DNA from: a virus
DNA: 64,000 bases
Strand: one strand, 5' to 3'
Virus record (IMG/VR): IMGVR_UViG_3300045988_161245
Location: 96,001-160,000 of that record
Positions 1-64,000 of this stretch are shown one piece after another. Position 1 is the first letter of the stretch, and every line of letters starts with the position of its first letter. The position numbers were made by a program, and so were the translations under genes. Under the pieces are notes generated by a model, which did no database searches, was not told where the DNA came from, and worked only from the letters and a program-made list of their open reading frames with translations.

Positions 1-4
1 ATTT

Positions 5-259
5 ATGAGTGATGTATTTTATTGCTACTCTCCTACTCTTAGAAAGGAGCTTATGGAGAATGCACATCAAAGATATATTGCACGATCAGTCAATCCATCT
101 ACCAATAGAGAATTTTGGATGTTCTTATATACAGATGAGTTGATTGATTATCTTAACAAGCGTCCTAAAACGAAACATAAGTATGTTAAGAATAGGAAGA
201 ATCCTAAGTTCGAAAATATTGAGAATACTTCTTGTAAAAATACAGAAGTAAAAAAATAA
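5..259 (+). CDS. DUF5659-like small protein (paralog of intron ORF 14854..15027)
   Basis: Motif FYCYSPTLRKEL..NPSTNREFWMF aligns with LYCCFSVPLRDYL..NPNTDNLMWIF of 14854..15027. The family name is from memory. A hairpin terminator follows. Confidence 0.55.
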   Translation: MSDVFYCYSPTLRKELMENAHQRYIARSVNPSTNREFWMFLYTDELIDYLNKRPKTKHKYVKNRKNPKFENIENTSCKNTEVKK

Positions 260-260
260 A

Positions 261-284
261 AAGAACTTTTAGGGTTCTTTTTTA
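261..284 (+). terminator. intrinsic terminator
   Basis: Stem aagaac/gttctt followed by a T-run, just after the stop at 259. Confidence 0.5.
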
Positions 285-304
285 ATTGAAAGTGAGGTTT
301 ATTT

Positions 305-1497
305 ATGGGTATTACATTAACTAATGAAGAATTTCAAGAAAAGTTTTATAATAAATTTGATAAAAACGAGTATACACTAATTTCTCAATATACTGGTGGA
401 TCTAATTTTATAAGAATTAGACACAAATGCGGATATGAATTTGAGAAAAGCCTAAAAATATAATTACACCAAGAGAACATCTTAATTGTCCAAAATGTTT
501 TGGAAAATTATATACTAAGGTAATTCCTGGAATAAATGATATGGCAACAACAAATCCAGAACTAATACCATTACTAAAAAATCCAGATGATGCTTATAAG
601 TATAAAACTAATACAAATAAGAAAATATATTTTATATGCCCTGTTTGCGGTAATGAACTATATAAAACAGGGAATGAAGTATATATGCATGGATTACAAT
701 GTAAATATTGTAGTGATGGATTTAGTTACGCCGAAAAATTCATGAAATCTATATTAAGCCAACTTGGAATTAACTATATACATCAATATAATCCTGGTTG
801 GGCACGACCATATAGATATGATTTTTATTTTGAATTAGATGATAAAAAATATATTATCGAAATGGATGGTGGAATTGGACATGGGAATTTTACTCGTGAT
901 GGTAAACAAGATGTTGTTGGAAAACAAATTGATGACAAGAAAGATGCACTTGCAAAATCACATAATATAAATGTAGTTCGAGTTGATTGTAATTATATTG
1001 ATATAGAAAATAGGTATGATTATATAAAAGAACATATTTTAATTTCTGAATTATCTCAAGTCTTAGATTTATCAAAAATAAACTTTTCTTTATGCCGTAT
1101 CGTTGCAGAAAAATCAATATTTATTTCAGTTTGTGATTTAGTTAATCAAGGAATGCAAAGTTTTGTAGAAATAGCTGAGAAGCTTGAAATATCAAATACT
1201 ACTGTAAGTAGATATTTAAAAACTGCTTGTGAATCTGAATATCTTGATATAGATTATAACGATCTCAAACAACAATCCCTTGATATTGGATACCAAAAGA
1301 ACAAACAACGAAACGAGAACCGTCCAAACGGATTTAATCGAACACCTGTTAAATGTATTGAAACAGGTGAAATATTTAATTCTATGAATGCAGCGGATAA
1401 AAAATATGGCGGATGTGTAAGTAGTTATTTATCTGGACGAATTAAATATACTGGTCATTTAGATGACGGAACAGTTCTTCATTGGGAACGAATTTAA
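305..1497 (+). pseudogene. Zn-ribbon + PD-(D/E)XK (Vsr/DUF559-like) homing-endonuclease-like gene, frameshifted
   Basis: The ATG-305 frame (..HKCGYEFEK) stops at 461-463. The -1 frame is open from 445 and continues sensibly (..NIITPREHLNCPKC..) into ORF 541..1497. A 1-nt loss in the A-run 454-458 would explain this. The protein has CxxC ribbons followed by a YRYDFYF..IIEMDG..GH nuclease core. Confidence 0.55.
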
Positions 1498-1505
1498 AAT
1501 CATTC

Positions 1506-1535
1506 AGAACCTTCTATAACGAGGGTTCTTTTTTA
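1506..1535 (+). terminator. intrinsic terminator
   Basis: Stem agaacc/ggttct followed by TTTTTT. Confidence 0.6.
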
Positions 1536-1566
1536 TTGCCTAAAAATATTAAAGGAGGAAACCGAA

Positions 1567-2112
1567 ATGGCATCTAATTTCGAAAAATATTTATACGACA
1601 AACATGGCGTATTTCATGCCACATTAATGCACGCAACTGATATTCCAAGTGCATTTTACACAATGGTTAATGAAGATGCAGAGATGGAAAATGGTTCTGT
1701 ATCTGTTCTGAAGCCAGAGAATTACGTAGAGGACGATGTATTTAAAGTAGAGGCACCAAAGATTACAGATAAAATCGTAATCCTTGCTAACGATGTAAAA
1801 ATCTACGAAGAGTACACAAAGAGAATGCAGGAAGAGTCCCAGTATTTTATTGGTCAGGGAGAAAGAATTCGTGCATTTGAAACATTCGAAACAGACAGAT
1901 TTAGCCTTTCTAAAGAAGCTTTCAAGGATGAAACAGAGGTTGAAGTTGGCAAATATGTTGTTGTTGATGGAACTGGTTTCAAATTAACAACTGTTGCTGA
2001 AGACCCAAACAAAACAGCTGTAACACATGGTTTTGTTGGCTATATCTACAAGCAGTGGCCAAACGGTGAATATGCAGTATTCGTTAAGAGAAATGCTGCA
2101 GTTGAAGCCTAA
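1567..2112 (+). CDS. capsid-module protein (scaffold or decoration candidate)
   Basis: Strong RBS aaaggagga. Lies immediately upstream of the putative major capsid gene. Function is assigned by position only. Confidence 0.4.
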   Translation: MASNFEKYLYDKHGVFHATLMHATDIPSAFYTMVNEDAEMENGSVSVLKPENYVEDDVFKVEAPKITDKIVILANDVKIYEEYTKRMQEESQYFIGQGERIRAFETFETDRFSLSKEAFKDETEVEVGKYVVVDGTGFKLTTVAEDPNKTAVTHGFVGYIYKQWPNGEYAVFVKRNAAVEA

Positions 2113-2133
2113 TAGAAAGGAGGAAATATCATA

Positions 2134-3237
2134 ATGAGAAAATTATTATTTGCTGAATATACTGATTTAAATCAGGCAAAATTTAAAGATGCAAAAGATA
2201 TTAGAACTTTTACAAAAATTTGTATTGATACATATAATGGTACACTTCAGAACCAGTCTGTAGCAGATGCCAATACTGTAATTAGAACAAAATTTAGAGA
2301 AATTGCAGGACTTTCCGAGGACGCAACTGATAATCAGATTAAACGTGCATTAGGAAGAACTGCAGTAAGAGAAGCATTATTCGAGATTATTGAGGACACA
2401 ATTGATGATACATTGGTAACAGGTTGGTCAGCAGATCCATTCTTCAGAAAATATGTTGATTTTAAGAATACAACAATCGGAGAGAAAAACAGTTTCTATA
2501 TTAAAGATGATTGCATCCTTACTGTAGCAAAACTTTCTGGTGGACATCATGCAATTGAACGTCAGAGACTTGGTGCTGGACAGACTCGTACAGTTAGTAC
2601 AAGCTACTTTGGATTAGGCGTATACATGAGTCTTCTTAGATTTATGCAAGGCGTTGAAGATTGGAATGAACTGATTAACAAAATTACAGAGGCATTTGAT
2701 CGTTATGTAAATACAATGCTTCATGATGCCGTTATGTCTGCATCTCAGCAGCTCCCAGTTCCTACAAAATGGAATATCAAAGGTGAAGCTAAAGCTGAAA
2801 ATAGAGCAAAACTGAAAAGACTTATCTCTGACGTGCAGCTTGCTACCGGTTCTAAGGCAGTAATTATGGGTACTGAAGTAGCTCTTGGAGAACTTCAGAA
2901 CTTTGGTAATGTACAGTGGATTTCTAATGAAGCAAAATCTGATATTTATAGAATGGGTCGTCTTGGATCATTCGAGGGAACAGAGATTGTAGAGATTCCA
3001 CAGGCATTTGCTTACAATGATGTTGAGCACTATCTGGAAGATGATAAGAAACTTCTGGTTATGCCTAATAATATTGATAAGTTCGTTAAGTTCGTTTATG
3101 AAGGTTCTGATGCAACATTTGAAAGAAACGAAATGGGCGAGACTGGCGATGAGACAAAAGATTACCGTATTAGAACTTGTATGGGTCTTGAGACAATGAC
3201 TAATGTACGTTTTGGTACATGGACTCTTGAGGCGTAA
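2134..3237 (+). CDS. putative major capsid protein
   Basis: 367 aa with RBS aaggagga and a strong terminator after it. Size and position fit an HK97-fold capsid protein. No diagnostic motif was verified. Confidence 0.55.
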   Translation: MRKLLFAEYTDLNQAKFKDAKDIRTFTKICIDTYNGTLQNQSVADANTVIRTKFREIAGLSEDATDNQIKRALGRTAVREALFEIIEDTIDDTLVTGWSADPFFRKYVDFKNTTIGEKNSFYIKDDCILTVAKLSGGHHAIERQRLGAGQTRTVSTSYFGLGVYMSLLRFMQGVEDWNELINKITEAFDRYVNTMLHDAVMSASQQLPVPTKWNIKGEAKAENRAKLKRLISDVQLATGSKAVIMGTEVALGELQNFGNVQWISNEAKSDIYRMGRLGSFEGTEIVEIPQAFAYNDVEHYLEDDKKLLVMPNNIDKFVKFVYEGSDATFERNEMGETGDETKDYRIRTCMGLETMTNVRFGTWTLEA

Positions 3238-3260
3238 TTTCGTCTAATATAAAAATATTT

Positions 3261-3294
3261 AGGAGTGTGGTTGATTACTACACTCCTATTTTTA
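3261..3294 (+). terminator. intrinsic terminator after capsid gene
   Basis: 8-bp stem aggagtgt/acactcct followed by a T-run. Confidence 0.7.
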
Positions 3295-3315
3295 TGAATG
3301 AAAGGAAAAATAACT

Positions 3316-3978
3316 ATGAAAGTTTTTGAGCTTGCAAAAGAAATTGGTGTACCAAGTTCAGATGTTGTAGCGCTATTAAAGGAAAACGAAGTTCCTGTGA
3401 AAAATCATATGACTCCACTTTCTGATGAAGCAATTGAAATGGTAAGAGCCAATTATATTACGGTTCCGGACGAACCTGAAAAAGTAGAGGTAAAAGAACC
3501 TAAAAAAGTAGTAAAAACAGACGCAGATTACAGACCAGAGGAAATGATTCCATGTAGGTCACTTTTTGCCGGCGTACTCTTGTTTACAGGTGATCATACA
3601 CACATGACATATGCGTTTAATGGTGCTGGTGACAGACGAAATATTGAATATCAGGATTTAAAAGCTGCAATGCTTCAACATAAAGGCTCTATATTTGATC
3701 CAGATATTATTATCGAGGATGAAAATCTTATCAATGACGAGCACTGGTTTGAAGTAAAGGAAGTTTATGAAAATATGTTTAACGAAAAAGATATTGAGAA
3801 AGTAATGAACCTTCCATATCGTGATTTTGAAAAAGCATTTATTCAGCTTCCAATTACAGCAAAAAACAGAATTATTACTACTTACGCTACACAGATGGAA
3901 AACGGTACATTTGAACAGTGGAACAAAGCGAAAATCATTGACAAGGTTTGTGGTACTCGTTTTGATCTGAAAATGTAA
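3316..3978 (+). CDS. protein with IF2_N-like N-terminal domain
   Basis: MKVFELAKEIGVPSSDVVALLKENEVPVKNHM closely resembles the N-terminal domain of bacterial IF-2 (recognised from memory). An alternative start exists at 3298. Confidence 0.5.
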   Translation: MKVFELAKEIGVPSSDVVALLKENEVPVKNHMTPLSDEAIEMVRANYITVPDEPEKVEVKEPKKVVKTDADYRPEEMIPCRSLFAGVLLFTGDHTHMTYAFNGAGDRRNIEYQDLKAAMLQHKGSIFDPDIIIEDENLINDEHWFEVKEVYENMFNEKDIEKVMNLPYRDFEKAFIQLPITAKNRIITTYATQMENGTFEQWNKAKIIDKVCGTRFDLKM

Positions 3979-4000
3979 TTAATAAGATCGGAGGTACTAT

Positions 4001-4456
4001 ATGACCTACGATGAAATATTTAACAGATTTTATAATCTAATGGATGATCCAAACTTTTATAAATTACCACAGGATTTTGCGTATGATCGTATGCGTTCAT
4101 GGTTACATGACGCTGCATCAAAGCCATATATTAGGAAGAAATTTTCTCAGCTAAAATTAGATGATAGATTGTTGGAGTTAACTTACTCTCTTAATAATCC
4201 ATCAGATCAGGAGTCAGATGATGATTTTGTTATAAATATCTTCGCTCAATATATGGTGATTGGTTGGTTAAAACCACAGGTTGATAATGCGATTAATACA
4301 GCAAGGATTATTGGTAGTAAGGAAGAAAAGAACATCCAATCTAACTATAAGACGAATATAGAACGACTCGAATCTTTAGAGCGTAATCTTCGAAAATTTA
4401 TCCGTGATGATGGATATATAAATAACAGTTATATCTCCGGAGGTGAAACGTCATGA
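4001..4456 (+). CDS. head-tail connector/adaptor candidate
   Basis: RBS ggaggt. Assigned from its position after the capsid genes. Its stop overlaps the next start. Confidence 0.35.
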   Translation: MTYDEIFNRFYNLMDDPNFYKLPQDFAYDRMRSWLHDAASKPYIRKKFSQLKLDDRLLELTYSLNNPSDQESDDDFVINIFAQYMVIGWLKPQVDNAINTARIIGSKEEKNIQSNYKTNIERLESLERNLRKFIRDDGYINNSYISGGETS

Positions 4457-4785
4457 CGAAACACCGTTACGGAAAATTCAGTGATATGCAAATGTCGGAA
4501 ATTAAGAAGACATTACGAGGTTCTATTTTTTTCTTATTACAATGTGCAGATCCTAATACTTCAAGTAAATACCCAGGTAAAGACGTAAATGAAATATTTC
4601 AGAATATTCAGTATGATTTAGATGGATTGAACAGCTTACTCTTCTACCCTGTCGAGTTAGTTCCTGTGATTGAATTATTGGAAGCTGCCAGAGTTACATA
4701 CAATAAGCCGGATTCTAAATTTGAGGATTATAGAAAACTCATTTTGGATGCCGGTGTTGCAGTGCTTAAAATAAAGGAGGATTGA
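4453..4785 (+). CDS. head-tail joining candidate
   Basis: ATGA start/stop overlap with the upstream gene. Assigned by position only. Confidence 0.3.
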   Translation: MTKHRYGKFSDMQMSEIKKTLRGSIFFLLQCADPNTSSKYPGKDVNEIFQNIQYDLDGLNSLLFYPVELVPVIELLEAARVTYNKPDSKFEDYRKLILDAGVAVLKIKED

Positions 4786-4787
4786 TT

Positions 4788-6750
4788 ATGCCTACCTTTA
4801 GAGAAATGCAACAATTATACGCGAATATTGGAACAGTTGGTCAGCAGATTAAAAAACAATCTGATGATGCTATGGAAGCAACATGGGATAATTCTATCGC
4901 ATCAAGGGTTTGTTATATCTATGATTATTATCATGATGACTCTCCTACTTTGAATAGAAATATTACCTATGGACCACATACAACCAAAACTCGCATTGAT
5001 GCAAAATTTATTGTCAAATCTTATAGCTCACTGGATAAAGACCAGGTTGAGTATTATCTACAATTTAAACCAAGTCAGAAGACACAATTCGAACCAACTG
5101 ATGAACTCTATTATTTTGAAACAGATTACAGACGAAAATACGGATCAGACGATTTTGTAGGATTATATATTGATATAGCCGATGATCAAGGTATTTATCA
5201 TAGATGGCTTATCTGTACAAAAGAAATAGGCAATCAGTTTGTTAAATATAATATTCTTCCATGTGATTATTGGTTTCATTTTATTGTAAAGAAAAACGGT
5301 AAACGGTATAAACGGAAAATTTGGGGAGTAACGAGGACACAATCCTCGTACAACAGCGGATCTGTTACATGGTCCTTCCCATTAGAAATAAGGGGAAATC
5401 ATCCTTTGAATTGCTGGAAATTCCTAAAGACAATTAAACTACAACGCAAGTATGAAATATAACTAACCGTGAATGTGGCGAAAGCAGAAAAAATTAATTG
5501 TATGAGAACGAGGTTAAAACCCCTGTTCTCTTTTTTAATGGAAAATCAGCAGCGAAGCCTCGAATAGAGGAACGTTCAACGACTAAGCTACCTAAGTAGG
5601 TACTGTGGAGGACATCCGAAAGGATGAAGATATAGTCTGAACTTCTTTCGAAAGAAAGAGAAAACCGAAAGGTCTTATTTGAATTAACGAATCAAATAAG
5701 TAACGCATTTGTATGGACTGATAAGTAATTGTCCACTGCATTTGGAAACTATGCAGTGAATTTCTTCTAATTGCTGGAAACTCTTTAGAAATTTGTAAAC
5801 TACAACGCAAGCATGAAAAATGGCTAATCGTGAATGTTAAAAATTACAAATATTAGATAATCAGCAGCCAAGACTCGAATAGAGTAAGGTTCATCGACTA
5901 TTATGTAGGACAAGTGTCCGAAATGGAGAACACCTAAACCACAAGGCATGGTGAAGATATAGTCAGCACTTCATATGAGAATATGAGAAAAGCATTCGTG
6001 CTCTTTTGCAGCTTAACGAACTGTAAAAGTAACATAAGGTATTACTCTACTTCCACTGAGAACCAGTTTAAGGCAATCGTTCCGTTGAATCCAATTACTG
6101 AAGACATTTACTATGTAGAAGAAGACAATAAAAATATGCGTATAATTATTTCTGCACCTGTAGAAAAACCAAATGTATTCCAGGTAAGTAAAGTTGAAAC
6201 AGCTCCACTATTTGGACTGAAGAGACTTACTTTTGCACAGGATAAATTTGATCCTTATACAGATGGTAGAGATGATGTTGAAATTGCCAAAGGCGACATT
6301 TTTGCTATGTATGCAGATTTGTTTGATAATGAAGTACCTACTGATACTCCATTCCATACAGATACTGAGATAAAAATGGATACTATTCATTGTGATTTAT
6401 CATGCAATGCTAATAAGATTAAGATTGGCGGTAGTTATAAGTTAATTACTGCAAAATTCTTTAATATACAGGGAAGTGAAATTACAGATGAATTTATTCC
6501 ATATTTAGCAAAAAGCAGCTGGTCATGTTATGTAAAAAATAACAGACATGAAGATCCAGATGAAATCGAAGTCACGGATAATACTGATTTAATCACCTGG
6601 TTAGAGCAAAAAGAAAGCAACAAAATTAAAATTAAAATAGCAGACAATAAAGAGTATTTAACGAAAATTCTTGTAATTAAATGCTCTATAAATAAAGATG
6701 GAAGAAATATTGTTGGAGAGATTCAACTTCAAATTTCATCCGTATTATAA
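4788..6750 (+). CDS. virion structural gene split by two tandem group I introns (exons 4788..5361, 5706..5719, 6040..6750)
   Basis: RBS aaggagg lies before ATG 4788. Joining the three exons keeps one frame (..YNSG S FVWT YYSTSTENQ..) and gives 434 aa. ORF 5983..6750 has no credible RBS of its own. Confidence 0.5.
5362..5705 (+). ncRNA. group I intron A (ORF-less)
   Basis: R-like GUUCAACGACUAAG at 5574-5587 and S-like AAGAUAUAGUC at 5627-5637, with GACUA/UAGUC forming P7. P1 pairs GGAU.C with GGUCC and has a U.G wobble at U5361. P10 is 3 bp in register. GAAA-capped hairpins follow, and the last nucleotide is G5705. Confidence 0.65.
5720..6039 (+). ncRNA. group I intron B (ORF-less, paralog of intron A)
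   Basis: Shares blocks with intron A (aattgctggaaa, aaactacaacgcaag, cgtgaatgt). R-like GUUCAUCGACUA at 5889-5900 and S AAGAUAUAGUC at 5954-5964. GAGA- and UUCG-capped hairpins are present. The 5' junction has C:G in place of the U.G wobble. Confidence 0.55.
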
Positions 6751-6763
6751 AGGAGGCTCATAA

Positions 6764-7384
6764 ATGGATAAACTTCAAACAAAGCAGGAACTTCTTGCAA
6801 AGCTTACAGCATTAACGAGCGTTCCTGATGATAATAATATTTATCTAAAAGAAAAGGTTAAAAAAGCCTTACTAAAATCTCCAGAACTCTTGTATGCATT
6901 TCATAATTTAGACTTAGAAGATACTGAACTTTTTAATCCAGACGGAACTATTAACTACACAGGTGATTGGTCTATGTATTATGGAGAAGAGGGGAATATC
7001 CACCCTCACTTTTATTTACCTAATACACAAGATAAAGTTCGGCACCATCTTTGTTTTAAAACTGAATTCACAGACATTCCAAAGTACAACCAAATCATGT
7101 GTTATATGAATGTTACTTTTTTAGTAATGGTAGATGTACGTGATGCAATTGATCCACTTACAGGAATTACACGGCATGATCTTATTGGCTCAATTCTTCG
7201 TGAAAGATTTAATTGGTCTAATATTTTTGGTGCACATTGCTATATTGTAAGTGATAAGGAATCTTTTACAGATTCAAATTATATTATTCGCACTATTGTT
7301 CTTGAGCAGGAAACCACAAATAATATCACCGGTATTCGAAATGGAAAGCGACAGGTTATTAATAAACAGCCATGGACAAGTTAG
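6764..7384 (+). CDS. hypothetical virion protein
   Basis: RBS aaggagg. Lies in the structural operon. Confidence 0.4.
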   Translation: MDKLQTKQELLAKLTALTSVPDDNNIYLKEKVKKALLKSPELLYAFHNLDLEDTELFNPDGTINYTGDWSMYYGEEGNIHPHFYLPNTQDKVRHHLCFKTEFTDIPKYNQIMCYMNVTFLVMVDVRDAIDPLTGITRHDLIGSILRERFNWSNIFGAHCYIVSDKESFTDSNYIIRTIVLEQETTNNITGIRNGKRQVINKQPWTS

Positions 7385-8139
7385 AGTTTGATGAATCAAT
7401 CTTTAAATATGATGAGTGCAAACTTCTATTTAGAGAACCATATAGACTGAACAGTTATATAACGATTTCGCAACCGACTATGCAGGATATTATTAATTTT
7501 GGTGAACAGGAATATTATCAGATGATTGGACTGCTATGTGGTACACCATCTGATTTTAAAGTAATGCTTTGGGATAATGGGCAAGATTGGAATAAGATTA
7601 GTGAATTTGATTTTTTCTGTGTTTTTGCTACAAGCTTAACGCCAGACAAAACAGGAATTTTATTTGGAGATTTAGATTTTAGTAAATTCCGCTTGGCTAC
7701 GAAAAATGAGACAGGCGAAACAGTTCTTTATAATGAAGAACTTGATTTTGCAATTGATTCCTTTATTTATCATCACATAGTTTCTTATATAAGGCGTATT
7801 AATGGCATGACTTATACAGGAACTAAGATTATAAAAGGAGCAACTGCAAAGAAATTGGTCATTGAAAGAGACCGAAATAGAATGAAAGCTCAGGCAAATA
7901 AGCCGTATGAATCACAATTAGTTAATTTGATTTCTGCTATGCTTGTTTATCCTGGTTTCAAATATAGTAAAGATCAGTTAAAAGAATGCGGAATATATGA
8001 ATTCATGGATGCTGTTAAGCGTTCACAGATATACACTTCTACTATTGCTCTTACACAAGGAGCTTACAGTGGATTTATGGATACAAAAAATATTAAGCAG
8101 GAATCATTTAACTGGTTACGTAGTACAGACCAAACTTAG
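7372..8139 (+). CDS. hypothetical virion protein
   Basis: Overlaps the upstream gene by 13 nt. Lies in the structural operon. Confidence 0.4.
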   Translation: MDKLEFDESIFKYDECKLLFREPYRLNSYITISQPTMQDIINFGEQEYYQMIGLLCGTPSDFKVMLWDNGQDWNKISEFDFFCVFATSLTPDKTGILFGDLDFSKFRLATKNETGETVLYNEELDFAIDSFIYHHIVSYIRRINGMTYTGTKIIKGATAKKLVIERDRNRMKAQANKPYESQLVNLISAMLVYPGFKYSKDQLKECGIYEFMDAVKRSQIYTSTIALTQGAYSGFMDTKNIKQESFNWLRSTDQT

Positions 8140-8180
8140 GTCTGTTTTTTTATGCAAAAATTTAAAAGGAGGATACACAC

Positions 8181-8993
8181 ATGTTTAATCTTGATGGTGT
8201 AATTTGGGACTCAGCCCTTCATGCTGTCGCTGATAATAAAGACACTGGAGAAGTTTATTACAGACTTCCGGATATCAGTGATGTTTCTATCGACATTTCT
8301 GCAGACACCAAAGATTCTGTTGATAAGGATGGTGCTCTTATTAAGAGATCTTATACTGCTAAAGCTGCAACCGTTACTCTGACAAATACTCACCTTGTAC
8401 TTGGTGCTTATGCAGGTACAACTGGATCTAAAAAGATCATGGTTGATACTGTAGGTGAAATGGAAGCTCCAAAAATGCTTCTTGTGGACCCAAGTAAGGC
8501 AGATTTTGATCTTCCAGATGAGCCTGTTACTGGTACTGTTAGTGTAACACCAATTTATAAAGATGGTGGTACCGGTAAATCCTTTACTCTGTCTGATGGT
8601 GAGGCTGACGAGAATACAAAATTCCAGTTGGCAGCAAAGAAGATTACTTTCCCAACTAAAGTAAAGGACAATGCAGAAATCGTACAGCTGCTTATTAAAT
8701 ATGAGTACAAGTGTAAAGACACTGTTATTATTGAGAATCATGCAAATAAATTTCCTAAAACAGTTCGCCTTACAATCGTTGGATTATATTGTTACCCATG
8801 TGAAAAAGACGTTCTGCTTCTTGGTTACATTGTATTCCCAAGCTTCCAGCCAAGTCCAGAGACCACAATTGCTATGAAGAATGATTCTACATTCGATTAC
8901 AAGGGTGATGCTCAGTCTGACTACTGTGCAAGAAAGAAACGTCTGTTCTATATGGTATTCCCAAAAGATGATGTACAGGCAGACGAAGACTGA
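8181..8993 (+). CDS. putative major tail protein
   Basis: RBS aaaggagga. 270 aa and beta-rich. Assigned by its position upstream of the chaperone and TMP genes only. Confidence 0.35.
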   Translation: MFNLDGVIWDSALHAVADNKDTGEVYYRLPDISDVSIDISADTKDSVDKDGALIKRSYTAKAATVTLTNTHLVLGAYAGTTGSKKIMVDTVGEMEAPKMLLVDPSKADFDLPDEPVTGTVSVTPIYKDGGTGKSFTLSDGEADENTKFQLAAKKITFPTKVKDNAEIVQLLIKYEYKCKDTVIIENHANKFPKTVRLTIVGLYCYPCEKDVLLLGYIVFPSFQPSPETTIAMKNDSTFDYKGDAQSDYCARKKRLFYMVFPKDDVQADED

Positions 8994-9053
8994 TATTTTC
9001 TTAATCCCATGGGCTAATATGTCCATGGGATTTATTGAAGGAAAGGAGATACC

Positions 9054-9506
9054 ATGTCTAAGAAAAGAAAATGTTTAATGTGTGAGACTGAGTATGAATA
9101 CTGTCCGTACTGTTGGGAATATGAACGTCAACCAAGATGGAGAACTCTCTTTGATAGAGCTGAGTGCCAGGATGTTTACTACATTATTAGTGATTGGCTT
9201 GGTAAACGACTTACTCAAAAAGAAGCTAGAGAAAAACTTCTTGCAGTGAATATTAAAAATATTCCGTTCAATTCATCTGTACAGGGAAATATTGATAAAA
9301 TCATGCAGATCTCTGATGAAGAATTAAAAGCAGTTCATGACGAAATTGATGATTCTGATGAGGTAATGGATGGAATCAAAAATATCGAACCAGTTCTTAA
9401 AAATGATAAAGTTTTTGAGAAAGCTGATGAGAAAAAGAAACAGACAGTAAAGATTAAACCGGTTTCTACAGTAAAACCAGTAGTTAATAAAACTACTAAT
9501 AAATAA
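9054..9506 (+). CDS. Zn-ribbon protein with acidic/lysine-rich tail
   Basis: CLMC..CPYC motif at the N-terminus. RBS aaaggaga. Confidence 0.45.
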   Translation: MSKKRKCLMCETEYEYCPYCWEYERQPRWRTLFDRAECQDVYYIISDWLGKRLTQKEAREKLLAVNIKNIPFNSSVQGNIDKIMQISDEELKAVHDEIDDSDEVMDGIKNIEPVLKNDKVFEKADEKKKQTVKIKPVSTVKPVVNKTTNK

Positions 9507-9524
9507 TTTTGAAGAGTGATTAAG

Positions 9525-9589
9525 GAGGTAAGAAAAATATGACCTATTCGCATTGTTCGCGTTTTAAAATCATTCTTACCTCATTTTTT
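9525..9589 (+). terminator. long-loop hairpin terminator that sequesters an RBS
   Basis: 10-bp stem gaggtaagaa/ttcttacctc followed by a T-run. The left arm is part of the SD taaggaggt of a 21-codon ORF (9539..9604). Confidence 0.4.
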
Positions 9590-9616
9590 CGCCTTTCTAT
9601 ATGATCAAAAGGATAA

Positions 9617-9838
9617 ATGCTTATGCGTGAATATAACGAAGTAATGAATAAATACTATGATCCTGAAAAATGTGTATTCTTTGAAAATGCTCTTCAGAGT
9701 AATGCTTATATTTTTCGCGGTAATGCAGAACTACAGGCAGTCTTAGATTCAAAAAGAAATCCAGGACGCTTTGTATTCGCATTCCTTATCAGTGATCATA
9801 AGAGACTTAGAGAAAAATGGAAAAATCACGAATTATAG
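9617..9838 (+). CDS. small protein, possible third DUF5659-like paralog
   Basis: ..AYIFRGNAELQAVLDSKRNPGRFVFAF.. loosely follows the pattern of 5..259 and 14854..15027. Confidence 0.4.
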   Translation: MLMREYNEVMNKYYDPEKCVFFENALQSNAYIFRGNAELQAVLDSKRNPGRFVFAFLISDHKRLREKWKNHEL

Positions 9839-9848
9839 GTGATACATT

Positions 9849-10238
9849 ATGAAATATTTAACAGAAAAAGAATTTGAAAAAGAAATGACTCAGATCAAAC
9901 AGCAAAAGCGTCAATATGAAATGAGAAAAGAACTTAGAGAAGCAAAACGCAGATTTCCTAAGTTTAAGAAACCAAGAACAAGTAAGATGGTGTTATGGAC
10001 TGTGATTGCTATTTGTATACAGATTTTATGGTTTACAGAACATATGGCAACTATTACAGGTGACACAAGTTTTATGTATGCACTTGTCGCTATTCCTGCC
10101 TCATTAATTCCAACTGTTTTAAGTTATATGAAAAATAGTCGTGTGGAACATCAAATGGGACAGTTTGAAAATCCGATAGAGACTCCATATGTAACTTTAG
10201 ACTTAAATAATGAAGAAGAAAATAAAGCAGCCGGTTAA
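9849..10238 (+). CDS. membrane protein (2 TM)
   Basis: Basic N-terminus followed by two hydrophobic spans (MVLWTVIAICIQILWF, FMYALVAIPASLIPTVL). Confidence 0.5.
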   Translation: MKYLTEKEFEKEMTQIKQQKRQYEMRKELREAKRRFPKFKKPRTSKMVLWTVIAICIQILWFTEHMATITGDTSFMYALVAIPASLIPTVLSYMKNSRVEHQMGQFENPIETPYVTLDLNNEEENKAAG

Positions 10239-10251
10239 AGAGGTGAAATGA

Positions 10252-10548
10252 ATGAATACAAATACTTTTATTATGTTATTTGCAATTTATAGTATTGCAA
10301 CAGGACTTGTAGTTGAGACAATTAAAAAATTACTTGATGAAGCAAATAGAAAATATGCTTCCAATTTACTTGCTTTTATTGTTGCAATTGTTATCGGAAC
10401 TGTAGGAACACTTGTATATTACCAGTTATATGGTATTGCTTTTGATGTAAACAATATTATTTGTGCAGTGCTACTTGGAATTTTAAGTGGTATTGGTGCA
10501 ATGGTTGGTTTTGATAAAGTAAAACAGTTTATTGGACAGATTAAATAA
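10252..10548 (+). CDS. holin-like small membrane protein (3 TM)
   Basis: 98 aa with three hydrophobic segments and a charged loop. RBS agaggtga. Lies far from the endolysin. Confidence 0.45.
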   Translation: MNTNTFIMLFAIYSIATGLVVETIKKLLDEANRKYASNLLAFIVAIVIGTVGTLVYYQLYGIAFDVNNIICAVLLGILSGIGAMVGFDKVKQFIGQIK

Positions 10549-10569
10549 AGAGTAAAAGGATGATTTTAT

Positions 10570-10803
10570 ATGGAATTTGAGAAAAGAACAGAATCAGAAC
10601 ATGAAAAATGGATTGCAGGAAATAATTATAAATATGAATTAAATACATTCTATGATTTCTGGGGAATTAATAAAAACGATTTTTTTGAAATAACTTCTGA
10701 AATTATTTCTTTATTAAAAACAAAAGGACTCACTATGAGGCAAGCCCAAATTGTTTTAATGAGATGTAAAGAGCTTATATTAGATGCAGTCAATGTAGAT
10801 TAG
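10570..10803 (+). CDS. hypothetical protein
   Basis: ORF with RBS aaaggatga. Confidence 0.4.
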   Translation: MEFEKRTESEHEKWIAGNNYKYELNTFYDFWGINKNDFFEITSEIISLLKTKGLTMRQAQIVLMRCKELILDAVNVD

Positions 10804-10961
10804 TGCTGCAGAAATTCATTGATGATTAAATCGTAAGCATCAATAAAAGTATTAGCAACATTACTTGTATCGTGGTTGTGATTTCGTTCTGTGATTTGCA
10901 ATGCAATTTGTTTAGCAATTTCTTCTTTCTCATTATCTTTAAGCTCCTTAAAATTTCTCAT
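10800..10961 (-). CDS. small acidic protein
   Basis: Internal ATG preceded by the perfect SD aaggagg. Convergent with 10570..10803. Confidence 0.45.
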   Translation of the reverse strand: MRNFKELKDNEKEEIAKQIALQITERNHNHDTSNVANTFIDAYDLIINEFLQH

Positions 10962-11047
10962 ATCAAAATCCTCCTTAGTAAAATTTGTTTTGTTTCTATT
11001 AATTATACGAGTAAAAATAATTAAAATCACATGATTAAAGGAAATTT

Positions 11048-11617
11048 ATGACAGAAAAATTATACCTGACCTCTCCTATACCACCATCAGTTAACCATTA
11101 TACTTCTGTACGTACCATAATGAAAAATGGTAGACCACTTTCAATGGTATATGAGACTAAAGAAGCGAAGGATTATAAAAAAGCATTCAAGAAAATAATC
11201 GAGGATGAAGTTAAAAAACAGAATTGGACCAGAGAGGTAAATGATACACAGCATTTTTTTATAGATGCTGTTTTTTATTTCGATAGAATTGATAAAGATT
11301 GTGCAAACTATGAAAAATGCTTAGATGATACAATCACAGAAACACAGCTAATATGGAAGGATGATAATGTAGCACTCTTCCGCCCTCAGAGAATTTACTA
11401 CGACAAGGATAATCCAAGAATTGAACTGACTATTTATCCTGTTGAATATATTGGAATCTTTGATAATGACGATGATAAGGTGAAATTCGAAGATAAGTGT
11501 AAGACATGTAAACGCTATGCAAGAAATTGCAGTTTACTAAGAAAAGCTATTGAAGGAAGGGTTCAACCGGAAATCAAGGATTATGTATGTGAAAAATACT
11601 TTGAAATGAAAAATTAA
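11048..11617 (+). CDS. rusA: RusA-family Holliday junction resolvase with C-terminal Cys-rich extension
   Basis: The motifs PPSVNHY, DKDCANYEKCLDD, IWKDDNV and RIELTIY parallel E. coli RusA PPSNNRY, RRDLDNLQKAAFD, WLDDAQV and RLELTI. Confidence 0.7.
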   Translation: MTEKLYLTSPIPPSVNHYTSVRTIMKNGRPLSMVYETKEAKDYKKAFKKIIEDEVKKQNWTREVNDTQHFFIDAVFYFDRIDKDCANYEKCLDDTITETQLIWKDDNVALFRPQRIYYDKDNPRIELTIYPVEYIGIFDNDDDKVKFEDKCKTCKRYARNCSLLRKAIEGRVQPEIKDYVCEKYFEMKN

Positions 11618-11634
11618 ATATTGGAAAAATTATT

Positions 11635-11814
11635 ATGTACTCTTATGAGATTAGTGAACTATTAACAAGAAGTAACTATAGAATTCCATCGGATGTTTAT
11701 TGGAAAATATGTGAATCACCACAGGTATGCAGAGTTAAATATAATCCATATGGTGATTGTATAGAAATTTGGACATCCGATGGAAACTATTGGAAAGTTA
11801 CTGTTTATGAGTAA
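11635..11814 (+). CDS. small hypothetical protein (59 aa)
   Basis: Below the ORF-track cutoff. It fills the gap between rusA and the next gene. Confidence 0.35.
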   Translation: MYSYEISELLTRSNYRIPSDVYWKICESPQVCRVKYNPYGDCIEIWTSDGNYWKVTVYE

Positions 11815-11847
11815 AAGGAAAAATTGTTTGAAAAGGAGTAATTAACT

Positions 11848-12402
11848 ATGAAAGATATTACCGTACAGGAATTTATTAATACATATAATAAGAAGGAATC
11901 CGATCAGGAAAAGCAGGATTACATTGAATCTATGGTAAAAATTGAATATATGCCGATTAATACAAAAATGACTCTTGCTGAAAAAATTGTTGAAAACGCA
12001 TATTGGAAAGATGTTGAGAAAAAGGATATTGTAAGCGTCAGCTCTCCAGTTAGACATGTGCTTCATGTGTACACGATTATTAACAACTATACATATATTC
12101 ATATGGACAATAAGACTATGGCCGAAGATTATGACTATCTTAACAGAGACGGACTTGTTGTAGAACTTATTAAAGCAATTGGTAATGATGTCAAAGAATT
12201 TACAGCTATTGAGGAAATGACTGCACAGGATTTTATGACTAATCATTATGGAACACAGGCATTTATTCAGAACCAGGTTACCAGACTGAATGATGTGTTG
12301 AAACAGGTTGGTACTTCTCTCGCACCAGTATTTGCTGAAGCGATGAAAGATATTAGTAAGGAAGATATTATAAAGCTTGTTAAAGCGATTTCTTCAAAAT
12401 AA
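11848..12402 (+). CDS. tail assembly chaperone candidate
   Basis: RBS aaaggag. Assigned by its position just upstream of the TMP gene. Confidence 0.35.
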   Translation: MKDITVQEFINTYNKKESDQEKQDYIESMVKIEYMPINTKMTLAEKIVENAYWKDVEKKDIVSVSSPVRHVLHVYTIINNYTYIHMDNKTMAEDYDYLNRDGLVVELIKAIGNDVKEFTAIEEMTAQDFMTNHYGTQAFIQNQVTRLNDVLKQVGTSLAPVFAEAMKDISKEDIIKLVKAISSK

Positions 12403-12477
12403 AATATGAACATTTAGTTAAGATCCATGGCTGTCAAAGGTCATGGAGCTTTTTACAGTTTGAATAGGAGTTAAAAT

Positions 12478-13011
12478 ATGATTTCATTAAAAATTAACGC
12501 TTCTAATCTCAATAAGGCGGCTAGAAAATTTAGAAAATTAGCTGATAGTATTGAGACTGCAGAAAAGAAAACAAATGAAGAAATACCTAAAAAGGCTGCT
12601 CCTGAGATTGAAAATGCAAGCAGGTTCGCAGTTGAAGATTGGTATATGTCATTCAATCCTGAATACTATGAAAGAACTGAATCCCTATTAAATGTATATG
12701 ATGTAAAGCCATTATCAGGGGAAATTAATGTTAATTTAAGCTCTGATGAATTAGGTGGACATAGAGTAGGTAATGACTACATTTATGAGTATATATTTAA
12801 ACAAGGTTATCACGGTGGAGCCATTGATGGTCCTGAACATCCAGCTCCTGGAACTCCATATTGGAGAACAGGATTTAATTTTTCAGAATGGGGAAGACCT
12901 GCTCCAAAAACAACTTCTGCTTATATGCTTATGCAGAAATACATTAGTGAAAAGAAAGATCCAATTAAGGAACTTACGTGGAGTACGTTTATTGGATATC
13001 TAAAATGGTAA
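12478..13011 (+). CDS. hypothetical tail-module protein
   Basis: RBS taggag. Lies directly before the TMP gene. Confidence 0.3.
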   Translation: MISLKINASNLNKAARKFRKLADSIETAEKKTNEEIPKKAAPEIENASRFAVEDWYMSFNPEYYERTESLLNVYDVKPLSGEINVNLSSDELGGHRVGNDYIYEYIFKQGYHGGAIDGPEHPAPGTPYWRTGFNFSEWGRPAPKTTSAYMLMQKYISEKKDPIKELTWSTFIGYLKW

Positions 13012-13029
13012 GAAAGGAAGTGAATTTAT

Positions 13030-14721
13030 ATGCCTAATGAAGATTTTAGTATAAAAACTGGTATAGAGGTTGATGATAGTAAAGTCAGCCAATTAAAAAG
13101 TATTGCTGATGAGCTTGAAAAAACAGCGAAAGCTTTACAGAAAATTAATAACGTAAAATTTAATGGTGATATTTTCTCTGGGTTGACAAATGCAGGAAAA
13201 AATATTCAAAACGTCACTAAAGAGATTGATAAATTACAGAAGTCTGCCAATGGTGCTGGAAAACCATTAAACAACATTGGAAAAGGCGCAGAAAGTATTG
13301 TTTCAGGAAACTCAACGCAGTTTACATTATTAGATTTAACTTCTATTGATGTAATTAAATCAAGTATGAGTGAAATTGCAGACTCTGCTCAGAATCTTAA
13401 AGAAGCATTAGGATCAGAAGTTACTTCCGGATTAATGACTCAGATTGATGCTATGTTGGCGAAAAAAGATGAGTTACAAAATCTTGCGAACATTTTGAAA
13501 AGCAATAAGGAAGATTTAAATAAGGCTGCGAAAGCAACTGGAAGTAGTAATAAGAAGTCTACAAATAACACATCGTCTTCCACTTCTACTAAAACCCCAA
13601 AATATGTAACTGACCAGTCTTATGTTGGTGATTATAAGACACTTGCAGATAATGAAGCTTTTGTTCATACTCTTAGTACGTTTAGACATAATACAACAGA
13701 AGCTCAAGCCGCCATAGAAGAACGAAATAAAGTTATGGCAAGAGTAAACGCAAAAACACCACAGAACACTTCTGAAATAAATGCAAAGCAGAGATTTGAT
13801 GATATTGATAAGACTATCACAGACAATCTTAGTAAATACGGAAATCGAATTCAGAGCGCCTATGATGCTTTCGACAAGATAAAAGTAGACAAAAGTGGCA
13901 TCGCTGGAATTGAAGATGTATTTAAATCCAGTGAAGAACAGATTAATAAATGGGCTACTGCTGTCGCAAAAGGCAAAATGGGCATTAGTGAATTTGAGAA
14001 GAAAGTCGGTGGATTAAGTGGATCTGTTGGTAGTATTGGTAAAATCATTGATCCTGCAAGTATCACAGATGCAAAAATGGAATTGGAAAGTTATCTGAAA
14101 GAACTTACTAATGTACAGGATATTACTTTTAGTGGATTTACAGAAAAGAATGGAATTGTTTCGCTAAAAGGTACATTTAAGGATAGTGCCGGTGAAGCGC
14201 AGACTTTAAGTGTCCAATTAAATACACTGAATGGACAGATTAAAAATCTTGGAACTTCTGTAAAACCTGTTGAAAGTGGACTAAGTAAATTCTTCTCAGG
14301 TTGGAAAGAAAAAATGGTAAACCTTGCCCAATATTTGACTTCATTCCAGGCAATGAATCAAGTTTGGAATACGTTCAAGCAAGGTTTAGAAATAGTTAAA
14401 GAATTTGATACTGCTCTTACAGAAATGCGAAAAGTATCAGATGAGCCAATCAGTAAGCTGAAAGAATTTCAGAAGGAAAGCTTTGATATGGCTAAGAGCG
14501 TTGGTACTACTGCTCTACAGATTCAGAACAGTACCGCCGATTTCCAGAGGCTCGGAGAATCATTCTCGGATGCCAAGCAGTCAGCTGTAAATGCTAATAA
14601 ATTATTAAATGTATCAGAGTTTGATAATATTGATGATGCAACTTCTGCGCTGATTTCTATGAAAGCTGCGTATAGCGAAGTTGCAGAGTCAGATTTGGTG
14701 GATAAGGTCAACCAAGTAGGT
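13030..14721 (+). CDS. tape measure protein, exon 1
   Basis: Coiled-coil-rich. Ends ..DLVDKVNQVG, which joins exon 2 (NNFSISTDGLASALQRSASAL) to rebuild the conserved TMP core motif. The ORF tail SIMPKHMVTCGVLPC is read-through into the intron. Confidence 0.75.
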
Positions 14722-14853
14722 GTCAGTATTATGCCTAAACACATGGTAACATGTGGGGTTTTACCCTGTTGATAACTATATCGGTAAACGTCTAGCGATA
14801 GATAATACCGAGGTAAGATATTTTAGAATTATATTATGATTAAAGGAGAAGTT

Positions 14854-15027
14854 ATGAAAGATAGTAAATTATATTGTTGTTTTTCAGTTCCACTCAGAGA
14901 TTATTTGATTTCAAATGGTCTTAGGTATGAGGTGTGTGCAAAAAATCCAAATACAGATAATTTGATGTGGATTTTTATTCGAACAGAAAAGCTTAATTCT
15001 CTTTTAAAGCAATGGAGTAATAAATAA
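14854..15027 (+). CDS. intron-encoded DUF5659-like small protein
   Basis: SD aaaggag lies before ATG 14854. Paralog of 5..259. Confidence 0.55.
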   Translation: MKDSKLYCCFSVPLRDYLISNGLRYEVCAKNPNTDNLMWIFIRTEKLNSLLKQWSNK

Positions 15028-15063
15028 TATTATTAATTTTTTAATGAAAGGTATGGATTTATT

Positions 15064-16377
15064 ATGGCAAGACCATCTAATAAAAGTTTTGGAACATGGT
15101 GTGAAGAAAATAATTTAACATATATGATTGATTTATGGGATAATAAATTAAATAAATGCTCACCATATGATATTGCTATGTCAACTGCACATAAGTACTA
15201 CTTTAAATGCAATAGAGGTATTCACGAAAGTGAATTAACATCAATATGCAATATTACTGGCGAAAAGCATTATAGAGTACATTGTAGAAAGTGCAATTCA
15301 TTTGGGCAATGGTGCATTGATAATTCTAAACAAGAATTATTGAATAGGTGGGATAAAAAATTAAATAATTTGGATCCGTTTGACGTTCCATATGGTTCTG
15401 GTAAAAAATATTGGTTTACATGTCCTGTAAATAATCCTAACCACCCAAGTGAACAAAAAATGTTATCTAATGTTGTTCGTCAATCAGGTTCACAAAGATG
15501 TTTAGGATGTGAATCATTTGGACAATGGTGTATTGATAATGTGGATAAAGATTTTATGACAAAATATTGGTCCGATAAAAATACTATTAATCCATTTACA
15601 TTTACATTTCGTTCAGATAGAAAAGTATATATTAAATGCCAGAAAACATCATATCATGACGATTATCTAATTTCTTGTGCTAATTTTGTAAAAGGAAAAA
15701 GATGTTCTTATTGCACTCCTAAAGGACCTACTAAAGTACATAAGTTTGACTCTGTTGGATATAAATTCCCAGATATTTTTAAAATATGGTCAAGTAAAAA
15801 TAAGTATACTCCTTATAATTATACTTTTAGATCGAATAAAAAAGTATTATTTGATTGTCCAAAACATGGTGAATATGAACGAAAAATATGTGATATGTAT
15901 TCATCCTATTTTAAGTGTCCAATGTGCGTACAAGAAGAATCAGCTTCTAAATTACAATATAAAGTAAATTTATATTTAGAATCTCTTGGGTATAAACCTC
16001 TTCACGAACATAATTGCAATCTTCTTCCAAGAAACCCACTAACAAATGCAATTCTTCCATATGATAATGAAATACCAGAATTAAAATTAATTATTGAAGT
16101 AAATGGTATGCAACATTATGAAATAAGTCAGTTTACAGTTTTGTCATCTATGTCGTCAGGAAAAACTCCAGAAGAATGTCTTCAGTATCAAGGAGAGAAA
16201 GATGATTATAAAAGACAATATGCTATAGAGCATGGATATTATTTCTTAGAAATACCATATTTTCTTGATATTGCTTCAGAACCATATAAATATGCAATTG
16301 ATATAGCAATTGATCAATGTAAAGAAAAAATAAGAAATTCTAAAATATCAACCGTAACGACTGCAGGATGTATGTAG
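15064..16377 (+). CDS. intron-encoded homing-endonuclease-like protein (repeated Zn-ribbon modules + PD-(D/E)XK/Vsr-like C-terminus)
   Basis: Four repeats of W..N......WD.KLN..P.D...GS.KKYWF.C plus CxxC, resembling DUF4379 (from memory). The C-terminus LPYDNEIPELKLIIEVNGMQH matches the nuclease core of 541..1497. Confidence 0.65.
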   Translation: MARPSNKSFGTWCEENNLTYMIDLWDNKLNKCSPYDIAMSTAHKYYFKCNRGIHESELTSICNITGEKHYRVHCRKCNSFGQWCIDNSKQELLNRWDKKLNNLDPFDVPYGSGKKYWFTCPVNNPNHPSEQKMLSNVVRQSGSQRCLGCESFGQWCIDNVDKDFMTKYWSDKNTINPFTFTFRSDRKVYIKCQKTSYHDDYLISCANFVKGKRCSYCTPKGPTKVHKFDSVGYKFPDIFKIWSSKNKYTPYNYTFRSNKKVLFDCPKHGEYERKICDMYSSYFKCPMCVQEESASKLQYKVNLYLESLGYKPLHEHNCNLLPRNPLTNAILPYDNEIPELKLIIEVNGMQHYEISQFTVLSSMSSGKTPEECLQYQGEKDDYKRQYAIEHGYYFLEIPYFLDIASEPYKYAIDIAIDQCKEKIRNSKISTVTTAGCM

Positions 16378-16544
16378 TAATATATGTGTTGAAGTTATCC
16401 GTCCTTATATTATAAGGATGTAATATACAGTCTGAACTCACGCAATAATCTAAATTTTATGAAACGTGAGACATAGGTAGAAATGCCTATGCGCCATACT
16501 AATTTTGTGTGGTTAGTAGAGCTTGTCTCGAAAGTAACAGCTTG

Positions 16545-17321
16545 AATAATTTTTCCATCTCCACCGATGGGTTAGCATCAGCATTACAAAGATCAGCATC
16601 TGCTCTTAAAACAGCAGGTAATAATATAGACGAAAGTATAGGATTAATTACGGCAGGCAACCAGGTTGTGCAGGACCCAGAATCCGTTGGTGCCGCAATG
16701 AGAACGATTGCTCTCCGTCTAACAGGAACAAGCGTTGCCGTTCAGCAATTGCAAGAACTTGGCGAAGAGACAGATGGTGTTGTAACAACTGTTTCTAAGC
16801 TTAGAGACGTAATTATGAGCGCAACAAAAGTCGCTTCTAATGGTTTTAAAGGTATAGATATTCTTGATAATAACGGAAACTACCGTTCAACGGCAAGTGT
16901 ATTACAGGATATAGCAGATATCTATAATGAGATCGAAGAAACCGATAAAAAGACCAAAAGTAACAATGTAAATCTTTTGCTTGAAACAATTGCCGGCAAA
17001 AACCGCGCAAATACAGCTGCTAGTATATTGCAGTCACCTGATATTTTAAGGGAAGCAATCGAGTCATCAAAAAATGCGAAAGGCTCGGCAGATCGTGAAA
17101 ATGAGACGTATTTATCTTCGTTAGAAGCTCATATCACCCAACTTCAAACACAGCTCCAAGAGCTTGCAACAGTAACTATCAACTCAGATATGTTTAAAGG
17201 CGTAATAGATACAGCAACCGCCTTTCTTAACATCGTAACTCAGATCCTGGATAAACTTCCACTGCTCTCAACAGCAATTGGTGGTCTTGCAGGATTTAAA
17301 CTTTCAAAAGCAGGTCTGGGT
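16545..17321 (+). CDS. tape measure protein, exon 2
   Basis: NNFSISTDGLASALQRSASALKTAGNNIDESIGLITAGNQVVQDPESVGAAMRTIALRLTG is the typical TMP core. The ORF tail KQLNIKLVSI lies beyond the proposed splice site. Confidence 0.75.
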
Positions 17322-17733
17322 AAACAGCTTAACATAAAGTTAGTTTCAATTTAAAATTTTATCGTAGTTAAGATGCCCATTTGATATGCTGCTGTCATAA
17401 TCGCGACAGTTAGTATAGAACTTGTTCAAGATGGTGATTCGACACCTATTGACAGACCTTTAGCCTTAGAGCTATAAAGCCGAATATCGGAGGAAGCCGT
17501 AATCCACATCACTGTGGTACCTTAGTTCTGAAAATGAATGAAAGGGATATATTGAAGATGGTAGTTCCGACACGTTAGCAAGCACATATGTTTAAATTTA
17601 CAAAAGTGGATGATAAATTCACGAATAAAACGCAATTATAAAAGGAAGAAAGAAATAGAGAGTAGAAAGTTGCAGGTAACAACTCTCCACTCTCTTAAAA
17701 GACTAAAAGGAGATTACAAAAATATGAACTAAA

Positions 17734-17907
17734 CTATTTATTATTTTGGGTGTCATCCTTATAGAATTCTCCAGACATGTCAAATCCTTTCAGGAATCCA
17801 AAATGGATGTGAAAGTTTTTCATGTTCTTAGATGGTATTCTGCGGATTAGCGACCATAGGATTAATAATCCTACAAGAGTTAAAACGAATAGAAATACAT
17901 CTTCCAT
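17734..17907 (-). CDS. small hydrophobic protein (57 aa)
   Basis: Perfect SD aggaaggaggtga lies before the ATG. One TM segment (FLFVLTLVGLLILWSLI). Below the ORF-track cutoff. Confidence 0.35.
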   Translation of the reverse strand: MEDVFLFVLTLVGLLILWSLIRRIPSKNMKNFHIHFGFLKGFDMSGEFYKDDTQNNK

Positions 17908-18364
17908 ATCTCACCTCCTTCCTGTACGAAAGTATCAAGAAAGAGATTTGATGTTGGGAGAATCCCATAGAAATGAATATAATATTTAGAGTACTTCATT
18001 TTAGACAATCTCATTTCTGGTACAAATTGCGTACCAATAATTCAATACTACATGACGACTGTCAGATATACTGTCGTGCAACGGATCATAATGTAGAACT
18101 GTGATCACAAGTATATCTGACTTTGATTGTAGTATAATTGTCTATTTTTGTAAATCCAGAACATATGTGTTTTCATGTAAAAGTGTAGTTTTACAGTTAA
18201 CGTGCGAGAGGCTGACAAAGCATATTATATGTGGCGTTACAACATATAGTATAATATACAGTCCAACCAGGGAAAGCCTGGGTAGCATGATGGATCGAAT
18301 AGTATGGATAGAACCGTGAGGTTACTACTCGCTTACTACCTGAAATGCACTAACTGCACATATT

Positions 18365-18392
18365 CACCACGGCTTGCAAACGTGGTGTTTTT
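18365..18392 (+). terminator. intrinsic terminator inside the intervening element
   Basis: 7-bp stem caccacg/cgtggtg followed by TTTTT. Confidence 0.6.
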
Positions 18393-18424
18393 ATTATTTT
18401 ATTGAAAAAGAAGGTGAATATTTT

Positions 18425-18616
18425 ATGTGTGTTAAAATTTTTGATCATATTTTTTTAATAAGTAATTATGAGGTTATAGATTATTATAATAATGAAGAGG
18501 TAAATAAATTACATAGCCAAATATTACTTTCACCTCAAGATATAAAGGAGTATTTTGAATGGCTCTTTATAAAAGGTAAACATTATTTTTGCGGTCATCC
18601 AGGAGGATTATTGTGA
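18425..18616 (+). CDS. small partner protein, copy 1 (paralog of 29819..30037)
   Basis: SD agaaggtga. MCVKIFDHIFLISNYEV..QDIKEYFEWL compares with MYVKFFDCELFIDSHEI..NNVKDLVEEFL. Its 3' end overlaps the convergent hydrolase gene by 9 nt. Confidence 0.5.
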   Translation: MCVKIFDHIFLISNYEVIDYYNNEEVNKLHSQILLSPQDIKEYFEWLFIKGKHYFCGHPGGLL

Positions 18617-19150
18617 TCTTAAAACAACTGTATTAATATTTGTATTTACATTATTATTTACTTTTGCTCTATCATTTATTATTATTTTCATATCATTAAT
18701 AATGTTAGAAAAATCTTTTTGAGTATCTACAAATAAATCAAAGTCATAATCACCTATAGCCATATAATTTATCGGTAGTAATTTACTAATACGACATTGA
18801 TGTTTTTCAGTACCTATAAGATATATTTGTGGTATTTTACACTTATTAAATCCTACAATAAGTAAATGAATTCCATCATTTGATGCATGATTTTCTTCAT
18901 AATCTTTCACTTCTTTATATACGCATTCTACATCATTTGTGTCTAATAATATTGATTTAATTTCTAAATATATTTTTAGGCAATCAAAATCATTTTTACT
19001 ACCAGCATAAGCAATAACAACTTTATCACTAATTTGATAAATCTTATTCTCGTTTTCAGTAACTATATTACTGTTTTTATCAACGATTCTGGAATCACCG
19101 CACACAATGATATCATTATCTTTAGATATTGCAGCAATAACTAGACTCAT
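18608..19150 (-). CDS. HslV/proteasome-beta-like Ntn hydrolase, Ser1 type, copy 1
   Basis: M-SLVIAAISKDNDIIVCGDSR..NKIYQISDKVVIAYAGSKNDFD..YMAIGD aligns with HslV [49 protein letters not shown]. Confidence 0.65.
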   Translation of the reverse strand: MSLVIAAISKDNDIIVCGDSRIVDKNSNIVTENENKIYQISDKVVIAYAGSKNDFDCLKIYLEIKSILLDTNDVECVYKEVKDYEENHASNDGIHLLIVGFNKCKIPQIYLIGTEKHQCRISKLLPINYMAIGDYDFDLFVDTQKDFSNIINDMKIIINDRAKVNNNVNTNINTVVLRSQ

Positions 19151-19189
19151 GTTATACCTCCAATTTTATATTTTAAATATGTTAAAAAA

Positions 19190-19621
19190 TCATTTAAATA
19201 TTCCATTGGCAATATCGGTAATAAATTTAGGATCAGTAACAGCTACTTTAGCAACTTCTACACATACTGCTGAGATCATATTTATAGAAGAAATACCTAC
19301 AGATTTTAATTTAGCTTTACTCTTCCTCCATATAGAGTCAGGTCTAATTGATTCTGCTAATTTATGTCCTTCGAATGTAACATCATAAATTTTACAGTTT
19401 TCATATTTATAGTTATCATCTATAGAATACGATCCTTCTAAGAATCTTCCGTCAAATAAGTTTTTCACACAATATTGTACATCCTCTTCAGTGTATTTGC
19501 CTGAAAAGTGATCCTTTATATCTTTTAACATAATCCGCTTGAAATCTCCATTAAGTTTCATATTATCTTGTTCTTCAATATATAAGAGTACATCTCTAAA
19601 ACAATCATAGTTTAATATCAT
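19190..19621 (-). CDS. DUF2513-like winged-helix protein
   Basis: SD ggagg lies before ATG 19621. CFRDVLLYIEEQ.. and ..VTFEGHKLAESIRPDSIWRK match the DUF2513 pattern (..GHdFLd.iR....W). The family name is from memory. Confidence 0.6.
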   Translation of the reverse strand: MILNYDCFRDVLLYIEEQDNMKLNGDFKRIMLKDIKDHFSGKYTEEDVQYCVKNLFDGRFLEGSYSIDDNYKYENCKIYDVTFEGHKLAESIRPDSIWRKSKAKLKSVGISSINMISAVCVEVAKVAVTDPKFITDIANGIFK

Positions 19622-19652
19622 ATTCAATCCTCCATAGAAAGGTCGTGAAAAT

Positions 19653-19922
19653 ATGTTGTGGTCAATTTCTGAGACAGAAAATATTGCAACAAAAATTATT
19701 AAATTGTTATACGAAAATAATTGTACTGATGAAGGTGATATTGAAACCACATTTACATTAGTACGAAATCATTTTAAGAATATGTCCATTGATGACATTA
19801 TTAAATTCGAAACAACTGGTAAGATGCCGGAAATTGACGTTCATGGTAATCTTACTCAAATTATAAAACAAGTTTCTAGTCAAATAGCTGATGAGTTTTT
19901 GGAAGAACATGGTATTAAATAG
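19653..19922 (+). CDS. hypothetical acidic protein
   Basis: ORF with a weak RBS gaaagg. Antisense to the minus-strand operon. Its coding status is uncertain. Confidence 0.35.
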   Translation: MLWSISETENIATKIIKLLYENNCTDEGDIETTFTLVRNHFKNMSIDDIIKFETTGKMPEIDVHGNLTQIIKQVSSQIADEFLEEHGIK

Positions 19923-20106
19923 GTTGTTTTCCAGGTTTCCAAGAATACCAACAAGCTGCACACCTGTTCACGGTTTTATTACTTCCTAAGAAACCAGTTA
20001 TCAACGAGTAACCACGCTGTCCGGTAGTGATCTGAGTGCTTCCACAGCGAGGACAGTGAACAGTATTGGTTTTTGTATTAATTTGTATTAGGTTTATTAT
20101 ATTTTT
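19915..20106 (-). pseudogene. orphan Zn-ribbon coding remnant without a start codon
   Basis: The open frame encodes ..TNTVHCPRCGSTQITTGQRGYSLITGFLGSNKTVNRCAACWYSWKPG. This resembles the C-terminus of 21006..21545 (HCPKCNGTNFTP..GFATNKVELVCNNCGY). It has no ATG/GTG/TTG start and overlaps the upstream stop in another frame. Confidence 0.4.
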
Positions 20107-20764
20107 CTATATGTTCCTTTATTGTAGTCTTGACTAAATTATGTAATTTAATTTGATAATTAAGCAATACATTATAATTATATTTTGTTGTTGACAAAAA
20201 ATATTCCGTTATCTCTATAAATAATGAACGAAACATATCTGGTACATACTTATAACTATAAACATATTCGATATTATGCTTTTTAAGTGATGTCAAATAT
20301 CCAACACAATAATATAAAAGTCTTTCGTCACAATATACCTCACCTTTTAAAATAGGATCATTTGGTAATATAAAACTCTCAGTTAAATTTACTATTCCTT
20401 TATCTACATATTTTTTATATGAGAAATTTTCTATTTTTAAATGTATATCCATTTCAACTTCTGAAGCGTGAACTTCAGAATATATGTACATTAATTTAAT
20501 AAAATCTTCAAGCGGATAATTTAATAACTGAGTAGAATCATATACATGTGTGAACTCGTGAAAGAAAATTCCTTTGTATATTTTTGATTCATCTAATTGT
20601 TTGTTAACTTTTAGTATATATTTTTGATTATACAATTCCAATGTATTGAATTGTGCGGCTGCACAATCTCTTTTGTCAACTTCAATATATTCTTGTATTT
20701 CTGGAATTTCATAATATAACTCGTTGTATTCCTTAAATATTTTATCAAGATACTCTTTGTTCAT
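20078..20764 (-). CDS. HExxH zincin-like metallopeptidase
   Basis: FFHEFTHVYD motif. SD aggaga lies before ATG 20764. The family is unassigned; an ImmA/IrrE-like assignment is only a guess. Confidence 0.55.
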   Translation of the reverse strand: MNKEYLDKIFKEYNELYYEIPEIQEYIEVDKRDCAAAQFNTLELYNQKYILKVNKQLDESKIYKGIFFHEFTHVYDSTQLLNYPLEDFIKLMYIYSEVHASEVEMDIHLKIENFSYKKYVDKGIVNLTESFILPNDPILKGEVYCDERLLYYCVGYLTSLKKHNIEYVYSYKYVPDMFRSLFIEITEYFLSTTKYNYNVLLNYQIKLHNLVKTTIKEHIEKYNKPNTN

Positions 20765-20793
20765 TTTTATCTCCTGCATAGAAAGGAATTATT

Positions 20794-21000
20794 ATGATAA
20801 AAAACAAAATGCTAATTATTAGATTAAAACGTGATATATTATATCTAAAGTTTAAGAGTTTAAAAGTAGATATTAAGTTTGCAATTAAAAAAGTATATTA
20901 TAGAATTTTCGACAGCAAAAAGTACCAAAATCTCCTACAAACTCAAAAAGATATGCAAGAGATTTTGGATGCAATTGACGACAGAATGAACTGGGTGTAG
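20794..21000 (+). CDS. hypothetical basic protein
   Basis: RBS gaaagga. Antisense to the minus-strand operon. Its coding status is uncertain. Confidence 0.3.
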   Translation: MIKNKMLIIRLKRDILYLKFKSLKVDIKFAIKKVYYRIFDSKKYQNLLQTQKDMQEILDAIDDRMNWV

Positions 21001-21005
21001 TAGCT

Positions 21006-21545
21006 TTAATTTTCAGCCTTCATTCTATAACCACAGTTGTTGCACACTAACTCCACTTTATTAGTAGCAAATCCCATGAATAGTCCATATTTCTTCCTAA
21101 CCGGTGTAAAGTTGGTGCCGTTACATTTTGGACAATGACGAGTGTTAACTTCCTGCTGTTTTGCATTTTGTTGTGCTAAATATTCATTGTATCTTTTATC
21201 TAATTCTTCTTCAGCCTTGGCATTTATAATGTTCATTTGATTAGTATATTTGATGATGTCATTTGTATATAAATCGAACATTGTTGCAACAAAACCAGGA
21301 TCATTATTACCATATTCACAGAAATTAAACATATCGTTAAAACTCATATTAGGAACTGGTGTTAATTTATTTCCACATCCAGGACATAAATCTAAACTTT
21401 CACCACTAAGAATACCTGCATAATCTTTAGGTTTATTTGAACTTATTGAAAACATAGATTTTGTGCGTCCTTGTGGTTGTTTAAGTTTATTTCCACTTTT
21501 TAAAATGCATTCTCTACAATAATATATAATCTTATTAGAACTCAT
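21006..21545 (-). CDS. double Zn-ribbon protein
   Basis: CRECI..CPGC at the N-terminus and CPKC..CNNC at the C-terminus. SD ggaggt. Confidence 0.5.
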   Translation of the reverse strand: MSSNKIIYYCRECILKSGNKLKQPQGRTKSMFSISSNKPKDYAGILSGESLDLCPGCGNKLTPVPNMSFNDMFNFCEYGNNDPGFVATMFDLYTNDIIKYTNQMNIINAKAEEELDKRYNEYLAQQNAKQQEVNTRHCPKCNGTNFTPVRKKYGLFMGFATNKVELVCNNCGYRMKAEN

Positions 21546-21578
21546 ACGCCAACCTCCAAAATATAATATTATAATGCA

Positions 21579-21607
21579 AGTATAACATTATATTCTCCAA
21601 TATTCAA
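21579..21607 (-). promoter_or_regulatory. sigma-70-like promoter of the minus-strand cargo operon
   Basis: TTGAAT-N17-TATACT on the minus strand. The -35 element lies 3 nt from the proposed 3' splice site. Confidence 0.45.
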
Positions 21608-21610
21608 TTG

Positions 21611-24600
21611 GTCTTTAACTACGATAAAGCAACAGGAAAAGTTGGAAGTAATAAAAATAATTTAGAAAATGCATTAACAGAAGTAAAAGATTTCTTTCTA
21701 AAAAAACAGGATATAGAAAAGCCATATACACTTAGCAAAGATGAATATTCATTTTTTGAGAGAATGAAAAAAGAGCTTTCTGATTCTCAGTTAAATGGAT
21801 CTGCGGAAGATTCTAAAGATGCAATGCTACAACTGGCAGAAGAAATTACAGGTGCAGATAGCTCATTGGTCAAATATATCCAAGACACAGATGTAGCGTC
21901 TGTTTCTCAAGTCGGTTTTGCTCAATCACAAAAAACAGTAATTCAAGGAACAACTAAATTTAGTGCTGTAATGAAAACGGCCGGTGGAGTAGCAAAATCA
22001 TTTGTAGCTACCCTTGGAAGTATGGCTGTAGCCGCCGCAGCAGCTTGGGCTATCGGTAAAGTAATTGAGGGTATTGATTATCTTTATCATTACGATGAAA
22101 ATATCATCAAAGCTGGACAGGAAGCAAAGGATTCCATTGACAGTACATTTAAAAGTTTCGAAGAAGGTAAGCAGTCTATCATGGACCTTGGCTCTTCATT
22201 TGGCAATCAGACAGAGCAGATAAAAAATACCGGTGATGCAATCGATCAAGTTGCCGAAAAATATGTAGAGCTTCGTAAGGGAGTAAATCAGAATACAAAC
22301 GAGAATGTATCATTATCTACAGACGAGTATCAGCAATATATTGATCTCAGTAGTAAGCTTGCCTCTCAGTTTCCTGGTCTGGTAGCAGGTTATGATAGTC
22401 AGGGAAATGCTGTATTAAATCTTGCTTCCAATGCAGATAAGGCTGCTGATAGTATTCGTAATTTATATGAAGCACAAGTTTCTTCTGCAAATGTTGATAT
22501 GGGGAAAAATCTACAAGCAACATATGATGGTGTTGTTACACAGACAAGTCAATATGCTGAGGATATCCAGAAAAAACGTGATGAGTTAGAACAATTAGAT
22601 ACTGATATTTCTGAGAACAAACGTAGTATTTTAACATATGGAAGTAACAATTTTGAAGTACAAGGGCTGTATGGTGATAAAGAAAATGTTATTACTGATG
22701 TTCTAAAAGAGAATGGACTGTATAAAGAAAATACAGGAGATGACGGAAGTATTTGGAACTTCTATGCCGAAGGTCTCGCTGATAAGTCAAAAAAAGAAAT
22801 AGATAGGATGAATGAACAGATTACAGCTGGTTTGGAATCCTATAACTTGTCACTAGAGACTCAAAGAAGCCAACTTCAGAGTGAAATTAACTCCTACGAT
22901 TTAATGATTGAAGATCAATGGCGTAGTATGGCACAATCTCTTGGAAACTATCTTCAGACATCAAAATCATTTAATGAACTTGATGATAGTCTTCAAAGTG
23001 CATTTCTTGCCAACATTTCAAACCTTGACTTAACTGCCTTAAATGATCCAGATGGTAAATACCAAGGACAGGTGCTTGATTTCTTGTATGGAGAATTCAT
23101 TGGACCAATGTCTCGGTTTAGTGCGGATGTACAAGAAAGTCTTGCAGATGCATTACAGATTGATCCTTCTAAATTGACTATTGATGAGTATAAGTCACAA
23201 GTTGATGAAGCATTTAATAAAGCATTTCCAAAGGAAGAAGATGCAGATAAACGAGATAGATTCAAAAACGCTTATGGAATTGATTCTTCTATTGAGGATA
23301 TGGAGGATAATGCATCTCGTCTCAAAGAAGCATATGCAGATTTTCCAAATGCCAGTGATTTTATTGACCATATGCAGACAGGTGATCTGTCAATTGCTGC
23401 ACAGTTAATTGATAATGGTTCAGTTGATATTGAGAAAGGCACAGATGGATTAGTTTCTGCCATTGAAAGATATAAGAAAACGGTAGCTGAAGCAAAATCT
23501 GATACAACTCTTGCTTCTGTTCTTGGCGATTCCGATAATGAAATCTCATCTTCTATTGATTCTTTACAGTCAGATATTTCTTCTTTATCAGATACTCTTA
23601 CCAAGCTTAAAACAGGTGAGTTCAAAGATTCAGATCTCACCGACCTTATTCAACAGTTTCCACAGTTAGCCGATCAAACAGATAATCTTCAAGAAGCTAT
23701 CTCCAATCTTCAGGCAGATAAATTAAAGTCTACTTTGAAAAAAATTGACGATTCTATGGATGGAGCTTCTGATGAAGAGTTAGCTAATGCACAAAAATTA
23801 AAAGATTCTTTAATTAAGTCAGTTGACCTATCTGATATTAATTCAGACAAGATTACAGAATCAATCAAAAGTGCTTTTGAAGGTGATGGCGGAAGTAGGT
23901 ATATTGCTGCAGAACATGGAGCAAAAGCTGCTGAAGAATACAACCAAGCATTTTCAAAAGAACTTAAAAATAGTGCTGGACGAGAAGCTTTCTATAAGGC
24001 AACATTAAATCAAGATGCTGTAAAACAGGGACCTGATGCAATACGTGAATTATATAATCAGTATTTAAAGACAGCCAAAGACATCATCCAAGATACAGAT
24101 ATCCAATCACAGCTTACAAATTATCAGGATAAATACCAGTCACTCTATCAAGCTCAGAAAGATCTAAAGAACGGTCTAATGACTGGTTCTACCAAAAAGA
24201 CATTTCTGGACAAGTTTCCAGATCTTGCAAAGTATGCAGGAAACACTGAAACACTCTCTTCTGCTATTGATGATCTGATGGATTCTATGGACAGTGATGT
24301 AACTAACCAGTTTACAGATGCTATTAAAGCTCTTCAGGATGCCGGACAGTATGCAGATGCAAGTGCATTACAATCTTATGTTGAAGCTGTTTTAGATGGT
24401 GCCCATGATATCGAGGGTGCTTATCAGAAGATCGCAGGTCTTAAAATTCCTACACCTAAGTACGCAGAACTTAAAGAAGCTCTTGAATCTTCAAACGAGG
24501 GTGATCTTTACAATGAACTTCTCTCTCAGTATAAAACCGCAAAAGAGGCATGGGAAAAAGGTGAAGTTGGTACAGATGACTTTAAGTCTTTTGCTTCTAT

Positions 24601-27600
24601 TATTTCTCCTACAGGTGTATCTGATGCAGTAAACTTTGGTGAGAATCAAGCAATGTTTGAAAGATACTTCCAGGATACATCTACTGGTGTTGAGAACTTC
24701 TTAGAAGATCTACAGAAGCTTGACCTTGCTTCTAATGAAAGTGGTCATTGGACCAGTACATTAGGAAATAACCTTGATGAAATGCGAGACGCTGCACAGA
24801 GACTTAATATGGGCTTTGAACCATTTATGATGATGTTTGGTCGTCTCGAAGATTATGGTGCTACTACTGACTTCTTCACTACGGAAGAGGATGGGCAACA
24901 GCATTTATCTGATCTCTATCAGCAGATTGCAGAAAAGAAACAAAAACTTGCAGAAATTAAAGCAGATCCGGATTTAGCTGGCGATCAGTCTGCTATTGAT
25001 TCTCTCAATAAAGATTTAGATGAACTTTATGCGAGAGTAGAAAATACAAAAACTGGAATTGAAGAGCTTCCGGACAAAGCAACTTATTATGAAGCAAAGA
25101 ATCTCGAACAGGCTAAATCAGTTATCACTCAGATGCAGGACGAAATTAATCAGGCAGCTGCAGAAGGAAATGATGAATTAGTCAAAATTCTTGAAAAGAC
25201 TCGTGATCAATATTTAAAAGAAAACGGATATATTCTTAAAGAACAGCCACAAGGTCCAACTCAGCAAGGGACTATTGAAAATCCGTTAGCAAGAGAATTC
25301 ACAAATCCAACTAAATTTGGCGATTATGAGACAGTCATCAAGAAGATTCAGAATGCGACAGATGAACAGACATCTTCTCTTGAGAAAAATCTTAAAGTAT
25401 TAAGCCAATATTCTGAATCTCAGCTCAGTGGAATCAATTTATCCGATGGACAGTATGATACCGGTTTTGAGGATGCCGAACAAGCACTTGACAACCTTTC
25501 TAGCACATTTGGTCTTACAAAAGATCAAGCGGTACAGTTAGCAGCTGTTCTTTCTGATATGGGGCTGATTAAAGCAACTCCTAAAGTTGACTTAACTACA
25601 GTTCAGGATCAGATTGATAATGCAAAAGATGAGTTACAGGATAGTAATATTACTGTTGATTTAGATTTTGATATTTCTACTTCTAGTAAAGAAGAACTTC
25701 AAAAAAAGAGTCAAGAAATTCAGAATGAGCTGAATAATAACGCATCTCTTTCTGATTCTCAAAGAACATCTTTACAGGGAGTAAAAGATTCTGTTGATAA
25801 CCAGGTTGTTACGCTTACAGTACAGGAAAAAGTTGAAAAAGATGGTGATGTAGACGAGCTTCTTGCAATGGATGATCAAACACTTGCCACAACACTTGAC
25901 CTTGATGTTAATAATGCTGACCAATTATCAACAGCTAGGGATGAGCTACAATATATTAAAGACAATCAAGATGCTCAAATTGATATGACTGTTAAACTGG
26001 ATGAGACACAGTTTAATCAGCTATTAGGTGACGGTGAGAACGCTTCTATTGATGTTACAGCAAACAATGAAGAAGCAAAAGAAAAGATAGATGAAGCTAA
26101 GAACTATGCAGAAAGTCAGAAACCTCAAATGAAAATTGATGGCAACAATGATCCTGCTATCAATAAAGGTACTTCTGCTACTCAGATGATCAACAACATG
26201 ACTGGAATTATTAAGGTTAATGCTGACACATCGGGTATGGCAAGTGCTATTAATTCTGAATTGTCAAAGCCTCATACTATCAATATTTCCGCAAATGTGT
26301 CTACGCATGTTAGTGGTGGAACAGGTAAATCTACAGGAACTATGATTAGTGTCGCTCATGCCGATGGAACTGCTTATAATGTTATCAATTATACTCCTGC
26401 TCACGCAAGCGGAAATGTAACACTTTCACATGATGAAACTGCTTTAGTTAACGAAGAAGGCATTGGCGCTGAATCAATTGTGCGTGATGGTAAATGGATG
26501 ATTATTCCTGGTGGTGCCCATTTTGAAAATCTAAAAAAAGGTGACTTAATCTTCAATAAAAAGCAGACATCCGAGCTTATCAATTCAGGACATGTTACAT
26601 CTGGAGGTGGACATGCTAGAGCTTATGCAAATGGTACTGTTGGTGCTTATGCAGGAGGTAATTCTGGTGTTTATTTAAACTGGGATAAAAATCGTACTCA
26701 AGTTGGCAATCAGTCAACATCATCTCCCTCTAATTCCACAATTACCGATAAAAATACAACTTCTGTTAAGAAAAATACAGACACCGTAAATGACAATACC
26801 GAAAAGATAAAAAAATCTACTAAGGTATATGACTGGGTAGAAACTCGTATTAAGCATTGGTCTGATCAGGTTCAAAAAATCGCTGATAAAATCACCGACT
26901 ATATTAAGAAATCACTTAAAACATCTTTGCTCAAACAGCAAATTCGTAAGATGAACTATGAGATTGGTTCAAATGAAAAGGGTGCAAAAGCCTATATGAA
27001 AAAGGCTAACTCTATAGCAAACGAGTACACTTATTACAATAGTGATGGCGAAGAAATTAAAACCAATGTACCAAAGAAATATCAGAAGCTTGTCCAAACA
27101 GGTGCTTATCGTATTGAAGATATGGACACTTCAACAGATCAGGGTAAGGCTCTGGCAGAGGCTATCGATCAGTATAAGACATATTATGACAAAGCACAGG
27201 ATTGTAAACAGGCTGTTGTTGATCTGAAAAAAGAGCAGCTGGAATTGTTTGAACAGTGGGCAAATATGCCAACTGAAAAAGCAGAGCAGAAATTGGAACG
27301 TTTACAAAACGGATTTAATGGATTGAATGCAACTCAGTCAAGGTTATCTGCTGTTCAGACAGGTGGATCAACACAAAAAGCTATAGCAGACGCTGCTACT
27401 GCAAGTTACGAATCAGCACAGGTAGTTACAGAAAAAGCACAATCAAATCTTGACACAGCAACTGCGAAAGCAGATAAGGCAACTACAGCTGTAAATAGAA
27501 AGAAAAAAGCACTTCTTAAATCAAAAGGTCTTACGAATGAGCAGAAAAAAGCTATTAAATCCGGAAAGACTATTGATACCAGTAAGATTACTAACAAGAC

Positions 27601-29755
27601 TACGAAGAAACGTGCCGAAGAGTATAATTCTGCAGTTAAAAATAAAAAGAAAGCAGATTCTAAAAAGAAAACGGCTCAGACTAAATTTAACACTGCAAAT
27701 AAGAATTCTTCATCTCTTAAGACAGATGCAGAAACAGCAATCGCCGGATATCAGGAAGGAAACGAACTTTCCTATATGGATTCCTTAACTGATCAGAATG
27801 TGACACAGACAAAGCAAGCTGCAGATATTAACAACAAGGCTTGGGAGGAAACTAAGAAAAATCTTAACGCACAGGAGAAAGCCAAGAAACAAGCAGACGA
27901 TAAGGTTAGTAAAAAAGCTAAAGCTATTAAGAAAAAGTTTGGTAGTAAACTGAGTGATAATCAGAAAAAGAAATTAGCAGCAGGTAAAGAAATAAATGTC
28001 GATAAGATAAAAGACAAGTCTCTTAAAAAGGCTCTTACAGCATATAATAAATATGTTACTACTGCAGCCGAAACAGAACAGAAATTAAATATTGTCACAG
28101 ATGCAGAATCAACAGCGGCAGCTAATGCAGCGGAATCACAGACAGAAGCAGCTAAAGCCACAGTCGAAGCTATTCAAAGTAAATTTGATAATGCGAAGAC
28201 GTATTATGAAGGATTGTTAGGATATCAGGAAAAGTATAATGAAATGGAAGAAGCAAACATTGATTTATACAATGCTCATGGAAATTATGAGCGTTCTTCT
28301 GATTATGAGATTAAGATCTCAAATACTGAAAGTCTGAGAAATATTGCACAGGATAAAGTTGATGAGCTTGAGAAAAGATTTCAAGAAGGTGTTGATAATG
28401 GCACAATTGTAGAAGGATCTCAGGAATGGATTAATATGAAATCCGAGATTGTAGAAGCAAAAAAAGCTGTAACCGATTACGACACAAGTATTGAAAATCT
28501 GAAACAGCAACAAATTGGTGTTTATTATGAAGAACAGTTTGATCGTGCAATAGAGAAAATTGATCAGTTCAAGGACCGTATTGATATACTAAATGAAATC
28601 ATCTCTGATGATATGAAAGTTGATAAGAATACTGGACTACTTACAGAATTGGGAGCTACTTCTGTAATGTTGAATAGAAATCAGTTTTCTGCAAATCAGA
28701 AAGAAATACAAAAGCTTCTTGAAAAAGAAAATGATGTGAAAAAACGATACGCTAATGGCGAAGATATGTCTTCTGAATTTGGCGAAAAGACTTATGATGA
28801 ATATATAAAAGACATTCAGTCTAAATATAATTCTTTAATTTCATCAAATAGTTCTCTTCAAAATGATATGCTCTCTCTTGTCAAAAATCAGGCTCAAGCA
28901 GAACTTGATGCTCTTAATAAAGTAATATCTAAGCGTAAGGAAGCCCTTTCCGCAAAGAAAGACTATTACGATTACGATAAAACTTTAAAGGATAAGACTA
29001 AAGACATTCAGATCCTTGAACGTCAAGCGGCAGCTCTCCAGGGTTCAACAAACGCTGAAGATAAAGCACGTTTGGCAAAGATCCAGGAACAATTATCAGA
29101 TGCAAGAGAAGATCTTTCTGATACTATGACAGACCATGCTTTCAGTATGCAAAGTGATGCGCTTGATAAATTATCCTCAGATATGAGTGATGATTTTGAC
29201 AAATGGTCTAACGACATAAGCTCTAACGTAGAGAAAATGAGTAAAGCTATTAATGAAGCAGTTTCAAATTCTGCTCTTAGTAATGCGCAGGTTCTCAATA
29301 ATCTTTCTACTATTCTGAAAAATGTTGGATTAACAGATGAGCAGGTTAACTCTACATTATCAGGACTTACCGGTTATGCTTCCGGAACTGACTATGTTCC
29401 AAAATCTGGTATGTACAGAGTTAACGAAAATGGAATGGAATCTGTACTGTCAAGAAAATACGGTACTCTCACATTCTTAAATCAGGGCGATAAAGTATTT
29501 ACAGCAGACTTCACCAAGAGACTTATTGATAATGCAGGTATTGCCACACAGAGTAGTCAACCACAATTTGGCGAGATGTATAAGGAACTTATGAATGCGA
29601 TTACCAACACAAACAATCAGTCTTATGAACATAGTACAGTTTACAATATTGTTGTAAATGAAGCTACTGATGCAAACGCAGTAGGTGATATTGTCGTTAA
29701 GAAGATCGATGCATACGAAAAGAAGCGTGTAAGAGATTTTAAGAGTCTCAGATAA
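21611..29755 (+). CDS. tape measure protein, exon 3
   Basis: The frame is open from 21575, but there is no SD or ATG near that point. The product is a 2714-aa coiled coil with a hydrophobic segment (GGVAKSFVATLGSMAVAAAAAWAIG). It carries the TMP C-terminal-type motif twice. Confidence 0.7.
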   Translation, partial: VFNYDKATGKVGSNKNNLENALTEVKDFFLKKQDIEKPYTLSKDEYSFFERMKKELSDSQLNGSAEDSKDAMLQLAEEITGADSSLVKYIQDTDVASVSQVGFAQSQKTVIQGTTKFSAVMKTAGGVAKSFVATLGSMAVAAAAAWAIGKVIEGIDYLYHYDENIIKAGQEAKDSIDSTFKSFEEGKQSIMDLGSSFGNQTEQIKNTGDAIDQVAEKYVELRKGVNQNTNENVSLSTDEYQQYIDLSSKLASQFPGLVAGYDSQGNAVLNLASNADKAADSIRNLYEAQVSSANVDMGKNLQATYDGVVTQTSQYAEDIQKKRDELEQLDTDISENKRSILTYGSNNFEVQGLYGDKENVITDVLKENGLYKENTGDDGSIWNFYAEGLADKSKKEIDRMNEQITAGLESYNLSLETQRSQLQSEINSYDLMIEDQWRSMAQSLGNYLQTSKSFNELDDSLQSAFLANISNLDLTALNDPDGKYQGQVLDFLYGEFIGPMSRFSADVQESLADALQIDPSKLTIDEYKSQVDEAFNKAFPKEEDADKRDRFKNAYGIDSSIEDMEDNASRLKEAYADFPNASDFIDHMQTGDLSIAAQLIDNGSVDIEKGTDGLVSAIERYKKTVAEAKSDTTLASVLGDSDNEISSSIDSLQSDISSLSDTLTKLKTGEFKDSDLTDLIQQFPQLADQTDNLQEAISNLQADKLKSTLKKIDDSMDGASDEELANAQKLKDSLIKSVDLSDINSDKITESIKSAFEGDGGSRYIAAEHGAKAAEEYNQAFSKELKNSAGREAFYKATLNQDAVKQGPDAIRELYNQYLKTAKDIIQDTDIQSQLTNYQDKYQSLYQAQKDLKNGLMTGSTKKTFLDKFPDLAKYAGNTETLSSAIDDLMDSMDSDVTNQFTDAIKALQDAGQYADASALQSYVEAVLDGAHDIEGAYQKIAGLKIPTPKYAELKEALESSNEGDLYNELLSQYKTAKEAWEKGEVGTDDFKSFASIISPTGVSDAVNFGENQAMFERYFQDTSTGVENFLEDLQKLDLASNESGHWTSTLGNNLDEMRDAAQRLNMGFEPFMMMFGRLEDYGATTDFFTTEEDGQQHLSDLYQQIAEKKQKLAEIKADPDLAGDQSAIDSLNKDLDELYARVENTKTGIEELPDKATYYEAKNLEQAKSVITQMQDEINQAAAEGNDELVKILEKTRDQYLKENGYILKEQPQGPTQQGTIENPLAREFTNPTKFGDYETVIKKIQNATDEQTSSLEKNLKVLSQYSESQLSGINLSDGQYDTGFEDAEQALDNLSSTFGLTKDQAVQLAAVLSDMGLIKATPKVDLTTVQDQIDNAKDELQDSNITVDLDFDISTSSKEELQKKSQEIQNELNNNASLSDSQRTSLQGVKDSVDNQVVTLTVQEKVEKDGDVDELLAMDDQTLATTLDLDVNNADQLSTARDELQYIKDNQDAQIDMTVKLDETQFNQLLGDGENASIDVTANNEEAKEKIDEAKNYAESQKPQMKIDGNNDPAINKGTSATQMINNMTGIIKVNADTSGMASAINSELSKPHTINISANVSTHVSGGTGKSTGTMISVAHADGTAYNVINYTPAHASGNVTLSHDETALVNEEGIGAESIVRDGKWMIIPGGAHFENLKKGDLIFNKKQTSELINSGHVTSGGGHARAYANGTVGAYAGGNSGVYLNWDKNRTQVGNQSTSSPSNSTITDKNTTSVKKNTDTVNDNTEKIKKSTKVYDWVETRIKHWSDQVQKIADKITDYIKKSLKTSLLKQQIRKMNYEIGSNEKGAKAYMKKANSIANEYTYYNSDGEEIKTNVPKKYQKLVQTGAYRIEDMDTSTDQGKALAEAIDQYKTYYDKAQDCKQAVVDLKKEQLELFEQWANMPTEKAEQKLERLQNGFNGLNATQSRLSAVQTGGSTQKAIADAATASYESAQVVTEKAQSNLDTATAKADKATTAVNRKKKALLKSKGLTNEQKKAIKSGKTIDTSKITNKTTKKRAEEYNSAVKNKKKADSKKKTAQTKFNTANKNSSSLKTDAETAIAGYQEGNELSYMDSLTDQNVTQTKQAADINNKAWEETKKNLNAQEKAKKQADDKVSKKAKAIKKKFGSKLSDNQKKKLAAGKEINVDKIKDKSLKKALTAYNKYVTTAAETEQKLNIVTDAESTAAANAAESQTEAAKATVEAIQSKFDNAKTYYEGLLGYQEKYNEMEEANIDLYNAHGNYERSSDYEIKISNTESLRNIAQDKVDELEKRFQEGVDNGTIVEGSQEWINMKSEIVEAKKAVTDYDTSIENLKQQQIGVYYEEQFDRAIEKIDQFKDRIDILNEIISDDMKVDKNTGLLTELGATSVMLNRNQFSANQKEIQKLLEKENDVKKRYANGEDMSSEFGEKTYDEYIKDIQSKYNSLISSNSSLQNDMLSLVKNQAQAELDALNKVISKRKEALSAKKDYYDYDKTLKDKTKDIQILERQAAALQGSTNAEDKARLAKIQEQLSDAREDLSDTMTDHAFSMQSDALDKLSSDMSDDFDKWSNDISSNVEKMSKAINEAVSNSALSNAQVLNNLSTILKNVGLTDEQVNSTLSGLTGYASGTDYVPKSGMYRVNENGMESVLSRKYGTLTFLNQGDKVFTADFTKRLIDNAGIATQSSQPQFGEMYKELMNAITNTNNQSYEHSTVYNIVVNEATDANAVGDIVVKKIDAYEKKRVRDFKSLR

Positions 29756-29765
29756 ACACAGGATG

Positions 29766-29796
29766 GCGTAGTGTCACAGCTACGCTCTCTTTTATT
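29766..29796 (+). terminator. weak terminator after the TMP gene
   Basis: Stem gcgtag/ctacgc followed by tctctttta. Confidence 0.35.
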
Positions 29797-29818
29797 AATT
29801 TTGAACAGAGGTGCAATT

Positions 29819-30037
29819 ATGTATGTAAAATTTTTTGATTGTGAATTATTTATTGATTCACATGAAATAAAAATAAAAAATAAAAGAGGAAGTTCCGGAC
29901 AATCTTATGGCGAACATTTTATTCCACCAAATAATGTAAAGGATCTCGTTGAGGAATTTCTAGTTCCAACTGTGTATCAACATAAGTGTATTGAAGAACT
30001 TATGAAAAGAAAACCAGATCCTAACATTAAGTGGTAG
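29819..30037 (+). CDS. small partner protein, copy 2
   Basis: SD agaggtg. Paralog of 18425..18616. Its 3' end overlaps the convergent hydrolase gene by 11 nt. Confidence 0.5.
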   Translation: MYVKFFDCELFIDSHEIKIKNKRGSSGQSYGEHFIPPNNVKDLVEEFLVPTVYQHKCIEELMKRKPDPNIKW

Positions 30038-30587
30038 GCGATATATTTTCATTAGCAGTAACCGTACCATTAATTGATGAATCTGTTCTAGCTCTTTCTT
30101 CAATCATTTTTGCAATTTTAAATTTGATTGCTTTAATATCATCATTTTCTTTATCAAAATTTAATACACAATCCAAATCTCCTATAGAGACAGTTCTTTC
30201 TTTAAAATAGTCATAGTTGCCAATAGCTGTTTCACTAGCTCCAATAACATACAAATGTGGATTATTATTACTATCATAACCGGCAGCTAAAAAATGTAAA
30301 TCACCTTTTTCATTTTTATAATTTTCTTTTTCGTATTTTAAAGCTTCTTTATAGATGCTATCAACATCCCATTTACTGTAGTCAAGATGAACTAAATTTA
30401 TATGTATTCTTAAAGGTGTTATTTTTGTATCGTGACCAGCAAAAGCAACAATTAAAGAATTGTTAAATTTAAAGACTTTTCTTGTATCTTCTGTAAGAAC
30501 TTCATTAGTTATTGGATTTACAGATCTTCCTTCTCCGTACACAATAATATCATTATCTTTTGAGATTGCAGCAATTACTAGACTCAT
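30027..30587 (-). CDS. HslV/proteasome-beta-like Ntn hydrolase, Ser1 type, copy 2
   Basis: The first 16 aa (MSLVIAAISKDNDIIV) are identical to copy 1. This is followed by YGEGR..RKVFKFNNSLIVAFAGHD..SIGD. SD gggagag lies before ATG 30587. Confidence 0.65.
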   Translation of the reverse strand: MSLVIAAISKDNDIIVYGEGRSVNPITNEVLTEDTRKVFKFNNSLIVAFAGHDTKITPLRIHINLVHLDYSKWDVDSIYKEALKYEKENYKNEKGDLHFLAAGYDSNNNPHLYVIGASETAIGNYDYFKERTVSIGDLDCVLNFDKENDDIKAIKFKIAKMIEERARTDSSINGTVTANENISPTT

Positions 30588-30627
30588 CTTCTCTCCCATC
30601 CTTCAAACAAATCTATATATAAAATCC

Positions 30628-30656
30628 ATTATGATTCAAGTAATAATTTTTGTCAA
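30628..30656 (-). promoter_or_regulatory. sigma-70-like promoter for 30027..30587
   Basis: TTGACA-N17-CATAAT on the minus strand. Confidence 0.5.
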
Positions 30657-30687
30657 TAATAGTCTGAATAGAAAGTAGGTGATTAAT

Positions 30688-31635
30688 ATGGCTATATTTG
30701 GCTCTTCTTTTACATATAACGGAAAATCTTCCGATGATTTTGGAGTTATTATTTGTGCCTCTGAACAGCCAGAATCAATTCCAATGGGATTAACAAGAGA
30801 AATTTTAAAAGGTGAAATTACAAGCAGACGACCTGTATCAAATTGGTATAATACAAAATATTCAGATGTACTTACATTTGAAGTAACAATTACCAAACCT
30901 GAAAATCGTGCTTTTTCAAGAGAAGAAGTTAGAGATATAAACGCCTGGTTAACAGGACCACGTACACCTACTCTTCTATTTTTTGAAGATGAAGCTTTTG
31001 ACCCTATTAATTATTATGGAGTTTTTACAGATGTAACTAACGTATATGGCAGTGGTGTTTTAATGCTTACATATACATTTACTGCAGATTCCCCATATGG
31101 ATGGAGTAACGAACGTGAGTTTGCTTACAACAACTTAGAGAATTGTTTACTTACAGTAAATGATAAAAATGTATCTGTAAACAATAAAAATGTTGAGGTG
31201 ACAATTCAAAACGCAGAATTATTTGAAGTGAACAATGATACAGATGAGATTGGTGATTTTACATATCCGTTAATAGCAATTTATTCTTATGCAGGTACGC
31301 AAATTACAATTGATAATTATTCCGAAATTTCTACTGATGATTTATTAAGTCATAGTCTTACTCTTACAATTCCAAATGCAATTGATTACACAAATCCACT
31401 TTATATAGATTCAAAAAATCATAAAATTTATTATTACAGTAATACAAAGAAAAAGAATATTCCGGTTCAATTATCCGATCTTGGGGTTACATCTGACAAC
31501 CTTACAAATTTAGATAATGGTAGTTTGGGATTATATTGGGTTAGGTTAGTTCCTGGTGTAAACAAATTTAAAATAACAGGTGGATGCAGTATTAAAATGA
31601 CATTCAGATGCCCAAGAAAGGTAGGTGCCTATTAA
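30688..31635 (+). CDS. distal tail protein (Dit)-like
   Basis: Lies directly after the TMP region. The N-terminus FTYNGKSSDDFGVII..ILKGEITSRRP is typical of siphovirus tail-family proteins. Confidence 0.6.
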   Translation: MAIFGSSFTYNGKSSDDFGVIICASEQPESIPMGLTREILKGEITSRRPVSNWYNTKYSDVLTFEVTITKPENRAFSREEVRDINAWLTGPRTPTLLFFEDEAFDPINYYGVFTDVTNVYGSGVLMLTYTFTADSPYGWSNEREFAYNNLENCLLTVNDKNVSVNNKNVEVTIQNAELFEVNNDTDEIGDFTYPLIAIYSYAGTQITIDNYSEISTDDLLSHSLTLTIPNAIDYTNPLYIDSKNHKIYYYSNTKKKNIPVQLSDLGVTSDNLTNLDNGSLGLYWVRLVPGVNKFKITGGCSIKMTFRCPRKVGAY

Positions 31636-34600
31636 TGAATTTTAATTACGACTATTTTGGGCTTGCTGAACCGGCTCGTTTTTATTTATGCAAAACAGAT
31701 AATACAATAATCTGTGAATTAAATGGAATTGATCTTCAATCTGTCAGTTATACGAAACAGCTTAATAATTTTGATACTATCCAGTTTGATGTACATAGAT
31801 ATGTGAACTGCGAAGAATCTAATGGATATGACATGCTTGACGAGGCAATGTACATATTTGTTGATGGAATTGGATATTTTCGTATGTCCTATCCGGAAGT
31901 TTCAAATGATGGATTTGATGAATATAAATCAATATTTGCACAATCATGCGAATGCGAACTTGCATTAAAAACCCTAAAAAACTTTAAGATTAATACAGGT
32001 GAAACAGATAGCTATGAATATTTAGCACCTGGAAATGTAGAAGAAACAGATGAAGGTGTTAAGATTGCGAAGAAGAGCATTACCTTGTATGATAAAAATA
32101 ATCCTAATTTATCATTACTTGATATAGCTCTTAGTAAAGTATCTGGATGGAAAATCGGAATAGTAGATCAGACTGTTGCGATTACAACAATCGAAGAGCC
32201 TACAGTTAATGAAGATGGATCGGTTACTACAAAAACAGTAACTTCTGCATCAAAAAGAACATTTGATATAGACAGTAAAAGTGTATATGCTTTTTTGACT
32301 CAAGATGTATCGAAGAAATTTGAGTGTATATTTGAGTTTGATATTATAAAAAGAGAAATCAATGTTCGTGATGTAGATACTTATGGGAAAGATTCTAATG
32401 TATTCATATCTTATAGAAATCTAATTCAAGAATTGAACTACTCTCCTGCGCAAGAAAATAATATCCTTACAAGGTTTGATGTTCGTGGAGCTGATGATCT
32501 TACAATTGATGCAGTAAATTTTGGAACATCTACTATTGAAGATTTATCTTATTATCTTAATACAAAACACCATGTAAGTGACGATTTAGTTGACCATTAT
32601 AATAAATGGCTAAAAGCAATTGAGGAAGCACGTAAGAAATATATGTACTACAATCGTCAGTACAATATATTGATGGAAAAACGTGATGAAGTAAATAACC
32701 GTGTTCCAAATGATGGGTTAAATAATAATTGGAAGCAGTTTACTGTTGAGGAATTGGAAACTATCAAGAAAAAATACACTGGTTACATGAGTGCTTTAAA
32801 AGATAAGGATCTTGGATATTGGGACGCAACAAATAAAAAGTGGCTTAATAAAGGTGCCGAGCAGGATTATATTGCTTATCAAGGTATTCTTGAAATTATT
32901 GACCAGACAATTAAATATAAGCAAGCAAGTGTTACGGAAACAGAGAAAGAAGAAAATAACCTTGATGATTTATTAGAGGAATGGAATACAAACTGGGATT
33001 TATTTGGACTTGCAGAGTTAAAAACAAAAGAGAAAACTTATAAGCAAAACATTGAGGCTCTTGCTGCTTATGCAAAGGCATGGGAAGATCTCGGTGAAGA
33101 TGAACAAGGTCATCTTACTAAGGCGAACTATGATATATCTCACAACCAATATGTAAAATATGTTGGCTATGAAAGCGGTTGTTCTAAAGCAATTGACGAA
33201 CGCCAGAAAGAATATGATGGATATCAATCTCAAATGACTGCTATATCAAAAAATATGGCAGATGTTGCAAAAGTCAATGATAAGAAGTCATATGGGTTTT
33301 CTGATGCTGAACTAAATACACTTAATAAGCTTTACAATGATACCGATTACACGAATGACAATATTTTAACCACATCTATTGATACAGCAGAAAAAATAAT
33401 CAATACTCAGTATGATTTATTTAATGATGCAACCACAGAGTTATCTAAAGTATGTCGTCCACAATTATCTTTTACTCTTACCATGGATAATATATTTGCT
33501 ATTCCTGGGTTTAAAGAATGGCAAGGAAATTTTGATATTGGGAATTTCATTCACCTTTCTTTTGATGAAAATGAACAGTATTTCTTAAAACTTCGTATCT
33601 CATCTCTTACTTTTAATCCATGTATTATCGAAAACGATTTCCAGATTGAGTTTACAGATATGATTGATTATAACGGTGGACGAAATGACTTTGCAGCTCT
33701 TTTAGATGAAAGTGTGAGCACAGCAAAAAATCAGATTACAGGAAGTGTAAAAAGTAAACTTGATACTTCTGGAATCGAAGTGTCTGACTCATTGATTAAA
33801 GCATTGGTGAAATCTAGTGTTTTTACCGGTGCTGTTTCAAATGGAGTCTTTGATACTGTTAGTGCAAATGTCGGATCATTTGGACAGGTTTTAGCACAAA
33901 CCATTAATGCTAAAGAGCTAATGGCAAACAGTGGTCTTTTTGAAACAATAGATGCCGGTGACGGTAATATTCGAAGCGTTCTTGCAGTAGAAGTAAATGC
34001 AAGTCGGATAAGCGTTGGTACTCTGGCTGTTGACAGACTTATTTTACGTGGTGAAAATTCTGTCATGTATGAACTCAATAAGTTTGGGGATATTACAGAA
34101 ACCAAAATACCAGATGGAGAATTAGATAAATATTATCTTAATGGGAAGCATTTACAGGTTAATACTCTTGCTGCAGATAGAATTATTTCTCACACAATAA
34201 ATTCAGAACAAATTACAACTGATAATATTCGTGGAGCAAGTGGATGGATTAATCTTGCCAATGGCACTTTCTTATTCTTTAATGGGATAACTAAAGGCAC
34301 GAGTAATCAAACAGATACGGATATGGCTGCCATTAATGCAGAAGAATGGTTAACTACCTCTTCCGGGATTTCATGGGATGGTAAGAAATTAGCTATAAAA
34401 GGTGATGTTGTTGCAACAAGTCTTACCCTTGGAAATAATGCTTCTGTTAGTGGTATATATACATCCAAAGAAGTTGATGATAAGTTATCCGATTATACGC
34501 CAACAAGTCAATTGGATTACAATAAATTAAACAATCTTCCAGATATGACAAAATATCTAACCGAAGATGATGAAAATGAAAATGGAAGACTTTATTATTA

Positions 34601-36257
34601 TATAAAACAAGATGGTGGAATTGGTGACGTAAACTGTACTGATCCTGATGATCCACTTAATCCTGCTGTTGGATATTTTAAGGTTGCAAAAGAAGGATTA
34701 TTAATTTGTAAAAATGCAATTATAGATGGAGTTGTATATGCTCGTGCAGGTAAATTCACCGGTGATATAGAGGCAAGATCATTGATACTTGGTTCCGGTG
34801 TAACAATTCCATATAAGAATCTTTCTGATTCCCCTGATCTTGGTATTTATATTAGCAAAGATGGTGAAATTGGAACTATATCGTCTGACTTAACTGCACC
34901 AGATGGTGCAAAAGGATATTTTAAAGTTAGTACAAATGGGCTGTTAATTGCAGACAATGCCTATATTTCAGGCACAATATATGCTCAAAATGGTACTTTT
35001 GCTGGTGAACTAAAGGCTGCTACAGGAAGTTTCACAGGAGAACTAAAGGCTGCAACAGGTACTTTTGCTGGAAAGCTTAGTGCTGCTACAGGAAGTTTCA
35101 CAGGAGAAATTACAGCAGATAAACTTATTGCAAATACAGCCGGAAATATTGCCGGTTGGACTATTACTTCTGATGCATTGTCTAAGAATCAAGGATACAA
35201 CACATCTGGAGGTGCATACTTTGGTATTTCTGGATTAAGCATATCAGACAAATTTGTTGTCTCTTCTGATGGAGTTTTAAATGCAACTGGTGCAACGATA
35301 TCAGGAGATATTACTGCATCCTCTGGTAAAATTGGTGGTTATAAAATTGAAAACGGACGATTATACAATCATATGTATGGTACCGCTGGAAGCAGTTCGC
35401 TGGGATACAGTTGTGGCTTTTCAGTTAATGGTGGAACTGATCACACATTATGGGCAGGAAATGAGAACTTCTATGTAAATATGGATGGATCTATGCATTG
35501 CTCTAATGCTGATATTACCGGAAGTATTACTGCCAGTGGAGATAATTCAAGTATTTCAACAATAAATGGAAATACACGAGTCACATTAAATAATGGACGT
35601 TTAGTTATTTCAAATGGAGATCCGAGTAATGCAAAGACATATAGAGCTTTAATTGGATTGGATAACGAAGGTAACAATGCATGGGTTTGTATGTATGGAA
35701 CTGATGGATATGTATCAGATCCACCTGTAATGCTGTCTTCTAGTGGTGTAAAAGGTTGGATAACTAATTCAGAATCTTCAAATTATCGTCCTGCCATTTG
35801 TACTTCAACAGCAAAAGAAAACAGTTACGTTTCTATTATTTGTACAAATGGAACTAATCAAGTTTTGATTAGAGGTCTATATAATACGGATTCATATAAA
35901 GATTACACTATAAAAGTAACAACATCGGATGCACGTTTAAAAAATAATATTGCTTCAACAAAAGTTACTAATGCATTGCAACAATTACTTAAAATAAATC
36001 ATCGTGAGTTTAATTGGAAAAGCTCTGGTGAATATACAGATATTGGTTATATTGCACAGGAACTTGAGACTATAAACCCAAGATTAGTTATGAAACCGGT
36101 AAGTAAGGATGGATATTATGAAATTGATACTTTTTATATGACAAGTCTTATTACAAAATCCATTCAGGAAATGTATGCTGAACTTAAGGAAGAAAATTAC
36201 AAATTGAAAAATGAGTTGGATTCTTTAAAAAAACTATACAAAGTAAATAATAATTAA
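31635..36257 (+). CDS. tail-associated protein (Tal)/fibre with C-terminal S74 intramolecular chaperone domain
   Basis: TAATG overlap with the Dit gene. The product is a long fibre with GSFTGELKAATG repeats. The C-terminus TSDARLKNNI..IGYIAQELETINP carries the S74 autoproteolysis motif. Confidence 0.65.
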   Translation: MNFNYDYFGLAEPARFYLCKTDNTIICELNGIDLQSVSYTKQLNNFDTIQFDVHRYVNCEESNGYDMLDEAMYIFVDGIGYFRMSYPEVSNDGFDEYKSIFAQSCECELALKTLKNFKINTGETDSYEYLAPGNVEETDEGVKIAKKSITLYDKNNPNLSLLDIALSKVSGWKIGIVDQTVAITTIEEPTVNEDGSVTTKTVTSASKRTFDIDSKSVYAFLTQDVSKKFECIFEFDIIKREINVRDVDTYGKDSNVFISYRNLIQELNYSPAQENNILTRFDVRGADDLTIDAVNFGTSTIEDLSYYLNTKHHVSDDLVDHYNKWLKAIEEARKKYMYYNRQYNILMEKRDEVNNRVPNDGLNNNWKQFTVEELETIKKKYTGYMSALKDKDLGYWDATNKKWLNKGAEQDYIAYQGILEIIDQTIKYKQASVTETEKEENNLDDLLEEWNTNWDLFGLAELKTKEKTYKQNIEALAAYAKAWEDLGEDEQGHLTKANYDISHNQYVKYVGYESGCSKAIDERQKEYDGYQSQMTAISKNMADVAKVNDKKSYGFSDAELNTLNKLYNDTDYTNDNILTTSIDTAEKIINTQYDLFNDATTELSKVCRPQLSFTLTMDNIFAIPGFKEWQGNFDIGNFIHLSFDENEQYFLKLRISSLTFNPCIIENDFQIEFTDMIDYNGGRNDFAALLDESVSTAKNQITGSVKSKLDTSGIEVSDSLIKALVKSSVFTGAVSNGVFDTVSANVGSFGQVLAQTINAKELMANSGLFETIDAGDGNIRSVLAVEVNASRISVGTLAVDRLILRGENSVMYELNKFGDITETKIPDGELDKYYLNGKHLQVNTLAADRIISHTINSEQITTDNIRGASGWINLANGTFLFFNGITKGTSNQTDTDMAAINAEEWLTTSSGISWDGKKLAIKGDVVATSLTLGNNASVSGIYTSKEVDDKLSDYTPTSQLDYNKLNNLPDMTKYLTEDDENENGRLYYYIKQDGGIGDVNCTDPDDPLNPAVGYFKVAKEGLLICKNAIIDGVVYARAGKFTGDIEARSLILGSGVTIPYKNLSDSPDLGIYISKDGEIGTISSDLTAPDGAKGYFKVSTNGLLIADNAYISGTIYAQNGTFAGELKAATGSFTGELKAATGTFAGKLSAATGSFTGEITADKLIANTAGNIAGWTITSDALSKNQGYNTSGGAYFGISGLSISDKFVVSSDGVLNATGATISGDITASSGKIGGYKIENGRLYNHMYGTAGSSSLGYSCGFSVNGGTDHTLWAGNENFYVNMDGSMHCSNADITGSITASGDNSSISTINGNTRVTLNNGRLVISNGDPSNAKTYRALIGLDNEGNNAWVCMYGTDGYVSDPPVMLSSSGVKGWITNSESSNYRPAICTSTAKENSYVSIICTNGTNQVLIRGLYNTDSYKDYTIKVTTSDARLKNNIASTKVTNALQQLLKINHREFNWKSSGEYTDIGYIAQELETINPRLVMKPVSKDGYYEIDTFYMTSLITKSIQEMYAELKEENYKLKNELDSLKKLYKVNNN

Positions 36258-36273
36258 TTGTATATTTTTATTA

Positions 36274-36302
36274 TTGCAATACCTTTATAAATATCATATG
36301 AT
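36274..36302 (+). promoter_or_regulatory. sigma-70-like promoter of the LRR moron
   Basis: TTGCAA-N17-TATGAT. Confidence 0.5.
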
Positions 36303-36331
36303 ATTGATAAAATATTTTATGGAGGTATTGT

Positions 36332-37510
36332 ATGAAAAAGAATTTGTTATTTGTTTTTCTTATGCTTTTTCTTATTTTTCAATTGCCGGTCAATACATAT
36401 GCTATTGATGCATCGTCAGTTATTGGAAAAAGAGTCCAAGTTGGTGATAATTGTTATGCATATGTAGAAGATTTAGGAAATCGAAAATACACACTGCATC
36501 TCGATGGATATGGAAATTTATATGAAAAATCCACATTATCAGAAGAAGCAAAAATGATTATTAATTTTGGATCATCTAAGGTCATAATTTCGAATGGGAT
36601 ATCTAAAATACCAGATAGATTTTTTAGTGCACTTGGACTTAATATTATAGAAAATCATTCATCAACATTACAAATTGGAAGTTTTAACTTTATATTTGGA
36701 AGTTCTCCACAAGTTGAATATTATTCATTACCTCAAGATTTTAATCTTGCAGACAACGTGTATCAAGTGACCAATTGTCCAGAAAGCTTTACTACATTTG
36801 TAGACATTAGAGAAAAGAAACAAATAAATTTTGAATATACAATGTACTTTTCTGATGTTGCAAAAAGTGTAATTGTTCGTGATGGAAATAAGGCAATTAC
36901 CAACTATATGTTTACAAGATGCCCTAATCTTTCTGAATGTACAATACCTGCATCTGTAACATATATAGATCCTAAAGCATTTGCAGACAAAAATAAAATT
37001 ACTATTCGTGGATATTCTGGATCATATGCAGAAAAATATGCAAAGAAAAATAAAATTAAATTTGTATCTATAGGAACAACTATTAACCAGAATAAAGTAT
37101 ATAAGGTTGGTGCTTACAATTATAAATTTAATTTAAGCAATAATACAGCAACACTTGTATCTTCTGCGTCTAAAAATATTAAAAAAGTTACTGTTCCAAA
37201 TAAAGTAACTTATGCTGGAAAAACATTTACAGTCACAAATATTGCAAAAAATGCATTTAAAAATTGTACTAAGCTAACAAAAGCTACCATTGGAAGTAAC
37301 GTTACTCAAATTGGAGCATCTGCATTTTATAAATGTAAAAAGCTTCAAACAATAAAAATAGGAACCACTAAATTAACAAAAATTGGATCAAAAGCATTTA
37401 ATACACAATCTTCTAAACTTACACTGAAGATTCCAAAATCAAAATCAACATATAAAAAATTGATTACAAAATCAAAAATATCAAAAACAGTAAAATTCAA
37501 ACTGTTTTAA
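36332..37510 (+). CDS. secreted BspA-type leucine-rich-repeat (LRR_5-like) protein
   Basis: Signal peptide MKKNLLFVFLMLFLIFQLPVNTYA. Repeats are of the type ..IAKNAFKNCTKLTKATIGSNVTQIGASAFYKCKKL.. Confidence 0.65.
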   Translation: MKKNLLFVFLMLFLIFQLPVNTYAIDASSVIGKRVQVGDNCYAYVEDLGNRKYTLHLDGYGNLYEKSTLSEEAKMIINFGSSKVIISNGISKIPDRFFSALGLNIIENHSSTLQIGSFNFIFGSSPQVEYYSLPQDFNLADNVYQVTNCPESFTTFVDIREKKQINFEYTMYFSDVAKSVIVRDGNKAITNYMFTRCPNLSECTIPASVTYIDPKAFADKNKITIRGYSGSYAEKYAKKNKIKFVSIGTTINQNKVYKVGAYNYKFNLSNNTATLVSSASKNIKKVTVPNKVTYAGKTFTVTNIAKNAFKNCTKLTKATIGSNVTQIGASAFYKCKKLQTIKIGTTKLTKIGSKAFNTQSSKLTLKIPKSKSTYKKLITKSKISKTVKFKLF

Positions 37511-37523
37511 ATAAAAATCATCT

Positions 37524-37556
37524 AAGAGCATTCCTGTTATAGGAATGCTCTTTTTA
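37524..37556 (+). terminator. intrinsic terminator
   Basis: 12-bp stem aagagcattcct/aggaatgctctt followed by a T-run. Confidence 0.7.
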
Positions 37557-37591
37557 TATTAAAAATTACGACAAAAAGGAGATTTTATACT

Positions 37592-38038
37592 ATGAAATTA
37601 ACAAACGCAACAATTTATGACATTATCGGAGCAGTTAACAAATTTAACAATGCGAAAGGTAAAACAGCTTTTATCCTCTTCCGTACTCTTCGCAAGCTTA
37701 ATGAAGAAATCAAAGATTGTGATGAACAGAAAAACAAGTTAATTCAGAAATATGGAAAAGAGGTTGAAGGAGGCGGTATCGCTATTCCTCGTGATGATGC
37801 AGAAGCAACTAAGAATTTTATGGAAGAGTTCACTCCTATCTTACTCTGTCCAATTGATGTTGATATTCCACAGCTCACCGAAGAGGAATTTAATGATTTG
37901 GAAAATGTTGATGCTCCTAATGCAGGACTAACAGACTTCGATATTATCTATACATTTCTTGTTAAAAAGCCAGAGTCAAAGAAAGAAGAAACAGAGAAAG
38001 TTGATGCAGAAGTTGTTGATGATAAAGCTGCAGAATAA
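37592..38038 (+). CDS. hypothetical protein (DUF1617-like?)
   Basis: RBS aaaggaga. The family guess is from memory only. Confidence 0.35.
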   Translation: MKLTNATIYDIIGAVNKFNNAKGKTAFILFRTLRKLNEEIKDCDEQKNKLIQKYGKEVEGGGIAIPRDDAEATKNFMEEFTPILLCPIDVDIPQLTEEEFNDLENVDAPNAGLTDFDIIYTFLVKKPESKKEETEKVDAEVVDDKAAE

Positions 38039-38052
38039 ATAAGGAGGTCCTT

Positions 38053-38667
38053 ATGGGCAACGTAATTGATATTGCTTGTTATGGATCTGATGGTATTACT
38101 AGAATAAATCATCTTACACAATGGGATAAAGGACAGACCATATGTTTTGAAACATTTGGTCTGACTTCTCCACCTGTGGTCCACTGGTGCAATAGAATGA
38201 GTGAAGAAGCACTTCAGGTTAAATCATCTTTGAAAAATAATAAATTTTATGTAGATGTCCCAAACTCATTGCTTCAAGAGCCATACCCTCTTATTGGATA
38301 TATTTATATATCTGAATCAAATAGCACTTCTGAAACAGTCGCACAGATTCGTATTCCACTAAAGCAAAGACAAAAGCCATCAGATTATTATTATATAAAT
38401 AATGTAGATTTTGTAGTCAGTTATCAGGTTGGTTCTTTTGAATTTACAACTGGATCTACAGCTGGCGCAAAAACTTATACTTTAACATTCCCAAATAAAT
38501 TCAAATCTATTCCAGTCGTATTTGCGACAACTAATCAAACAGATCCCCAAAACTATGCCGTTTCAATAACAAATAAAAGTCAAACTGGTGCCACTATTTG
38601 TATTTATAACAATGAAAATGGGGTTGATAAAAAACTGACAGTTAGTTGGATGGCTATTATTTCGTAA
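38053..38667 (+). CDS. tail-fibre-associated protein with lectin-like C-terminal domain
   Basis: The C-terminus ..FPNKFKSIPVVFATTNQ..AVSITNKSQTGATICIYN..VSWMAI follows the pattern of H-type-lectin/gp53-like domains. Confidence 0.4.
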   Translation: MGNVIDIACYGSDGITRINHLTQWDKGQTICFETFGLTSPPVVHWCNRMSEEALQVKSSLKNNKFYVDVPNSLLQEPYPLIGYIYISESNSTSETVAQIRIPLKQRQKPSDYYYINNVDFVVSYQVGSFEFTTGSTAGAKTYTLTFPNKFKSIPVVFATTNQTDPQNYAVSITNKSQTGATICIYNNENGVDKKLTVSWMAIIS

Positions 38668-38706
38668 ATTATATATTTGTTATTATTGTTAGAAAGGTGG
38701 TGTAAA

Positions 38707-39420
38707 ATGTACACTCTTAGAATTACAGATGACAATAATGTTATTACTACAGTAAAAGAAAGTCTGATGGAGAAAAGTAATTGCGTGAACTCTATCCAGA
38801 TTATTATTAATAAACTTTATAAAGAACAAATTGATATGACAGATACTACTGCTTATATGAAATATGTTCTTCCGGTTACAAAGAAAATTAAGATGACTCA
38901 GCTCATTGCAGATACAACAACTGATGAGAGTCATATTTTATATACTATCCCTGTGACAGCCAATATCTCTGCAGAACCAGGTGATATCGAGGTATCATTT
39001 ACTTTCTTAAAACTTGTTCATGATGAAGAATCTGATACTACCACTTCTTATGTTCGAAAAACTGAATCTGGACTTATCCACATTACAAAATTAGCACAGT
39101 TTGATAGTTATGAACCAAGTGAAATGTTAACTGAACTTGACCAGAGAATTCTTGCACTTATGGCAACTGCTGAAGATATTAAGAAACTTGGTCAGGCAAC
39201 TTATGACAATATGCCAATTGATATGAAACTTGATTCAGAAGCAAAGAAACTGACTCTTGTAAACGCTAATGGAAATACAGGTGATGGTGTTGGGATTGCA
39301 GACCTTTCAGACTCTATTGCAAAAGAACTTACAGGTACAGATCCAGATGGCACTCAAGATGGTATTACACATATTGACAAAGTTACAGGCGTACAGAGCC
39401 TTGATGAATTATTAAAATAA
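38707..39420 (+). CDS. hypothetical virion protein
   Basis: SD aaaggtggtg lies before ATG 38707. Confidence 0.35.
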   Translation: MYTLRITDDNNVITTVKESLMEKSNCVNSIQIIINKLYKEQIDMTDTTAYMKYVLPVTKKIKMTQLIADTTTDESHILYTIPVTANISAEPGDIEVSFTFLKLVHDEESDTTTSYVRKTESGLIHITKLAQFDSYEPSEMLTELDQRILALMATAEDIKKLGQATYDNMPIDMKLDSEAKKLTLVNANGNTGDGVGIADLSDSIAKELTGTDPDGTQDGITHIDKVTGVQSLDELLK

Positions 39421-39436
39421 AAGATGGAGGGAGAAC

Positions 39437-42400
39437 ATGTCATTTAAAGATTCAAAAGCACAAATATTGGCTAATTCAGCTTCCGATGATAGTGATATCT
39501 CTACCATAAAGGCTGATTTAGCCACTACTGCTGTTGTTGACGATGGATATGTATTATGCACAGATGGACGATATGTTATCTATGATGAATACTATGATAA
39601 TTCATATTCAACAGTGGATAAATTAAAAAATGTAACAGTAGACTCTTCACAGATCAATATTGTTCAAGAAACAAATAGTCAGTATATTCCATTCCGTATT
39701 CCGAGGTATTGGGATGGTATTGACCTGATGAAGATGCTGATTCAAATCAGATACGAAAATGTATCTACTAAAAAAGGACAAGTATCTACAGCTGTAAATG
39801 TTGCATCAAGTACAACAAATATTACGTTTGGTTGGTTAGTTGATCAGAATGTTACTGCTATCGCCGGTGATGTCAGATTTGAAATTATGGCAACCGGAAC
39901 AAATGAAAAAGGCAATACATATGTTTGGAGAACAAGACCAAATGGTAGACTTACTGTTCTTGAAGGGTTAAATTATGACGGTATTATTGAACCGTCTAAG
40001 GATTGGTACACAGGATTTGTAGCAACCATAATGGGACATGTTGATGAAGCTAAGAAATATGCTGATCAGGCAAAAGCCTCTGCAGAATCCGTAGATGTTA
40101 ATACTATTAAGGCGGACGTAAAAAAATCTGTAACAGTAGATGTGAACGCAAATCTTGCAGAAAATTATTATAACAAAACAGAGATTGATACTAAGGTTAA
40201 AACACTCAATGATGCAATCAGTAATATTGATAGCTTAAAAAATCTTAAGGTCGAATATGATAACACAACTGGAAGACTTGTATTTAAAGATGGTACTGTT
40301 ATTCTGACAACTATCACAATTAACAGTTTATCAAACTTAAATGTTACTTATGCCGTTGAAGGCGGTAAGGGTAAGCTTACTTTTAAAAATGGCGAAACAG
40401 AAATTCAGTCTGTGGAACTTAGCTCTATTGAACCGTCTGCACAGTGGACAGCTGCTCTAAAAGAGGAAATTAATACAGGAGTTGATACAAAAATCAGTCC
40501 TGTATCAGAAAAGGTAAACGCTGTGGAATCTTCAGTAACTGACCTTTCTAAAAAGGTTGAAACAAATACTTCTGATATTACAGCGTTAAAAACAAAGACA
40601 ACAGAACTTGAAAAAGCCGATGAAGTAATTCGTTCTACTGCTTCTGAGGCAAAAAATACAGCGGATATTTTAAAGCAGAATATTGCCGACTATGATTCGC
40701 AGTTTAACACGATCAACGGTGACATTACCAATATTCAGTCTGATATTGATGAAATTAAAAAGAATCCAGCTGCATCTGAGTATGATGTAGATTATGTTGG
40801 TAGTACATTTAGTTGGATGAAAAATGGAGAAGTTCTTAAAACATTTACAATCCAAAGCGGAGGTGGTGGCGGATCTGATACTTCAACTATCACGATTGAA
40901 CGTGTAACCCCTGCAGATGCAATCTTCTTACTTGGAGATAAAGCAGAAATCGAATACACATTTAGCTCTGTTGATAATACTGGCGATACAACTGGTGATG
41001 GTACAGCAATTTGGAAAGTTGGAAATACAATTGTATCAACAACCACTGCTTCTCAGGGAACAAATAAGGTTGATTTAACAGAGTATTTATCAGTAGGCTC
41101 TAATCAGATTAGAGTTAGTATCACGGATAGCTTTGGAACAATGTCATATAAAACTTGGACTGTTACTATTGTAGAATTTAAGCTTGAAAGTACATTTGAT
41201 GATACACTGATTTACACTGATACAGACGTAGTATTTAGATATACACCTTATGGTAATGTAAATAAGACCATTCATTTTATCTTGGATGGACAGGAATTAG
41301 AATCCGTAACAACACAGGCTTCCGGTCGTATTATATCATACAATATTCCAAAACAGGAACATGGTGCTCATTTCCTTAAAGTATATATGACAGCAACAGT
41401 AAATAATAAAGATATTACTTCTTCTACTATTTACAAGGATATTGTGTGTGTTGATCCGGCAAACAGAACTCCTATTATCGGATGCTCACAGCAAGAATTT
41501 ACTGCAAAACAATATCAGGCTACAAGTATTAAATATGTTGTTTATGACCCAGCTCATAATCCTGCTACCGTTAAGTTGTCTATTGATGGAAAAACAGTTT
41601 CTACATTAACTGTAGATAGAACCGCACAAATTTGGAGTTTCAAGTCTTCTGAAATTGGTCAGAAAAATCTTACTATCTCATGTCAGAAAATCACAAAAAT
41701 TCTTACCGCACATATTGAAAAACTTGATATAGATGTAAATCCAATTACTGCAAATCTTGCGTTCGACTTTAATCCAGTTGGTTTATCTAATGGTGATGAA
41801 AATAGACTTTGGAGTGATAAAAATCATCCAGAAGTTGCTTTAACTGTATCAGATAATTTTGACTGGACGAATGGTGGTTATCAGATTGACGATGAAGGAA
41901 ATCAGTATTTCTGCGTAAAAGCAAGTACTACTGCTTCTATTAGTTATAATCTGTTTGCCAAAGACCCAAAACAAACTGGTGCTGAATTTAAGATTATTTT
42001 CAAAACTAAAAATGTAAGAAATGCTTCTGCCACTTTCTTGTCATGTCTCGATGGATTGGCAGATTCTAACATTGGACTTGAAATGAAAGTACATGAGGCA
42101 AACATTTATACTTCTACAGACGATCTTTATTTCCCATATTCCGAAGAAGATATTATTGAGTATGAATATAATATTAACTCAATTGATACCAAGAATACAA
42201 CAGCAACATCTATTATCATGACGTATGAAGATGGTGTTGGTGGAAGACCTATTATTTATGATAATTCACATAGATTACATCAGTACACTCCTGCTCCAAT
42301 TTCTATTGGATCTCCAGATTGTGATGTATTAATTTATAGGATGAAAGCCTATAGTGCAGCATTAACTGATTCTGATGTTTTATCTAACTTTATTGCAGAC

Positions 42401-45400
42401 GCTAGAGATTCTGATGATATGATTGATAGATATAATCGAAATCAGATTTATAACGAAAACAATGCTCTTACACCGGATTCGGTTGCAAAAGCATGTCCAG
42501 ACTTAAGAGTTATTAAGATTGAAGCACCACATTTTACAAATGATAAGAAGGATTTTGTGCTAAATACTTCCATGGAATGTGTTTATGTAAATGGCGATCC
42601 AAAATTTGATAACTGGAAATTTACTAACGCCTGTCACGCTGGACAGGGCACTACCTCTAATGAATATGGTTTTGCAGCAAGAAACATTGATGTTATTTGC
42701 TGTTTTGATGGAATTCATAAGGTAAATAGTAAAATTGATCTTGATCCAAATTATAAAACAAAACTTGTTCTTGGCGATGGAACCGAATATACAGAGGGTG
42801 ATGGTAAGATATCTCTTACTCGAAACTCCGTTCCTAATAACTGGCTGAATTTTAAAGTAAATGTGGCTTCTTCTGAAATGGCAAATAACGCACTTCTTCA
42901 GAAAAGATATAATGATTATCTGCCATATTCTACTCCTGCATCTCGTAGGGATAAAAAGATTAAAAACTCAATGGAGTTTGTAAACTGTATTATTTTTGTA
43001 AAAGAGAGTGATCCGGATATTTCTACTCATAGAGAGTTTAATGATACAGAATGGCACTTCTACTCTCTTGCCAATATGGGTGATTCAAAAAAAACTGATG
43101 TAACAAGAGCTTATGATCCAGATGATATGAACGAATGCTGTATTGAAATTAGCGATAATACACTTCCAAACTCTGTATTCCAAACCGGTGTAACAAATTC
43201 AGATGGTTCAATGAAATATCCTATTTCTAAAGATGAATGGAAAGCTGGTAATACAGCATACGACAATCTTTATAATAACTGGGATGGATCATTTGAATTT
43301 AGATATGACTGTTGTGGAGATTCAAAGGATGGTTCTGCGATTTCTAGTGATGAAGCAAAAGAAAAGATTCGTAAACAAAATAAACAAAATTGGAGAGACT
43401 TCTATGAATTTGTAATTACATCTTCTAATGAAGATTTTGTAGCTCATTTAGGCGATTGGTGCATTGTCAATTCGGTGTTGTATTTATACCTCTTCACACT
43501 TAGATATACAATGATTGACAATCGTTCAAAAAATGTATTCCCACATTGGGCAAAACATTATATTAGCAATGAAGAAGCTTCTACCCTTGGTGATAAAGCT
43601 AAGTATTACACTATAGATGATACGGCAGCTGCCATCCACAATGGATATAGATATGACTTGTGGGATTACGACAACGACACAGGACTTGGAATTAATAACA
43701 GCGGTGAGCTTACTATGTCTTACGGTAAAGAAGATACCGATTACAAAACAGATGGTGATCCAAGCTCTGGATACATCTTTAACGCTGCAGAATCTGTATT
43801 ATGGTGTAGAATTCGTGATTTAATGCCGAAGCAACTTGCATCCTTATATCAGTCTGTAGATTCAAACTGTTGGAGTGATACTCATCTCATTAATGAGTTC
43901 GATGCTTGGCAGAATCAATTTCCAGAGGAATTATGGAGACTTCATTACGAAAGATTATATATTCGTACATATCAAGGTGTTATCTTTCCAGGAAAAACTG
44001 AAGTAACAAAGTCAGACAGATTCCTTAAAGAAATGATGAACGGACGTAAAAAATATCAGCGTAGACAGTGGGAACGTGATCAACATGCGTATATGGGAAC
44101 AAAATTCCTTCACACTGATATTAAGTCTGACCAGATTATGTTCCGTTGTAATACTCCTAAAACAGCTGTTGTAAAACCAGATTATACATTAAGAATTGTT
44201 CCATACTCAGACATGTATATTTCTGTACTTTACGGTAATTCACCGGAAACAACTCAGATTCGTGCAAAAGCTGGACAGGAATATGAAATTACAACTAACT
44301 TAATTAATATGGATGATACTGCTATCCTTATTTATTGTGCGTCAAGGATTCAGGCATTGAATGATTTATCTGCTTGTTATATCCACGATAATGACTTCTC
44401 TAAGGCATCAAAGCTTAAAACTCTTATCATTGGCAACGAAACAAGTGGCTATCAGAATACGTTCTTAACCACTCTTAATATGGGTAACAATACACTTCTT
44501 GAAACTCTTAATATTAAGAATTGTCCAAACTTAACAGGATCTGTAAATCTTTCTGCATGTGAGAATCTTATTAATCTTTACGCACAGAATACTGCTATTA
44601 CTTCTTTCCTGCTTGCTAATCACGGTAAGATTAAGAATGCATATTTACCTGCAACAATTAATACTCTTACGTTTAAAAATCTGAAAGACCTTACAAATCT
44701 TAATGTAGCATCTTATGATAATCTGCAGACATTTGTTTGCCAGAATTCTATTGTGGATGCACTTGAAATTATAAAAACTGCTATTTCAACACTTAAGACC
44801 GTAAGTATCACAGGTATTGACTGGAATCTTGAGAACACCGATCTCTTAAAGAAATTAGCTAAACTTGGTGGTATTGACGAAAATGGTATTACCATTGACC
44901 AGTCTGTATTAACAGGAACTATTCACATTCCAGTTATGCGTCAACAGGAGTATAAAGACTTTGTTGGAACTGATGACGAGCCAGGTATCTGGACAAATCT
45001 TACAATCACATACGATTCTATGATTGCACAGTTTAAAGTTTCATTCTTAAATGACGATTCAAACAAAACTGTGTTAGATATTCAGTATGTTGACAAAGGC
45101 TCATGCGCTGTAGATCCTACAACTCGTCAGGATGATCCTATAGCTATACCTATAAAACAAAGTACCATTGAAAATGATTTTACATTTAAGGGTTGGGACA
45201 CTATTCTCTCAGATAAAATCTTTGCGGATAGAGTTATCAATGCAGTTTATACAAGTACAATCAGAAATTATACCGTAAAGTATAACTCTAAAGGTTTAAC
45301 CTTACAGGAAACTGTAGCCCCATATGGAACTTATGTTAAATACGAGGGTGATACTCCTGTATACACAGCCGAGGAAGCTGCCTATAAATACAATTTATTT

Positions 45401-46708
45401 AAAGGATGGGACCAGTCCGGATATGTAAACGGTGATAAAACTGTAAACGCAGTGTTTGACACCTGTGAATATGTAGACGGATACTTCAATGATAAAGATC
45501 TCAAAGACCTGTCTCAGGTTGAGTTATATGCAATGATGAAAATGGGACTTGAGCAGAAAGTTCTGTCACTGAAAGACTCATTTGATTTTACACTTGGAGT
45601 TGACTTCCATTACAACGATATTGAGGAAGAAGAATTAATCTCTTCCACAACAGTATTTGACGGAACAAACCATATTGATACTGGAATCTCTATTATGGAT
45701 AAGGATAAGGATTTCACATTTGCGATTGACTTTGAATTTGATAACGAGAACGCAACAGGTGCTACTCTGGCACAATGCTTCCAGGGAGATGGTTCTAACG
45801 GATTCCGCTTATGGTATAGCCAGAGTTACAAATTATCATGGGGAACTGATAGTGCGAATGCATCAAGCTCCGGTGGACGTGAAATTATTGTAATTCGTCA
45901 TAAGGCAGGAAGTCAAAAGCTCTATGTATACAATTCTAATATGTCTGGAAATGCAATCTCTACTGCTACTCTTCAGGCAATCCGTATTCCCGAAATCACA
46001 TCAACTCTTGTTTTTGGATGCTCAAAGGCAGATGATGGTGCTTATGAAAACTATGCAAAAGGCAAGATCCACTGGTGCAAACTGTGGTATTCAGACCTTG
46101 GTGAAGAACAATGTTCTGACATTGCAGCATGGATTCATGAAACAATTCCAATGGAAGTAGCTAAATTTAAAGCATACTACTTATCAGATGTCGCTTCTAA
46201 GAGAGCAAATGTAACATTTATTGCTTCAAATCTTCTTGGTTCTAAGAAAGCTTATAGTAACAAGTCTACAAATACCGGTGGATGGGCAGAATCTACGCTT
46301 AATACGTGGATGAACACTCGTATAACGAAAGCTATACCACCACTCTGGAAAGCACTGATTAAGCCTGTTAAAGTTAGTTCTTCTACTGGAAATAAATCGA
46401 ATACAATATCAACATCTAATTGTCGTTTTTATGTACCAGCACTATATGACATTGATGCTTCTGCAGGAAGTGATCCGTATAGTTCTGAAACAAATGCAAC
46501 AATTCAATATTATGTTGATAACGATTCAAGAAAGAAGGCAAGAACTTCAAGTCCAGATGTTTATGAGTCTTACTGGACTAGATCACCAAATGCTCAGGTA
46601 TCTAACTGGGTTTACTCTGTAAGTGAGCAGGGTGATACATATGGATATTCTTATCCTGGACAGGAAAATGGAGTTCTTCTTATGTTTAGCATAACTTGTG
46701 AGGGGTAG
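39437..46708 (+). CDS. giant multidomain receptor-binding/adhesin-like protein (2423 aa)
   Basis: SD ggaggga. Domains recognised by eye are as follows. CotH-like motifs (IDNRSKNVFPHW, LWDYDNDTGLG) at about 42.6-44.0 kb. LRRs at about 44.4-44.8 kb. InlB B-repeat-like units (FKGWD) at about 45.0-45.5 kb. A LamG-like region. A C-terminus YWTRSP that is DUF6273-like. Confidence 0.55.
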   Translation: MSFKDSKAQILANSASDDSDISTIKADLATTAVVDDGYVLCTDGRYVIYDEYYDNSYSTVDKLKNVTVDSSQINIVQETNSQYIPFRIPRYWDGIDLMKMLIQIRYENVSTKKGQVSTAVNVASSTTNITFGWLVDQNVTAIAGDVRFEIMATGTNEKGNTYVWRTRPNGRLTVLEGLNYDGIIEPSKDWYTGFVATIMGHVDEAKKYADQAKASAESVDVNTIKADVKKSVTVDVNANLAENYYNKTEIDTKVKTLNDAISNIDSLKNLKVEYDNTTGRLVFKDGTVILTTITINSLSNLNVTYAVEGGKGKLTFKNGETEIQSVELSSIEPSAQWTAALKEEINTGVDTKISPVSEKVNAVESSVTDLSKKVETNTSDITALKTKTTELEKADEVIRSTASEAKNTADILKQNIADYDSQFNTINGDITNIQSDIDEIKKNPAASEYDVDYVGSTFSWMKNGEVLKTFTIQSGGGGGSDTSTITIERVTPADAIFLLGDKAEIEYTFSSVDNTGDTTGDGTAIWKVGNTIVSTTTASQGTNKVDLTEYLSVGSNQIRVSITDSFGTMSYKTWTVTIVEFKLESTFDDTLIYTDTDVVFRYTPYGNVNKTIHFILDGQELESVTTQASGRIISYNIPKQEHGAHFLKVYMTATVNNKDITSSTIYKDIVCVDPANRTPIIGCSQQEFTAKQYQATSIKYVVYDPAHNPATVKLSIDGKTVSTLTVDRTAQIWSFKSSEIGQKNLTISCQKITKILTAHIEKLDIDVNPITANLAFDFNPVGLSNGDENRLWSDKNHPEVALTVSDNFDWTNGGYQIDDEGNQYFCVKASTTASISYNLFAKDPKQTGAEFKIIFKTKNVRNASATFLSCLDGLADSNIGLEMKVHEANIYTSTDDLYFPYSEEDIIEYEYNINSIDTKNTTATSIIMTYEDGVGGRPIIYDNSHRLHQYTPAPISIGSPDCDVLIYRMKAYSAALTDSDVLSNFIADARDSDDMIDRYNRNQIYNENNALTPDSVAKACPDLRVIKIEAPHFTNDKKDFVLNTSMECVYVNGDPKFDNWKFTNACHAGQGTTSNEYGFAARNIDVICCFDGIHKVNSKIDLDPNYKTKLVLGDGTEYTEGDGKISLTRNSVPNNWLNFKVNVASSEMANNALLQKRYNDYLPYSTPASRRDKKIKNSMEFVNCIIFVKESDPDISTHREFNDTEWHFYSLANMGDSKKTDVTRAYDPDDMNECCIEISDNTLPNSVFQTGVTNSDGSMKYPISKDEWKAGNTAYDNLYNNWDGSFEFRYDCCGDSKDGSAISSDEAKEKIRKQNKQNWRDFYEFVITSSNEDFVAHLGDWCIVNSVLYLYLFTLRYTMIDNRSKNVFPHWAKHYISNEEASTLGDKAKYYTIDDTAAAIHNGYRYDLWDYDNDTGLGINNSGELTMSYGKEDTDYKTDGDPSSGYIFNAAESVLWCRIRDLMPKQLASLYQSVDSNCWSDTHLINEFDAWQNQFPEELWRLHYERLYIRTYQGVIFPGKTEVTKSDRFLKEMMNGRKKYQRRQWERDQHAYMGTKFLHTDIKSDQIMFRCNTPKTAVVKPDYTLRIVPYSDMYISVLYGNSPETTQIRAKAGQEYEITTNLINMDDTAILIYCASRIQALNDLSACYIHDNDFSKASKLKTLIIGNETSGYQNTFLTTLNMGNNTLLETLNIKNCPNLTGSVNLSACENLINLYAQNTAITSFLLANHGKIKNAYLPATINTLTFKNLKDLTNLNVASYDNLQTFVCQNSIVDALEIIKTAISTLKTVSITGIDWNLENTDLLKKLAKLGGIDENGITIDQSVLTGTIHIPVMRQQEYKDFVGTDDEPGIWTNLTITYDSMIAQFKVSFLNDDSNKTVLDIQYVDKGSCAVDPTTRQDDPIAIPIKQSTIENDFTFKGWDTILSDKIFADRVINAVYTSTIRNYTVKYNSKGLTLQETVAPYGTYVKYEGDTPVYTAEEAAYKYNLFKGWDQSGYVNGDKTVNAVFDTCEYVDGYFNDKDLKDLSQVELYAMMKMGLEQKVLSLKDSFDFTLGVDFHYNDIEEEELISSTTVFDGTNHIDTGISIMDKDKDFTFAIDFEFDNENATGATLAQCFQGDGSNGFRLWYSQSYKLSWGTDSANASSSGGREIIVIRHKAGSQKLYVYNSNMSGNAISTATLQAIRIPEITSTLVFGCSKADDGAYENYAKGKIHWCKLWYSDLGEEQCSDIAAWIHETIPMEVAKFKAYYLSDVASKRANVTFIASNLLGSKKAYSNKSTNTGGWAESTLNTWMNTRITKAIPPLWKALIKPVKVSSSTGNKSNTISTSNCRFYVPALYDIDASAGSDPYSSETNATIQYYVDNDSRKKARTSSPDVYESYWTRSPNAQVSNWVYSVSEQGDTYGYSYPGQENGVLLMFSITCEG

Positions 46709-46748
46709 GACAATCTACCTCTCTTTTTAACGAAGGGAGCCAACTCAC

Positions 46749-47015
46749 ATGTATTACAAAGTAACTAATTCAATGACACAAGATATTGTGGATGTCATTA
46801 AGAAAATTCACTATATACAGTACCAAGAGAAACATAAAATACTGATTTTATGTGACATCAAAATTGCACAGGCTATATTGTCTTCTGACGGTAAAAAAGG
46901 CTGGCATATTGAAGGGCTGTATAATTTCCCACTTGATAACACAATATACGAAATTGATCCTATTTCACGATTAGAATACGAAGAAATAGACGCAAAATTA
47001 CACGAGGTAGATTAA
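46749..47015 (+). CDS. hypothetical protein
   Basis: ORF with RBS gaagggag. Confidence 0.35.
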   Translation: MYYKVTNSMTQDIVDVIKKIHYIQYQEKHKILILCDIKIAQAILSSDGKKGWHIEGLYNFPLDNTIYEIDPISRLEYEEIDAKLHEVD

Positions 47016-47016
47016 C

Positions 47017-47871
47017 ATGGCAAAATTACCAGTATTTTTTACTGCCTCAACAAAAGCGATTGCTGAAAAAGCAATTCAGCGAGGTATCTTAAAATATCCA
47101 GGGCTTTGCTATATAGAAGACGGAAATGTAATTGCATGGATGACTGAAGATAATGAGATCAGATATACAAAAGGTGATAAACAAATTACTGACGTAAGAT
47201 TTTCTGGATCAAATCTTCAGTTTTTTAATGAAAAGAAATTACTCTTCTCTTATGATCTATCCATGACAGACGAGGACAAGGACCATATTGTTGATGAAGT
47301 AAAACGACAAATCGGGCTTGATAGTTATATAAAATCCTCAGAGCTATCTACTATATTAGATAATATTATTGGAAATCTCGAAGATAAGCAAACTGTTGTA
47401 GATTATATTAACAGTCTGTCTTATAGAAAGCTCACAGATAAACCAATTGAATATTTGATCGGATCTCTTACAGTACCGGTCACAATTTCGACTCTTGATG
47501 ATGGAATTTATAAAATCAAGGGTCAATTTATTATTGGTGGTAATAGCACCACCGTTCACTCTTCTGCAGATGAAGTGTTCTTTTTAGTTTCACATGATGA
47601 AGATACTCACGGCACATCTATTACTCAATTCCAAGGCAATTCTATACTTCTCTACTTTATCCAACAAGATGGTGATTACGTAACGGACAAATATGTAACT
47701 GAAAAATGGGTAAATGATCAGAATTTTATGTCTGCGGATTCTGCAAAACAATTCATTCAGGAACAGCTTGAGCTGACTGTGTCAGAGCTTGTGGATAAAA
47801 AGATAGATGAAGCTTTAGATAAAAAAATCGGTGGGCTTGAATCCACTGATATTGCAAACATATTTAACTAA
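47017..47871 (+). CDS. hypothetical virion protein
   Basis: Tightly coupled to the upstream gene. Confidence 0.35.
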   Translation: MAKLPVFFTASTKAIAEKAIQRGILKYPGLCYIEDGNVIAWMTEDNEIRYTKGDKQITDVRFSGSNLQFFNEKKLLFSYDLSMTDEDKDHIVDEVKRQIGLDSYIKSSELSTILDNIIGNLEDKQTVVDYINSLSYRKLTDKPIEYLIGSLTVPVTISTLDDGIYKIKGQFIIGGNSTTVHSSADEVFFLVSHDEDTHGTSITQFQGNSILLYFIQQDGDYVTDKYVTEKWVNDQNFMSADSAKQFIQEQLELTVSELVDKKIDEALDKKIGGLESTDIANIFN

Positions 47872-47894
47872 ATTTCCAAGGAGGAACAAATATA

Positions 47895-48971
47895 ATGGCT
47901 AAATTACAATTTACGACTATTGACAATCTTCGTGAGTTTTTAACTCTTCATAATGTACAGATTGACAAAAAAATTTCCGATGCTGTAGTAAACTCCATTA
48001 AAACTGTATCCCAGTCTGAGGATGGATACACAATTTACTTTTATACTAAAACTGCACCAGTAACAATCGAAGATGCCGTATTTACACTGAGTCTTCCACA
48101 GCCACTGACAAAAATAGATAAAGTTAAGAACGCAGTAGAGGGTAATATTCCAAGTCTTAGCAAAGATGGTAATTTGGTAGATTCCGGAAAATCTGTTACA
48201 GACTTTGATGCTGCTGGTGCTGCAGATACTGCAAAAGCAGAGGTGTTAGGTGTAGTTGGTACTATTCCAGCCGATGCAACAGCTAAGAACGTAGTTGACT
48301 ACATTAAAGAAGTTGTTACTGCCGGTGCTTACGATGACAAGCAGATTAAAGCAGACATCGCAGCAAACAAAGGAGCTATTGATACCCTGAACGGAACAGG
48401 CGATGGTTCTGTAAAGAAAGCCGTTTCCGATGCTGTAGCTAAAATCGTAGCAGAGGCTCCAGAAGCTTATGATACTCTGAAAGAAATTTCTGATTGGATC
48501 ACAAATCATACATCAGATGCTGCTACAATGAACAGCCAGATTAATACAAACAAAACAGATATTGCTAATCTGAAAACTTTGATTGGTACCTTACCTGACA
48601 CAGCAACCTCTAAAGATATTGTAAGCTACATTGCTGAGTACGTATCTAAAGCTCTTGCTGATTCTGATCTCTCTCAGTATGCAACAGCTGAGGCTCTGAA
48701 AGCTTGCGTAGGTAGAGTAGATGCTATTGAGAAGAAAATTCCTACTCTTGAAGCAGCCGACACAGCTAATACAGAAGCCATTAATGGTGTTAAGACTAGA
48801 GTTGAAACCGTAGAAGGCAAAGTCAAAGCTATTGAAGATGATCTTGCAGTTGAGAAACCAAAGATTGCAAAAAATGCAACTGATATTGCAGCCTTACAAG
48901 GACTTGTTGGTGATGGTTATGAAGCTATTCCATCTGAAAAGATTCAGGCTCTTTTTAAAGTAACTGAGTAA
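47895..48971 (+). CDS. fibre-like coiled-coil protein
   Basis: SD aaggagga. The APEAYDTLKEISDWI motif is common in phage fibres. An internal repeat is present (PADATAKNVVDYIKEVV / PDTATSKDIVSYIAEYV). Confidence 0.45.
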   Translation: MAKLQFTTIDNLREFLTLHNVQIDKKISDAVVNSIKTVSQSEDGYTIYFYTKTAPVTIEDAVFTLSLPQPLTKIDKVKNAVEGNIPSLSKDGNLVDSGKSVTDFDAAGAADTAKAEVLGVVGTIPADATAKNVVDYIKEVVTAGAYDDKQIKADIAANKGAIDTLNGTGDGSVKKAVSDAVAKIVAEAPEAYDTLKEISDWITNHTSDAATMNSQINTNKTDIANLKTLIGTLPDTATSKDIVSYIAEYVSKALADSDLSQYATAEALKACVGRVDAIEKKIPTLEAADTANTEAINGVKTRVETVEGKVKAIEDDLAVEKPKIAKNATDIAALQGLVGDGYEAIPSEKIQALFKVTE

Positions 48972-48982
48972 TTATTATAAAG

Positions 48983-49006
48983 GAGGGGAATTTCCCCTCC
49001 GTTTTT
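48983..49006 (+). terminator. intrinsic terminator
   Basis: Stem ggagggg/cccctcc followed by gttttt. Confidence 0.7.
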
Positions 49007-49017
49007 GAAAGGGCATA

Positions 49018-49313
49018 ATGGACATGAAAACACAATTTCTTGATTATAGCGGATTAGGGGAGGCCGTAAATTTAATAAAAAATGTATTGCCGACCATAAA
49101 GAAATTCTTCCTTATGCTTCTTTAGGATCGTTCCCCTCACAAGGTATTATAGACGGAATCTATATAGATACAGCTACAAATTCAATTGACCGTGGTATGC
49201 CTGTTGAAGAAATAAAGGAAATATTAGGTCACGTAAAATTAGACACTACTCTCATTTATGCAAAAGTAAGTAAGGAAAATATTAAACACGATCACAGAAA
49301 ATATATAATATAA
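49018..49313 (+). pseudogene. chimeric remnant: tail-fibre N-terminus (frameshifted) fused to a tyrosine-recombinase C-terminus
   Basis: MKTQFLDYSGLGEAVNLIK..CIADHKEILPYASLGSFP..IYIDTATNSI parallels the start of 49349..52573. The sequence then switches to DRGMPVEEIKEILGHVKLDTTLIYAKV, which is the integrase LGH..TT.IY end. Confidence 0.6.
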
Positions 49314-49348
49314 AAACATAAACACTTATGAAAGGGGTGATTAAAAAT

Positions 49349-52300
49349 ATGAAAGAGCAATTTCTTAATTTATCTGGATTGACAGAGCTTGTAACATATA
49401 TAAAATTATGTATTGCACAACACAAGATGATAATCCCAAGAGCCTCTTTCAGCTTGTTTCCTAAAACTGGGGACGAAAATAATATTTACATTGATACATC
49501 AACTAATTCAATCTATAGGTGGAATGATTCCGATAAATCGTTTGTTTTATTAGCCAAACCACCACGGAATATAAGCATATCTGAGGGTAAAAATAATGGT
49601 CAAATTACATTAAAAGTGGATGAAATTGAATCAAATGCTACTGTGCATGGTTTGAAGAGTGCAGCCTTTTCTAATGCTTCTTCTTTTGCCACATCTGCGC
49701 AGGGAGCTAAGGCAGATTCAGCAATTCAATCTATTACAATCGCCCCTGGTACAAATAATGGTACGGTAAAAATAACCGTAAATGGTGTGACAACGGATAA
49801 TATTAAAGTCGCAGGTCTTGGATCTGCGGCTTTTTCAGATATAGCGGTATTTGCACCGGCAAAGCATACTCACAGTAAAAGTGATGTTGGACTTGGAAAC
49901 GTAGATAATACCGCAGATATAGATAAAAGTGTTAAGTACGCAGGATCTTCTGGAAGTTCTAATACTGTTGTTTATACTGCTCTTACCAACACAGATTTGA
50001 ATACATTACAGACTGAAGGTAAATGGTATTATGCAGGTGGAGGTAACACTTGTACAAACGTTCCTGTTGAATCTGCTGCGTTTGAATTATATGTAGGTCG
50101 TAATGCAAGTGTATGGCGTTATCAACAATTTACTGTGACGAGTGGAGAAATTTATATTCGTGTATTTGATTCTAGTAATTGGGGTAATTGGAGAAAACTT
50201 GCATTTACAAGCGATACTGTTACTGCTGCATCATCTGTTCCTTGGAGCGGTATCACAGGAAAACCAAGTACATATACACCAAGCAGTCATACACATACTG
50301 TATCACAAATAAGTGATTTTAGTACACATGTTTATGATGCTACAATTTCACGTACTGCAAATACAGTATTAGCGGCTCCAAATGGGAAAGCTGGTTCTGC
50401 TTCTTTTCGAGCATTAGTTGCTGCTGATATTCCTAGTATTACCAAAAGTAAGATCACCGACTTCCCATCCAGTCTTCCAGCATCAGACGTTTATGCATGG
50501 GCTAAAGCTTCATCCAAGCCAAGTTATTCATGGGGAGAAATTACAGGTAAACCGAGCACATATACACCATCATCCCATAATCATACAGTAATTCAAGGTA
50601 CTAGTAGCACATCTGCAGTACCAGGGAAAGCAAATGATGGATTTTGTGAATTCTATTATAATGTAAATAATGGATTGGCAAATAATATGCCATCTAGTAA
50701 TAATGCTAATGCTATAATTAGTATTAGTAGACATGCCGGTGATTATACATCTCAGTTAGGATTTAGTTCTAATGGAAATCTATATTATCGTGAAGGTGTT
50801 GGAGCAACAGCTTGGAAAACTATACTTACCTCTAGCAACTACACTTCCTACACGGTTACCAAAACTGGTGGCGGAGCTTCTGGAACCTGGGGTATTAATA
50901 TTACAGGATCTGCAGGTTCTTGTACTGGTAACGCAGCTACTGCATCCAATGCATCTAAAGTTAATGGTCATACTGTAAATTCCGATGTTCCATCTGGTGC
51001 TAAATTTACAGATACTAACACATGGAGACCACTCGGTACAACAGCAGATACAGCTTGTGCAGGTAATGATAATAGATTGTCTAATGCTCGTCCTGCTTCA
51101 GATGTTTACAGTTGGGCTAAAGCAAGCTCAAAACCTTCATATAGTTGGAGTGAAATAACCAGTAAACCCTCTACTTTCACACCGGCTTCACATACACACG
51201 CATATATACCTTTATCTGGAGGCACAATTACAGGTAGTATAATACGTAGTAGTGGAGGAAGTTGGATATCAGCTAGAAATAATGTAGCAGTTCGTGGTAC
51301 TGCAACTACTAAAGATTCATGGAATCCTGTGGTTGGTCAAGCTACACCAAATGGATATTGGACAATTGGCAACTTAGTATCAAATGATAATTTAGCATTT
51401 AGCTATACTTCTAACACAAATTATAATGCCGGAAACAATTCGGCTACAACAGTGTATTTACCAGTGCAAGAAGGAACTATCATTACTTCTGCAACAATTG
51501 GATCTCAATCTGTAAAATATGCTACAAGCGCTGGTTCTGCCGGTTCCGTAGCATGGGGAAACGTAAGTGGTAAACCATCTAGTTATACTCCATCGTCACA
51601 TACACATGATGATCGTTACTATACAGAAACAGAAATAAATACGAAGTTAGGAGCAAAACTTGGTGCAGTATCAGCAAACGGTTACTATGGTATGGCAAGA
51701 CCAGATGGTAATACATCAGACTGGATACGTACTACAACAACTGGTATTATACCATATCAGTCTGGCGGAGCCGGTGGAGGTCATTGCGGACTTGGTACAA
51801 GTTTATGGTATTTTAGTAATGCATATATTGATACGGTTAACTGCGTTAATGCTTCGGTTAGTGGTCATATAGATGCAGCCGGATATATTCAAAGTAGTAA
51901 TTTAATAAATACTTATTTTGAATATCAATCTAATAGAGGAACTATAGATTGGCGATTTGGATCTGCAACAGCAACAGGCGATGAAAATTTCTTTGGTTTT
52001 TATGATGCAAAAACTGGGAAAATTCCATTAGCACTTGATGGTAATTTTGGAAATATTTATGTTGGTTTTAATGTAGGTGGACTAAATCAAAAAACTTCTG
52101 TAGGAGTTTATCTGGGCGCACAAGTATCTGGAAACAGAGCTTTTATTTACCACGGAGATTCATACGCTGGGTCAATTTGGATTCAAACCAGACTTGATGG
52201 TTCATGGAAATGGTTTAGTCTCGGAAGAGCATGTAGTACAGCTCTTTCTGATATTCGACTAAAAGGTAATATAAGAGACACCGAAGTAGAAGATGCCACA

Positions 52301-52573
52301 AAAGTTATAGAATCAATGAAAATTCGTTCTTTTGAAAGAAAAGATTCTCATAAGAAATACAAGATTGGCTTTATAGCAGACGAACTCGAACAGCTCGACC
52401 CTAATCTTGTTGATGGAGGTGGAGAGGTTGATGGACACCCATATTATAAATCTGTCAATAATTTACAGATGCTTGCTTATGTTGTGAAAGGAATGCAAGA
52501 ATTAAATTCTAAAGTAACTATACTCGAAAAAGAAAACAAACGACTCAAACAAAAACTAAATATGTGCAACTAA
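49349..52573 (+). CDS. tail fibre with repeated His-box motifs and C-terminal S74 chaperone domain
   Basis: The motif KPS(T/S)YTPSSH(T/N)H occurs four times (a fifth copy is KPSTFTPASHTH), and SDVY(A/S)WAKASSKPSYSW occurs twice. The C-terminus is LSDIRLKGNI..IGFIADELEQLDP. Confidence 0.7.
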   Translation: MKEQFLNLSGLTELVTYIKLCIAQHKMIIPRASFSLFPKTGDENNIYIDTSTNSIYRWNDSDKSFVLLAKPPRNISISEGKNNGQITLKVDEIESNATVHGLKSAAFSNASSFATSAQGAKADSAIQSITIAPGTNNGTVKITVNGVTTDNIKVAGLGSAAFSDIAVFAPAKHTHSKSDVGLGNVDNTADIDKSVKYAGSSGSSNTVVYTALTNTDLNTLQTEGKWYYAGGGNTCTNVPVESAAFELYVGRNASVWRYQQFTVTSGEIYIRVFDSSNWGNWRKLAFTSDTVTAASSVPWSGITGKPSTYTPSSHTHTVSQISDFSTHVYDATISRTANTVLAAPNGKAGSASFRALVAADIPSITKSKITDFPSSLPASDVYAWAKASSKPSYSWGEITGKPSTYTPSSHNHTVIQGTSSTSAVPGKANDGFCEFYYNVNNGLANNMPSSNNANAIISISRHAGDYTSQLGFSSNGNLYYREGVGATAWKTILTSSNYTSYTVTKTGGGASGTWGINITGSAGSCTGNAATASNASKVNGHTVNSDVPSGAKFTDTNTWRPLGTTADTACAGNDNRLSNARPASDVYSWAKASSKPSYSWSEITSKPSTFTPASHTHAYIPLSGGTITGSIIRSSGGSWISARNNVAVRGTATTKDSWNPVVGQATPNGYWTIGNLVSNDNLAFSYTSNTNYNAGNNSATTVYLPVQEGTIITSATIGSQSVKYATSAGSAGSVAWGNVSGKPSSYTPSSHTHDDRYYTETEINTKLGAKLGAVSANGYYGMARPDGNTSDWIRTTTTGIIPYQSGGAGGGHCGLGTSLWYFSNAYIDTVNCVNASVSGHIDAAGYIQSSNLINTYFEYQSNRGTIDWRFGSATATGDENFFGFYDAKTGKIPLALDGNFGNIYVGFNVGGLNQKTSVGVYLGAQVSGNRAFIYHGDSYAGSIWIQTRLDGSWKWFSLGRACSTALSDIRLKGNIRDTEVEDATKVIESMKIRSFERKDSHKKYKIGFIADELEQLDPNLVDGGGEVDGHPYYKSVNNLQMLAYVVKGMQELNSKVTILEKENKRLKQKLNMCN

Positions 52574-52574
52574 G

Positions 52575-52607
52575 GTCGCTCTTAATTGAGTGACATTTTA
52601 TTTTTTT
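52575..52607 (+). terminator. intrinsic terminator
   Basis: Stem gtcgctc/gagtgac (one G.U pair) followed by a long T-run. Confidence 0.6.
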
Positions 52608-52635
52608 ACTCAAAATTTGAAAGGAGCAATATATT

Positions 52636-53538
52636 ATGATTATTTTAGGCAAAATTAAAGTTGATGACCAGGTACTTAAGTATTGTGAAATTTCCTATGA
52701 TCCATTTTATGTAACAGTCATGTCTGAGGACGAAAAAGCAATTGTAGATCTCTTTAATAATGCAAAATCTATTATTGTTATGGATCAGTATGGACTGGTA
52801 ATCAAGTCCGTATCCAATTATTGTGGCGTTGAATCTTCTACTATAAAATATAACTTTTATCTGGATGAAGAGAACAACATGAAACCTGTAATTACCGTTC
52901 GTCTCAAGGCTGTTGATCTCAATGAAAAAATCAAATCTATTGAAGCTGCTATGGGTGAAGATACTGTTGACGAATCAAGTATGTCTCTTGAAGAGTACAG
53001 AGCATACAAAATTAAACAGTATGGTGTAGAATGCCAGGACAAAATTTATGCAGGTACTGATGTAGAGACAAGTTATGGAACAGAGCACTTTTCTGCCACA
53101 GGTGATGATCAGGCAAATATTAAAACTTTATCTGATGTTGCCATGGCAACAAAGGTATCTCTTCCATATCATGCAGATGGCTCACAGTGCAAAGTATATA
53201 CCTATCAGGATATTATTAAAATTTACTGTGAGATTCAGAAACTCATTCTTGCAGAGACATCTTATTGTAATGCTTTGAATACATATGTAAGAGGACTTAA
53301 TACCAAAGAACAGATTGCAGCTGTTAAATATGGTCAGGAAATTACAGATCAGGCAATTAAGACTAATATGGATACCGTAATTGCACAGGGAAATGCTGTA
53401 ATGGAAGGTATTGTAAAGCAGTATCTTGAAACTGCAGTACCAGAAACTAAGACAGATGTTAAGGACACAGAAAATACTACAGATGGTACAGATAATATAG
53501 AAGATGCAGCTACAGAAAAATCATCTAAAAAGGCGTGA
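52636..53538 (+). CDS. DUF4376-like protein (fibre-associated)
   Basis: The segment ..KIYAGTDVETSYGTEHFSATGDDQANIKTL.. fits the DUF4376 pattern (from memory). Confidence 0.45.
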   Translation: MIILGKIKVDDQVLKYCEISYDPFYVTVMSEDEKAIVDLFNNAKSIIVMDQYGLVIKSVSNYCGVESSTIKYNFYLDEENNMKPVITVRLKAVDLNEKIKSIEAAMGEDTVDESSMSLEEYRAYKIKQYGVECQDKIYAGTDVETSYGTEHFSATGDDQANIKTLSDVAMATKVSLPYHADGSQCKVYTYQDIIKIYCEIQKLILAETSYCNALNTYVRGLNTKEQIAAVKYGQEITDQAIKTNMDTVIAQGNAVMEGIVKQYLETAVPETKTDVKDTENTTDGTDNIEDAATEKSSKKA

Positions 53539-53543
53539 TATAA

Positions 53544-53975
53544 ATGAATAAATTAAAGCCATGGGCTAAATATTTATTTTTGTTTTACATGGGTGGTTCT
53601 ATCTATTACTACATAGAAGTCCTGTTCAGAGGATATAGCTATTTAAGTATGTTTATTCTTGGTGGAATATGTTTCATTTATTGTGGGTTGCAAAATGAAA
53701 AAACTTCATGGGATTATCCGTTTTGGAAGCAATTAGCAAAATCTGAAGCATTTGTACTAATAGCAGAATTTTTGACAGGATGTGTTTTAAACTTATGGCT
53801 CGGTCTTGGAATTTGGGATTATAGTAATCTTCCTGGAAATATTCTCGGACAGACTTCTTGGCAGTTTGCATTACTCTTTTTGCCGGTATGTGCATTTGGA
53901 ATTATCTTGGACGATTATCTAAGGTACTGGTTCTTTAATGAAGATGAACCACATTACAATTTTAAGCTTAAATAA
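53544..53975 (+). CDS. multi-pass membrane protein (DUF1113-like), lysis-cassette associated
   Basis: Four hydrophobic spans. Lies adjacent to the endolysin region. Confidence 0.45.
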   Translation: MNKLKPWAKYLFLFYMGGSIYYYIEVLFRGYSYLSMFILGGICFIYCGLQNEKTSWDYPFWKQLAKSEAFVLIAEFLTGCVLNLWLGLGIWDYSNLPGNILGQTSWQFALLFLPVCAFGIILDDYLRYWFFNEDEPHYNFKLK

Positions 53976-53980
53976 TCAAT

Positions 53981-54010
53981 AGGGGTGGTATTATACCACC
54001 CTTTATTTTT
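53981..54010. terminator. bidirectional terminator
   Basis: Stem aggggtgg/ccaccccttt lying between convergent genes. Confidence 0.6.
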
Positions 54011-54188
54011 ATTCTTTTTTGTAATCAAGCATGTATGTAATTATTTCACCTATTGACATTTTATCAACTTGATCAGAAGTAATAAGATCATGTCCGGATT
54101 CAATTAACCCACGGATGTAATCGAATGCATGTAAATGTTGTATATATTCTCTCGCCTGAGAAATCGTAGTCATTCTCATATTTTTCAT
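54009..54188 (-). CDS. small hypothetical protein (59 aa)
   Basis: Below the ORF-track cutoff, with a weak RBS. Confidence 0.3.
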   Translation of the reverse strand: MKNMRMTTISQAREYIQHLHAFDYIRGLIESGHDLITSDQVDKMSIGEIITYMLDYKKE

Positions 54189-54215
54189 CTCAAATATTAA
54201 AATCTTAACTCCCTC

Positions 54216-54368
54216 TTAATTTTTATGTTTAAGTATAAAATTATTAATATCTGAGATACAGTCTGTATTCACTTCATCTTCTATAAAACTTTCATAATGA
54301 TCAAGTCTTAGGCAAATCAATTTAACATAATTCTTGATTTCAAATTTTTCTTTCATATCAGTTGCCAT
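54216..54368 (-). CDS. small hypothetical protein (50 aa)
   Basis: Below the ORF-track cutoff. RBS aaaaggatgg. Confidence 0.3.
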   Translation of the reverse strand: MATDMKEKFEIKNYVKLICLRLDHYESFIEDEVNTDCISDINNFILKHKN

Positions 54369-54502
54369 TTTTTTATTACCATCCTTTTCTATTTTTTTTA
54401 AATTATACCAATTTTAATTAAATATTTCACTGGAAATATATGGTAATTGATCACTTCTAAAAGTTAACTCTAAATTCAATTCTAAGAAAGGAGTCACATC
54501 TT

Positions 54503-55522
54503 ATGACAAAGACAGAAAAAGCTACTCAGTGGATGGAAGCAACAGCTCGAAACGATGCACATGGATATGATCAGACTTTTCGTTGGAACGAAAAAGGCGA
54601 TTATGACTGCTCTTCTGCTGTTTACACTGCATGGGTCAATGCAGGTATTCCTGTAAAAGATTATTCATTTAAAACTTATGGCTGTGCTTATACTGGTGTT
54701 ATGAAAGCAGTATTTACACATTTTAAATTTAAGGATGTAACCTCTAAAGTAAATCTTGCAACAGGAGCAGGTTTACAGCGTGGAGATATTTTACTTAATG
54801 AAAAACGTCATGTTGCAATGTATTGTGGTAATGGACTTGAAGTTGAAGCATCTATCAATGAAAATGGTAGAGCTACTGGAGGTAAACCTGGGGACCAGAC
54901 TGGACGTGAATTCTTAATTCGCTCTTATAGAAATTATCCATGGAATGTTGTTCTCAGATATACTGAAGCAGCTGATGGTAATCCGCCTGTAACTACAAAA
55001 AATTATCTTGCTATGGGTGATAAAGGTGATGCAGTAAAAACAATGCAGACAATGCTTATTAAACTTGGTTATTCATGTGGAAAATATGGTGCTGATGGAG
55101 ATTTTGGATCAGGATCATTAGCATCTGTAAAAGCGTTTCAGCGTGATAATGGACTTGTTGCAGACGGTCTTTATGGTGAGGCTACAAAAGCTAAACTTAC
55201 AACCTTATATAATGCTAAAATTAAAGCAGAATCGGCTCCAAAACCAAGTTCAAAGCCATCTATTGCATCATCTTCTAAAGTTGCTTCTGCACAGTCCTTT
55301 AATAAATCAATTGCTGGTACTTACAAGGTTAAAGCATCTAATGGTCTTAATCTTCGTTATAAACCAGGAGATACATCCAATTCAAATCTTATCATTACAA
55401 TCCCTAATGGAAAATCTGTTGCAAATTATGGATACTACACTACCGTCAATGGAGTCAAGTGGTATCTTGTTACATACAAAGATACACCTGGATTTGTTTC
55501 CAGTAGGTATCTTGTTAAATGA
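54503..55522 (+). CDS. endolysin: papain-like Cys/His cell-wall hydrolase (NlpC/P60 or Amidase_5-like) + PG_binding_1 + SH3b
   Basis: YDCSSAV and RHVAMY supply the catalytic Cys/His pattern. GDKGDAVKTMQTMLIKLGY..ADGDFGSGSLASVKAFQRDNGL is the PG-binding domain. The C-terminus has an SH3b-like fold pattern. Confidence 0.8.
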   Translation: MTKTEKATQWMEATARNDAHGYDQTFRWNEKGDYDCSSAVYTAWVNAGIPVKDYSFKTYGCAYTGVMKAVFTHFKFKDVTSKVNLATGAGLQRGDILLNEKRHVAMYCGNGLEVEASINENGRATGGKPGDQTGREFLIRSYRNYPWNVVLRYTEAADGNPPVTTKNYLAMGDKGDAVKTMQTMLIKLGYSCGKYGADGDFGSGSLASVKAFQRDNGLVADGLYGEATKAKLTTLYNAKIKAESAPKPSSKPSIASSSKVASAQSFNKSIAGTYKVKASNGLNLRYKPGDTSNSNLIITIPNGKSVANYGYYTTVNGVKWYLVTYKDTPGFVSSRYLVK

Positions 55523-55569
55523 TAGTACAGCACACAATGAATAAAGGGAGTGAGGATAAGGTGATTTAA

Positions 55570-56148
55570 ATGGATAAGTTTGGTGGGATTAAAGAGAATG
55601 TAGAAGTTGTACGCAGTTTTGATTGGTGGACCGTTGTAATTGGAGTTTTGATTGCAATAGGTATTGTAATGCTATGCGTAAAAATTAAAGACTTCGTTGT
55701 TTCTACATTTGGAATTACTACAAAATCTGCTTTAGCTAAACAGGCACAAGAGGAACGTATCAAAGACTTGAATAATCAAATTATAGATTTACAGAAAGAA
55801 ATTCAACAGTTTAAGGATAATAGAACCCATGATAGAGAGCAGTCATTTGATATACAGAAACAATTAACTGACAGTCAGACTTTGCTACAAAATTCTGTCG
55901 AGAATTTAAGAAAAATGTTAGTTAACAAAGAGATTAATGACATGCGTTGGGAAATTCTTGACTTTTCAAATGCCGTTATGAACGGTAGAGTATATAATAA
56001 AGAGATATATGATCATATTTTTGACACATACACAGAATATGAACGAGTATTGGAAGAAAACGGTCTTGAAAATGGTAAGGTTGATTCTTCAATGCAATTT
56101 GTTCGTAATAAATATCTTGAGCTAATGGAAAAAGGCTTTAAGCAGTAA
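55570..56148 (+). CDS. single-pass membrane protein with coiled coil
   Basis: TM segment WWTVVIGVLIAIGIVMLCV followed by a coiled coil. A holin or spanin-like role is only a guess. Confidence 0.4.
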   Translation: MDKFGGIKENVEVVRSFDWWTVVIGVLIAIGIVMLCVKIKDFVVSTFGITTKSALAKQAQEERIKDLNNQIIDLQKEIQQFKDNRTHDREQSFDIQKQLTDSQTLLQNSVENLRKMLVNKEINDMRWEILDFSNAVMNGRVYNKEIYDHIFDTYTEYERVLEENGLENGKVDSSMQFVRNKYLELMEKGFKQ

Positions 56149-56157
56149 TTATACATA

Positions 56158-56201
56158 TGGGGTAATAAGTTGTTATTATACAGCTTACTACCCCATTTTT
56201 T
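56158..56201 (+). terminator. intrinsic terminator
   Basis: 12-bp stem (11 of 12 paired) tggggtaataag/cttactacccca followed by TTTTTT. Confidence 0.65.
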
Positions 56202-56208
56202 CGCGTTT

Positions 56209-56427
56209 TTATTTACATGATATATTATATATTGGAACAAATACCTGATCATTGATTTCGAGCCGTTTTGGATAATTATTGATGAGTGCATCATATATTT
56301 GAATTGCCATTTTTTCTGTTATCACAGTATCTTTTTTGATTGGAATTTTCTGGATAAGATTTTTCATAATTATTCTGGCATTTTCATTTTCATATATATA
56401 TTCGTCTGCAGGTATTGGATTAATCAT
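56209..56427 (-). CDS. hypothetical protein (72 aa)
   Basis: SD aggaggt. Lies downstream of a strong minus-strand promoter. Confidence 0.4.
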   Translation of the reverse strand: MINPIPADEYIYENENARIIMKNLIQKIPIKKDTVITEKMAIQIYDALINNYPKRLEINDQVFVPIYNISCK

Positions 56428-56476
56428 AATATCGACCTCCTATTGTAAATAATCGAACAATTGTTTGTTAAATGTT

Positions 56477-56505
56477 ATTGTATAGAATATACGTTCGATT
56501 GTCAA
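56477..56505 (-). promoter_or_regulatory. consensus-like sigma-70 promoter
   Basis: TTGACA-N17-TACAAT on the minus strand. The 10-bp palindrome AACAATTGTT (56456-56465) lies just downstream. Confidence 0.55.
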
Positions 56506-56607
56506 GGCTTTATGTCGAATTGTTGCAATTTATTTACCATGATTTTTCTATACTTCTGCTGCTATGTATGGTATTATCATATTTGTAACTAACATTTCAA
56601 TTTTAAT

Positions 56608-56650
56608 AAGACTCCAGCACGATTTAAATTGGCCTGCGTGCTGGAGTCTT
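56608..56650. other. very stable 14-bp hairpin
   Basis: aagactccagcacg / cgtgctggagtctt with a 15-nt loop. Neither side has a clear U-run. Confidence 0.5.
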
Positions 56651-56843
56651 GTATATGTAAAATTTACTCATTCCGCAACTTGAATAGTCCTTATAATAAT
56701 CAGAACTTAAAAGTACAAATTCCATACTTTTCTCCTAATAAAGTAAAAACCTCTGATATTTGCAAAGAAGAAGATTTTTTCAAACCTAATATTGCAAAAA
56801 TGCGTGATTATCTATATAATAAATATAGAAATCCAAAAACTTC

Positions 56844-56872
56844 TTGACAAACAAGATAAAAAGTTATATACT
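56844..56872 (+). promoter_or_regulatory. sigma-70-like promoter
   Basis: TTGACA-N17-TATACT. Confidence 0.5.
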
Positions 56873-56964
56873 ACAATATATAAAAAATTAGAGAAAACTA
56901 AATAAAGTGCTTTTTGGATATAGGAGCAAATGAGCCAGCCTATATTTGGAAAGAACACTTTCAA

Positions 56965-56992
56965 AAAGGACACCTCGTAGGATGTCCTTTTT
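56965..56992 (+). terminator. intrinsic terminator
   Basis: Stem aaaggaca/tgtccttt that runs into a T-run. Confidence 0.5.
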
Positions 56993-57020
56993 GTATTGTT
57001 TTTATATTAAACTATATAAC

Positions 57021-57056
57021 AAAGCCCAGCGATCCACACGGACAACTGGGCTTTTA
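57021..57056 (-). terminator. hairpin downstream of 57099..57356
   Basis: 9-bp stem aaagcccag/ctgggcttt. Confidence 0.45.
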
Positions 57057-57098
57057 TTGTTACTATTCCTCATCATATTCCAGACTCATATTTTCCTC

Positions 57099-57356
57099 TT
57101 ATTCTTTTATAAATGTTGTCATAATAGATGCTGTATACCCTGATTCATCACCGTTACATTCCTGAATAATATATGTACCAAGCTTATATTTGTCTGAGAG
57201 AGCTTGTATTGCTTCATTTACTGTTTTAAATGCTCCAAGAATTTTCTTATTTTTCAGTGCTATAAAGGATTTTCCATATTTATTATATAGATCCTGGTAT
57301 ATACTTACAAAATATTTGAAATCATTTAATCTGTCTTGTTCTGTATATGTGTCCAT
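57099..57356 (-). CDS. small protein (DUF5678-like?)
   Basis: SD ggagggt. ..GKSFIALKNKKILGAFKTVNEAIQAL.. fits the pattern. The family name is from memory. Confidence 0.45.
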   Translation of the reverse strand: MDTYTEQDRLNDFKYFVSIYQDLYNKYGKSFIALKNKKILGAFKTVNEAIQALSDKYKLGTYIIQECNGDESGYTASIMTTFIKE

Positions 57357-57447
57357 ATTGTCAACCCTCCAATCTGTTCTTTTCTACTAATATATTACTA
57401 TATTTTGCTGTATATTTCTATGTACAATGTGGTCTAATGACCATAAT

Positions 57448-57474
57448 AAAAGCCCAGGCATTCACCCAGGCTTT
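57448..57474 (-). terminator. intrinsic terminator (minus-strand RNA)
   Basis: The RNA AAAGCCUGGG/CCUGGGCUUU forms a 10-bp stem with two G.U pairs, followed by UUUU. Confidence 0.5.
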
Positions 57475-57485
57475 ATAGTGTGTTA

Positions 57486-57758
57486 TTATTCTACCGTTGG
57501 CTTCGGCATTGACATAAGCTCCTTCAGTTCTTCAATTGTGTAACCGTTGGAATCCATGAGATCCGCAAGAGCTGTAAGCTGCGCTGCACGTTCGGCTTTA
57601 GATTTCTGGGCTTTTAAAATAGTAAGTTCTTTATCAATAGTCTTTTTCTGTTCTGATAATGCATTAATCTTCTCAGTTAATTTTTTAATTTCTTCATCAA
57701 TTTTTGTAAGTTTTGAATTAAGCACTTCTTCTTTTGTTCGTCTTGTTCTTGCTGCCAT
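57486..57758 (-). CDS. coiled-coil protein (DUF4315-like?)
   Basis: SD ggagga lies before ATG 57758. MAARTRRTKEEV is followed by a coiled coil and then ..GYTIEELKELM. Confidence 0.45.
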   Translation of the reverse strand: MAARTRRTKEEVLNSKLTKIDEEIKKLTEKINALSEQKKTIDKELTILKAQKSKAERAAQLTALADLMDSNGYTIEELKELMSMPKPTVE

Positions 57759-57834
57759 AATAAAATTCCTCCTATTGGATAATTTTATAATTATACTACT
57801 CCATAACAACTAAAGTTTCAAGATAATTTTGAAA

Positions 57835-58647
57835 TTAATGGCATATTTTTAAATAATAATATATGGCACTCATTGTATAAAAATTTTTTCTATTGTCATA
57901 TACCATTGAGTCTATTTCTCTACCGCAAAAATTTATTCCATGTTTTTTATAAAAACTAATTATGTTACTTCTTAATCCCCAATTTTCTTTTCTAATCGAC
58001 AAATAATCAATACCAATATCTTTTATGTCTTGTTTATAATATCTGTCAATTGCGTATTCAACTATTTTATCAAGCATTTCATTTGTGTTATATTCTACAT
58101 CAGAGTTAAGATTCATCATTTCTAGTGGAGATAATTTTTCTCTTACTCTTCCATAACCAATATAACGTATTTCACTATTATGCAATTTGCACTTGTGTAT
58201 AGGACATATCGGTAACATTCGTATTTGATGTATATTATGCCAATATGCTTCTCCATATTTTTTACGATCCTCAATAATACACATTGGACAATATTTCAAT
58301 TGTCTATTTTCGCTACGTGGTCTTCTTATATTAAGCTCTGTTTTATAGCAGTCCGTTTTTAAATTATAAAGGAATTCATTAGTATAGTCATTTGAACAAT
58401 ATCCTGTATAAACATAAAACATTGTATGATGTTTTAACAGATTTTCTATTGATATAACTTTCTCAATATTATTTTCGGTATCTTTATTAATATTTCCAAT
58501 AAATAATTTACTAATAACATTTGTACTGTTTACAAATAGTTCTTTTGCAATCTCATGCTCTCTCCATATACCGCTATTTACAAGATATCTACAGAACCAG
58601 CTGTAAACTGTTTCGTCATCATAGATGCTAGGAAGTCTGTTTGTCAT
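57835..58647 (-). CDS. tniQ: TniQ/TnsD-family target-selection protein
   Basis: LPSIYDDETVYSWFCRY forms the N-terminal TniQ motif. A Cys/His cluster follows (LKYCPMCI..HNIHQIRMLPICPIHKCKL). The start overlaps the tnsC stop. Confidence 0.75.
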   Translation of the reverse strand: MTNRLPSIYDDETVYSWFCRYLVNSGIWREHEIAKELFVNSTNVISKLFIGNINKDTENNIEKVISIENLLKHHTMFYVYTGYCSNDYTNEFLYNLKTDCYKTELNIRRPRSENRQLKYCPMCIIEDRKKYGEAYWHNIHQIRMLPICPIHKCKLHNSEIRYIGYGRVREKLSPLEMMNLNSDVEYNTNEMLDKIVEYAIDRYYKQDIKDIGIDYLSIRKENWGLRSNIISFYKKHGINFCGREIDSMVYDNRKNFYTMSAIYYYLKICH

Positions 58648-59879
58648 ATTTTTATTTCCTCCACTATAATTGATTGTTTAAGCAGTTTTATAAAATCAAT
58701 ATTTTTTTCCTTAGATATTTTCAATATCGCTTCAATGTTATTAAACTCTTTTATTACGCAATCTTGTGTGATATTATTTGTTCTATTAGATACTATGTGT
58801 TTATTTTTCTTTTTATCGACTTTGTTAATGCTTGGTTGTATAAATTTGTGATACATTTCAATCCTATTTTGGTATGCTTCATTCAATATATTAATATTAA
58901 TCTTGCTAACTCCTGACATTATAGCAATTTCCTGAGCATCGTGTAATAATGATATTACAATTGAAATGTTACCGCAGGAATGGTCATATATCCATTTATA
59001 AAACTCTTCATTTATTGTTGCATTTTTTATAGTATATCGATATCTAAATAATATATTGCATATGTTTTTAAAGTACTCATCATAAGAAAGTGCTGTATAT
59101 TTAAGCCCCATAGTTCTTCTTGCAAGATGTTCGGCACCCTCGAAAAACAATACACTTTCCGGAGTACCAACCATACAAATACTTATTCCGCTATTGTTGA
59201 TAAGCTGTGTAAGAAATCCTATTATATTTTTACCGTTTTTTGAGTTTGCAACATTTTGTATCTCATCAATGATAAGAACACCTATATTATTTATTGCTAT
59301 TGTACTTATTTGGCTTATGAGGGCATCTGTAGTACATTTATCAATAATTTTCCCATTTAAATATTGTGTTTTAAGCATACTGTTTATCTTCATCAAAATT
59401 TCGATCGCAAGACCTTTTACAGATGAATCAAATGGACATTGTACAGTTACAAATGGAATTATATCTGAGAATAAATTGCAATCAAATTTACAATTTTCAA
59501 CAATAACATCTACTGCCCTGTTAACGGCTGTACTTTTACCAATACCTGAACTCCCTATTATTGTAAATGAATCAGATCCGCCAATTATACTATTAGAGTT
59601 TCCTGTTAAAAATCTTTTGTAATTTTCGTATCTTTGCTGTGATGCCAATTTTGAACTCTTCTTTTTTAGTGAGTGATATAAAGACAAATATAATTTGTTA
59701 TAAATCTCTATGGACATTTTAGATGGAATATAAATATCATATAGATTTGATAAAGCAATCAGTTTCTCTCCAATGTCCATATTTTTACTATTTTCATCAT
59801 ATTTTGGAACAACAGACAATGCTTTTACAAGTCCATCTCCTGATAACATTTTTGGTAATATTTTTGTATAATCATCCAT
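58644..59879 (-). CDS. tnsC: TnsC-like AAA+ ATPase
   Basis: Walker A GSSGIGKST and Walker B LIIDEIQ. Lies between tnsB and tniQ with overlapping stops and starts. Confidence 0.75.
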   Translation of the reverse strand: MDDYTKILPKMLSGDGLVKALSVVPKYDENSKNMDIGEKLIALSNLYDIYIPSKMSIEIYNKLYLSLYHSLKKKSSKLASQQRYENYKRFLTGNSNSIIGGSDSFTIIGSSGIGKSTAVNRAVDVIVENCKFDCNLFSDIIPFVTVQCPFDSSVKGLAIEILMKINSMLKTQYLNGKIIDKCTTDALISQISTIAINNIGVLIIDEIQNVANSKNGKNIIGFLTQLINNSGISICMVGTPESVLFFEGAEHLARRTMGLKYTALSYDEYFKNICNILFRYRYTIKNATINEEFYKWIYDHSCGNISIVISLLHDAQEIAIMSGVSKININILNEAYQNRIEMYHKFIQPSINKVDKKKNKHIVSNRTNNITQDCVIKEFNNIEAILKISKEKNIDFIKLLKQSIIVEEIKI

Positions 59880-61695
59880 TTAAGATATCCTCCGTGAAAT
59901 CAATATGATATTTTCTTTTAGCTCTATTTTTAACAGATGTAGTATATTTTGTATTTAATTTTTGAGGATATTGTACATTAGCTACTATCTCTTCCAAAGA
60001 ATTTGCCAAGTCAATTTGCGCCTGAGTGTTGCTATTACAATGACTATTTACGAGTTTTCGATGCTCTTTTTCGATCAATTCTACATCAGTTAACTCTTTT
60101 CCATTATACCTACTTTCAATCAATTTAAACTGTATATAACACCCATTTTCTATAAGCCATACATAGCTTACATTATCTGGATTATAAGCAACTGTTACTT
60201 CTCCACCAACCAAATATTTTTCAATATAATTCTCATTTTTGTACCTCATTTTATTTACTTTAAGCCCAAATCTACTAAATACACCGATGGTTCTTGGAAG
60301 TAATGTGAGCATAATTTGTTTTAATGTTACCGGTATTAAGTTAGCTCCTGGAAGTAATTTGTTATATTCAAAAATTCTATTCGCATATGGCTCAATATTG
60401 TTTTTTATCATATCTTCTGTATAAGGAAAATTCTTTAATATACGCTGCGAATTATAATATACAATGCACTTTACTATGATTTTTTCAAAAACTTCCATTG
60501 TCAAACAAGCATCTTTTCTATAATCATGTACGCCTCTTTCAAGAAAATCAGGTTCAACTATACCTTTATTTTTTAAATAAGGTTTGTATGTTTCTTGAAT
60601 TATATTAAAAAATTTTTCTACAACGCCTTTTAATTCAGGACGATATGGTGGCAAATTTTTTAGTGCAACTCCAAGCTCAGTTATTTGTTCGAAATTTTCA
60701 GATACATATTCTTTTCCCATGTCAGTAACAAATGTCCCTGGGATTTCAGATATGTTCCACTGATCATCGTTTATGAATATACCGAGTTCTTCACAATGTT
60801 TCTTTTTATTAGATACCATATTTTGCATGAGCACTTTTAAACTATAAATGCCACCTTCCCAAGTTAATGCATAGCCGTAACAAAAACTGCTATATGCGTC
60901 AATACAAACTGTTAATATAGGTCTTCCAACTAAGCTGTTTGTCTCATCTATGAGATATATGTCACACACCGTAGAGTCAAGTAATCCGGTACCAACTGCC
61001 GGTGCAAATTCCTGTACTCCATCGCCTAACAATGGTCTTTTATTTCTTTGGTAATTACTTAAACCACCTCTTGAAATGTAAAAAGCTTGCATATTTTTTG
61101 TCTTACGATAAAAGTATCTGAACTGATAAAAAGATGGTATATTAGGTTGTAACCTTCCATCTATATCGCAATATTTTTCTTTTAACATAAGCAAATAAGA
61201 AGACTTTAAACTATATCTGTTTGTGCTATAAAAATATTTATTTAAAGCCCATCTCATATTCTTTTCATCTTTAGTAAGTGACTTTTCTGTAATACTACTT
61301 TTTGGTACAAGTACACAAATATTTTGGAAAATAAGATACTTGTAAAAGTAGTTTCTAAGAGACTGTTTACTTATATTTCTTTCTTCACATATTTGATTTA
61401 CCAATGAGGTACGCTTGTGTTTATCATCCATAAAGGAAAGTAATGGAGCAATCATATTGTACCGATCGTATGCTATCTTTTTATTATGCTCTGAAGCTTC
61501 TGATATGTCGAATACAGGCTCCTTTGTCTCTTGTATAAGTAAATCCTCATCACACAAAATAGCGTCCTTAAAATCAATTTTATGCGCTGTATACGGCATT
61601 TTGGGATTTAAACAATCAATGATAAAAACTGATTGATCTGATTCTTTTAAAACTCTTGCTATTGTACCATTAAACTTATACAATTCATTCTTCAT
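59872..61695 (-). CDS. tnsB: TnsB-like DDE (Mu/rve-type) transposase
   Basis: About 600 aa with an HTH-like N-terminus. The core has DSTVCDIYLID.. and ..FVTDMGKEY.. The likely start is MKNELYKF, preceded by an SD ggggga. Confidence 0.8.
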   Translation of the reverse strand: MKNELYKFNGTIARVLKESDQSVFIIDCLNPKMPYTAHKIDFKDAILCDEDLLIQETKEPVFDISEASEHNKKIAYDRYNMIAPLLSFMDDKHKRTSLVNQICEERNISKQSLRNYFYKYLIFQNICVLVPKSSITEKSLTKDEKNMRWALNKYFYSTNRYSLKSSYLLMLKEKYCDIDGRLQPNIPSFYQFRYFYRKTKNMQAFYISRGGLSNYQRNKRPLLGDGVQEFAPAVGTGLLDSTVCDIYLIDETNSLVGRPILTVCIDAYSSFCYGYALTWEGGIYSLKVLMQNMVSNKKKHCEELGIFINDDQWNISEIPGTFVTDMGKEYVSENFEQITELGVALKNLPPYRPELKGVVEKFFNIIQETYKPYLKNKGIVEPDFLERGVHDYRKDACLTMEVFEKIIVKCIVYYNSQRILKNFPYTEDMIKNNIEPYANRIFEYNKLLPGANLIPVTLKQIMLTLLPRTIGVFSRFGLKVNKMRYKNENYIEKYLVGGEVTVAYNPDNVSYVWLIENGCYIQFKLIESRYNGKELTDVELIEKEHRKLVNSHCNSNTQAQIDLANSLEEIVANVQYPQKLNTKYTTSVKNRAKRKYHIDFTEDILNG

Positions 61696-62044
61696 TAATA
61701 ACAATCCCCCAATCTGATATACCATGCGTTTTCCAGTACTCTCTGGATGCGTCTAGTAATCTAATAGTCATCGGTTTTTGTAATAGTTTTCTTTCTATAC
61801 ATTCACGGACCATTAGGTCACCTGTATCTTTTACGCATACAAAGTCTGATGTGTAAGTTCTTTCTGGATACTTACTATCCTTATATCCATCAAGATCTAC
61901 ATTTACTCGTATACTGATTATGCTTTGATCTTTTTCTAGTTTCATTGCATAAGCATATTGAATCTTGCTGTAGGTTATGCATACGCCATCACATTTGCAT
62001 AAATATAATTTTGTTGCAGCTACTTTTGAATTTTTATTCCGCAT
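61685..62044 (-). CDS. tnsA: short TnsA-like endonuclease (N-terminal catalytic domain only)
   Basis: ..YTSDFVCVKDTGDLMVRECIERK..REYWKTHGISDWGIV follows the TnsA_N pattern (YTPDF..EVK..yW..g..f.iv). It is 119 aa, much shorter than canonical TnsA. Confidence 0.6.
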   Translation of the reverse strand: MRNKNSKVAATKLYLCKCDGVCITYSKIQYAYAMKLEKDQSIISIRVNVDLDGYKDSKYPERTYTSDFVCVKDTGDLMVRECIERKLLQKPMTIRLLDASREYWKTHGISDWGIVINEE

Positions 62045-62073
62045 TATTTTACCTCCTATTTTTGAAATGATTT

Positions 62074-62241
62074 TTCCTAAAAACGGCTATTTTCTTGCTA
62101 AAAACGATTGATTTTTTCCTAAAAACGCATTTTTAGGGTTATTTTCGTTTTTAGCATTTCATTTTTAGGAAAAACAAAATACTCGCAAGCCCAGTAAAAT
62201 CAATGGTTTGCGGATTTTCCTAAAAACGTTTCCTAAAAACG
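62074..62241. repeat. array of TTCCTAAAAACG repeats (putative TnsB-binding sites)
   Basis: Direct copies lie at 62074, 62095 (ttgctaaaaacg), 62116, 62217 and 62230. Inverted or partial copies lie at 62128, 62146 and 62160. Confidence 0.7.
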
Positions 62242-62515
62242 AGGTTAAAAATACTATGTTGAGAGGCAATTACTTTTAGTCTTTTTTGGGGCAAAAATTT
62301 TATTCTTTTATTCCGGTCAAAATTTGCTTTGAATTTGCTCTGACGCAAGATTTTCCTCTTTTGTGCATGTTAATTTGACTACAATAAAATCACAATTTTA
62401 TCGGAAAAATGACCCCCTTTAATCCCTTATTTTTATTGACTTTTCGAAAGCCGATTTTTGGAAAAATCGCGATTTTTAGCTATTTTGGGCTGTTTTTTGA
62501 ACTTTTCGTCAAATT

Positions 62516-62558
62516 GCACAAAAAAATGACCTTGGATAAAAATATCAAAGGTCATTTT
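62516..62558 (-). terminator. intrinsic terminator of the DHFR operon
   Basis: 11-bp stem aaaatgacctt/aaggtcatttt, followed on the minus strand by U7. Confidence 0.6.
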
Positions 62559-62771
62559 CTATGTTCTTATTCTTATAAGTTTCTTGTAAGCAAACTATTT
62601 TATTTGATGTCTCAGGCTAAAAAAATTGCCCCATTTTACGCTAAAGTTTATTGCCCTCGAACATAGTATTTCTGACCTTGAAGTCATTATACGAGATTTA
62701 TATATTTCTTGCAATAGTTCGAGTTCCAATTTCGCAATATTTTACTTATTTTGCTTAATATATTACGGATA

Positions 62772-62906
62772 TTAATCAATATCATCATCATCATCTTTAT
62801 TTCTTCCGGCAGTAAGACAAGCTGTAAGAATAAGTCCAACTACTCCACCAACCACAAATGTGCAGCCTACAATACAAATAAATGTACCAATACCAAGTGT
62901 AATCAT
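62772..62906 (-). CDS. tiny membrane protein with poly-Asp tail (44 aa)
   Basis: ATGA start/stop overlap with the DHFR-fusion gene. Sequence MITLGIGTFICIVGCTFVVGGVVGLILTACL..DDDDDID. Confidence 0.4.
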   Translation of the reverse strand: MITLGIGTFICIVGCTFVVGGVVGLILTACLTAGRNKDDDDDID

Positions 62907-63871
62907 GCAGTCTCATCCTCCATTCTGTGAATTTCTGAATCAAGTAATGCTAATGATATTTTTAAATTGACCTCAACATTATCCGCACACCATGTTGAGA
63001 TACATCTGATAATTTCACCACGGTTATAATTAAGTTCCTGATCTTCAATAAAATCATTAACATCAATCTTAAATTTTTGATCTTCAACATCCACTGTATT
63101 ATCTTCTGTAAGTCTTCTTTCAAGGTACCACTTAGCTTTATTTAGGTCTTGTAATTCTTTCTGTGAATCTCCAGGATATTTTTTTCCTGCCCTACAGATA
63201 TATTTAGCAACATTTCCAAGGCAGTAACCAAGCCCCCTATCTTCAATGAAACTAATTACTTCATATTTTTTTCCTATATAATGTGATGGATTTTTAACTG
63301 CATCGTGACCAAAAACAGGATCAGAATAGGCATTGGATACAGTCTTACAATTCTCTTTTCTGATAAATGTTTTAAAGCTATATGATAAATTACCGTATGT
63401 CTTATCTATAGATTCAATCTCATCAAAATTGTTTAAAAGGTATTCGATTGGGAAAAATACATCCGCAGTTGAGATACATCTATTAACGATTGTTGCATAA
63501 ACTTTCTCGCAATGAGGTAAGAACATTTTGTAGATACTTTCTCCACCAATTGCAAAATACTTAGTCGGCATTTCAACTATAAATTTTATTTCTTCTTTTG
63601 TCATTTTTTTTAATATATTAACATCTGTAGCATATCCATTATCTTCATTGATTGGCTCTGCTGCATAATTAAGTGTCGTAGAAAGGACAATATTGTTCCT
63701 ACTTTTAAGAGGCTTGTTACCAATACTGTTCCATGTCTTTCTTCCCATGATAACAGAATGTCCCATTGTAATCTCTTTAAATCTTTTTAAGTCATCTGGA
63801 ATCTTATAAAGTAAGTCACCATTCTTACCGATTCCACCAAAATTATCCATACAAACGATTGCTGATAACAT
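62903..63871 (-). CDS. folA: dihydrofolate reductase fused to a DUF3310-like domain
   Basis: The N-terminus has the DHFR pattern (DNFGGIGKNGDLLYKIPDDLKRFKEITMGHSVIMGRKTWNSIG..AIGGESIY). The C-terminus has the DUF3310 pattern (NPSHYIGKKYEVISFIE..GNVAKYICRAGKK..DLNKAKWYLER). Confidence 0.7.
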   Translation of the reverse strand: MLSAIVCMDNFGGIGKNGDLLYKIPDDLKRFKEITMGHSVIMGRKTWNSIGNKPLKSRNNIVLSTTLNYAAEPINEDNGYATDVNILKKMTKEEIKFIVEMPTKYFAIGGESIYKMFLPHCEKVYATIVNRCISTADVFFPIEYLLNNFDEIESIDKTYGNLSYSFKTFIRKENCKTVSNAYSDPVFGHDAVKNPSHYIGKKYEVISFIEDRGLGYCLGNVAKYICRAGKKYPGDSQKELQDLNKAKWYLERRLTEDNTVDVEDQKFKIDVNDFIEDQELNYNRGEIIRCISTWCADNVEVNLKISLALLDSEIHRMEDETA

Positions 63872-63884
63872 AAATTTTCTCTCC

Positions 63885-64000
63885 TTAAATACCCAACGGT
63901 AGCGTCAATTGTGGCTTCATTGGCTTGTAATTTTCCATAGAAAAGTCGTCAATTGTCATGTCATAAAAGTTATTTTTTTCTGGATTTAATACCAATTTTG
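63885..64000 (-). CDS. thyA: thymidylate synthase, C-terminal fragment (gene continues beyond the window)
   Basis: The translated end ..NNFYDMTIDDFSMENYKPMKPQLTLPLGI* resembles the ThyA C-terminus (..DF.l..Y..hp.ik.piav). The stop lies 14 nt before the DHFR start. Confidence 0.55.
   Translation of the reverse strand, partial: KLVLNPEKNNFYDMTIDDFSMENYKPMKPQLTLPLGI

What the first reader, a model, noticed from the sequence alone, without database searches (positions are those of the whole stretch)
29819..30656. Second copy of the proteasome-like module directly after the TMP stop, with its own consensus promoter and a near-identical 5' end
Copy 2 has a TTGACA-N17-CATAAT promoter (30628-30656, minus strand) that fires against the late operon. 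The first 16 codons are identical in protein to copy 1, and about 47 of 53 nt are identical. Both the rest of the gene and the upstream RBS region are strongly diverged. In addition, the Asp17-equivalent is Glu (YGEGR versus CGDSR). A short identity patch confined to the active-site strand suggests either gene conversion or very strong selection. One copy lies inside the TMP intervening element and the other just past the TMP end. This hints at a link with TMP biology (processing?) or at recombination between the two sites.
Basis: seen in the sequence. Interest (0 to 1): 0.7.

Follow-up and report, generated by a model that had tools for sequence, protein, structure and literature searches.

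The report
Swappable phage proteasome-like peptidase cassette
The "second copy" is one of two real paralogues of a small two-gene cassette, a proteasome-like peptidase plus a tiny partner protein, that large human-gut phages shuffle between two fixed slots beside their tape-measure gene; it looks most like a weapon-and-antidote pair rather than a tail-maturation enzyme.

Summary
Copy 2 (30027-30587, minus) and copy 1 (18608-19150, minus) are both Pfam Proteasome hits. They are 32% identical overall, yet codons 1-16 are identical in protein (44/48 nt). The best sigma-70-like site in the region sits 40 nt upstream of copy 2.

What is there is a ~0.75-kb cassette: an N-terminal-Ser hydrolase plus a convergent, 3'-overlapping small ORF on the late strand (29819-30037; 18425-18616). 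In related ~210-220-kb gut phage contigs, at least five cassette types occupy either of two slots: inside the tape measure protein (TMP) gap, or between TMP and the distal tail gene.

The 16-codon patch has dN=0 but dS 0.5-1.75. So it reflects protein-level selection, not conversion between the window's two copies. At least four independent cassette swaps have their crossover at ORF nt 28-49, so the patch is a recombination handle.

The slot-B promoter stays with the slot. It drives type-1 peptidase, type-2 peptidase or an unrelated HExxH peptidase-like gene. Small partner genes also occur as orphan arrays.

Best reading (inferred, about 0.45): an effector plus a late-expressed cognate antagonist in a noncontiguous operon, like Tai/Ati, Tab/anti-Tab and Tha/Ith. 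A TMP-processing role is unsupported.

The parts
30027..30587 (-). Copy 2: proteasome-like N-terminal-nucleophile hydrolase, type 2, 186 aa. Ser2 follows the initiator Met. Glu19, Arg21, Lys37 and Gly51 correspond to proteasome Asp/Glu17, Arg19, Lys33 and Gly47.
   Evidence: Pfam PF00227 at 25.6 bits. AlphaFold2 model pLDDT 91.7, pTM 0.89. Foldseek against PDB returns 20S beta subunits at TM 0.70-0.77, E 5e-9. Invariant columns are listed. 41 homologues were found.
30540..30587 (-). Invariant 16-codon 5' patch of copy 2 (MSLVIAAISKDNDIIV). It encodes the active-site strand and hairpin, and it is also the left crossover zone for cassette swapping.
   Evidence: 44/48 nt identical to copy 1. dN=0, dS 0.5-1.75 across pairs. 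The window and L016/L017 are 100% identical from -400 to ORF nt 47 and ~33-50% identical afterwards.
30628..30656 (-). Sigma-70-like promoter of slot B, TTGACA-N17-CATAAT. It faces against the tail operon and lies 40 nt upstream of the ATG.
   Evidence: 11/12 match. Hexamers and spacing are kept in diverged L012 and L015. The sequence is identical in L016/L017, which carry a different cassette. The same promoter precedes an HExxH gene in L037. It is not significant as a motif match alone.
29819..30037 (+). Small partner ORF B, 72 aa (MYVKFFDCELF...). It lies on the late-operon strand, has an AGAGGTG ribosome-binding site, and is convergent with copy 2, overlapping its 3' end by 11 nt.
   Evidence: Homologous small ORFs follow every cassette. 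omega is 0.13-0.36. 21 database homologues. Overlap read from the sequence.
29765..29786 (+). Terminator-like hairpin with a T-run just after the TMP stop (29755) and before the small ORF. It marks the right-hand flank of slot B.
   Evidence: It is conserved in L017, L004 and L009 as part of the slot flank.
18608..19150 (-). Copy 1: proteasome-like hydrolase, type 1, 180 aa, with Asp at the position-17 equivalent. It is the last large gene of the leftward operon in the island between the TMP parts (slot A).
   Evidence: Pfam PF00227 at 34.2 bits. BLASTP against copy 2. The same type occurs at slot B in L016-L020.
18425..18616 (+). Small partner ORF A, 63 aa (MCVKIFDHIFLI...). It is convergent with copy 1 and overlaps it by 9 nt.
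   Evidence: omega 0.09-0.25.
17657..17695 (-). Strong terminator-like hairpin (17 pairs plus a T-run). It is the likely end of the leftward island-A transcription unit that includes copy 1.
20078..20779 (-). HExxH (FFHEFTH) putative metallopeptidase-like gene in island A. It is context: a similar-motif 224-aa gene replaces the proteasome-like gene in slot B of relatives.
   Evidence: Weak Pfam M76 hit. Motif-level similarity to the L032 224-aa protein, which has weak DUF6782/M78 hits. Slot-B occupancy is shown.

Best explanation
The finding is one of two paralogous copies of a polymorphic two-gene accessory cassette.

Gene 1 is a compact proteasome-beta/HslV-like N-terminal-nucleophile hydrolase. 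It has no propeptide, and Ser becomes residue 1 after Met removal. It is transcribed antisense to the tail operon. At slot B it uses its own sigma-70-like promoter. At slot A it is part of a leftward island operon.

Gene 2 is a cognate 63-72-aa protein encoded on the late strand. It is convergent with gene 1 and overlaps its 3' end.

Shown:
- The fold and the conserved catalytic set.
- Pairing of the two genes across deep divergence.
- At least five co-varying cassette types.
- Occupancy of either of two slots flanking the large TMP ORF.
- Cassette replacement by recombination. One crossover lies in the invariant first 16 codons of the hydrolase, and the other lies at the start/RBS of the small ORF.
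- A slot promoter that stays in place and drives whichever cargo is present.
- Orphan arrays of small partner genes.

Inferred mechanism:
- The hydrolase is an effector peptidase made from a host-type promoter, early in infection or in a carrier/lysogenic state. It attacks a protein of a competitor phage or of the host.
- The small protein is its cognate antagonist or self-protection factor. It is made only when the late operon is read, and that late transcription also runs antisense through the peptidase gene and silences it.
- This is the 'noncontiguous operon' logic of Tai/Ati and Tha/Ith, and the defence plus late-operon counter-defence logic of Tab/anti-Tab.
- Orphan small genes would neutralise non-cognate peptidase types.
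- The invariant patch is kept by catalytic and structural selection, and it doubles as the homology handle that lets types be exchanged.
For: Enzyme:
- Pfam Proteasome hit above cut-off for both copies.
- AlphaFold2 pLDDT 91.7. The top 50 Foldseek PDB hits are all 20S proteasome subunits, nearly all beta.
- Invariant S2, R21, K37, G51 and G136, with D/E at position 19. hhalign places K37 on Lys33 and the AFAG motif on Gly47.
- Distant members switch Ser to Thr at residue 1.
- Gene-wide omega is 0.16-0.36.

Cassette:
- Homology between loci in different contexts is confined to ~720-780 nt running from the peptidase ATG to the small-ORF start.
- The small ORFs are homologous to each other, have ribosome-binding sites, and have omega <0.6.
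- The pairing is retained in distant P0044 and P0047 loci.

Swapping:
- Type 1 occurs at slot B in L016-20 and at slot A in the window, L007 and L021.
- Type 2 occurs at slot A in L001, L009-11 and L022, and at slot B in the window, L004, L012 and L015.
- Type 3 occurs at slot A in L014, whose slot B is identical to the window.
- Junctions fall at ORF nt 47/48, 34/35, 28-41 and 48/49.
- In near-identical gene pairs, the patch has significantly more synonymous differences than the gene body (p=1.5e-4 and 1.9e-4).
- Chimeric proteins exist, L021 and P0030.

Expression slot:
- Promoter and RBS are identical upstream of different cargo.
- Cassette GC is 24-28%, against 36% for TMP.

Antagonist idea:
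- Orphan small-ORF arrays with no Ntn gene at slot B occur in L032, L035, L036 and the 222-kb contig L037. There are orphans beside complete cassettes in L016-20 and L034.

Precedents for the architecture and logic:
- Tai/Ati (PMC11364771).
- Tab/anti-Tab, which targets TMP (PMC10884400).
- Tha/Ith (PMC11087260).
Against: - No expression, activity or interaction data exist. Every functional step is inference.
- The lifestyle of the phage is unknown. No relative was found in 185,579 GTDB species genomes and no integrase lies in the window, so 'constitutive expression in a lysogen' may not apply.
- PADLOC has no match.
- The small-protein model is poor (pLDDT 60), so binding could not be assessed.
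- Co-variation of the two genes may simply reflect physical linkage, since they overlap.
- The same small-protein family sits next to two unrelated peptidase-like families. That is odd for a specific inhibitor and may mean it guards the target instead.
- The promoter motif is not statistically exceptional. It also persists in L009, where it faces only the 3' end of an unrelated ORF.
Confidence: 0.45

Rival explanations
1. Tail or TMP maturation protease. The two peptidases cleave the tape measure protein or other tail proteins during assembly, which would explain their position beside the TMP.
For: Both slots abut TMP ORFs in every relative examined. TMPs of many siphophages are proteolytically processed (general knowledge). 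The small ORF is co-oriented with TMP and immediately downstream of it.
Against: The gene is antisense to the late operon, with a host-type promoter. The window and L017 share 100% identical TMP 3' ends and flanks yet carry different cassette types. Slot B can hold a 58-aa ORF or an HExxH gene instead. L036 has no Ntn gene at either slot in the locus. Copy number varies from 0 to 2.
Confidence: 0.1
2. Host-takeover or anti-defence effector. The peptidase is made early and degrades a host protein such as a defence or regulatory factor. The small late protein and antisense late transcription switch it off before virion proteins accumulate.
For: The architecture evidence is the same as for the best explanation. 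The cassette sits in an antisense island with other accessory genes: DUF2513, HExxH and Zn-ribbon proteins. Rapid diversification fits an arms race with host targets. The absence from GTDB genomes fits a virulent lifestyle.
Against: Orphan arrays of small genes of several types are hard to explain if the small protein only times the phage's own enzyme. There is no identifiable host-target clue.
Confidence: 0.2
3. Selfish toxin-antitoxin-like addiction cassette. The peptidase is toxic and the small protein is its antidote. The pair persists and spreads because loss is penalised, with no benefit in phage-phage or phage-host conflict.
For: The two genes are tightly linked, overlapping and co-varying, and the cassette is mobile between slots and genomes. 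GC is low.
Against: The convergent arrangement, with the antidote dependent on late-operon read-through, is unlike known TA operons. Orphan antidotes without toxins are common, whereas peptidases without a small gene were not seen. No PADLOC or TA family match was found.
Confidence: 0.1
4. The 5' identity patch is due to recent gene conversion between the two copies within this genome rather than selection.
For: 44/48 nt are identical, against ~33% beyond the patch. Patch dS between the two copies is 0.52, lower than the rest of the gene at 1.13.
Against: The same 16 residues are invariant in all family members from many contigs. Synonymous sites in the patch differ freely among relatives (dS 0.5-1.75). 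Same-codon excess within the window is not significant (p=0.37). Synonymous variants in the patch travel with the flank (slot), not with the partner copy.
Confidence: 0.05
5. Non-catalytic proteasome-fold proteins, acting as scaffold or decoy, with the N-terminal conservation reflecting an interaction surface only.
For: The invariance extends to surface hairpin residues K10-D13, which is more than catalysis needs. One of the usual four flanking helices is missing in the model. In the window's copy 2, the nearly invariant Cys17 is Tyr.
Against: The full catalytic set is conserved, including Ser/Thr1 interchange in distant relatives, Lys33 and Gly47.
Confidence: 0.07

Closest known systems
Noncontiguous-operon immune/counter-immune pairs of temperate phages: Tai/Ati of phi80 and relatives (PMC11364771) and Tha/Ith of S. 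aureus 80alpha (PMC11087260)
   Same: One gene with its own promoter is transcribed against an operon that carries its cognate antagonist. [quoted passage not shown] Partner versions are cognate. The pairs are accessory and horizontally exchanged (searches compared).
   Different: The effector here is a proteasome-like Ntn hydrolase, not a Tai protein or a HEPN RNase. There is no sequence relationship. Here the two genes are convergent with overlapping 3' ends and lie inside the tail operon. Lysogeny is unproven, and function is untested.
Tab / anti-Tab of Pseudomonas phage JBD26 (PMC10884400)
   Same: Tab is a moron embedded in the late region that acts on the TMP-dependent tail assembly of related phages. 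A counter-defence protein encoded in the late operon prevents self-targeting. This parallels the placement next to TMP and the late-strand small partner.
   Different: Tab is an 83-aa non-enzymatic protein located between the terminase genes. No polymorphic cassette swapping or orphan arrays have been described for it. No homology was found.
Proteasome-like homologues outside the 20S core: HslV/CodW, BPH, Anbu, the phage-linked PPH/AAH/CPH and Firmicute clusters FC1-5 (Fuchs, Alva & Lupas 2021, PMC8665760)
   Same: The alpha-beta-beta-alpha Ntn fold, a Thr/Ser1-Asp/Glu17-Lys33 triad with Gly47, no propeptide, a compact size, and association with phages and Firmicutes (searches compared).
   Different: Sequence similarity to any solved member is marginal (best E 5e-6). 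The model has only one helix after the second sheet. No function or partner gene has been described for those clusters.
Polymorphic toxin-immunity loci (CdiA-CT/CdiI, Rhs, colicin-type); general knowledge, not tested here
   Same: A conserved N-terminal segment abuts a variable remainder. A small cognate partner gene lies adjacent. Cassette replacement occurs by recombination at the conserved/variable junction. There are arrays of orphan partner genes.
   Different: There is no delivery or secretion domain. The conserved part is only 16 residues and is the catalytic strand itself. The genes are convergent rather than tandem. The setting is phage-internal.
Phage morons (e.g. HK97 gp15; PMC3594210 listed, not read)
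   Same: An independently transcribed, low-GC insert sits between conserved late genes, is variably present among relatives, and has its own promoter.
   Different: Here the slot, with its promoter and flanks, is fixed and the cargo is exchangeable. The cargo is a two-gene unit that straddles both strands.

Membership tests
Proteasome / Ntn-hydrolase superfamily (Pfam PF00227) | Significant match to the family profile | tested here: met
   Copy 1 scores 34.2 bits and copy 2 scores 25.6 bits, against a gathering cut-off of 22.4. A profile of 24 members hits PDB proteasome subunits, best E 5e-6.
Proteasome / Ntn-hydrolase superfamily (Pfam PF00227) | Alpha-beta-beta-alpha sandwich fold | tested here: met
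   AlphaFold2 model pLDDT 91.7, pTM 0.89. Foldseek against PDB: all top 50 hits are 20S proteasome subunits (nearly all beta), TMq 0.60-0.77. One caveat: only one helix (151-168) follows the second sheet.
Proteasome / Ntn-hydrolase superfamily (Pfam PF00227) | N-terminal Thr/Ser nucleophile exposed at residue 1 | tested here: inconclusive
   The sequence starts Met-Ser in all core members and Met-Thr in distant ones, with no propeptide. Actual Met removal and nucleophile function cannot be tested in silico.
Proteasome / Ntn-hydrolase superfamily (Pfam PF00227) | Asp/Glu17, Lys33 and Gly47 equivalents | tested here: met
   D/E19, R21, K37 and G51 are invariant or conservatively varied. That alignment has low probability, and its register is off by one at position 17.
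HslV (ClpQ/CodW) | Closest similarity to HslV, and partnership with an HslU AAA+ unfoldase | tested here: not met
   HslV chains rank far below 20S subunits (4hnz_A at E 0.0067). The PHROG HslV family matches only weakly (E 0.0028, copy 1 only). No AAA+ unfoldase was found in the loci examined, but only 64 kb of a ~213-kb genome is in hand.
Connectase | Lacks helices H1/H2 and has a two-helix insertion between S3 and S4 (PMC8665760) | tested here: not met
   The model has H1 (53-66) and H2 (75-89) and no S3/S4 insertion.
Named phage/Firmicute proteasome-like clusters (PPH, AAH, CPH, FC1-5) | Clustering with the representative sequences of Fuchs et al. 2021 | not testable with these tools
   The representative accessions are listed, but the sequences are not retrievable here and the supplement holds none. 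PPH (~140 aa, lacks H2) does not fit by length or structure.
Noncontiguous-operon defence/counter-defence pair | [quoted passage not shown] | tested here: met
   The promoter is at 30656-30628 (minus). The small ORF is on the late strand between TMP and the distal tail gene, with an 11-nt 3' overlap. This rests on sequence alone; transcripts have not been observed.
Noncontiguous-operon defence/counter-defence pair | The effector blocks other phages, and the partner neutralises the cognate effector during the lytic cycle | not testable with these tools
   Support is only indirect: five co-varying types and orphan partner arrays.
Known anti-phage defence systems (PADLOC-DB v2) | Match to any catalogued defence protein model | tested here: not met
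   No hit at E<=0.1 for either peptidase, either small ORF, or the island genes.
Polymorphic toxin-immunity systems | A delivery/trafficking domain N-terminal to a variable toxin domain, plus adjacent immunity | tested here: not met
   The protein is a single 180-190-aa domain with no extension. Only the swap-at-junction and orphan-partner features are shared.

The most novel reading that the evidence does not exclude
A protease/anti-protease arms race between related large gut siphophages that is centred on the tape measure protein.

- The resident or first-arriving phage makes a proteasome-like peptidase (or, in other genomes, an HExxH peptidase). This destroys the TMP or another tail or injection protein of competitors.
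- Each phage shields its own assembly with a cognate small protein translated right behind its TMP ORFs. It also stockpiles orphan small genes against other peptidase types.
- The invariant 16-codon catalytic strand serves as the recombination handle that lets specificities be traded.

This would be the first assigned biological role for a phage proteasome homologue, and a new enzymatic class of tail-assembly or entry interference.
Probability: 0.15. Interest if true: 0.85.

Novelty: new variant of a known kind. Interest (0 to 1): 0.62.

Why it matters
Phage-borne proteasome homologues have been catalogued, but none has a known role (PMC8665760). This locus offers a concrete, testable context.

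- There is a defined promoter and a defined partner protein.
- There are at least five natural specificity types, natural chimeras and natural orphan partners. Together these form a ready-made cross-inhibition matrix.
- It would extend the recently recognised defence-plus-self-immunity noncontiguous operon principle to a proteolytic effector and to ~210-220-kb gut phages.
- It shows at nucleotide resolution how a short, protein-constrained coding patch can act as the crossover site for modular exchange. That is a general mechanism for phage mosaicism.

If instead the enzyme turns out to be a host-takeover protease, it is still a new phage effector class.

Tried and rejected
- INPHARED phage records: blastn (distant) of 29700-30800 and tblastn of copy 2 found nothing.
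- PADLOC: nothing.
- GTDB species genomes: 341 pattern matches, none a relative. No host or prophage evidence resulted.
- Rfam, gathering threshold on the window and E-value mode on 29600-30900 and 14600-21800: no RNA family at the cassette or in the TMP gaps.
- BLASTP between the two small ORFs of the window found nothing. Their homology emerged only from the multi-locus alignment.
- AlphaFold2 of the small partner: pLDDT 60, pTM 0.33. This was too poor for a fold search, so none was run.
It was used only for the Lys33/Gly47 register.
- Biopython cal_dn_ds timed out. It was replaced by my own NG86 implementation.
- The supplement of PMC8665760 holds no sequences. Cluster look-up gave no names or accessions. 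Assignment to FC/AAH clusters therefore remains open.
- Literature searches for proteasome-like plus tape measure, or for phage-encoded HslV function, gave nothing relevant.
- Connectase-like ligation of the two TMP parts was considered and rejected. The fold features do not fit, and loci exist without any Ntn gene.
- A DNA- or RNA-level function for the patch was considered and rejected, because synonymous sites vary freely.
Full report
**1. The observation**

The region holds a minus-strand ORF at 30027-30587 (186 aa from MSLVIAA).

- BLASTP against the earlier ORF at 18608-19150 gives 32% identity, E 9e-27, with residues 1-16 identical.
All four differences in codons 1-16 are synonymous.
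- Past codon 16, ungapped identity falls to ~33%. The upstream 200 nt are unrelated.
- Both proteins pass the Pfam Proteasome gathering threshold, at 34.2 and 25.6 bits against 22.4.
- TTGACA-N17-CATAAT at 30656-30628 (minus) is the best sigma-70-like site in 17-32 kb.
- Sites this good are as frequent as chance predicts in this 33%-GC sequence: 7 observed against 5.6 +/- 2.4 in simulations. The motif alone therefore proves nothing.

**2. What the protein is**

An AlphaFold2 model of copy 2, built on 24 family members, is confident (pLDDT 91.7, pTM 0.89).

- All top-50 Foldseek PDB matches are 20S proteasome subunits, nearly all beta (TMq 0.60-0.77, best E 5e-9).
- BFVD returns uncharacterised phage proteins and a phage HslV.
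- A family profile reaches PDB proteasome subunits only marginally (best E 5e-6), with HslV far lower.
- The family alignment keeps M1-S2, D/E19, R21, K37, G51, G103 and G136.
- hhalign places K37 and the AFAG glycine on Lys33 and Gly47.
- There is no propeptide. Ser would be residue 1 after Met removal.
- More distant relatives have Thr at that position. Such an interchange is expected of a working N-terminal nucleophile.
- Glu at the position-17 equivalent is the rule in the whole type-2 clade. From general knowledge, the Thermoplasma beta subunit also has Glu17.
- Gene-wide omega is 0.16-0.36.

The family is narrow. Of 1.84 billion representative proteins, 17 score E<1e-10 and 230 score E<1e-3. 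It is absent from INPHARED, PADLOC and GTDB genomes.

**3. The unit is a two-gene cassette**

Every homologue is followed by a convergent small ORF (63-88 aa as called, 63-72 aa from the conserved Met) that overlaps its 3' end.

- These small ORFs are homologous to one another (M-x-V-K-x-F-D ... V-K-[DE]-x-x-E), have good ribosome-binding sites, and have omega 0.09-0.59.
- In the window they are 29819-30037 (72 aa) and 18425-18616 (63 aa). They overlap the peptidase genes by 11 and 9 nt.
- Between loci in different contexts, DNA homology is confined to ~720-780 nt, running from within a few bases of the peptidase ATG to the small-ORF start.
- The pairing survives in deeply diverged members: P0044 (MSIILAAISKKGD...) and P0047 (MTLVIACITKYKK...).

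**4. Two slots, interchangeable cargo**

The relatives are ~160-222-kb phage contigs from human gut metagenomes. They have a YomU-like tube protein, RusA and a giant TMP.

The cassette sits in one of two places:
- Slot A: the island between the PhageMin_Tail-bearing TMP part and the 2,700-aa TMP ORF.
- Slot B: between the TMP stop and the DUF6558 distal tail gene.

Where each type is found:

| Type | Slot A | Slot B |
|---|---|---|
| Type 1 (the window's copy-1 type) | window, L007, L021 | L016-L020 |
| Type 2 | L001, L009-11, L022 | window, L004, L012, L015 |
| Type 3 | L014 (slot B identical to the window's, including the unusual Tyr17) | not seen |

(in addition to those above).

Two-copy genomes recur, for example L014, L034 and L042.

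Slot B can alternatively hold:
- an unrelated 58-aa ORF (L009); or
- one to three small partner ORFs followed by an antisense 224-aa HExxH protein, with no proteasome-like gene. This is seen in L032, L035, L036 and the 222-kb contig L037.

In L037 the HExxH gene is preceded by the same TTGACA-N17-CATAAT promoter.

Upstream of slot B, 130-400 nt including promoter and RBS are identical between the window (type 2) and L016/L017 (type 1). In the diverged L012 and L015, both hexamers and the 17-nt spacing are retained while the surrounding sequence changes.

The promoter therefore belongs to the slot, and the cargo is exchangeable. Cassette GC is 24-28%, against 36% for TMP.

**5. What the identity patch means**

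MSLVIAAISKDNDI(I/V)V is invariant across all 41 close homologues.

- Synonymous sites in the patch are not conserved: dN=0, dS 0.5-1.75.
- Within the window, the same-codon fraction at identical residues is 11/15 in the patch and 26/44 elsewhere (p=0.37).
- Recent conversion between the window's two copies is therefore not supported. Protein-level purifying selection is.

The patch is nevertheless a recombination junction:
- The window and L016/L017 are 100% identical from -400 to ORF nt 47, then ~33-50% identical. They become identical again at the small-ORF RBS.
- L009 (type 2b) and L014 (type 3) share the flank and ORF nt 1-34.
- L021 follows the window's copy 1 to nt 41, and matches L018 from nt 28.
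- L009 and L011 have 100% identical gene bodies from nt 49, four synonymous differences in the patch, and unrelated upstream DNA.
- In near-identical gene pairs, the patch is significantly more diverged at synonymous sites than the body (p=1.5e-4 and 1.9e-4).
- Synonymous variants in the patch travel with the flank, not with the cassette type.
- Intragenic chimeras also exist: L021 and P0030.

Selection fixes the peptide. The resulting ~48-nt near-identity is what homologous recombination uses to swap cassettes between slots and between genomes.

**6. How it most likely works (inferred)**

The architecture has these features:
- an effector gene with a host-type promoter, nested antisense in the late operon;
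- a small partner gene on the late strand directly behind the TMP ORF;
- overlapping 3' ends; and
- at least five co-varying types.

This matches the noncontiguous-operon immune/counter-immune pairs shown experimentally for Tai/Ati (PMC11364771) and Tha/Ith (PMC11087260). It also matches the defence plus late-operon counter-defence logic of Tab/anti-Tab, whose target is the TMP (PMC10884400).

I therefore propose the following:
- The peptidase is an effector made before or without late transcription.
- The small protein is its cognate antagonist, or a guard of the phage's own target. It is made with the tail proteins.
- Late read-through additionally silences the peptidase gene by antisense transcription.
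- Orphan small genes of several types in full-length genomes fit antidotes to non-cognate peptidases.
- Two unrelated peptidase-like families (Ntn and HExxH) alternate under one promoter, each beside members of one small-protein family. This suggests that proteolysis is the shared activity.

Confidence by layer:
- About 0.9: these are real Ntn-fold genes with the catalytic residues intact.
- About 0.8: the cassette and its swapping at the patch.
- About 0.45: the effector/antagonist reading.
- Lower: any specific target.

**7. Against the TMP-processing idea**

- The gene is antisense to the late operon.
- Cassette type is uncoupled from the adjacent TMP sequence.
- Copy number ranges from 0 to 2.
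- The slots accept other cargo.

**8. Caveats**

- Lifestyle and host are unknown. The endolysin (NlpC/P60, PG_binding_1, SH3) suggests a Gram-positive host.
- There are no transcript, activity or binding data.
- The small-protein model is poor.
- Linkage alone could produce the co-variation of the two genes.
- The promoter persists in L009 without a downstream gene.

**9. Novelty**

Phage-linked proteasome homologues are known as sequence clusters without assigned function (PMC8665760). Membership of a named cluster could not be tested.

My searches turned up no prior description of the following: the pairing with a convergent small gene, the fixed expression slots flanking the TMP, the polymorphic types with orphan partner arrays, and the catalytic-strand patch as a crossover site.

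I rate the finding a new variant of a known kind, with interest 0.62.

Noticed in passing
window 13030-29755: The tape measure protein is colinear with one PHROG TMP profile (phrog_4211, 2625 positions) across three ORFs. ORF 13030-14772 covers profile positions 497-720, 16509-17354 covers 722-942, and 21608-29755 covers 945 onward. The third ORF starts with TTG and has no obvious Shine-Dalgarno sequence. Whether the parts are separate proteins or are joined by splicing or DNA excision is unresolved. Rfam finds no intron model in the gaps.
   Followed up: partly
window 15064-16377 (+); L022 7823-8503; L024 1142-1822: An HNH homing-endonuclease ORF (phrog_559) sits in the first TMP gap. Relatives have a LAGLIDADG endonuclease, other small genes, or nothing (L001 has an intact 851-aa ORF) at what appears to be the same place. 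This looks like a homing-endonuclease or intron hot spot inside the TMP gene.
   Followed up: partly
window 5354-5660 and 5700-5987 (+): Two tandem group I introns score above the Rfam gathering threshold (82 and 72 bits). They lie between ORFs 4782-5462 and 5983-6750.
   Followed up: no
window 57835-61725 (-): A Tn7/Mu-like transposition module lies inside the phage: TniQ (57835-58647), a TniB/AAA protein (58644-59879), and a transposase with rve and Mu-transposase C-terminal domains (59872-61725). It could bear on how, or whether, this phage integrates.
   Followed up: no
window 17355-21607 (island A): The island alternates small plus-strand ORFs that are convergent with larger minus-strand genes. 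The pairs are 18425-18616 with 18608-19150 (Ntn), 19653-19922 with 20078-20779 (HExxH), and 20794-21000 with 21006-21545 (Zn ribbon). The 89-aa and 68-aa plus-strand ORFs are also called as genes in relatives. The same effector-plus-late-strand-partner logic may apply to several pairs.
   Followed up: partly
L032 18682-19356; L035 18198-18872; L036 19243-19917; L037 3883-4557: A 224-aa HExxH (HELMH) protein, with weak DUF6782/M78 hits, replaces the proteasome-like gene in slot B under the same promoter. It is always next to a 63-aa 'MEVSFFNF' member of the small-partner family. That member is an orphan in L016-L020.
   Followed up: partly
window 30537-30539 (codon 17 of copy 2): The nearly invariant Cys17, next to the Gly-Glu catalytic motif, is Tyr in the window and in the 99%-identical IMG/VR contig L014. 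The closest database cluster, P0001, has Cys.
   Followed up: no
window 17734-17907 (-): A 57-aa ORF with a predicted hydrophobic helix lies downstream of copy 1 and before the strong minus-strand terminator hairpin (17657-17695). It has a weak Pfam Imm32 hit, E 0.011, below the cut-off.
   Followed up: no
L036 3857-6134: An IS21-like pair (507-aa transposase plus 253-aa IstB-like ATPase, judged by sequence appearance only) is inserted in island A of a 63-kb contig. That contig has orphan small ORFs but no proteasome-like gene, which hints at long residence in a cell.
   Followed up: no
L004/L005 1008-2000: A tyrosine recombinase (Phage_integrase plus SAM_4) lies among tail-fibre genes of a 160-kb relative. 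It could be an integrase or a fibre-switching invertase.
   Followed up: no
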